A DNA stretch of 32,000 nt, taken from positions 5,010,001 through 5,042,000 of the forward strand of contig NZ_CP042911.1 in the NCBI RefSeq assembly GCF_008065095.1, in the 5' to 3' direction. How positions within the stretch are numbered: the first letter of the stretch is position 1; each line of letters opens with the position of its first letter. A program made the position numbers and the translations under genes. This DNA is from Gemmata obscuriglobus. GTDB lineage: Bacteria > Planctomycetota > Planctomycetia > Gemmatales > Gemmataceae. Below the pieces are notes generated by a model. The model saw only the letters and a program-made list of their open reading frames with translations, made no database searches and was not told the origin of the DNA. This document shows positions 1 through 32,000 of the stretch, piece by piece.

Positions 1-861
1 GACGACGCGCACCGCGGGGCGGGCGCCGACCTGCCGGTGCTCGGGGGCCTCGCGGAACTGCCGGAATTGGTCGAGCGGCACCACATTGAGCACGTCTTCG
101 TCGCGCTGCCGTTGAACCGCTACGCGGACGCCCGGCGGGTGTTCGCCGCGCTCTCACAGACCGTTGTGGACGTGCAACTCATCGCCGACCTGCCCGCGAT
201 GGCCGGGATGACGTTCACCACCACGCAGATCCACGGGATGACGGTGATCGGGCTGCGCGAGAACCCGCACCACGGGCTCAACATGGTCGTGAAGCGCGTC
301 ATGGACGTGATCCTGGCGTGCGTGGCGATCGTGCTGCTGGCCCCGCTGATGGGGTTCATCGCGCTGCTCGTCAAGCTGACCAGCCCGGGGCCTCTGCTGT
401 ACCGGCAGGAGCGGTGCGGGCTGAACGGCCGCTCGTTCATGATGCTCAAGTTCCGCAGCATGCGGGTCGACGCCGAGGCGGCCGGCCCGCAGATGACGGG
501 CGCCAACGACCCGCGGCGCACCCGGCTCGGAACGGTCATGCGGGCCACCAACCTCGACGAGCTGCCGCAGTTCTTTAACGTGCTGTGGGGCGACATGAGC
601 ATCGTCGGGCCGCGGCCCGAGCGGCCGGTGTTCGTGAGCAAGTTCGCCAAGACCATTCCGAACTACAACGCCCGCCACGCGGTGAAGGCCGGCATCACCG
701 GCTGGGCGCAGGTGAACGGCTGGCGCGGCAACTCGTCGCTCCGCAAGCGCGTGCAGTTCGACCTGTACTACATCAGCCACTGGAACCCGCTGTTCGACCT
801 CCGCATCATTTTCCTGACCGTGTGGCGAATGCTGTTCTCGAAGCAGAAACACGCCTACTGA
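1..861 (+). CDS. Polyprenyl-phosphate glycosyl-1-phosphate transferase (bacterial sugar transferase family, WcaJ/EpsB-like); 5' end lies outside the window
   Basis: Frame 1 is open from nt 1, so the Met at 37 in the ORF track is internal. The translation has a TM helix (VILACVAIVLLAPLMGFIALLV) followed by the classic sugar-transferase block MLKFRSM...TNLDELPQFFNVLWGDMSIVGPRPERP...ITGWAQVNG. Stop TGA at 859-861. Confidence 0.9.
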   Translation, partial: DDAHRGAGADLPVLGGLAELPELVERHHIEHVFVALPLNRYADARRVFAALSQTVVDVQLIADLPAMAGMTFTTTQIHGMTVIGLRENPHHGLNMVVKRVMDVILACVAIVLLAPLMGFIALLVKLTSPGPLLYRQERCGLNGRSFMMLKFRSMRVDAEAAGPQMTGANDPRRTRLGTVMRATNLDELPQFFNVLWGDMSIVGPRPERPVFVSKFAKTIPNYNARHAVKAGITGWAQVNGWRGNSSLRKRVQFDLYYISHWNPLFDLRIIFLTVWRMLFSKQKHAY

Positions 862-982
862 GTGAAACGTCCGTTCCGGAGTGGCGTCGTAATCGCGCCG
901 CACGGGTGTTAGTACCGGCGTTCGGTTCGCGGTATCATCTCCGTGTGGAAGTGGTCACGTCTTACCTCCGGAGCGATCCGAA

Positions 983-2581
983 ATGCGCACACCTCTGCCC
1001 CTGGTCGCGCCGTTAATCTTCCTGCTCGCCAGTCCTGCGGTGAGTCGCGCGCAACCGGCACCGACGCTCGGCACGGTCCCGACGGATTCGTTCGGGTTCC
1101 TGACGGTCAACGTCGGCAAGTTGTGGGAAAACCCCGGTTTCAAGCCACTCCGCGCGTGGTTCGAGGCGCAGAAATCCGGCCCCACCGACGAACTCTTCGG
1201 CCTGCCTGTCGGGGACATCGAGCGCATCACACTGTTCCTGCCGACGGCCGATCGGCGCCCGCTTGCGGGGGCACTGATCACCACCAAGCAGCCGCTCAAC
1301 GAGGCCAAAGTCATCAAGTCCCTTGGATCGGACGGCGGCCCCCCGCGCCGGTCCGGGAACGCGGTGCGGTTCCAGTCCGGCCGGTTCGACACGCTCATTT
1401 TCGGCGACGAGCGCACGCTCCTGTTCCTGAAAACGGACGGCGAATTGGGGGTGGCGGGTCTGCTCGGGCAGGTGCTGGCGAAGCGGACCGACGGGCCGCT
1501 CGCGGACGCGCTGGCCGGCGCCGCGAAGCACGACTTCGCGTTCGCCCTCGACGGACGCCCGCTCGCCACGTTGCTGCAGGCCGATCGCGAACCGGAACTG
1601 GCCCCGTACCTGGCACTCTTCAGCGCCAGGACGATCACCTTCGCGGCCGACTTCGACAAGACCGCCCGCGGCACGTTCAAGATGACCTTCGCGGACGAGG
1701 CGGGCGCGAAGCGGGCGGCGCCGGTTCTGAAGGAAGGCATCGCGGACATCATCGGCGTGTTCGAGAAAGGGATTCTGGGTAAGGGCCAGTTGGAACCCGC
1801 CGAGCGCGCCTACTTCGAGAACGTGGTTGCCGTACTCAAGGCCGCGAAGGTGGAATCATCAGGTTCAAGTGTTGTTGCCACTGCCGATTTGCCGCATCTG
1901 GACGCGGTCGCGAAACTGGCGGCCGTGCTACCGAAATCGTACGCGGGGGCGGTTGACAGCCGCCGCGGGCAGAACAACCTCAAGCAACTCGCGCTGGCGT
2001 TCCACAACTTCGAAAGCGCCTACGGGGTTTTCCCGAGCGACGTGACACCCGCTGGCGGACCGAAACCCATACCGATGAGCTGGCGGGTGCAGGTGCTGCC
2101 GTACATCGAACAGGGCAACCTGCTCAAGCAACTCGACTGGACGAAGGCGTGGGACGACCCCGTGAACTTGAAGAAGCTCGAATCAATGGAGATGCCGAAG
2201 GTGTTCGAGATCCCCGGTCGACCGGCCCCGAAGGGGCACACGTACTTCCGCGTGTTCAGTCTGCCGAAAAGCGGCAAGGAGGCCGATCGACCGTTCTTCG
2301 CTGAGGGGCAAAAAGGGCCGACGATCACCAGCATCACCGACGGAGTCAGCAACACCCTTATGATCGTGGAAGCCGGAGAGGCGGTTCCATGGTACAAGCC
2401 GGACCTGCTCGCCTACGACGCTAAGGCGCCGCTGCCACAACTGGGCGATAAGGCCGCGGACCGGTTCATCGCGGCCATGGCCGACGGGAGCGTGCGCGTC
2501 CTCCGCCCGAGCAAGGTCGGCGAAAACGCGCTTCGCGCGATCATCACGGCTCAGGGCGGTGAGGTGATTTCGATACCGTAA
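983..2581 (+). CDS. Secreted protein: Sec-type signal peptide, ~320-aa uncharacterised N-domain, C-terminal DUF1559-like (planctomycete pseudopilin-associated) domain
   Basis: N-terminus MRTPLPLVAPLIFLLASPAVSRAQP resembles a signal peptide. The C-terminal half has DUF1559 hallmarks: NNLKQLALAFHNFES, SWRVQVLPYIEQGNLLKQ, ITDGVSNTLMIVEAGE and a terminal ...AAMADGSVRVL. A GGAG lies about 12 nt upstream of the ATG. Confidence 0.8.
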   Translation: MRTPLPLVAPLIFLLASPAVSRAQPAPTLGTVPTDSFGFLTVNVGKLWENPGFKPLRAWFEAQKSGPTDELFGLPVGDIERITLFLPTADRRPLAGALITTKQPLNEAKVIKSLGSDGGPPRRSGNAVRFQSGRFDTLIFGDERTLLFLKTDGELGVAGLLGQVLAKRTDGPLADALAGAAKHDFAFALDGRPLATLLQADREPELAPYLALFSARTITFAADFDKTARGTFKMTFADEAGAKRAAPVLKEGIADIIGVFEKGILGKGQLEPAERAYFENVVAVLKAAKVESSGSSVVATADLPHLDAVAKLAAVLPKSYAGAVDSRRGQNNLKQLALAFHNFESAYGVFPSDVTPAGGPKPIPMSWRVQVLPYIEQGNLLKQLDWTKAWDDPVNLKKLESMEMPKVFEIPGRPAPKGHTYFRVFSLPKSGKEADRPFFAEGQKGPTITSITDGVSNTLMIVEAGEAVPWYKPDLLAYDAKAPLPQLGDKAADRFIAAMADGSVRVLRPSKVGENALRAIITAQGGEVISIP

Positions 2582-2626
2582 CGCGATCGGGCCGGGCGGC
2601 GGTCTTGTCCTCTCCGAGGGGCCTTC

Positions 2627-4696
2627 ATGTTCCGGATACGACTTCGTGCTGCGGTTGCTTTTGTGGCCGGATTGATTGTGAGCGCACCCGCGTCCGCACA
2701 ACCGGCGGAACGTCCGGTTCCACCCGCCGCACTGCCGGTTGTGCCGCCGACGGCGACGGCGTTCGTCACGCTGAAGGTCGCGGATCTCGTCATGCACCCG
2801 GACCTTAAACCGGTGCTGGCGCAGCTCGCGAAGCAGCCCGACGCTCTGGCCGGCGTCTCCGAACTGATCGGGGTTTCGCCCCTGGAACTGGATCGCGTCA
2901 CGCTGTTCTGGCCGCGACTCGGTCGCGACGGCCCCGATCCCGTTCTCGTTGCCACGACGGTCGAACCGTTCAACGAGGCCCGGGTACTGAAAGCGTTGCA
3001 GGCCCGGCCGGTGTTCGGTGCGGACGAGCGGTTTCCGGCGACCGGTCCGGGAAGGCGTGAGGCGTCGGAGCCGTTGTTCCACCGCCTCGATCGCGGGCCG
3101 TTCGCGACCCTGTTGTTGACCGACGAGCGGACCCTCGTGTTCCTGCCGGGGCGCGGGGCCGCCGACGTGACGGCTCTCGCGTTTCTGAATGCGCACCTCA
3201 AGAAAGGGGCCAAAGGCCCGCTCACGGCCGCGCTGGCGACCGCGGGCGCGCACACCTTCGCGGCGGGCGTGTACCTACCGCCGCTGTTCCGTGAGTTCGA
3301 CGGCTGGATCGAACCCGAACTGGCTCCGTACACCGCCCTGCTTGGGGCGCGCACCGCAGTGGTCACAGGTGATCTCGGTCGGGGTGCGAAACTGAACCTG
3401 GCGCTGACGTTCGATGACGCGGCCGCCGCGAAACGCGCCGCTCCGGTGCTGGAAGAAGGGCTCGCGAGTGTCGCCGTGGGTGCGGAGAAGATGGCCGGCA
3501 CGATGCGCGACAGCCGGCGCCCGCTGGACAAGGCGGCCGCGCCGCTCCTGAGTGCGTTCGCCGCAGGGATGAAGGCGGCCGGCGTGAAGGCCGACGGGGC
3601 TACCGCTGTTGCCGTTGCGGAAGTGGATTTTGGTTCGGCAACTGCCAAGGCACTCGGCGATTTGCTTCAAGCCGTGCAGAGTCGTCGCGCGGCCGAACAG
3701 AGGATGCAGAACCTGAAACTGATCGGCTTGGCACTTCACAACTACTACGGCTCCAACCTCCGGTTGCCGACCAACGTGTACGGGCCGAAAGGCGAGTTGC
3801 TTTTGAGTTGGCGGGTGCAACTGCTCCCGTACCTGGAGCAGGACGCGCTGTACAGACAGTTCAAACTGGACGAACCGTGGGACAGTGAGAACAACAGGAA
3901 GCTCATCGAGAAGATGCCGAAGGTGTTCCAGGCCCCCGACCGCAAACACACGCAAGGCGAGACGTTTTACCAGGGATTTGTGCAACGCGAAAACGCGGCT
4001 CCGTTAAAGGGGATCGCCGGGCGCCCGTGGCTCAAGGACGGTGAGAAGCAAGGATGGTCACTCGCCGCTATCCCAGACGGAACGTCGAATACGCTCGCGG
4101 TGGTCGAGGCCGGTGAGGGGGTGGTGTGGACGAAGCCGGACGATCTCCCGTTCGGGGGCGCGGTTCCGGCGCTGGGAGAGAAGGGTTGGGATCGCACCCC
4201 GGCGCTGCTGTTCGATGGGAGCGTGTTCCTGCTTCCGACGACACTCAGACCAGAGATGTTCTGGCCGCGTGTCACCATCGACGGCGGCGAAGTGCTGCCG
4301 GACCTTGAGAACGAGCGCCGTGTGCCGTTCGTTCAGCGACCGGCCTCAGACGTTAAACGGCCGGCTACGACGCAGGCGGAGCCCCCGAAGCCCGCTTCGA
4401 CAAAGGAACTCGAACCGCTTCCACTGCCGAAGAAGGTGGTGGAGCGGGGGACCCGCGAGAGCCTGGCCGTGAAGGTAGCGGCACTCCAGGCGCAGGAGCG
4501 CGCGGCCGTGCTGCTGAAGGAGGCCACCGCGCGGCTCCGGGAGCGGCTCGAAAAGAGCGGCGCGCCGATAGTCGAAATCGAGCGGGTAGAGGCGGTGTAC
4601 GTCGAGGCACTCGCTCGCCTGGAAGCCGTCCGGCGCGAACTCACAGCCGCTGTCGAGGCCCTGAAAGCCGCGCAGAAGAAGGCACCGCAGAAGTGA
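2627..4696 (+). CDS. Secreted paralog of the preceding gene: signal peptide, homologous N-domain, DUF1559-like domain, plus a Pro/Lys-rich linker and coiled-coil C-terminal extension
   Basis: Signal peptide AFVAGLIVSAPASAQP. The N-domain is collinear with gene 983-2581: FVTLKVADL/FLTVNVGKL, LDRVTLFWP/IERITLFLP, EPELAPYTALLGART/EPELAPYLALFSART, AAKRAAPVLEEGL/GAKRAAPVLKEGI. DUF1559 motifs: MQNLKLIGLALHNYY, SWRVQLLPYLEQDALY, IPDGTSNTLAVVEAGE, LLFDGSVFLL. The tail is heptad-like (AVKVAALQAQERAAVLLKEATARLRERLEK...). Confidence 0.8.
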   Translation: MFRIRLRAAVAFVAGLIVSAPASAQPAERPVPPAALPVVPPTATAFVTLKVADLVMHPDLKPVLAQLAKQPDALAGVSELIGVSPLELDRVTLFWPRLGRDGPDPVLVATTVEPFNEARVLKALQARPVFGADERFPATGPGRREASEPLFHRLDRGPFATLLLTDERTLVFLPGRGAADVTALAFLNAHLKKGAKGPLTAALATAGAHTFAAGVYLPPLFREFDGWIEPELAPYTALLGARTAVVTGDLGRGAKLNLALTFDDAAAAKRAAPVLEEGLASVAVGAEKMAGTMRDSRRPLDKAAAPLLSAFAAGMKAAGVKADGATAVAVAEVDFGSATAKALGDLLQAVQSRRAAEQRMQNLKLIGLALHNYYGSNLRLPTNVYGPKGELLLSWRVQLLPYLEQDALYRQFKLDEPWDSENNRKLIEKMPKVFQAPDRKHTQGETFYQGFVQRENAAPLKGIAGRPWLKDGEKQGWSLAAIPDGTSNTLAVVEAGEGVVWTKPDDLPFGGAVPALGEKGWDRTPALLFDGSVFLLPTTLRPEMFWPRVTIDGGEVLPDLENERRVPFVQRPASDVKRPATTQAEPPKPASTKELEPLPLPKKVVERGTRESLAVKVAALQAQERAAVLLKEATARLRERLEKSGAPIVEIERVEAVYVEALARLEAVRRELTAAVEALKAAQKKAPQK

Positions 4697-4704
4697 TAAA
4701 CGCT

Positions 4705-4737
4705 CGTGCCTTCGGTGCGTACCGGACCGAAGGCACG
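4705..4737. terminator. Perfect 12-bp stem hairpin between convergent genes (possible bidirectional terminator; no U-tract)
   Basis: cgtgccttcggt (4705-4716), a 9-nt loop, then accgaaggcacg (4726-4737), an exact reverse complement. It lies between the stop at 4696 (+) and the stop at 4758 (-). Confidence 0.4.
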
Positions 4738-4757
4738 TGCAGACGTTAACGGGTTTC

Positions 4758-6215
4758 TTACTCCTCGCCCTTGAACTGCTCCTTATCGATCTTGTATTGC
4801 GCGATCTTGTCCGTGATGCTGCGGCGCGACAGTCCGGTGATCTTGGCGCACTTGCCCACATGCCCCCGGGAGCGTTTCAGCGCGCGGCGAATGTACCGCT
4901 CCTCGAACGCGGCCGTGAGTTCCGAGAGTTGGTCCGGCAGCTTGCGGTTCAGGTCCACATGGAACGGGTGCTTGCCGGCGGCACTGCTTTCGGGCCGGCG
5001 CCCCACTTCGGGCGGCAAATCCTTCGTGCGAATCACCCCGTCGCGTGCCGTCACGCACGCGCGCTCGATCGCGTTCTCAAGCTGCCGCACGTTACCCGGC
5101 CACGGGCACTTGGTGAGCAGGTCCAGCGCCTCGGGGCTGATCGTCGGCGGCTTCTGGCCGACGCGGACGAACTTCTGGCAGAAGTGCGACACCAGAACCG
5201 GGATGTCCTCGGTGCGCTCGCGCAGCGGCGGGATGTCGATCCGCACCACGTTCAGCCGGTAATACAGGTCTTCGCGGAACTTCCCGTCCTTGACCAGCTT
5301 TTCCATGTCCTGGTGGGTGGCGGCCACCACCCGAACGTCGATCTCGATCGGCTCGGCCCCGCCGACCCGCTCGAACCGCCGCTCCTGGAGCACCCGCAAC
5401 AGCTTGACCTGCATCGACATCGGCACGTCGCCGATCTCGTCGAGGAACAGCGTGCCCTTGTGGGCCAGCTCGAACCGGCCGATGCGCTTGCGGTCGGCGC
5501 CGGTGTACGAGCCCTTCTCGTGCCCGAACAGTTCGCTCTCCAGCAGGTTCTCGTTCAGCGCGCCGCAGTTGACCGCGACGAACTCACCGGTCCGGTAGTT
5601 CGCCGACGCTTGGTGGATGGCGCGGGCGATCTGCTCCTTGCCGGTCCCGGTTTCGCCGCGGATGAGCACCGTTGAGGCAGTGCCCGCGACGTGCCCGATC
5701 AGTTCGAACAGGTCGACCATCTTCGGGCTACGGCTGAGCACGTTCTGGAACGTGTGCCGCTCGCCCAGCTCGCGGCGCAGCGCCGCGACCTCGTCCTGGA
5801 GCGCACGGTCCCGGAGGGCACGTTGCACGATGATCTGAAGGTGCTGCGGGTCCGGCGGCTTGGTGAGGAAGTCGTAGACCCCCATCCGCATCGCCTCGAC
5901 GGCGTCCTTGATGTTGCCGTTGCCGGTGGTGACGATCACCGTGACCGGGATCTTCTCCGCCTGAATGGTTTCGATCAGCTTCATCCCGCCGACCCGGGGC
6001 ATGCGCAGGTCGGTGATCACCAGGCTGTACGGCTTGGCGCGCAGCATGGCGAGCCCGGCGGCGCCGTCCTCGGCGGTATCAACCTCCAGCTTGAGGCTCA
6101 TCTGGAGCAGCTCCTGGAGGGACGTGCGGGTGTCCTCCAGGTCTTCGACGACGAGAACCCGTTGGACCGGGGCGGGCGCTGGCACGGAAGGTGCAGGTGC
6201 TGGCTCGTTAACCAT
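4758..6215 (-). CDS. Sigma-54-dependent transcriptional activator / response regulator, NtrC family (REC + AAA+ + Fis-type HTH)
   Basis: REC domain: RVLVVEDLEDT...LVITDLRMP...FLTKP. AAA+ domain: Walker A GETGTGKE, Walker B LFLDEIGD, sigma-54 contact loop ELFGHEKGSYTGA (a GAFTGA variant), and RVVAATH. C-terminal HTH: GHVGKCAKITGLSRRSITDKIAQYKI. Confidence 0.92.
   Translation of the reverse strand: MVNEPAPAPSVPAPAPVQRVLVVEDLEDTRTSLQELLQMSLKLEVDTAEDGAAGLAMLRAKPYSLVITDLRMPRVGGMKLIETIQAEKIPVTVIVTTGNGNIKDAVEAMRMGVYDFLTKPPDPQHLQIIVQRALRDRALQDEVAALRRELGERHTFQNVLSRSPKMVDLFELIGHVAGTASTVLIRGETGTGKEQIARAIHQASANYRTGEFVAVNCGALNENLLESELFGHEKGSYTGADRKRIGRFELAHKGTLFLDEIGDVPMSMQVKLLRVLQERRFERVGGAEPIEIDVRVVAATHQDMEKLVKDGKFREDLYYRLNVVRIDIPPLRERTEDIPVLVSHFCQKFVRVGQKPPTISPEALDLLTKCPWPGNVRQLENAIERACVTARDGVIRTKDLPPEVGRRPESSAAGKHPFHVDLNRKLPDQLSELTAAFEERYIRRALKRSRGHVGKCAKITGLSRRSITDKIAQYKIDKEQFKGEE
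6180..6196 (+). promoter_or_regulatory. Candidate sigma-54 (-24/-12) promoter upstream of the sensor-kinase operon
   Basis: TGGCACggaagGTGCAg has GG(6181-82)-N10-GC(6193-94) spacing and one mismatch to TGGCAC-N5-TTGCA. It sits about 115 nt upstream of the ATG at 6311, inside the first codons of the divergent NtrC-family gene. Confidence 0.45.
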
Positions 6216-6310
6216 GCGCTGAGTTCCTACGGTATTGGCTCAGGGTCTATTGTATCCCGAGCGGGTTGTTGTGTGGCGCGCGAATCGTTCCTCCCCACCA
6301 GGCCCAGTTC

Positions 6311-9300
6311 ATGCTGGACGTTCTGACCAGTCTCTTCGATCCGACCGGGTTCACGCGCCGCGCCCACTGCGGGGCCGCATGGAACGACGAGCTGATCTTT
6401 CTGCACGCGACCAGCGACCTCTTCATCTGGCTCGCGTACGTTTCGATCCCGCTGGTGCTGCTGTACTTCACGCGGCGCCGGGACCTGCCGTTCCCGCGGC
6501 TGTTCGTGCTCTTCGCGCTGTTCATCCTGGCGTGCGGCACCACGCACCTGATCGACGCCCTCATCTTCCAGTTCCCGATCTACCGGTTCGCGGGGCTGAT
6601 GAAGGGCGTCACGGCGGTGGTGTCGTGGGCGACGGTGGTCGCGCTCATTCGGGTCATCCCGCGGGTGATGCCGGCGGTCGCCGAGGCGAGCAAGACGGTC
6701 CGGACCGGGACCGACACGAAGACGCACCTGCCGATCACCGGCGAGGCGCGCGGGACCTCCGGGCGGGCGTACATCGTCGCGCTGCTGGTGGCGGTGCTCG
6801 CGGTGCTGGTCCGCGCGGCCGGGGACGCCGTCCTCAAACAGGAGCACGCGCTCGTGGTGCCGCTCCTGGGCGTGGTGTACGTGAGCTGGCGGTACGGGTT
6901 CCAGCCGGCGCTCGTGACGCTCCTGGTCTCGCTGGTCGGGTTCACGTTCTTCTTCGTCGAGCCGCGGAACCGGCTCTTCGTGACCGGGCTGGGGAGCCAG
7001 ATGGCCCTGGCGCTGTTCTTTTTTTGCGGGGTGGCGTGCGCGGCGCTGGGCGAATCGCACCGGGTCGCCCAGCGCCGCGCGCGGGCCGCGCTGGGGGTCG
7101 CGCTGGGGCGGCAAGAGGAGCTCGAGTCGGAGGTGGTCCGGCGCCGGGTGGTGGAGGCGGCGCTGCGGCAGCGCGAGGCCGACCTGGTCGCGGCCCAGGC
7201 CCGCGCCGACGAGGCGCTGGCCCGGCTCGACGCGTTCATCGAGAACGCGAACGTCGGAATCGTCTTCTTCGATCCCGAACTGCGGTACGAGCGGGTCAAC
7301 AGCTTCATCGCCCGCGCCAACGGCAAACCGGTGAGCGAGCACCTCGGGCGCACCGTCACGGAGGTGGTTCCCGACGTCCCGGCCGAACGGGTCGAACGGT
7401 ACCGGGCGGTCGCGACGGGGGCCGCGGAGTCGTACTCCGACACCGTCGACGTTCGCCACCCGATCACCGGCGCGCTTCAGGCGTTCCATGTTACGGCGTT
7501 CCCGGTGCGGTTGCCCGGCGGCCCCACCCTTGGGGCCGGCGTTGTGGTACACGAGATCACCGAGCAGCGGCGGGCGGAGCAGGAGCTGCGGCGCAGCGAG
7601 CGCAACCTCACCGACTTCTTCGAGAACGCGAACGTCGGGCTCCACTGGGTCGACGGCGCGGGGGCGATCGTCCGCGCCAACCGGGCCGAACTGGAGATGC
7701 TCGGGTACGACCGCACCGAGTTCGTGGGGCACAAGGCCGAGGCGTTTTACGAGGAGCCCGGCGCGGGGCGCGAGCTGCACGCCCGCTTGCTCCGCGGGGA
7801 GCGGCTCACGAACCACCCGGCGCGGCTCCGCTGTAAGGACGGCACGGTCCGCGACGTTCTGATTTCCGCGACGGCGCTGGTGGAGAACGGCTCGTTCGTT
7901 CACGCCCGCTGCTTCACCCGCGACGTGACCGAGCAGAAGCGGGCCGCGGACGATTTGGCGGAGCGCGCCCGCGCGATCGCGCTGCGGGCGGACGTGGCCG
8001 CCGGGCTGGCCGGGGCCGCGGAGACCCGCTCCGCGCTCCAGGGGTGCGCGGAGACCCTGGCGCGGGCGCTCGGGGCCGCGCTCGCCCGCGTTTGGACCCT
8101 CGACGAGTCCGGGCGGTGGCTCGACCTCCAGGCCAGTGCCGGCGCGTTCACCCCGGACCAGGGACCGCACGAGCGAGTGCGAGTGGGCGAGACGAAGATC
8201 GGACGCATCGCCGCAAGCGGTCACCCGTACCTGACCGACGACGTGCCAAACGACCCGCTCACCAGCGACCCGGAGTGGGCCGGGCGCGAGGGCATCCGCT
8301 CGTTCGCCGGGCACCCGCTCGTGGTGGACGGGCGCGTGTTCGGGGTGCTCGGGGTGTACTCCCGCACCAAGCTGTCCGAAGGGCTGGTGACCGACCTCGG
8401 GCCGATCGCCGCGAACCTCGCCCAGTTCATCGACCGGCGCAAGGCGGTCGAGGCGGTGCGGGACAGCGAGGCCCGGTTCCGGACGCTGGCCCAGGCGGTC
8501 CCGCACATCATCTGGGTGACCCGCGCGAACGGGTACCACGAGTACTACAACCAGCGCTGGTACGATTACACCGGGCTCACCGAGGAGCAGAGCCTCGGGG
8601 ACGGGTGGTCCGGGCCGCTGCACCCCGACGACCGGGCGCGCGCGGCAGCCCGCTGGGAGCAGTCCACCGCCACCGGTGCGGAGTACGAGATCGAGTACCG
8701 GTTCCGCGGCGCCGACGGCCGGTACCGGTGGTTCCTGGGCCGCGCGCTGCCGCAGCGGGACGCCGACGGGCGCATCGTCCGGTGGTACGGCACGTGTACC
8801 GATATTCATGAAGAGCGGATGGCCACCGAGGCGCTGCGGCGCAACGAGGAGCGGTACCGGACGCTGACCGAGGCGGTCCCGCACATCGTGTGGAACGCGG
8901 ACGCCGGCGGCGCGGTGACCTACTTTAACCGCCGCTGGACCGATTACGCCGCGCTGCCGGTGGACCAGGAGCGCAGGAGCGACTGGACCGAAGCGCTGCA
9001 CCCCGACGACCGCGACCGGGTGTACCGGGCGTGGCGCGACACGGTCGTCCAGGTCGCGCCGGGCGGGTCCGATCGCTTCTTCCAGGAGTTCCGGCTCCGC
9101 CACGCCGCGACCGGCGCGTACCGGTGGTTCCAGAGCGTGGCCGTCCCGCTCCGCCACCCGGACGGGACCGTGGACCAGTGGATCGGTTCGATGGCCGACA
9201 TCGACGACCAGAAGACCGCCGTCGAGCGGGTGCGCCAGAGCGAGGCGTTCCGCCGCAGCGTGTTCGACAACAGCCCCGACTGCCTGAAGGTGTTCGACCT

Positions 9301-11281
9301 GGACGGGCGCCTGCTGGAGATGAACGAGGCCGGGTGCCGGCTGATGGAGCTCGACGACCTCGAGCCGATCCGCGGGAACCTGTGGGCGGAGATGTGGCCG
9401 GTGGCGAACCGGGAGGTCATCGGCGAGGCCGTGGCCGCCGCGCGCGACGGGCAGGTGGGGCGGTTCCAGGGGTTCTGCCCGACCGCGAAGGGGACGCCCA
9501 AGTACTGGGACGTGTCGGTGGCCCCGCTGCCGGGCGCGGACGGCAAGCCCGACCGGCTGCTCGGGGTGTCGCGGGACATCACCGAGCAGCGCCGGGCCGA
9601 GGAGCGGATCCGTGAGAGCGAGGAGCTGTTCCGCCAGATGGCCGAGTCGATCCCGCAGCTCGCGTGGATGACCGATGCGGAGGGGCACATCTTCTGGTAC
9701 AACCAGCGCTGGTACGATTACACCGGCACCACCCTGGAGGAAATGAAGGGCTGGGGCTGGCAGGCGGTCCAGGACCCGGACGAGTTGCCCCGCGTCGTGG
9801 AGCGGTGGCGGGCCGCGCTGGCCGCCGGCGAGCACTGGGAGGACACGTTCCCGCTCCGCGGGCGCGACGGCAAGTTCCGCTGGTTCCTGAGCCGCGCGCG
9901 GCCGATCCGCGACCAGGTCGGGAACATCATCCGCTGGTTCGGAACCAACACCGACGTGTCCGCCCAGCGCGAACTGGAGCAGACGCTCCGCGCGAGCGAG
10001 GAGCGGTTCCGGACGCTCACGGAGACGGTCCCGCAGATCGTGTGGACCGCCGAGCCGAAGGGCGCGGTCACGTTCTTCAACCGCCGGTGGACGGATTACA
10101 CCGGGGTGGAGCTGGAGGCGGGCCGCGGCTCCGTGTGGGGCGGGGACCTCCTGCACCCCGATGACGCGGACCGGGTGCGCGTCGGGTGGCAGCTCGCGGT
10201 GGCCCGGGGGGGCGGCGGGTACTCCTCCGAGTTCCGGCTCCGACGCGCCGACGACGGCGCGTACCGCTGGTTCCTCTCGAACGCGCTGCCGCTGCGCGAC
10301 CAGAACGGGAACGTCGAGGAGTGGGTGGGCACGCTCACCGACATCGACGACCAAAAGCGCCAGACCGAGACCCTTGAGGCGATGGTGCGCGAGCGCACGC
10401 TGGCGCTCGAGCTGGCCAACGTCGCTCTGACCGAGGAGATCGAGGTGCGGCAGGCGGCCGAGGACCAGGCGCGGGCGGTCGCGGTGGAGCTGGAACGCAG
10501 CAACGGCGAGTTGGAGAAGTTCGCCTACGTCGCGTCCCACGACCTCCAGGAGCCGCTGCGGAAGATCCAGGCGTTCGGCGACCGGCTCGTGACCAAGTGC
10601 CGTGCCGAACTCAGCGACAAGGGGAAAGAGTACCTCGACCGGATGCAGGTGGCGGCGGCGCGGATGCGGCGCCTGATCGACGACCTGCTCCAGTTCTCCC
10701 GGGTCACGACCCAGCAGCGGCCGTTCCGCCGCCTGGACCTGCAGAAGTTGGTGAGCGAAGTCGTTTCCGATCTCGACGTGCGGATCGGTCAGGCGAACGG
10801 CGCGGTTCAGGTGGGGCCGTTGCCCGCGGTGGACGCGGACCCGACGCAAATGCGTCAGTTGTTCCAGAACCTGATCGCCAACGCGGTAAAATTTCAGCGA
10901 CCGGGTGTCCCACCGGTGGTGCAAATCACCGGCGAACTCGCAGCCCAGGTCCCGCTAAATAACGAAGGCGCAGAGCCCATTTCTGTGTGTCGCATCACGG
11001 TGCGGGACAACGGGATCGGGTTCGACGACAAGTACCGGGACCGGATCTTCGAGGTGTTCCAGCGGCTCCACGGCCGCGACGAGTACGAGGGCACCGGCGT
11101 CGGCCTCGCCATCTGCCGCAAGATCGTCGAGCGGCACGGCGGGGCCATTGAGGCACACGGCATTTCGGGCGAAGGGGCCACGTTCGTGGTCGTTTTGCCC
11201 GCCACCCACGCTAACTCGCTTGAGGCGAACGATAAAAATGTCCAATCGGACGAAACCGATTACGATTCTCATGGCCGATGA
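6311..11281 (+). CDS. Giant membrane sensor histidine kinase: ethylene-binding-domain-like 3-TM module, DUF4118-like TM module, PAS x2, GAF, PAS x5, HisKA (phytochrome type), HATPase_c
   Basis: - The ATG at 6311 is preferred over the TTG at 6266.
- N-terminus: SDLFIWLAYVSIPLVLLYF...FILACGTTHLIDA...VTAVVSWATVVALIRVIP.
- DUF4118-like block, about 6765-7060: FTFFFVEPRNRLFV.
- PAS starts: FIENANVGIVFFD (~7235), FFENANVGLHWVD (~7616), AVPHIIWVT (~8490), AVPHIVWNA (~8875), VFDNSPDCLKVFD (~9260), SIPQLAWMT (~9645), TVPQIVWTA (~10025).
- GAF, about 7960-8440: GHPLVVDGRVFGVLGVYS.
- H-box FAYVASHDLQEPLRKI, with the His codon at 10538-10540.
- ATPase N/G boxes: NLIANAVKF, RDNGIGF, GTGVGLAICRKIVERHGG. 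Confidence 0.9.
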   Translation: MLDVLTSLFDPTGFTRRAHCGAAWNDELIFLHATSDLFIWLAYVSIPLVLLYFTRRRDLPFPRLFVLFALFILACGTTHLIDALIFQFPIYRFAGLMKGVTAVVSWATVVALIRVIPRVMPAVAEASKTVRTGTDTKTHLPITGEARGTSGRAYIVALLVAVLAVLVRAAGDAVLKQEHALVVPLLGVVYVSWRYGFQPALVTLLVSLVGFTFFFVEPRNRLFVTGLGSQMALALFFFCGVACAALGESHRVAQRRARAALGVALGRQEELESEVVRRRVVEAALRQREADLVAAQARADEALARLDAFIENANVGIVFFDPELRYERVNSFIARANGKPVSEHLGRTVTEVVPDVPAERVERYRAVATGAAESYSDTVDVRHPITGALQAFHVTAFPVRLPGGPTLGAGVVVHEITEQRRAEQELRRSERNLTDFFENANVGLHWVDGAGAIVRANRAELEMLGYDRTEFVGHKAEAFYEEPGAGRELHARLLRGERLTNHPARLRCKDGTVRDVLISATALVENGSFVHARCFTRDVTEQKRAADDLAERARAIALRADVAAGLAGAAETRSALQGCAETLARALGAALARVWTLDESGRWLDLQASAGAFTPDQGPHERVRVGETKIGRIAASGHPYLTDDVPNDPLTSDPEWAGREGIRSFAGHPLVVDGRVFGVLGVYSRTKLSEGLVTDLGPIAANLAQFIDRRKAVEAVRDSEARFRTLAQAVPHIIWVTRANGYHEYYNQRWYDYTGLTEEQSLGDGWSGPLHPDDRARAAARWEQSTATGAEYEIEYRFRGADGRYRWFLGRALPQRDADGRIVRWYGTCTDIHEERMATEALRRNEERYRTLTEAVPHIVWNADAGGAVTYFNRRWTDYAALPVDQERRSDWTEALHPDDRDRVYRAWRDTVVQVAPGGSDRFFQEFRLRHAATGAYRWFQSVAVPLRHPDGTVDQWIGSMADIDDQKTAVERVRQSEAFRRSVFDNSPDCLKVFDLDGRLLEMNEAGCRLMELDDLEPIRGNLWAEMWPVANREVIGEAVAAARDGQVGRFQGFCPTAKGTPKYWDVSVAPLPGADGKPDRLLGVSRDITEQRRAEERIRESEELFRQMAESIPQLAWMTDAEGHIFWYNQRWYDYTGTTLEEMKGWGWQAVQDPDELPRVVERWRAALAAGEHWEDTFPLRGRDGKFRWFLSRARPIRDQVGNIIRWFGTNTDVSAQRELEQTLRASEERFRTLTETVPQIVWTAEPKGAVTFFNRRWTDYTGVELEAGRGSVWGGDLLHPDDADRVRVGWQLAVARGGGGYSSEFRLRRADDGAYRWFLSNALPLRDQNGNVEEWVGTLTDIDDQKRQTETLEAMVRERTLALELANVALTEEIEVRQAAEDQARAVAVELERSNGELEKFAYVASHDLQEPLRKIQAFGDRLVTKCRAELSDKGKEYLDRMQVAAARMRRLIDDLLQFSRVTTQQRPFRRLDLQKLVSEVVSDLDVRIGQANGAVQVGPLPAVDADPTQMRQLFQNLIANAVKFQRPGVPPVVQITGELAAQVPLNNEGAEPISVCRITVRDNGIGFDDKYRDRIFEVFQRLHGRDEYEGTGVGLAICRKIVERHGGAIEAHGISGEGATFVVVLPATHANSLEANDKNVQSDETDYDSHGR
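6380..6690 (+). other. Ethylene-binding-domain (EBD)-like transmembrane module of the kinase
   Basis: The region is collinear with my recollection of Arabidopsis ETR1 residues ~20-120. ISDFFIAIAYFSIPLELIYF aligns with TSDLFIWLAYVSIPLVLLYF, FIVLCGATHLINLW with FILACGTTHLIDAL, and KVLTAVVSCATALMLVHIIP with KGVTAVVSWATVVALIRVIP. The Cys codon is at 6533-6535, and the His lies four residues downstream (CGTTH). Confidence 0.7.
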
Positions 11282-11705
11282 CGATCCGGACGATCGCGAG
11301 CTGACACGGGAAGCGTTTGAAGAGAACCATTTGGCCAACGATTTGCGGTTCGTCGAGGACGGTGAGGAGCTTCTTGACTATTTGAACCAGCGCGGCAAAT
11401 ACGCCGGCGCGGGAGCTGCTCCCCTGCCGGGGCTGATCCTGCTGGACCTGAACATGCCGCGCAAGGACGGGCGCGAGGCGCTCCAGGAGATCAAGGCCGA
11501 CCCGCGGCTGCGGTCCATCCGTGTGGTCGTCATGACCACCTCCAAGGCCGAAGAGGATGTGGTCCGGAGTTACGACCTGTCGGCCGCATCGTACATCACC
11601 AAACCGGTCACCTTCGAGCGGCTGGTGGAGGTGGTGCGGACCCTCGGCAAGTACTGGCTGGAAATTGTGGAGCTGCCACCCGATGGGCACGGAACCCAAG
11701 CTTGA
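11238..11705 (+). CDS. Single-domain response regulator (CheY/Rcp1-like receiver)
   Basis: PITILMADDDPDDRELT...LILLDLNMPRKDGREALQEIKADPRLRSIRVVVMTTS...YITKP...YWLEIVELP closely resembles phytochrome-partner Rcp1-type receivers. The ATG at 11238 overlaps the kinase 3' end (stop at 11279-11281) by 44 nt in another frame. Confidence 0.9.
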   Translation: MSNRTKPITILMADDDPDDRELTREAFEENHLANDLRFVEDGEELLDYLNQRGKYAGAGAAPLPGLILLDLNMPRKDGREALQEIKADPRLRSIRVVVMTTSKAEEDVVRSYDLSAASYITKPVTFERLVEVVRTLGKYWLEIVELPPDGHGTQA

Positions 11706-12864
11706 TCTCTCGTCCGGCTCGATCCGGGTGTTGCTGATCGACGACGACGAGGACGATCGGTTCCTCACGGAAGAGCGACTCGGCGATGTGCCCGGGCGGC
11801 CGTACACGCTCGACTGGACGCCGCATTATGCGGAGGGGCTGGAGGCGATCTGCACCGGCACCCACGACGCGTACCTGCTGGACTTCCGGCTCGGGGCGCG
11901 TACCGGCATCGAACTGCTGCGCGAGTCCCGGGCGCGCGGGCGGGCGGCCCCGGTGATTCTCCTCACCGGGCAGGCGCACTCTCAGACCGATTTGGAAGCG
12001 CTCGATGCGGGGGCCGACGACTACCTCGAAAAGGCCGGTCTGACATCGGCCCTGCTGGACCGCGCGATTCGGTACGCACTGGTGCAGTCACGCGCCGCGG
12101 CGGAGCTTGAACGTAAGGTGCGCGAGCGCACCGACGAACTGGCCCGGGTGAACGAGGCGCTCCGCGAAGCCGACCGGCGGAAGGACGAGTTCCTCGCCCT
12201 CCTGGCGCACGAACTGCGGAACCCGCTCACGCCGATTCTCAACGCGCTCGAAATCCTCCGGCTCGCTAACGATTCCGGCGACACGGTCCGGCGCCAGCGC
12301 GAGCGCATGGAGCGCCAGGTGGCGCAACTGAAGCGGCTGGTGGAAGATCTGCTCGACGTGTCCCGAATTACTACCGGGAAGTTGCGCCTCGCCCCAGAGC
12401 GACTCACGATTCAGGAGCTGATCGACTCGGCAGTCGACATGAGCCGCTCGCAGCTCGAGGCGGCGAAGCTGGAGCTTGTGCTCAATGTGCCCGCGGAACA
12501 GGTGGTGCTGACCGGCGACCGGGTGCGGCTAACGCAGGTGCTTTGCAACGTGCTGAACAATGCGGCGAAGTTCACCGAGCCCGGCGGCCGGGTGTTCGTC
12601 TCCGTGGCCCCGCACCCGGGCCGCGTCACGGTCACGATTCGTGACACGGGCGTCGGCATTGCCGAGTCGGTGCTTCCTCAGCTCTTCGGGCTGTTTACAC
12701 AGGTGGACCGCACGCTGAGCCGTTCGCAATCGGGCCTGGGGATCGGGTTGGCCCTCGTGCGCCGGTTGGTCGAAATGCACGGCGGCACGGTGACTGCACA
12801 CAGTGACGGGCCGGGCACGGGCGCAACGTTTACGATTCACCTGCCGGTGACCCGAGCAGCGTAA
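11683..12864 (+). CDS. Hybrid REC-histidine kinase (N-terminal receiver, HisKA, HATPase_c)
   Basis: Receiver: [15 protein letters not shown]...AYLLDFRLG...VILLTGQ...DYLEK. A coiled coil follows, then the H-box [16 protein letters not shown]. ATPase boxes: [35 protein letters not shown]. The ATG at 11683 overlaps the upstream RR gene by 23 nt. Confidence 0.9.
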
Positions 12865-13064
12865 AGACTGTGGCTTACACGCCTACTGTTTTTGGGGCAG
12901 TGATGCCGTCGGAGTCTTGAGCCCCTGCCGTTACAGCACCCAAGCGCTACGTTCCCAGCGCAGTCCTTTTCCCTACAGGCGGCAACGGTTTGCCGCGCAC
13001 CGCGGCACCGCGGTTGCGTAACGGTCGAGCGTTTCCGCTCTTCGTTCTTGTAGGGGATCCGCTC

Positions 13065-14885
13065 ATGGCTGCTTCGGATTGGCAGCGCGCGCTGGTGGCG
13101 CTGGCCGCGACCGTGGTCGGCGCGGCGCTCGTGGCCGTACTGTTCTGGGCACGATCGATTTTCATTCCCGTCACGCTCGCGGTGTTCTTCGCGTTTGTAC
13201 TGTCGCCGGTCGTGAACCGTCTTCAGCGCCGCGGGATCGGGCGGCCCGCGGCGGTGATCCTGACCGTCGGGCTGCTCGGCCTCACTGGGTTAGGTATCGG
13301 TACTGTCATCGCGCAACAGATTACGCGGGTGGCCGAGACGTCGGCCGAGAAGCGCGAATCGATCAAACAAAAATTAACCTCGGTTAAGCAGTGGATCGCG
13401 GGCGGCGGCGAGAGCCAGTTCGGGAAGCTCGTCGATGATGTCGAAGACGTGTTCGCATCGGCGAAACCTGCGTCGAACTCGAACGCCGTGGTGGTGGAAC
13501 AAGCGTCACCGTCGATGGCGGCCCAGTGGAGCGGGATGCTCAGCCCGGCCGCCGAGGTACTCGGCCAGGCGGCATTCACGTTCATCCTCACCGTGTTCAT
13601 GTTGCTCAAACGTGAGGACCTGCGGAACCGGATGATCCGGCTCCTTGGCGCGGGGAAGATCACCACCACCACGAAGGCCGTGGACGACGCTTCGCAGCGC
13701 ATCAGCAAGTACCTGCTCAGTCAGTTGATGGTGAACACCGCGTTCGGTGCCATCATCACGATTTCTCTGTTCGCACTGGGCGTGAAGTACTCGATCCTGT
13801 GGGGCTTCATCGCGACCCTCATGCGATATGTGCCGTACATCGGCACGTGGGTGGGTCTCATCCCGCCGCTGCTGTTCTCCGTCGCAACCGCGCCGGAGTG
13901 GGGCGGCGGTTGGGGGCAACCGGTCGCGGTGCTGGCACTGTTCCTGGGCCTCGAGGCGATCTGCAACAACCTCGTCGAGCCGAAGCTGTACGGCCAGAGC
14001 ATGGGGCTGTCCGAGGTGGCGCAGCTCGTGTCGGCCGCGTTCTGGGCGTTTATGTGGGGGCCGATCGGTCTGATCCTCTCCGGGCCGTTGACGGTGTGCC
14101 TGCTGGTGCTCGGGCGGCACGTGAAGCAGTTCGAGTTCTTTGAGGTGCTGCTGGGCGACCAGCCGGCGCTGGAACCACGGGTGGCGTTCTACCAGCGGCT
14201 CACCGCTCACGACCAAGACGAGGCGGCCGACGTAGCGCTCGAAGCCGCTGAAGAACATGGAGCCGAGTTCGCACTCGATTCGGTCGTGGTGCCGGCGCTC
14301 TGTTTGGCCCGCCGCGACCACCACGAGGGCGATCTGGACAAGTCCGACCTGCACTACGTCGCCACCGCGGCTCGTGAGATCGCCGAAGAGGTGGCCGAAC
14401 TCCGGCCGGTTACAGAACACCCTGCGGATGCGCGCGTGCGCCTGCTGATCGCCCCCGCACGCGACGAAGCCGAGCACGTGGCCGCGGAGGTGTTCGCCAT
14501 GACCCTCGACCCCTCGCGGTGGGAGGTGAAAATCGTCGGCGACGAAACGCTCGCTTCCGAACTGATCACACAGGCTGACGAGTTCCGCCCTGCGGTTGTG
14601 TTGATCGCCACCCTTCCGCCGGGCGGGGTCACGCACGCTCGGTACGTACTCACCCGCCTGCGCCAGCGGTTCCCAGAAGTGAAACTGCTGCTGGGGCGCT
14701 GGGGTGCGGATGCGCCGGAGCAGGACAACCGCAGCGAGACGATCAAGAACATCGACGGAATCGACCGCACGCTGGCCGACAGCCGTAAACGGCTCGCAGA
14801 CCTGTACCCGAGGCTTGAAGCGGCCGGCGACAAGGAACAATGGCCCGCGTCCGGGCGCGAGCTGGTTGGCACGGCAGGTGCATAG
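13065..14885 (+). CDS. AI-2E family (PerM/UPF0118) membrane transporter with a ~245-aa cytoplasmic C-terminal extension
   Basis: The multi-TM N-terminal ~360 aa have AI-2E-like blocks: FVLSPVVNRLQRRGIGRPAAVILTVGL, YLLSQLMVNTAFG, MRYVPYIGTWVG, NNLVEPKLYGQSMGLS, FWAFMWGPIGLILSGPLTV. The ATG at 13065 is preferred to the upstream alternative start at 12990. The soluble tail runs from ~14150 to the end. Confidence 0.85.
   Translation: MAASDWQRALVALAATVVGAALVAVLFWARSIFIPVTLAVFFAFVLSPVVNRLQRRGIGRPAAVILTVGLLGLTGLGIGTVIAQQITRVAETSAEKRESIKQKLTSVKQWIAGGGESQFGKLVDDVEDVFASAKPASNSNAVVVEQASPSMAAQWSGMLSPAAEVLGQAAFTFILTVFMLLKREDLRNRMIRLLGAGKITTTTKAVDDASQRISKYLLSQLMVNTAFGAIITISLFALGVKYSILWGFIATLMRYVPYIGTWVGLIPPLLFSVATAPEWGGGWGQPVAVLALFLGLEAICNNLVEPKLYGQSMGLSEVAQLVSAAFWAFMWGPIGLILSGPLTVCLLVLGRHVKQFEFFEVLLGDQPALEPRVAFYQRLTAHDQDEAADVALEAAEEHGAEFALDSVVVPALCLARRDHHEGDLDKSDLHYVATAAREIAEEVAELRPVTEHPADARVRLLIAPARDEAEHVAAEVFAMTLDPSRWEVKIVGDETLASELITQADEFRPAVVLIATLPPGGVTHARYVLTRLRQRFPEVKLLLGRWGADAPEQDNRSETIKNIDGIDRTLADSRKRLADLYPRLEAAGDKEQWPASGRELVGTAGA
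14867..14883 (+). promoter_or_regulatory. Candidate sigma-54 (-24/-12) promoter upstream of the DUF883 gene
   Basis: TGGCACggcagGTGCAt has GG(14868-69)-N10-GC(14880-81) spacing and differs from the 6180 site at one of the 16 shared positions. It overlaps the last codons of the AI-2E gene and sits about 70 nt upstream of the ATG at 14951. Confidence 0.45.
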
Positions 14886-14950
14886 TAGTTCGGTGTCAGC
14901 GGGAGGAGTTGGTTCCGCCCGGACTCAAGAACCCCTTCAGAGGCACGACC

Positions 14951-15379
14951 ATGGCGGATCTCAAGGATCGCGTGAAGACCGGCATCGATAACGCGGCCGA
15001 CGCAGCGAAGAACGCGACCGACAAGGCGGCCAACGCGACACAGAACGTAAAGAACGACGGCGGCAACCTCGCGGACCGCGTGAAGGATAACGCCCAAAAC
15101 CTCGTGGACCGGGCTGGCGATTTTGCCGGACAGGCTCGCGACAAGGTGCAGGAATGGGCAGGCGACGCTCGGAGCACGCTGGAGAACGTCGGGGACCGGG
15201 CCCGTCACATTGCCGGTGATGCCCGTCATGCCGTCGAGAACGCATACGATACGGCGAGCGATTCGGTCGGTGATTTCGGCCGGGAAGTGACGGCTCTGGT
15301 CCGCAAGCACCCGCTGCCGGCGATTCTCATCGGGTTCGGCGTCGGCCTGCTCATCGGTCGTACGGCTCGCGTCATCTGA
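14951..15379 (+). CDS. DUF883 (ElaB/YqjD-like) C-tail-anchored stress-associated protein
   Basis: A helical, Ala/Asp/Asn/Lys-rich body (DNAADAAKNATDKAANATQNVKNDGGNLADRVKDNAQNLVDRAGD...) ends in a family-typical tail anchor, HPLPAILIGFGVGLLIGRTARVI. The ATG at 14951 is preferred to the ORF-track start at 14840. Confidence 0.7.
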   Translation: MADLKDRVKTGIDNAADAAKNATDKAANATQNVKNDGGNLADRVKDNAQNLVDRAGDFAGQARDKVQEWAGDARSTLENVGDRARHIAGDARHAVENAYDTASDSVGDFGREVTALVRKHPLPAILIGFGVGLLIGRTARVI

Positions 15380-15443
15380 TTGTGTTGAGTGATGACCTGT
15401 CGAGAACGCCTCAATAGGCGATTAAAGACGAGAGCTGGTTGTC

Positions 15444-15489
15444 GGAGTCGGCCCCGGAAACTTAGGTTTCCGGGGCCGGCTCCGTTTTT
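15444..15489 (+). terminator. Rho-independent terminator
   Basis: An 18-bp stem, ggagtcggccccggaaac / gtttccggggccggctcc, has one G-U pair and the loop ttag. It is followed by gTTTTTg, 65 nt after the DUF883 stop. Confidence 0.8.
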
Positions 15490-15564
15490 GTGGATATCGC
15501 GGCAAATCATTTCCGGCACAGGCTTTGCGAAAAGCGAGACGCCCAGAACCGGAGGCCCGATCCG

Positions 15565-16038
15565 ATGAAAACGCAGACCACAGTTCGTCGCTCGAAATAC
15601 GCCCCATCGGTTGTTACGAAGAACGATCTGCTCGAACTGCTCAACGCCGACTTCACGCGGGAATGCCGCGCGATCTACGCACACGCAGTCTATGCCGAAC
15701 GGACGCGATCGCGTGACGAGGGCGCTGCGGCCCGTATTGCACGATATGGTCAAGAAACGGTTCTATCCGCTCTCGTGCTGTGCGAACTCATCTACGATTA
15801 CGGCGGTACCGTTATCAATAACCTTGATGAACTTAACGCGGTGCTCAACGCCGACCGCGTTGCGGACCCTGGGTGGGCGCCGGAAACCGCCCGGCGATTG
15901 CATGAACGGGCAGGCCAACTGCGGTCTGCCGGTGAACCGGGGCTGGCGAAGCGCATCCGCCGGATCATTTCCGCGAAGAAAGGTGCCGTGCCGCTCGCCG
16001 CGCTCGTCTCCGGTCAGCAGGCGGTCGCCGGGCGCTGA
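15565..16038 (+). CDS. Hypothetical protein with ferritin-like four-helix pattern (metal ligands apparently degenerate)
   Basis: A GGAGG lies 9 nt upstream of the ATG at 15565. LLELLNADFTRECRAIYAHAVYAE...GQETVLSALVLCELIYDYGGTV resembles the ferritin-like/DpsL pattern LN.dla.E..AI..Y..y...EE...HA......I..LGG.P, but the ExxH His position is Ser. Codon third positions are visibly less GC-rich than in neighbouring genes. Confidence 0.5.
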   Translation: MKTQTTVRRSKYAPSVVTKNDLLELLNADFTRECRAIYAHAVYAERTRSRDEGAAARIARYGQETVLSALVLCELIYDYGGTVINNLDELNAVLNADRVADPGWAPETARRLHERAGQLRSAGEPGLAKRIRRIISAKKGAVPLAALVSGQQAVAGR

Positions 16039-16394
16039 CACACCGCACGTATCAGTTGACGGCTGCAACAAACCCATCAGCACGGCCTTTACTCCACGGT
16101 AAGGGAGTTCCGCCCCTGGTGACGGCTCCTGCCATTGGTAGGAGCCGCTTCGCACATCCCGGATGAATCCTGCGAACCGGTCTCACATCCAACTGCTACC
16201 GGCCACCTGAATCATCGCGAGTCACAACCTCACGGGAGTTGTAGATCGCTCACGGGCAATCGGCTTGACTCGCCCGCGGCAAGGTGTTTCGAGGGCGTCC
16301 ACGGCCTGATTCGGTGTGTCTGGGTGGTTGCAAGACACTTACCGGCAGCCCACATTGGCCGCGCCACGGATTAAACACATAAAGACAGATGGCT

Positions 16395-16517
16395 GGCCGC
16401 AAAAAAGCACAAAGCGAGCAAAAAAATCAGAATACGAACACAGAAAAGCAGCTTAAAATCACTTCTTCTGCGTTCGTATTCTGCTTACTTTTGTGCGCTG
16501 TGTGCTTTTTTGTGGCC
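16395..16517. repeat. 123-bp AT-rich imperfect palindrome (arms ~55 nt) in a 600-nt intergenic region
   Basis: The left arm is ggccgcaaaaaagcacaaagcgagcaaaaaaatcagaatacgaacacagaaaag. The reverse complement of the right arm is ggccacaaaaaagcacacagcgcacaaaagtaagcagaatacgaacgcagaagaag. The arms differ by a handful of mismatches and one indel. The central loop is around 16449-16461. Confidence 0.85.
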
Positions 16518-16654
16518 AATACTCTTTGTTGATTATTTGCGGCAATTCCACATCGCGCTGAACGGGAATAAACCCTTTCGGGTCGGGATCACATCTAACG
16601 ACAGCACACGTCGGCCGAACGAAATCCGAACAGCACTCAACCAATGAGGCACCC

Positions 16655-17092
16655 ATGTGGTACGGCGTCGCCGCCGATGTCGTCGTCGGCATTCACGTCG
16701 CGTATGTCGCGTACGTCGTCTTGGGGCAGCTCGCGATCGTCGTCGCGGCGCCGTTGAAGTGGCAGTGGGCGCGGAACCCCTGGTTCCGGTTCTCGCACCT
16801 CACCGCCATTGCGATCGTGGCCTACGAAGAGTTCCGGGGAATCCGCTGCCCGCTCACCGTGTGGGAGGAGCAGTTCCGGGCGCTCGCTGGCCAAGGGTTC
16901 AACGACAGCCAGACGTTTATGGGCCGGCTCATGCACGACCTGCTTTTCTACGACCTGCCGGCGATCTTCTTCACGACCGTCCACGTCGCGGCGTTCGTGC
17001 TGATCGTCCAGGCGCTCGTCATGTACCCGCCGCGGTGGTTCCGGTTCCGGCCGGCAACCGCGCCGGTTTCGGTTGTCCCGGCTTCGGCTTGA
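16655..17092 (+). CDS. DUF2784 family membrane protein
   Basis: MWYGVAADVVVGIHVAYVAYVVLGQL...WFRFSHLTAIAIVAYEEFRGIRCPLTVWEEQFRALAG matches the remembered DUF2784 pattern (H.af..fv..G......w.hl......a..e..g..CPLT.le..lr). It has three or four TM helices. Confidence 0.7.
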   Translation: MWYGVAADVVVGIHVAYVAYVVLGQLAIVVAAPLKWQWARNPWFRFSHLTAIAIVAYEEFRGIRCPLTVWEEQFRALAGQGFNDSQTFMGRLMHDLLFYDLPAIFFTTVHVAAFVLIVQALVMYPPRWFRFRPATAPVSVVPASA

Positions 17093-17104
17093 TTTTTTAC
17101 CCGG

Positions 17105-17138
17105 CTCCCTTACCATCCTCCATCCGAAGGTAAGGGAG
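17105..17138 (+). promoter_or_regulatory. Perfect 10-bp hairpin that base-pairs the Shine-Dalgarno of the glycosyltransferase gene
   Basis: ctcccttacc (17105-17114), a 14-nt loop atcctccatccgaa, then ggtaagggag (17129-17138). The right arm contains the AAGGGAG located 8 nt upstream of the ATG at 17146. Confidence 0.5.
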
Positions 17139-17145
17139 TACCGCG

Positions 17146-18396
17146 ATGGCTGATGCGTCCACGCAACCCGCGCGCGCCGGTCTGCTGAAGGCGATTTACG
17201 GCAAGCTGCGGCTGCTGGCGTACACGCGGGACTTCCGCGGCGCGTTCGGTTCTCTGTTCCGAGCGGCGGGGATGCTCTCCACCGGCCAGTTCAGCCGGCT
17301 CGCGGCAAAAGCCCGCGGCCCGCGCCGCACCCAAAAGCCGGCCCCGGTGCGAACCGGCCCGCCACTGTTCCTCTCGGGCCACATCCACGGGCACGGCGGC
17401 TACGACCACGTCGTGCTGAAGGCGCTCGTCGGTCTTACCGCCAAGAACGTGAACGTGTTCCGCGACCCGCGGTCGTGGGTCGAAATGGACTGGGTGCCGG
17501 ACGAGGCGGTGCCGAACGAGCGGATGTACAACTTCGACACCCCGCGGCTCGCGGTCATCCCGCCGCACCTGCTGTACATGTTCCGCCCGACGGCACTTAC
17601 CGCCGCGTGGACGATGTGGGAAACGGACACAATCCCCGCGGGCTCCGCGAAGTACCTCAACAAGTGCGGGCTGGTTCTCATCCCGAGTCAGTGGGGCATC
17701 GACTGCTTCCGCGCGAGCGGGGTCACCGTGCCGACGGAGCTGGTGCCGCTCGGGTACGACCCGGACGTGTTTTCGCCCCGCCCCGCCAACAGCGGGCCGG
17801 CGGTGTGCACGTTTGGGACCGCCGGTGCGCTCACCGAGGGCGGGTTGCGAAAGAACGTGCAACGCGTGATCGACCTGTTCGTGAAGGCGTTTCCCGATCG
17901 AAAAGACGTGCGACTGAAGGTCAAGATCACCCCCCGGTCGCCGATGGTGAACACGCACAACGACCCGCGGATCGAGGTCATCAACACCGGGCTGAAGCCG
18001 AACGAACTCGCGGACTGGTACCGCTCGCTCACATGCTATGTCAACGCGTCTTACGGCGAAGGGTTCGGGCTGCACCTGCTCGAAGCGATGGGGTGCGGCG
18101 TGCCCCTGGTGAGCACCACGTTCAGCGCGGTCGGCGAGGTGTTCGATTCGGCCGTGGGGTACGAGGTGAACTACAAGCTCGTTGAGGCGAAGAACAAAGT
18201 GTACTCCGGCCGTTGGGCCGACCCCGATGACAACCACCTGATTGCGCGGCTGCGCGAGGTGTACGCGGACCGCGCCGCCGCCGATCGCTTCGGCTCGGTA
18301 GCCGCGCGGCGAGCGCCGGCATTCAGTTGGGCCGCGGCGATCGAGAAGCTCACCGCGGCACTAACAAAGCACGGGTTCTTGCCGGCATCCACGTAG
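17146..18396 (+). CDS. Glycosyltransferase, GT-B fold (GT1/GT4-like)
   Basis: C-terminal signature CYVNASYGEGFGLHLLEAMGCGVPLVST (the EX7E-type motif region). A strong SD, AAGGGAG, lies upstream. Confidence 0.85.
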   Translation: MADASTQPARAGLLKAIYGKLRLLAYTRDFRGAFGSLFRAAGMLSTGQFSRLAAKARGPRRTQKPAPVRTGPPLFLSGHIHGHGGYDHVVLKALVGLTAKNVNVFRDPRSWVEMDWVPDEAVPNERMYNFDTPRLAVIPPHLLYMFRPTALTAAWTMWETDTIPAGSAKYLNKCGLVLIPSQWGIDCFRASGVTVPTELVPLGYDPDVFSPRPANSGPAVCTFGTAGALTEGGLRKNVQRVIDLFVKAFPDRKDVRLKVKITPRSPMVNTHNDPRIEVINTGLKPNELADWYRSLTCYVNASYGEGFGLHLLEAMGCGVPLVSTTFSAVGEVFDSAVGYEVNYKLVEAKNKVYSGRWADPDDNHLIARLREVYADRAAADRFGSVAARRAPAFSWAAAIEKLTAALTKHGFLPAST

Positions 18397-18463
18397 CTGA
18401 CGGGCGGTCCACGGGTCGCGGCGTAAGCCCCGCCGCTGGTGCTCCGCTGAGCCGTGCGGCCGA

Positions 18464-18763
18464 TCAACACCCTCGCGCCATGATGAGCGCTGCGAAGAGC
18501 GCGAGCAGCAGCATTGCCATCACGAACCGCGACTTTTGATCGGGCGGTGCGTCCTCGGCAGAGAGAAACATCCCGCACCTCGGGCACTGCTCCGATTCTT
18601 CGTCGATCTCGGCGCGGCAGTGCGGGCACGGGATCTGTGCCCGCTCGTCGTCAACGTACACTCCCTGCGGGTACGTTTCGGGATCGTCGGGGTCGTAGTC
18701 GTGTTCGGCGTCGTACTCGTCGCCGTCATCATCGTCGGGGTCGTCGAGACGAGTACGCGCCAC
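18464..18763 (-). CDS. Small acidic zinc-ribbon protein with C-terminal TM anchor
   Basis: Acidic N-terminus DDPDDDDGDEYDAEHDYDPDDPE, then CPHC-x12-CPRC, then the TM helix FVMAMLLLALFAALIMA. The GTG start at 18763 lies 4 nt after the DUF1015 stop, suggesting coupling. No family was recognised. Confidence 0.55.
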   Translation of the reverse strand: MARTRLDDPDDDDGDEYDAEHDYDPDDPETYPQGVYVDDERAQIPCPHCRAEIDEESEQCPRCGMFLSAEDAPPDQKSRFVMAMLLLALFAALIMARGC

Positions 18764-18767
18764 GGCC

Positions 18768-20075
18768 TCAATCCTTTTTGAGCGAGTTGTACACCAGCCC
18801 CGTTAGCAGCTTCGGGTAGAAGTACGTCGATTTCGGCGGCATCTTTTCACCGTTCCCGGCGATCCGCTCGACGTGTTCCATCGTCGCGGGCGGCACCAGG
18901 CACGCGAGTTGGCACTGTTTCTTCGCCGTGGCATCGGTCACTTCGCTCAGCAGGTGAACGTACTTGCAGATCGGCGTACCGCCCACCTTCTCGCGGACGA
19001 GGCGGTCCAGGACAACTTTGTGGAGAATGCTCACGCCCAGCCCGCGCCAGTCCTCACTCTGGTTGGGGGCCAGCGATGCCATCAGTTCCGGGGTGCGAAA
19101 CTTCGCCACGATCCACTGACCGTCTGCGACGGTCCCGAACGCGAGCGTGGCTTGTGCCCCGTCCATCTGCACGTGTTCCCAGGCCGCTTGCTCGTTCGTC
19201 CCGGTGCGTTCGAGGATGTCGAAGTGTTCCTTCAGCACCTCTTCCAGTTGCGGGGCCGTGATGTTGGACGCCAGCCCGCTGACGAGGCGGTGCGTCGGGA
19301 GGATCAAAAGACCCGGATCGCTCATCCCGACCAGCATCATCAGACAGAAGTTCGGAGCGGCCTCATCGTCCGGAACGTCCCCCGCCTCGCGACGCTCTTC
19401 GAGGTACTTCACGCCGGTCTCGTACCGGTGGTGCCCGTCGGCAATGTAGACCGGCTTCGGCCCCATTAGCCCGATCACCTTGCTCACCGCCGCCGAATCG
19501 GTGACTACCCAGAGCCGGTTCGTGACGCCCAAGTGATCCTTTGCGACGAGCGGCGGCGCCGAGCGGATCAGCGGCTCGAGTGCCCGGAACACTTCGTCGT
19601 TGCCGTCCGGGTACAACCCGAACACCGGCGACAGGTTGAAGCCGGTGGCACGGTACAGTTTCAGCCGGTCCTCCTTCGGGCCGGACATGGTCTGTTCGTG
19701 CGGATAGATTTTGCCCTGCCCGAACGGCTCGAGCCGAACGCGGGCCAAGAACCCGCGCCGGGTGAACGTCTTCCCTTCGACCGTGTACTCCTGCTCGTAG
19801 ACGTAAAGCCCGCGTGCGGTGTCCTGGCGCACCACGTTCGCCAGAACCCATTCGCGGAGCGTATTGGCGGCACGCGTGTATTTGTTGTTGGTCTCGTCGT
19901 CGCCCGCTTCGTCGCGGGTCAGTTCGAGACGGATCGCGTTATACGGGCTGCTATCGTAAAGTTGTTTCTGGAGGGCCGCATCAACCACGTCGTACGGCGG
20001 CGCAACCACTTCCGAGAGGGAGCCCACCGAGCCGAGGTCGTACCTGAAGCCGCGAAACCCCCTAATGTCCGCCAT
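18768..20075 (-). CDS. DUF1015 family protein
   Basis: The N-terminus MADIRGFRGFRYD...LSEVVAPPYDVVD and the internal YIADGHHRYET block are characteristic of DUF1015. The ATG at 20075 is preferred over the ORF-track start at 20204, whose extra 43 aa are Arg/Cys-rich junk. Confidence 0.85.
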   Translation of the reverse strand: MADIRGFRGFRYDLGSVGSLSEVVAPPYDVVDAALQKQLYDSSPYNAIRLELTRDEAGDDETNNKYTRAANTLREWVLANVVRQDTARGLYVYEQEYTVEGKTFTRRGFLARVRLEPFGQGKIYPHEQTMSGPKEDRLKLYRATGFNLSPVFGLYPDGNDEVFRALEPLIRSAPPLVAKDHLGVTNRLWVVTDSAAVSKVIGLMGPKPVYIADGHHRYETGVKYLEERREAGDVPDDEAAPNFCLMMLVGMSDPGLLILPTHRLVSGLASNITAPQLEEVLKEHFDILERTGTNEQAAWEHVQMDGAQATLAFGTVADGQWIVAKFRTPELMASLAPNQSEDWRGLGVSILHKVVLDRLVREKVGGTPICKYVHLLSEVTDATAKKQCQLACLVPPATMEHVERIAGNGEKMPPKSTYFYPKLLTGLVYNSLKKD

Positions 20076-20151
20076 CGAACGACGCCTCCGCACAAAATAG
20101 GTGAGAACGATCACCGTTGTTGTACAGAAACAGAGTCGTGCAGACCTGCGT

Positions 20152-20571
20152 TCAGACCGCCGGGCGCGCCGCGAGTAATTCGCTCCACAAACCCGCTGAC
20201 ACATCGCACGGCCCGGAACGGGTCACAAGTTCCAGGCAGTCAACAGGTAAGCGATGGAACGCCAGCGAAAGCGCGACCGCTGAGACCGCCGGCGAGCGGC
20301 TCATTCCGGCACCGCAGAAGACGAGTGTTGGGATGTGGGCTCGAAGAAGTCCCGCAACGGTTTCGACCGCAGTGCGGAGCAGCCACGAAGGGTTGCCCGC
20401 GCCGTCAACGAGCGGGAACCGACAATAGACCAACTCACGAGTTGGTGCTGAGGGTGGTTCATTGAGCGCGAGATCGACCACCGCCTCAACACCTGCTGAA
20501 AGGACGGCACGAAGGTCTCGCCCGTCCGCAACGTTACCGACCCACAGCGAGAAGCCGGAAACCTGTCGCAT
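20152..20571 (-). CDS. Dual-specificity/Tyr protein phosphatase-like protein (CX5R P-loop)
   Basis: LWVGNVADGRDL...RFPLVDGAGNP (general-acid Asp region)...LVFCGAGMSRSPAV (CX5R(S) loop, with Phe where His is usual). The ATG at 20571 has a GAGG 5 nt upstream. The alternative GTG at 20577 overlaps the FHA stop. Confidence 0.75.
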   Translation of the reverse strand: MRQVSGFSLWVGNVADGRDLRAVLSAGVEAVVDLALNEPPSAPTRELVYCRFPLVDGAGNPSWLLRTAVETVAGLLRAHIPTLVFCGAGMSRSPAVSAVALSLAFHRLPVDCLELVTRSGPCDVSAGLWSELLAARPAV

Positions 20572-20573
20572 AC

Positions 20574-21080
20574 TCACCTCGCATCGCCAGCGACTTCCGT
20601 TATGTGAAAGGTGAGCCGCCGGTTGCAGAGCGTGATCTGGTCACCGGACTGAAGTTTGGTGGGTTGGGGGATACGTCGACCGTTCAGGATAGTGCCGTTC
20701 TTTGACGCGACATCGTGCAGTTCGCACCGCAAATCGGAATGAACCACGATCGCGCAATGGCGCCGCGACACGCACTCGTCGTTCACAACGACATCGTTGT
20801 CGGGGAGCCGGCCGATGCTGTTCATCCCCACGCGAAGTGTGTAAACGTTACTTCCATCTTTGAGGAAAAATGTGAACCGGCCGAGGACAAGCGGAGTTGG
20901 TGGAGTCCCGTCAAACGCGGCTGCTGACGAAGCAACCAAGCCCTTGTCCCCGGACGGCCGAACGTCCCCGGCCAGCGTGTGAGCGCCACACGCCGCTTGA
21001 AGGCGATCGCGAGCAGAACGGAACGTGTCCCGCCTGAGTTGCCCTTCGAGGTGCAAACTTTGAAGCCGGGGGTCGGACAT
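20574..21080 (-). CDS. FHA domain protein
   Basis: C-terminal FHA signature: YTLRVGMNSIGRLPDNDVVVNDECVSRRHCAIVV...LHDVASKNGTILNGRRI...LQSGDQITLCNRRLTF. Confidence 0.8.
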   Translation of the reverse strand: MSDPRLQSLHLEGQLRRDTFRSARDRLQAACGAHTLAGDVRPSGDKGLVASSAAAFDGTPPTPLVLGRFTFFLKDGSNVYTLRVGMNSIGRLPDNDVVVNDECVSRRHCAIVVHSDLRCELHDVASKNGTILNGRRIPQPTKLQSGDQITLCNRRLTFHITEVAGDAR

Positions 21081-21361
21081 GCCTGCGCTCGCTCACAGGG
21101 CTGACCCAGTCGAATCGGGAGCGGGATCGGAGCCGCTCACCACCATAGCATTCGCCGCCCTCGGCACCACGTCAACGGCGGCCGGTGGAAATGCGAAAAG
21201 AGTTTGTAGCCACAAGTATCGACGGCGCCTATCCATTTTTTGCCCGCCGAGCAAAAAACTCAATTCCGCCAATGAGCAACCGTCTCACAAATAGTTGCGG
21301 GACAAAACGAGCGCACGTTCTCAGCTTTCGGCCGACGTGACGCGTTACTTTTTCCTGCCCT

Positions 21362-21397
21362 CGGCGTGAGTGGGGCAACATTGCCCCACTCACGCCG
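21362..21397 (-). terminator. Perfect 17-bp hairpin ~85 nt downstream of greA (possible terminator; no clear U-tract)
   Basis: cggcgtgagtggggcaa (21362-21378), loop ca, then ttgccccactcacgccg (21381-21397). Confidence 0.3.
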
Positions 21398-21481
21398 GGT
21401 TCGTCTCACGACCTGACTACCAAAACGCTCGCGCGGTGAAAACGGCCGAGCGGCTCAAGGAAACAACTAACGCTCTTCACA

Positions 21482-21967
21482 TTAAATGTTCGCGGACGAG
21501 ATTTCCAAAATCTTGAACTTGATCGTACCGCTCGGCACTTGAATCTCAACGGTGTCGCCCTTCTTGCGGCCGATCAGCCCCTGCCCGATCGGGCTGCCGG
21601 TGAGAATGCGCCCTTTGTCCGGGTTCTCCTGGCCGGGGCTGACGAGTTCGAACGTCTCTTCTTCGTCGACATCCACGTCGAGCACGCGCACCTTGCTCCC
21701 GAACGCAACCGTATCTTTCGGAAGGTTGCTCGTGTCAACGATCACCGCGCGCGACAACCGGTCCGACAAGGCGTCAATGCGGGCTTGAAGTATCCCTTGG
21801 TCCTCGCGGGCCGCGTGGTACTCCGCGTTCTCGCTCAGGTCGCCCAGATCGCGCGCCGCGGCCACCCGCTTGGTGATCTCAATCATCTCCGCCCCGCGGA
21901 GCCGGTCCAGTTCGACCTTGAGTTTATCGTAGCCTTCCCGCGTCATGGGGATGCGGTCGTCGGTCAT
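21482..21967 (-). CDS. greA: Transcription elongation factor GreA
   Basis: MTREGYDKLKVELDRLRGAEMIEITKRVAAARDLGDLSENAEYHAAREDQGILQARI..., with a C-terminal FKBP-like domain (VAFGSKVRVLDVD...SPIGQGLIGRKKGDTVEIQVPSG). The ATG at 21967 gives a typical 161-aa length. Confidence 0.93.
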   Translation of the reverse strand: MTDDRIPMTREGYDKLKVELDRLRGAEMIEITKRVAAARDLGDLSENAEYHAAREDQGILQARIDALSDRLSRAVIVDTSNLPKDTVAFGSKVRVLDVDVDEEETFELVSPGQENPDKGRILTGSPIGQGLIGRKKGDTVEIQVPSGTIKFKILEISSANI

Positions 21968-22165
21968 GGCCGAGCGCTCCTGATCTGTCGGTCCGGCACA
22001 AGGTTCCGTGCGGACGGTAACTAAAGATATTCCCGCCCCGGCCGGCGGTTGTAAAGGGTCCAAATGTGAAGAGAAGCCCAAAGTGCGGGCTTCTGGGTCC
22101 AGAGCTATCACTAACTCCGGATAGAGAACCGGAAACTACTACCGGTTCGGTGCCGGAAACGGTCC

Positions 22166-22198
22166 GGCGGTCGCCAACCTTATGCGATGGCGACCGCC
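22166..22198 (-). terminator. Perfect 10-bp hairpin just downstream of the 22221-22943 gene
   Basis: ggcggtcgcc (22166-22175), a 13-nt loop, then ggcgaccgcc (22189-22198). There is no U-tract. Confidence 0.3.
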
Positions 22199-22220
22199 GT
22201 GTGAACTCAACGTGAACACA

Positions 22221-22943
22221 TTATACGTCGTCGGGCACGGCGCGCACAATAATCCGGCGAAAAGGGCGCCCCTCGACGAACCACCCCCAGGCCGTCCACT
22301 CCCCCACCCGCGCGCGGTGAGGGAGTTCGAGTTCCGTAACCCGTTCGACGCACTCGCGCTCGGCGTCGCTGAGCTGTCTTGCCACCTGCATCTGGTTCCC
22401 GCGCCGGGTCGCCACCACCCCGTCGTCCACGATGGCGATCACGCACGGGCTGTCGAGGTCGAGCAGCCGCAGCGCGACCATCTCCATACTCGCGGTACTG
22501 AACACGCGGTGGAGCGCGGGAACGTCGTACTTGCAATCGCGCAGGGCCGCGCGAAGCAGCCGCGTCGGGATGAGAACTCGCGGCACAACCAGCCCGCGAA
22601 CGTGAGTAATGAACGGCTTCCCTTCGGCACCGAGGGGTACACCGAGCTTGTGCATGATGTCGGGAATGAGCAGGTTCGCGATGCCGCCGGCCGCGCCGCG
22701 TTGCTGGGCCTCCTCGCTCATGTCGGTGGTCAGCGTGATCCCGTTGCCCGCCGGGCGGGACCGCGGACGCCGCCGGCCGGAGCCGTCGTCCTCCGCCGGT
22801 TCGACGAACTCAACGGGAATGCCGAGGTGGTACTCGGCAATGTGGAGCGCGTCGACCGGGCCGGTGGTAACGCCCGCGCGTTCGATCAGCCCGGCGACGA
22901 GCCGGTCAACGACCTCGACCAGTTCTTCGTGTGAAAAATCCAT
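22221..22943 (-). CDS. Hypothetical protein with ImmA/IrrE (peptidase M78)-like layout but no HExxH zinc motif
   Basis: ITLTTDMSEEAQQRGAAGGIANLLIPD lies where M78 proteins have ...FtlaHElgHll. VVPRVLIPTRLLRAALRDCKYDVPALHRVFSTASMEMVALRLLDL resembles the M78 C-terminal helices (FAaelLmP...l......la..f.vS...v..Rl). No SD was seen. Confidence 0.45.
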   Translation of the reverse strand: MDFSHEELVEVVDRLVAGLIERAGVTTGPVDALHIAEYHLGIPVEFVEPAEDDGSGRRRPRSRPAGNGITLTTDMSEEAQQRGAAGGIANLLIPDIMHKLGVPLGAEGKPFITHVRGLVVPRVLIPTRLLRAALRDCKYDVPALHRVFSTASMEMVALRLLDLDSPCVIAIVDDGVVATRRGNQMQVARQLSDAERECVERVTELELPHRARVGEWTAWGWFVEGRPFRRIIVRAVPDDV

Positions 22944-23025
22944 AGGGGAAATGTAAACGCAGCCGGCGCGGAACGGAAAGTCAGAATTACTGGAACGCGA
23001 GGCCCTTTAAGAGCCCTGTACTTCC

Positions 23026-23052
23026 CGCACGTTCTTGGGCCAAGAACGTGCG
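23026..23052 (+). other. Perfect 11-bp hairpin abutting the IS insertion site
   Basis: cgcacgttctt (23026-23036), loop gggcc, then aagaacgtgcg (23042-23052). With the IS removed, the downstream sequence would read ATTTTCCcgtgcTTTTTgc, a plus-strand terminator-like arrangement. Confidence 0.5.
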
Positions 23053-23059
23053 ATTTTCC
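23052..23059. repeat. Left copy of 8-bp target-site duplication GATTTTCC
   Basis: It is identical to 24553-24560 and directly abuts the left terminal inverted repeat. A ninth upstream base, c, also matches. Confidence 0.75.
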
Positions 23060-24552
23060 GAGACTTCTCGCTGAACGCGACAACTTCATGATGCCGGCTT
23101 TCTGGTCTCCACACCCTTCGACTGTGTATCCGGCGTGACCGCGGTTTGTTTTTGGGTCAAGCGTTGTTGGTGCCAGCGATCCAGGGCCAGGACGATGAAC
23201 CGGACGATGGTCCTTCGCCGACGCCATTTGTACCGCACCTTTTCCAAGTATCGGAGGCGCCGATTGGTGCGCTCCACGTGGTTATTGGTCCGAACCCGTC
23301 GAGCGTGGGGGCTGTGCAGGAACGCCATCATCTTGTCGAACTTCTCGGCGCTCAGCAGTTCCAACGCCGAGGACAGGTCGGGATCGGATTGGTACTGTGC
23401 GTCTCGGACCAGAGCCGCCCGACGGCACCGCGCTTGATGAGGGCTTTGCTCGGGGTCGAACAGCCGATAGATCCGAAGCGCGAACGCGCGGAGCGCCCGC
23501 AGCGCGGGCAGGTAACCGAACATCTGGCTGAGCCAGCGGCGTTGTCGCCCATCCAGATGTTCGGGTCGGGTCACGATCAGGTGCCGATGCTTCCACACGA
23601 AGTGCCCTTGCTCCGTCTTGGTCTTCCCGCGGCGTGCCCGGGCCTGTTTCTGGGCCTTGCTCGGCCGGCCCCGACGTCGCTTCCGTCCCCCTTTTCGGGC
23701 GAGCGCGCGTCGGAGCCGTCGCAGGGCATCGAAGACATGGGTATTGATGTCCTTGAGGACATGGAACACGCACAGCTGGTGACGGGCGTGGGGCCACAGG
23801 TCCGCCAACACGGTGGGGTACAGGTTCGAGCCATCGGTGACGACCACTTGGGGCAAGAACCCGTGGTTCCGCAGGTTGTTCAGGAACCCACGCATATGGG
23901 CCTGATCGTTGGCCGAGACCACGGCGAAGGCCACCGGGAAATCGCCGATCGGGTCGGTGGCCAACAGGAGCGTGCGGTGGCCCAAGTGCAGCTCGTCGAT
24001 GCACAGGGTGCCCGAGAAGTTGTCAAGCGTCCACTGGCGGTACCCGGGCATGTCGGTCTGGCGCACCTTCCAGTCCAGGCAGTCCGAGAGGAACCCGTCG
24101 GACAGATCCAGGAGGAAGTCCCGACGCAACGCCTGTTGGAGCCGATGGGCGCTCATGCCGTCCTCGAGGAGTCGGTCGATGACGGCCTCGCGAACGCGGT
24201 TGGTGTACTCGGCTCGAGGTTCGATCCCTTCGATCTGAGAGCGGAAGGTCTTGCAACAGGCACAGGTGGCGCGGTATTCTCCAACGGTCAACTCGAGGAA
24301 CACGATTTCCCCGTAGGCGATGTCCCGAACGCGGCGGGTGTGGGTACCTTTCCGCCGTCCCCGTTCTCCGCACCGGGGGCACGGGAAGGTCTCCGGGGCA
24401 CAACTCTTCGACACAACGCGCACATGAGCGCGGTCCATGCCGGTGTCCTTGATGGGTTGGTGTGGTAACCCCCAAAAAGGCACCGGCTGGACTCTTTCAC
24501 AAGATCAATCACCGCAACGCAGTACCCGCTGTCGCGTCCAGCGAGAAGTGTC
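23060..24552 (-). mobile_element. Intact insertion sequence (~1.49 kb), ISL3-like, with 23-bp imperfect terminal inverted repeats and 8-bp TSD
   Basis: The left IR is gagacttctcgctgaacgcgaca (23060-23082). The reverse complement of the right IR (24530-24552) is gacacttctcgctggacgcgaca, matching at 21 of 23 positions. The element holds a single transposase ORF and is flanked by GATTTTCC direct repeats. Confidence 0.8.
23086..24438 (-). CDS. DDE transposase, ISL3-like (family assignment tentative)
   Basis: N-terminal zinc finger: CPRCGERGRRKGTHTRRVRDIAYGEIVFLELTVGEYRATCACCKTF. The DDE region has LCIDELHLG, VVVTDGSNLYP, QLCVFHVLKD and TNNHVERTNRRLRYLEK. I chose the ATG at 24438; a GTG at 24483 is possible. 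Confidence 0.85.
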   Translation of the reverse strand: MDRAHVRVVSKSCAPETFPCPRCGERGRRKGTHTRRVRDIAYGEIVFLELTVGEYRATCACCKTFRSQIEGIEPRAEYTNRVREAVIDRLLEDGMSAHRLQQALRRDFLLDLSDGFLSDCLDWKVRQTDMPGYRQWTLDNFSGTLCIDELHLGHRTLLLATDPIGDFPVAFAVVSANDQAHMRGFLNNLRNHGFLPQVVVTDGSNLYPTVLADLWPHARHQLCVFHVLKDINTHVFDALRRLRRALARKGGRKRRRGRPSKAQKQARARRGKTKTEQGHFVWKHRHLIVTRPEHLDGRQRRWLSQMFGYLPALRALRAFALRIYRLFDPEQSPHQARCRRAALVRDAQYQSDPDLSSALELLSAEKFDKMMAFLHSPHARRVRTNNHVERTNRRLRYLEKVRYKWRRRRTIVRFIVLALDRWHQQRLTQKQTAVTPDTQSKGVETRKPAS

Positions 24553-24560
24553 GATTTTCC
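24553..24560. repeat. Right copy of 8-bp target-site duplication GATTTTCC
   Basis: It is identical to 23052-23059 and directly abuts the right terminal inverted repeat. Confidence 0.75.
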
Positions 24561-24600
24561 CGTGCTTTTTGCACCACTGCCGGTGGTGGGAACGCTCACA

Positions 24601-24672
24601 AGAACTATCTAAACTTACATTATTATTAAATATAACATTAACTTTTAAGTTTCAACATTGATCACATACTGA
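24601..24672. other. Strongly AT-rich ~70-nt patch in intergenic DNA
   Basis: agaactatctaaacttacattattattaaatataacattaacttttaagtttcaacattgatcacatactg is conspicuous against the GC-rich background. The minus strand contains TTGAAA...TATATT/TATTTA, sigma-70-like hexamers. Confidence 0.6.
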
Positions 24673-24751
24673 CCAACGGAAGATACAGCGCAACTCAAAC
24701 GCGCACGCGCTGTGAAACACGGAACAGGTCTGGGCGCGCCCAGGTTCGGCT

Positions 24752-25861
24752 TTATTTCCACTTGTTCTGGCGCTCGAGTTCCTTGATGAAGTCAAGGGCC
24801 TCGTCCACGGTACCCACCCGTGCGCCGGGCACCCGGCCCCGGGTGTCGAGGTCCCGGAGCAGCATCAGGTCCTCGAAGTCCTCGGACTCCTCCAGACGTT
24901 TACGCTGCCGGTGCCCCAAAGTGCCGGCCTTATATTCGAGGGCCAGCATGTGGTTCTCGATCAGGAACGCGGTGCGCGGCGTGATGAGCCCGTCAAGAGC
25001 CTGAAGCCCTGCGGCGACGTGGTCACGCGGGTCGATGCCCTTCCCTACATCGTGCAGTAGCGCCGCGAGCAGGAACTCCTCGTCCCAGGCTCGCTCGCCG
25101 CGCGCCAGTTCAAACACCTGGAGCAGGTGAAACAGCACATCACCCTCGGGGTGGTGCTTCGCACTCTGTTTCACGCTTTCCAAAGGCAGCAACAGCAGCC
25201 GGAACATCTGGTACGGGTCGACGGCCTCCTGCTGGTCGGCGAGGGCCTCCTCAATGACGACTTCCGGGTGTTCATGCGCGATCAACTCTTCCAACTCGCG
25301 GGTGCTGGCCCGCTCGATCGCCTTGCCGGTGATGCTCGACTTGAAAACGTAGTGGGCCCGGTCCTCCTCGTACACCGTCAGTTCGAAGTTGAACGCGTCG
25401 AACACATGGACGTGCGTAAACACTCGACTCTCGCCGTGCTTCGTCACCTGCTTGCGTTCGACCTCGTATGGGAGGCCCTCTTCTTCCAACGCCGCTGTGA
25501 TCGGTTCGATGTGGTCGCTGAAGAGGTGCAGGTCGATATCGGACCCCTTGCGGGTGTGGCCGGTCATCACGCTACCGATCAGCCGGGGCCGGAAGCGCGT
25601 TAGCAGGCGCATCAGGCGCAGAGCGTGCAACCGCATCTCGCACAGATTCGCGGTCCGGGCCTCGCCCTCGTGAACCCGAGCGAACGCCTGCACCTGGTCA
25701 CGGACCTCCGCGTTACTCGGGAGATCGCTCGGTTTGACAGTGCCGCGGCAGAGCCGCTTCGCGGCCTTGCGTTTTGCGGTAAAGTACTCGGACTCGACGC
25801 GTTCGTACATGAGCCTTGCGGCTTCGAACGCGATCGCCTGACGCAACTTGGCGTCTGACAT
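24752..25861 (-). CDS. Fusion protein: Pol-beta-superfamily nucleotidyltransferase domain + HD phosphohydrolase domain
   Basis: NTase motif: RLIGSVMTGHTRKGSDIDLHLFS (GS...DxD). HD domain: KHHPEGDVLFHLLQV...LLAALLHDVGKG...ENHMLA. Confidence 0.8.
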   Translation of the reverse strand: MSDAKLRQAIAFEAARLMYERVESEYFTAKRKAAKRLCRGTVKPSDLPSNAEVRDQVQAFARVHEGEARTANLCEMRLHALRLMRLLTRFRPRLIGSVMTGHTRKGSDIDLHLFSDHIEPITAALEEEGLPYEVERKQVTKHGESRVFTHVHVFDAFNFELTVYEEDRAHYVFKSSITGKAIERASTRELEELIAHEHPEVVIEEALADQQEAVDPYQMFRLLLLPLESVKQSAKHHPEGDVLFHLLQVFELARGERAWDEEFLLAALLHDVGKGIDPRDHVAAGLQALDGLITPRTAFLIENHMLALEYKAGTLGHRQRKRLEESEDFEDLMLLRDLDTRGRVPGARVGTVDEALDFIKELERQNKWK

Positions 25862-26018
25862 GGAGTGAAGCGACGGTGTTTTTTAACGAGCCTGTCCGGT
25901 GCCGTCGCGAGGCTCGTTAGAAATTGTAGTCGAAAATCGTGCGGTCGGAACCCGGAAAGTGAGTAGAAGGGCTGCAACGCGATGTCGCTCACCCCTTCAG
26001 GGATCGGCATTACGGTAT

Positions 26019-26978
26019 TTAGGCGGAAGACAGGGACCGCCAATAGTTAAGCACGCCCGCGAGCGACTGATCGAGTGTGACCTGTGGCGCCCAGCCGGTT
26101 GCGGTACGGAGCTTGGCTGCGTCCGCGCGGGCCACAGCGGTATCGGCTTTGCGCCCGGGCTCGATCTTCTGATTCACCTGGATCGGCACCCGCGACATCG
26201 CCACCAACCTGTCCAGAAGGCTCTGGATCAGAAACGACTCGCCCCGCGCGGCGTTGTACGCCTCACCGCACTGCCCTTTTTCCAGAAGCAGCGGGAAGGC
26301 GGCCACGATGTCGCGCACGTCGGCCACGTCGCGGCGTGCCGAGAGGTCACCGACGTTGACTTCCGGGGCCTGCTTCCCGACCTCGGCGGCGGCAATTTGG
26401 CGAGCGAAGTTGGGCACCGCGAAGTCGGCACTCTGGCGCGGCCCGATCTGGTTGAACAGCCGCACCCGCACAATATCGAGCCCGGCGCTGCGGGTGTACT
26501 GGTAGCTGATGAGGTCAGCGGCCGCCTTGCTTGAGGCGTACGGGCTGGCCGGTTTGAGGGTGGTCGATTCGTCGCACACGCCGTCCGGCTCGTCGGGCTC
26601 ACCGTAGATCAGGCCGGTGGACACGAACAGGATGCGCGGCTTCAGGCCGGAACCGGCCACGGCGTCGTACAGGCAACGGGTGGCCGTGAGGTTCTCGCGC
26701 CACGCCCGCTCGGGGTCGCGGAACGAACCGCCGGTGTTGGCGTACCCGGCGAGGTGGCACACCCAGTCCGGGCGGCACTCGCGCACGACGCGTTCCGTCC
26801 CCGCACCGTCGCACAAATCGACCGCGTACAGCCGCGCGTGCGGCGAGAGGTGCGACAGGCCTTCGGGCCACTCCGCGCGACGGCTCACCCCGAACAGTTC
26901 GTGCCCGCCTAACGACATCAGGTGCTCCACCAGATGCCCGCCGACGAACCCGGTAATGCCGGTGATGAGAATTCGCAT
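26019..26978 (-). CDS. rmd: GDP-4-dehydro-6-deoxy-D-mannose reductase (Rmd-like SDR)
   Basis: MRILITGITGFVGGHLVEHL (Rossmann GxxGxxG), SPYASSKAAADL (YxxxK), and VGDLSARRDVADVRDIV resembling the Rmd block VGNL...RDF.DVRDVV. It lies immediately downstream of gmd on the same strand. The ATG at 26978 is preferred to the ORF-track 27044. Confidence 0.72.
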   Translation of the reverse strand: MRILITGITGFVGGHLVEHLMSLGGHELFGVSRRAEWPEGLSHLSPHARLYAVDLCDGAGTERVVRECRPDWVCHLAGYANTGGSFRDPERAWRENLTATRCLYDAVAGSGLKPRILFVSTGLIYGEPDEPDGVCDESTTLKPASPYASSKAAADLISYQYTRSAGLDIVRVRLFNQIGPRQSADFAVPNFARQIAAAEVGKQAPEVNVGDLSARRDVADVRDIVAAFPLLLEKGQCGEAYNAARGESFLIQSLLDRLVAMSRVPIQVNQKIEPGRKADTAVARADAAKLRTATGWAPQVTLDQSLAGVLNYWRSLSSA

Positions 26979-27066
26979 AGACTCGGTGTGAGTGGGTGTG
27001 CGGGTGTGGCGGGGGCAGGGAACGGGCCGGTGCTTCTTCCCCACCCCACACGCGCACTCGCACGGG

Positions 27067-28158
<1,092 letters not shown>

Positions 28159-28342
28159 TCACAAGTGGGAAATGGTAATGGCCCGTCGCCACAGCCTGAC
28201 GACCGCTATCGACTCGAACCCCACGGACCAGCCGTAAGGGCAAGACGGATATGCACGTTACGATGTCTGAACCCAACCAAAAAGCGATGCAGGCGGGTAC
28301 AATTTGCACCCGTCTCGCTCCACATTCAAACCGAAGCTGCAA

Positions 28343-29464
28343 TCACTTCTTCTGCTCCGCGAGCAAGAAAAGGTAGGTCGCCAGGTTGCGGTGCAGGTTG
28401 AAGTACGTCTCCTCACTCCCGGCAGGCGCCGCCGCGAACTGCAACTGGTGACGGGTCATGTGCTTCGCAAAGTTAGCGACCGTCGTACCCTCACTGGCCC
28501 ATTTCGTGTCCACTAAACCGTTATCTGCCCCGACCTTCATTGCCTTCGCGGCACCCGCAAGTTGGTTCATAAACCGCCGAGCGGCGGTCGAGTCCGCGAA
28601 CGGAATGTCTCGGATCACCGGGGCCAGCGCAGCTTCCATCTTTGCGAGCGTCGCTTCGAATTGCGTCCGTTTAGTTGCCTCCGGGGACTTACCAGCCTGG
28701 ATCGCAGTTGCCAGCGGCGCGAAGTCGCGGGCGAGGGCTAGTCTAAGGTCCTTGAGCGAAGGGTCGTCGAACGCGGACGGGAAATCGAGAGGCCGCAGCA
28801 CCAAGTTGAGCGCGTCGGCCGCATCGGACCCGCCGAATCGCACCTCTTCGAGTTGAAGCGGCGATACGAACGCCGACGGCCGTTCCACGTTGCGCAGTTC
28901 GGCTTTCGCAATCGCCACGAGCAGCGAATTGAGCGCCTCGCCCGACAGAACCTTTGTCCGATCAACCGGGCTCAGTTCTTTCTCGAAACCTGCCGGCAGG
29001 TTCGGAACGCGATCTGCGATCGGCGCCGGTACGACCGCCGTGCCGGACGAAGAGTTGCGGTCGGCCCCGTTCGCCCCGGGCAAGCCGGCCGCCCGCTGCG
29101 CACGCTGGATGTCGCGCTGCATGTCTTGAGCGAAGCTGGGCCGGACACTGCCCGACATGTACGACCCGTTCTGCGAGTAGAACGTCCCCCCCAGCGGCGA
29201 CAGGGACCAAGCCGGATTAAAATACCCGTAGGAATAGTACCGTGATCCGAACGTGAGGTTCCCGTACGTTGTCGGGATGCTCAGCCCGTACGTCTGCTGG
29301 TATCGGTACTGTGGCGCCGCGAAAAACGGATTGAAAGTCGGAGTGACCACCGGTCCGCCGTAGCGCTGGTACCCGTACCCGAACCCGAATTGAGCCGATG
29401 CGGTCGCGGGGCTCAGCACGAACCCTGCACCGGCCAGAACGAAAAGCGCCGTGAGCCGTTTCAT
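28343..29464 (-). CDS. Secreted hypothetical protein with Tyr/Gly/Phe-rich N-terminal region and helical C-terminal domain
   Basis: The signal peptide MKRLTALFVLAGAGFVLSPATASAQ is followed by FGFGYGYQRYGGPVVTPTFNPFFAAPQYRYQQTYGLSIPTTYGNLTFGSRYYSYGYFNPAWS. No family was recognised. The ATG at 29464 is preferred. Confidence 0.6.
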   Translation of the reverse strand: MKRLTALFVLAGAGFVLSPATASAQFGFGYGYQRYGGPVVTPTFNPFFAAPQYRYQQTYGLSIPTTYGNLTFGSRYYSYGYFNPAWSLSPLGGTFYSQNGSYMSGSVRPSFAQDMQRDIQRAQRAAGLPGANGADRNSSSGTAVVPAPIADRVPNLPAGFEKELSPVDRTKVLSGEALNSLLVAIAKAELRNVERPSAFVSPLQLEEVRFGGSDAADALNLVLRPLDFPSAFDDPSLKDLRLALARDFAPLATAIQAGKSPEATKRTQFEATLAKMEAALAPVIRDIPFADSTAARRFMNQLAGAAKAMKVGADNGLVDTKWASEGTTVANFAKHMTRHQLQFAAAPAGSEETYFNLHRNLATYLFLLAEQKK

Positions 29465-29582
29465 GATGATCCCCTTGAAGATGAGCAGCGCCGGCCGCAA
29501 CTAACGGGTATTCGTGACGGTCGGTCCGATCTTACACGATTTCAGGCGCGGTGTTCGCTTGTTGTTTCGACGACGCTCCAGG

Positions 29583-30581
29583 TCATTCCGTTGGCGTGAT
29601 AACGATTTTCCCGGTCAAAGTGCCGGCCTTCCGGATCGTGTTGTCCTCTTGCAACTGGTGTGCCTGTACGGTTTGCATCAGTGGGAACCGCGCGCCGATC
29701 AGCGCCACCAGTTTTCCGGCCTCGAACCACCTGTTCATCTCATCGGCTCCAACGCGCTGCTCCTCGGCGGTCATGTTGAACATCGCAAAGCCCATCAGCG
29801 ACAGGCCTTTCACGTAAAACGGCCCGTTCGGGAACACCGGGCGTGCGGCACGCCCCGCCATCACGATGATGCGTCCGCGTGTGGCCATCATTTCGACCGT
29901 TTCGTCGAAGTCCGCAGGCGGCAGCGTTTCGTACCACACTTGCACTCCTGTTCCGCCGGTGAACTCCTTGACCCGAGTGGAGATGTCGTCGGTTTTGTAA
30001 TTGATCGCCAGATCGGCGCCGAGTTCGCGCGCCAGCGCGGCCTTCTCTTCGCTCCCAACGGTGCAAATCACCTTCGCGCCAACCGCCTTTGCCATTTGCA
30101 CGACCATCGAGCCAACGCCCCCGGTGCCACCGTTCACGAATACGGTCTCGCCATGCGTCAGTTTCGCACGGTGAAACAGACCGAGGTGTGCGGTAATGCC
30201 CACCAGCGCGGCAGCCGCAGCCTGCTCATCCGTCACGCTCGCTGGCGTGGGGTACGCCCATTTCTCCTCGACGCACACGAACTCGGCACACGTACCGTGC
30301 CGGCCCAGCAACCCCTGGTTACTTCCCCAGACCCGGTCCCCGACCCTGAACTTCCCCCCTGGTCCAACCGCGTCGACAACGCCGGCGAAATCGGTGCCCG
30401 TGATCGCCGGCCTGGGCAGTGGCATGGGGGCCGCGCCGCTCCGAATGTACGTGTCGATCGGGTTGATGCCCGCGGCCAGCACTTTTACCCGAAGCTCCCC
30501 CGCCCGGGGGTCAGGTGTCGGCACGTCACCAAAGCGGATCACGTCGGGTGCGCCGGTGGTGTCGAAGTAAGCGGCTTTCAT
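29583..30581 (-). CDS. NADPH:quinone oxidoreductase / zeta-crystallin-like medium-chain dehydrogenase
   Basis: MKAAYFDTTGAPDVIRFGDVPTPDPRAGELRVKVLAAGINPIDTYIRSG...VFVNGGTGGVGSMVVQMAKAVGAKVI is MDR family, with no catalytic zinc motif seen. The ATG at 30581 is preferred. Confidence 0.85.
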   Translation of the reverse strand: MKAAYFDTTGAPDVIRFGDVPTPDPRAGELRVKVLAAGINPIDTYIRSGAAPMPLPRPAITGTDFAGVVDAVGPGGKFRVGDRVWGSNQGLLGRHGTCAEFVCVEEKWAYPTPASVTDEQAAAAALVGITAHLGLFHRAKLTHGETVFVNGGTGGVGSMVVQMAKAVGAKVICTVGSEEKAALARELGADLAINYKTDDISTRVKEFTGGTGVQVWYETLPPADFDETVEMMATRGRIIVMAGRAARPVFPNGPFYVKGLSLMGFAMFNMTAEEQRVGADEMNRWFEAGKLVALIGARFPLMQTVQAHQLQEDNTIRKAGTLTGKIVITPTE

Positions 30582-30705
30582 TGCGCGTGCCCTCTCGTTC
30601 GTGTGCGGGACGGTGCGATCCCCGGCCAAAGCTTCACCCTATTTACAGGGCGGCCCGATAGAATAGCCGTTCTCCTCCGTCCTTTCTCCCGAGGAGCCGA
30701 GCGCG

Positions 30706-31605
30706 ATGAACACGTCACCCGAGACGCTCGTCGAATACGGTCGGGCAATCGACGGCCACCAAATGGTAGAGCCGCCGGACGTGACCGCACTAGAACTCGA
30801 ACCCAATCACCCCGGCGAACACGACGCCGAGTACGTCGCGCGCCGGCAGTACCTTTTTGACCTCACGCGAAGGCACAGGCTTGAGCGCCTCGGTCCGCCA
30901 CTGATCGATTACACCGCCGAAGAAACTCGCGTGTGGCGTGAGGTCGCACCGAAGCTGCACGAACTGCACGACAAGTACGCGTGTGCCCTCTACCTCCGTG
31001 CGAAAGACGAACTTGCGATCACGGAAACCGAAATCCCCCAACTGAAAACTATCAGCGACCGCCTCGCGTGCGAAACGCAAATGCACCTAGTTCCGGCAGA
31101 GGGTGCGCTGCCGTACCGCACGTTCTACCAGTACATTGCCGGCCGCGGGTTCCCGGTCACGCAGTTCATCCGGCACGGTTCGCACCCGGAATTCACGCCG
31201 GAGCCGGACATGATCCACGACTGTCTGGGGCACGTGCCGCCCGTCATGAACCGGGATTACGCGGAGCTTCTGACGCTGATCGGCAAGGCCGCCGCGGCCA
31301 CCCCGCACGGCGACCAAGTGCTGGCGCTGAAGCGGTTCAGTTGGTTCAGCATCGAGTTCGGGCTGATCGAGGAGGCGGGCGAGGTAAAAGTGTTCGGCGC
31401 CGGCATCCTGTCGAGTACCGGCGAGATTCCGCACGCGCTGTTCTCACCGAGCGCAACCCGGCACCCGTTCGTAACGGACACGGTCATCGCCACGGACTAC
31501 GACCCGTCGCAGATGCAGAAGGACTTTTTCGTCGCGCCGTCGCTACTGTTCCTCCGGCGCGAGTTGGAAGCACTGGTCCGGCGGTTCGGTATACCTGTTC
31601 TCTGA
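30706..31605 (+). CDS. phhA: Phenylalanine 4-hydroxylase (aromatic amino acid hydroxylase)
   Basis: HPGEHDAEYVARRQ...PEPDMIHDCLGHVPPVMNRDYAELL (the two iron His ligands)...FSIEFGLIEEAGEVKVFGAGILSSTGE. A GAGGAG SD lies upstream. Confidence 0.92.
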   Translation: MNTSPETLVEYGRAIDGHQMVEPPDVTALELEPNHPGEHDAEYVARRQYLFDLTRRHRLERLGPPLIDYTAEETRVWREVAPKLHELHDKYACALYLRAKDELAITETEIPQLKTISDRLACETQMHLVPAEGALPYRTFYQYIAGRGFPVTQFIRHGSHPEFTPEPDMIHDCLGHVPPVMNRDYAELLTLIGKAAAATPHGDQVLALKRFSWFSIEFGLIEEAGEVKVFGAGILSSTGEIPHALFSPSATRHPFVTDTVIATDYDPSQMQKDFFVAPSLLFLRRELEALVRRFGIPVL

Positions 31606-31675
31606 TCGCTGTTTTGTATTCGGTCCCCATCTCGCGAGGCGATGGGACCAGCCCTAACTAACCACCACACCTCCA

Positions 31676-32000
31676 ATGGCAGACATTCCGCTCCGGAAGA
31701 TCGATCACGTCCGGTTCTTCGTCGGCAACGCGCGACAGAGCGCGTTCTTCTACCGGAACGCGTTCGGCTTCGACGTGGTCGCCTACGCCGGCCTCGAAAC
31801 CAAGGTGAAGCACGAGGCGGGATACGTCCTCAAGCAGGGCGAGATCACGTTCGTGCTCACCTCGCCGCTGTCCGAACAGCACCCGGAGAGCCGGCGGCTC
31901 GTGACCCACGGCGACGGCGTGATGGACATCGCGCTGGACGTGCCGAACGTGCGCGAAGCCTACGAGGAAGCGGTCCGCCGTGGCGCCAAAGGAGTGCGGC
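31676..32000 (+). CDS. hppD: 4-hydroxyphenylpyruvate dioxygenase, 5' part (continues beyond the window)
   Basis: My own translation from the ATG at 31676 is MADIPLRKIDHVRFFVGNARQSAFFYRNAFGFDVVAYAGLETKVKHEAGYVLKQGEITFVLTSPLSEQHPESRRLVTHGDGVMDIALDVPNVREAYEEAVRRGAKGV. This is a typical HppD N-terminal VOC-fold sequence. The frame stays open to the window end. Confidence 0.88.
   Translation, partial: MADIPLRKIDHVRFFVGNARQSAFFYRNAFGFDVVAYAGLETKVKHEAGYVLKQGEITFVLTSPLSEQHPESRRLVTHGDGVMDIALDVPNVREAYEEAVRRGAKGVR

What the first reader, a model, noticed from the sequence alone, without database searches (positions are those of the whole stretch)
6380..6690. The N-terminus of the 1656-aa histidine kinase looks like a plant/cyanobacterial ethylene-binding domain
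The first three predicted TM helices align block-for-block with my recollection of the Arabidopsis ETR1 ethylene-binding domain.
- Helix 1: SD(L/F)FI..AY.SIPL.L.YF.
- Helix 2: F(I)(L/V).CG(T/A)THLI, containing the Cys and His that correspond to ETR1 C65/H69, the Cu(I) ligands required for ethylene binding.
- Helix 3: K..TAVVS.AT...L...IP.
- Helix-1 positions that I recall as essential (Asp25, Tyr32, Ile35/Pro36 equivalents) are also present.

Ethylene-binding-domain proteins are characterised functionally in plants and in Synechocystis (SynEtr1/UirS). Outside cyanobacteria they are mostly sequence predictions.

Here the domain is fused to a DUF4118 membrane module, seven PAS domains, a GAF domain and a phytochrome-type kinase core. 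The gene is followed by an Rcp1-like receiver, which is the same partner type used by cyanobacterial photoreceptor kinases.

This could be an uncharacterised ethylene (or other Cu-dependent small-molecule) sensing pathway in a planctomycete.
Basis: partly seen in the sequence, partly recalled or inferred. Interest (0 to 1): 0.8.

Follow-up and report, generated by a model that had tools for sequence, protein, structure and literature searches.

The report
Ethylene-receptor-type sensor domain in Gemmata kinase

Summary
The ORF at 6311-11281 (+) encodes a 1656-aa protein, WP_010038586.1 of Gemmata obscuriglobus.

- **Domain match:** residues 28-120 match Pfam ETR1_N (PF25487) at E 2.4e-33, 114.7 bits against a cutoff of 27. 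BLASTP to a plant ETR1 ortholog gives E 2e-16. A profile-profile comparison gives 99.4% probability.
- **Key residues:** ETR1 D25, Y32, I35, P36, I62, C65, H69 and K91 align to identical D36, Y43, I46, P47, I72, C75, H79 and K98. These are near-invariant in 116 bacterial homologs.
- **Validated relative:** the same residues are present in AzoEtr1 of Azospirillum, which binds ethylene experimentally.
- **Fold:** hydropathy and an AlphaFold model (pLDDT 93.7) give three transmembrane helices.

The family is large: more than 5,400 clusters at 50% identity, and at least 598 species genomes. The literature already reports putative ethylene receptors in several bacterial phyla. This is therefore a new member of a known kind.

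Specific to this locus is a Gemmataceae-only fusion of the domain to DUF4118. It sits in a conserved cassette with an Rcp1-like receiver, a REC-kinase hybrid and a divergent sigma-54 activator, and sigma-54-type promoters are conserved nearby.

Ethylene or Cu(I) binding and any physiological role remain inferred.

The parts
6311..11281 (+). Gene for the 1656-aa sensor histidine kinase (WP_010038586.1, Gemmata obscuriglobus). Architecture: ETR1_N, DUF4118, two PAS, GAF, five PAS, HisKA, HATPase_c.
   Evidence: ORF list; same start used by the gene caller; Pfam; identity and public names.
6392..6670 (+). ETR1_N ethylene-binding-type domain, residues 28-120: three transmembrane helices at about 26-53, 62-84 and 91-132.
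   Evidence: Pfam PF25487, 114.7 bits, E 2.4e-33. hhalign 99.4% to the plant ETR1 profile. AlphaFold2 pLDDT 93.7 with three long helices. Hydropathy.
6368..6382 (+). Conserved N-terminal (predicted periplasmic) Cys20-x3-Trp24 motif that precedes the Pfam model. It is a candidate for the single dimer-forming cysteine noted in cyanobacterial receptors.
   Evidence: C20 in 99 of 108 and W24 in 109 of 110 bacterial homologs. Also present in AzoEtr1. The single-Cys remark is in PMC6682694.
6416..6418 (+). Asp36, equivalent to ETR1 Asp25 and AzoEtr1 Asp35.
   Evidence: Alignments. Asp in 112 of 113 homologs. Role described in PMC10266040 and PMC11819568.
6533..6547 (+). Cys75-Gly-Thr-Thr-His79, equivalent to ETR1 Cys65...His69, the proposed Cu(I) ligands.
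   Evidence: Alignments. Both residues invariant in 116 of 116 homologs. Same numbering, C75/H79, as experimentally tested AzoEtr1.
6602..6604 (+). Lys98, equivalent to ETR1 Lys91 and AzoEtr1 Lys98, the proposed polar partner of the Asp for signal output.
   Evidence: Alignments. Lys in 110 of 116 homologs. Role described in PMC10266040.
6770..7084 (+). DUF4118 (KdpD-type) membrane module, about four further transmembrane helices, joined to the ethylene-binding domain by a polar linker of about 30 residues.
   Evidence: Pfam PF13493, E 1.6e-14. Hydropathy. The fusion is seen only in Gemmataceae cassette loci.
7226..10480 (+). Cytoplasmic array of seven PAS domains with one GAF (residues 572-708, nt 8024-8434). 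No PHY or PAS_2 domain and no LOV motif.
   Evidence: Pfam; motif scan. The array length varies among orthologs, which are 675 to 1656 aa long.
10511..11206 (+). Transmitter module: HisKA (H-box SHDLQEPL at residue 1409) and HATPase_c, with N, G1, F and G2 boxes intact.
   Evidence: Pfam. Motifs and the translation. Named PDB relatives are bacteriophytochrome kinases at 1e-33; an unnamed kinase, 8f71, scores 1.8e-60.
11238..11705 (+). Single-domain response regulator (155 aa), Rcp1/RcpA/RcpB-like. Its start overlaps the end of the kinase gene by 44 nt.
   Evidence: Pfam; PDB sequence search; gene calls. Conserved directly downstream in cassette loci.
11683..12864 (+). REC-HisKA-HATPase_c hybrid kinase (393 aa). 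Its start overlaps the end of the response-regulator gene by 23 nt.
   Evidence: Pfam; gene calls. Conserved in L003-L006, L010 and L080.
4758..6215 (-). Divergently transcribed NtrC-type sigma-54-dependent response regulator (REC, AAA+, HTH_8).
   Evidence: Pfam; NCBIfam. Conserved in the divergent position in L003-L006 and L010.
6180..6195 (+). Sigma-54-type (-24/-12) promoter match TGGCACGGAAGGTGCA. It ends 115 nt before the kinase ATG and lies inside the first codons of the divergent activator gene.
   Evidence: Two matches in the window against 0.00 expected in shuffles. Conserved in L003 and L004; GG/GC elements kept in L005 and L006 although the overlapping peptide changes.
14867..14882 (+). 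Second, near-identical sigma-54-type promoter match TGGCACGGCAGGTGCA, at the end of the AI-2E transporter gene and 68 nt before ORF 14951-15379.
   Evidence: Conserved at the same place in L003 and L010.

Best explanation
The N-terminus of this Gemmata obscuriglobus histidine kinase is a bona fide member of the ETR1_N family, the ethylene-binding domain of plant ETR1, cyanobacterial SynEtr1 and Azospirillum AzoEtr1.

**Shown here**
- Homology to the family.
- A three-helix membrane domain.
- Every residue known to matter for Cu(I) and ethylene binding.
- An intact kinase core.
- A conserved gene cassette around the kinase.

**Inferred mechanism**
1. The domain dimerises in the cytoplasmic membrane with its N-terminus outside. 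Cys20 may form an intermolecular disulfide.
2. Each monomer holds one Cu(I) through Cys75 and His79, with Asp36 orienting the His.
3. Ethylene binds the Cu(I). The change passes through the Asp36-Lys98 polar link to helix 3.
4. From there it passes through the DUF4118 membrane module and the PAS/GAF array to the transmitter.
5. By analogy with ETR1, SynEtr1 and AzoEtr1 (the inverse-agonist model), ethylene lowers autophosphorylation at His1410.
6. Phosphoryl groups go to the translationally coupled Rcp1-like receiver. They probably also pass through the adjacent REC-kinase hybrid to the divergent sigma-54 activator.
7. That activator would drive the sigma-54-type promoters in front of the operon itself and in front of a small membrane-anchored protein gene downstream.

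The many PAS domains and the GAF domain imply that other signals are integrated as well.
For: **Family membership**
- Pfam ETR1_N at 114.7 bits against a cutoff of 27.
- BLASTP to a plant ETR1 ortholog, E 2e-16.
- hhalign 99.4%, E 5.3e-22.
- tblastn to AzoEtr1, 39.7% identity over 120 aa, E 1e-12. The recovered sequence carries D35, C75, H79 and K98, exactly as published.

**Key residues**
- D36, Y43, I46, P47, I72, C75, H79 and K98 are identical to the ETR1 residues. They are invariant or near-invariant in 116 homologs and in a cross-phylum alignment.

**Fold and topology**
- AlphaFold2 pLDDT 93.7, with three long helices.
- The loop charges (RRR after helix 1; six Arg/Lys after helix 3) fit an N-out topology.

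**Signalling partners**
- The kinase H, N, G1, F and G2 boxes are intact.
- The receiver gene overlaps the kinase gene, as it does in AzoEtr1.
- The cassette of sigma-54 response regulator, EBD-DUF4118 kinase, Rcp-like receiver and REC-kinase hybrid is conserved in L003-L006 and L010; L080 keeps the downstream genes but has no upstream sequence.
- The sigma-54 promoter motif is conserved, with 0 matches expected by chance.

**Experimental precedent in relatives**
- Ethylene binding and the roles of the key residues are documented in PMC10266040, PMC6682694 and PMC11819568.
Against: - No binding or physiological data exist for this protein or for any planctomycete.
- Only a handful of members of a family of more than 5,400 clusters have been tested.
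- Helix 3 is followed by a polar linker of about 30 residues and a second membrane module (DUF4118). In ETR1, AzoEtr1 and most relatives the helix runs straight into cytoplasmic domains, so signal transmission here may differ.
- Seven PAS domains and a GAF domain could dominate the input.
- No copper transporter or chaperone gene lies in the window.
- Gemmata obscuriglobus is a freshwater heterotroph with no known plant association (own knowledge).
- The link from the kinase to the sigma-54 activator rests on gene neighbourhood only. No shared upstream activator site was found.
Confidence: 0.62

Rival explanations
1. The domain is a true ETR1_N homolog and binds Cu(I), but in this organism it reports something other than ethylene. 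Candidates are copper availability, the redox state of the metal, or another ligand that binds Cu(I), such as other small alkenes or CO.
For: The conserved residues establish a metal site, not ligand identity. The family is very large and spread over many non-plant-associated aquatic and soil lineages.
Against: Every tested member that keeps these residues binds ethylene: plants, Synechocystis, Geitlerinema cells and Azospirillum (PMC6682694, PMC11819568). The residues needed specifically for ethylene binding in ETR1, beyond the Cu ligands, are also kept.
Confidence: 0.2
2. The ETR1_N module is mainly a membrane anchor and dimerisation element. The real inputs are the cytoplasmic PAS and GAF domains and/or DUF4118.
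For: There are seven PAS domains and a GAF domain. A flexible-looking linker follows helix 3. The number of PAS domains changes rapidly among orthologs.
Against: A mere anchor would not keep D36, C75, H79 and K98 invariant across phyla. The EBD, DUF4118 and kinase core are the constant parts of the orthologs, while the PAS array is the variable part.
Confidence: 0.12
3. The resemblance to ETR1 is a chance or compositional similarity between hydrophobic helices.
For: Transmembrane helices often give spurious low-level matches. For example, the only PDB sequence hit was a zinc transporter at E 0.86.
Against: Curated profile E 2.4e-33, profile-profile 99.4%, identical polar and functional residues in register, and 70 of 70 relatives scoring as ETR1_N.
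Confidence: 0.01

Closest known systems
Arabidopsis ETR1 ethylene-binding domain (Pfam ETR1_N, PF25487)
   Same: Three transmembrane helices. Identical D25, Y32, I35, P36, I62, C65, H69 and K91 equivalents. 34-36% identity. The domain sits at the N-terminus of a histidine-kinase-type protein that also contains a GAF domain.
   Different: One N-terminal Cys instead of the Cys4/Cys6 pair. A bacterial-type conserved C-x3-W / (W/F)LH motif lies ahead of helix 1. DUF4118 and seven PAS domains are inserted. The kinase is predicted to be catalytically intact and to have a cognate receiver, whereas plant receptors signal mainly through CTR1 independently of kinase activity (PMC11819568).
AzoEtr1 of Azospirillum brasilense Sp7 (experimentally shown to bind ethylene; PMC11819568)
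   Same: 37-40% identity in the domain. Same residue numbering for C75, H79 and K98. Same N-terminal Cys20. PAS and HisKA/HATPase_c follow the domain. A receiver-only response-regulator gene overlaps the 3' end of the kinase gene.
   Different: AzoEtr1 is 525 aa with no DUF4118, a single PAS region and no GAF. No REC-kinase hybrid or divergent sigma-54 activator was described next to it. It comes from a plant-root-associated alphaproteobacterium.
SynEtr1 (Slr1212/UirS/PixA) of Synechocystis PCC 6803
   Same: A bacterial ethylene-binding domain fused to further sensory domains and an active histidine kinase that signals to a response regulator. It has a single N-terminal Cys (PMC6682694).
   Different: SynEtr1 carries a cyanobacteriochrome GAF photosensor and signals to the DNA-binding regulator Slr1213/UirR. 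Here the GAF is generic, and Pfam reports no bilin-lyase or PHY-type signature. I could not obtain the SynEtr1 sequence for a direct alignment.
Cph1/Rcp1 and bacteriophytochrome two-component pairs
   Same: The transmitter module and the downstream single-domain receiver belong to the same subfamilies. One public annotation even calls the protein 'Phytochrome-like protein cph1'.
   Different: There is no PAS_2-GAF-PHY photosensory core. The phytochrome name reflects only the kinase core.
KdpD-type DUF4118 membrane module
   Same: Pfam PF13493 match with about four transmembrane helices ahead of the cytoplasmic signalling domains.
   Different: Here it follows an ETR1_N domain instead of the KdpD N-terminal domains. 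The combination was seen in only 6 of 70 relatives scanned, plus one further locus. All seven are Gemmataceae.

Membership tests
ETR1_N / ethylene-binding domain family | Significant match to the curated family profile, above the gathering threshold | tested here: met
   PF25487 at 114.7 bits against a cutoff of 27, E 2.4e-33, covering profile positions 2-95 of 97. hhalign to the plant profile gives 99.4%.
ETR1_N / ethylene-binding domain family | Three N-terminal transmembrane helices with the N-terminus outside | tested here: met
   Hydropathy peaks at 28-55, 57-88 and 93-121. AlphaFold2 helices at 26-53, 62-84 and 91-132, pLDDT 93.7. Orientation is inferred from the positive-inside rule only.
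ETR1_N / ethylene-binding domain family | Cu(I) ligands Cys65 and His69 on helix 2 | tested here: met
   C75 and H79 align in register and are invariant in 116 of 116 homologs.
ETR1_N / ethylene-binding domain family | The other residues required for ethylene binding in ETR1 (Asp25, Tyr32, Ile35, Pro36, Ile62). The list comes from Wang et al. 2006 as I recall it. Asp25 is confirmed in PMC10266040. | tested here: met
   D36, Y43, I46, P47 and I72 are identical.
ETR1_N / ethylene-binding domain family | Helix-3 Lys91, coupled to Asp25 for signal output | tested here: met
   K98 is Lys in 110 of 116 homologs. Role described in PMC10266040.
ETR1_N / ethylene-binding domain family | N-terminal cysteine(s) for a disulfide-linked dimer | tested here: inconclusive
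   There is one conserved Cys (C20; 99 of 108 homologs), as in cyanobacterial receptors (PMC6682694). Disulfide formation cannot be tested here.
ETR1_N / ethylene-binding domain family | Saturable, high-affinity ethylene binding that depends on Cu(I) | not testable with these tools
   This needs 14C-ethylene binding assays and Cu(I) titration on the expressed domain.
Two-component sensor histidine kinase with a cognate receiver | Intact H, N, G1, F and G2 boxes, and an adjacent receiver with the conserved Asp, Thr and Lys | tested here: met
   SHDLQEPL at 1409, DNGIG at 1566 and GTGVGL at 1594. Pfam HisKA and HATPase_c. The receiver gene overlaps the kinase stop.
Phytochrome (Cph1-type), as one public annotation names it | PAS_2-GAF-PHY photosensory core | tested here: not met
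   Pfam reports only generic PAS and GAF families, with no PAS_2 or PHY. Only the kinase core and the receiver resemble those of phytochrome systems.

The most novel reading that the evidence does not exclude
A non-phototrophic freshwater planctomycete with no known plant association senses ethylene, for example from algae, cyanobacteria or photochemical breakdown of dissolved organic matter. It would do so through a Gemmataceae-specific seven-helix receptor (ethylene-binding domain plus DUF4118). That receiver would feed a four-protein phospho-network (kinase, Rcp1-like receiver, REC-kinase hybrid, sigma-54 activator) with sigma-54-dependent autoregulation. This would extend ethylene from a plant hormone and plant-microbe cue to a general environmental signal for aquatic heterotrophs.
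Probability: 0.3. Interest if true: 0.55.

Novelty: new member of a known kind. Interest (0 to 1): 0.33.

Why it matters
If the domain binds ethylene, Gemmata obscuriglobus would give a third bacterial phylum with a functional ethylene receptor, after Cyanobacteria and Pseudomonadota. I understand genetic tools exist for this model planctomycete (own knowledge).

It is neither photosynthetic nor known to be plant-associated. A functional receptor would therefore bear on why thousands of environmental bacteria carry this domain.

The conserved cassette and promoters give concrete downstream targets to test.

As a piece of annotation the result is modest. The public names 'PAS domain S-box protein' and 'Phytochrome-like protein cph1' miss the most informative domain, although Pfam already detects it.

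Tried and rejected
- **Solved structures.** PDB sequence search with the domain gave nothing significant; the best hit was ZnT8 at E 0.86. Foldseek of the AlphaFold model against PDB gave no match at E <= 0.001. No solved structure of this domain was found to compare with.
- **NCBIfam.** No ethylene-receptor-specific model fired. Only a generic PAS-domain model passed its cutoff; the named kinase, regulator and transporter models all scored below theirs.
- **Literature.** Searches linking ethylene receptors or ethylene-binding domains with Planctomycetes or Gemmata found nothing relevant.
- **Key papers not held.** Lacey & Binder 2016 and Wang et al. 2006 are not in the library. The list of seven essential residues therefore rests partly on my recollection; D25, C65, H69 and K91 are documented in PMC10266040 and PMC11819568.
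- **SynEtr1.** I could not retrieve its sequence, so there is no direct alignment to it. AzoEtr1 was recovered instead from the A. brasilense Sp7 megaplasmid.
- **Upstream activator sites.** A search for shared sites or inverted repeats ahead of the two sigma-54-type promoters found nothing.
- **Window contents.** No copper-handling genes and no second ethylene-binding-domain gene lie in the window.
- **First homolog search.** It returned only short fragments, apparently because of a length filter, so full-length relatives were taken from genome loci instead.
Full report
**What is there.** The window has about 65% G+C. It carries a long ORF at 6266-11281 on the + strand. Gene calls on public assemblies start at the ATG at 6311, giving 1656 aa. 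Homologs begin at the same Met. The exact protein is WP_010038586.1 of Gemmata obscuriglobus. Public names are 'PAS domain S-box protein', 'histidine kinase' and 'Phytochrome-like protein cph1'. Pfam gives this architecture:
- ETR1_N (PF25487), residues 28-120;
- DUF4118, residues 154-258;
- seven PAS stretches between about 306 and 1390;
- one GAF, residues 572-708;
- HisKA, residues 1401-1466;
- HATPase_c, residues 1510-1632.

**Check of the observation.** The ETR1_N match is strong: 114.7 bits against a gathering score of 27, E 2.4e-33. For the first 150 residues alone it is E 5.8e-35.

I queried the protein database with my recollection of Arabidopsis ETR1. It returned plant ethylene receptors at 95-98% identity to the query, so real plant sequences were available. 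Three comparisons followed:
- BLASTP of the Gemmata N-terminus against the Noccaea ETR1 ortholog gave 36% identity over 143 residues, E 2e-16.
- A profile of 29 bacterial homologs against a profile of 11 plant ETR1 N-termini gave 99.4% probability, E 5.3e-22.
- In all alignments ETR1 D25, Y32, I35, P36, I62, C65, H69 and K91 pair with identical D36, Y43, I46, P47, I72, C75, H79 and K98.

In 116 bacterial homologs these columns are near-invariant:

| Residue | Conserved in |
|---|---|
| D36 | 112 of 113 |
| C75 | 116 of 116 |
| H79 | 116 of 116 |
| K98 | 110 of 116 |

Hydropathy shows three hydrophobic segments in the domain and further ones in DUF4118. An AlphaFold2 model of residues 1-135 has mean pLDDT 93.7 with helices at 26-53, 62-84 and 91-132. 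The charge distribution places the N-terminus outside and the PAS array in the cytoplasm: RRR follows helix 1, six Arg/Lys follow helix 3, and an Arg-rich stretch follows the last DUF4118 helix. This topology is inferred from the positive-inside rule.

**Comparison with validated receptors.** No solved structure of this domain was found, either by sequence or by fold.

I recovered AzoEtr1, the Azospirillum brasilense Sp7 receptor shown to bind ethylene, from megaplasmid NZ_CP012915.1. Its D35, C75, H79 and K98 match the numbering published in PMC11819568, which confirms its identity. The Gemmata domain is 37-40% identical to it. Both share a conserved Cys20 and a Trp just ahead of helix 1. PMC6682694 notes that cyanobacterial receptors have a single N-terminal Cys where plants have two.

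As in AzoEtr1, a receiver-only response-regulator gene overlaps the 3' end of the kinase gene. It lies at 11238-11705, with a 44-nt overlap.

**Context and pathway.**
- The receiver is closest to the phytochrome response regulators RcpB, RcpA and Rcp1, at E 1e-30 to 1e-32 against about 1e-10 for CheY.
- The transmitter's named PDB relatives are bacteriophytochrome kinases at 1e-33; an unnamed kinase, 8f71, scores higher at 1.8e-60. There is no PAS_2 or PHY domain, so the protein is not a phytochrome.
- Next comes a REC-HisKA-HATPase_c hybrid at 11683-12864, overlapping the receiver gene by 23 nt. After it lies an AI-2E-family transporter gene.
- Upstream and divergent is an NtrC-type sigma-54 activator at 4758-6215 on the - strand.

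The best 80 are mostly Planctomycetota, but they include Verrucomicrobiota, Bacteroidota, Acidobacteriota and Myxococcota. Of 70 full-length relatives:

| Feature | Number of 70 |
|---|---|
| ETR1_N | 70 |
| HisKA | 59 |
| PAS | 45 |
| Receiver domain | 33 |
| DUF4118 | 6 |

The DUF4118 fusion occurs in seven Gemmataceae loci. In L003-L006 and L010 the kinase is flanked by the divergent sigma-54 regulator, the Rcp-like receiver and the REC-kinase hybrid. L080 has the two downstream genes but no upstream sequence, and L034 shows none of them. The kinase length in these loci ranges from 675 to 1656 aa. The ethylene-binding domain, DUF4118 and the kinase core are therefore the conserved unit. The long PAS/GAF array is an expansion specific to Gemmata.

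**Sigma-54 promoters.** The pattern TGGCACG-N4-KTGCW occurs twice in the window, against 0.00 expected in shuffles.
- **6180-6195.** This copy ends 115 nt before the kinase ATG. It is kept in G. algarum and in a Gemmataceae MAG. Its GG/GC elements persist in two more distant loci, although the overlapping N-terminal peptide of the activator changes from APSVP to AAAVP. That points to constraint on the promoter.
- **14867-14882.** This copy is just ahead of a 142-aa protein with only sub-threshold YtxH, DUF883 and apolipophorin-like similarity and a C-terminal membrane anchor. It is kept at the end of the AI-2E gene in G. algarum and in an Urbifossiella MAG.

No shared upstream activator site was found. 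That the divergent activator drives these promoters is an inference.

**Mechanism.** Homology, fold, key residues, an intact kinase and a conserved neighbourhood are shown here. The following steps are inferred from work on ETR1, SynEtr1 and AzoEtr1 (PMC10266040, PMC6682694, PMC11819568):
- Cu(I) is held by C75 and H79, with D36 assisting.
- Ethylene binds the Cu(I).
- The signal is transmitted through the D36-K98 link.
- Ethylene inhibits autophosphorylation.
- Phosphoryl groups pass to the Rcp1-like receiver.

The further relay to the sigma-54 activator is more speculative. One structural difference may matter. Helix 3 is followed by a polar linker and a second membrane module, not by a continuous helix into cytoplasmic domains.

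**Novelty.** The family is large. A profile search of 1.84 billion representative proteins found 10,784 at E <= 0.001 and 5,400 at E <= 1e-30. That profile includes some sequence beyond the domain. Pfam holds the family, and its hit is precomputed for this protein. The literature already states that putative ethylene receptors occur in several bacterial phyla, and a proteobacterial one has been validated (PMC11819568). I found no paper that mentions Planctomycetes or Gemmata in this connection. This is a new member of a known kind, with a lineage-specific architecture and a testable pathway.

**Verdict.** The functional claim is plausible but untested. I put roughly 0.6 on the full explanation, and higher on ethylene binding alone. 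Interest is moderate to low.

Noticed in passing
window 6180-6195 (+) and 14867-14882 (+): Two nearly identical sigma-54-type promoter matches, TGGCACGG(A/C)AGGTGCA, against 0.00 expected by chance. One lies ahead of the kinase operon, inside the 5' end of the divergent sigma-54 activator gene. The other lies at the end of the AI-2E transporter gene, ahead of a small ORF. Both are conserved in related Gemmataceae loci.
   Followed up: partly
window 14951-15379 (+): A 142-aa protein made of repeated 'DRxxD/A' amphipathic segments with a C-terminal glycine-zipper membrane anchor. Its Pfam similarity to ApoLp-III, YtxH and DUF883 is only sub-threshold. It sits directly downstream of the second sigma-54-type promoter, so it is a candidate output gene.
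   Followed up: partly
window 6368-6382 (+), residues C20-W24: A conserved Cys-x3-Trp motif, followed by (W/F)LH, lies ahead of helix 1 in bacterial ethylene-binding domains, including AzoEtr1. It is outside the Pfam model and absent from plant ETR1, which has Cys4/Cys6 instead.
   Followed up: partly
window 12990-14885 (+); gene call 13065-14885: An AI-2E-family (PerM-like) transporter fused to a weak B12-binding-like C-terminal domain. It follows the cassette in G. algarum (L003) and Urbifossiella (L010), and is nearby on the other strand in L006.
   Followed up: partly
window 983-2581 and 2627-4696 (+): Two tandem DUF1559 (SBP_bac_10) genes, a family typical of Planctomycetes, converge on the sigma-54 activator gene.
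   Followed up: no
window 23086-24483 (-): A DDE transposase (weak ISL3, Mutator and MULE matches) lies next to sugar-nucleotide genes: GDP-mannose 4,6-dehydratase at 27067-28062 (-) and an epimerase at 26019-27044 (-).
   Followed up: no
L001 1239-2597 (just outside the window, upstream): In the same contig, a reverse-transcriptase (RVT_1) gene sits next to a small VMAP-M5 ORF, upstream of the DUF1559 genes.
   Followed up: no
L053, L054, L072 (one Gemmataceae MAG); L038, L051 (one Planctomycetota MAG): Some planctomycete genomes carry two or three separate genes with an ethylene-binding domain and different architectures, so the domain has expanded into paralogs in this phylum.
   Followed up: no
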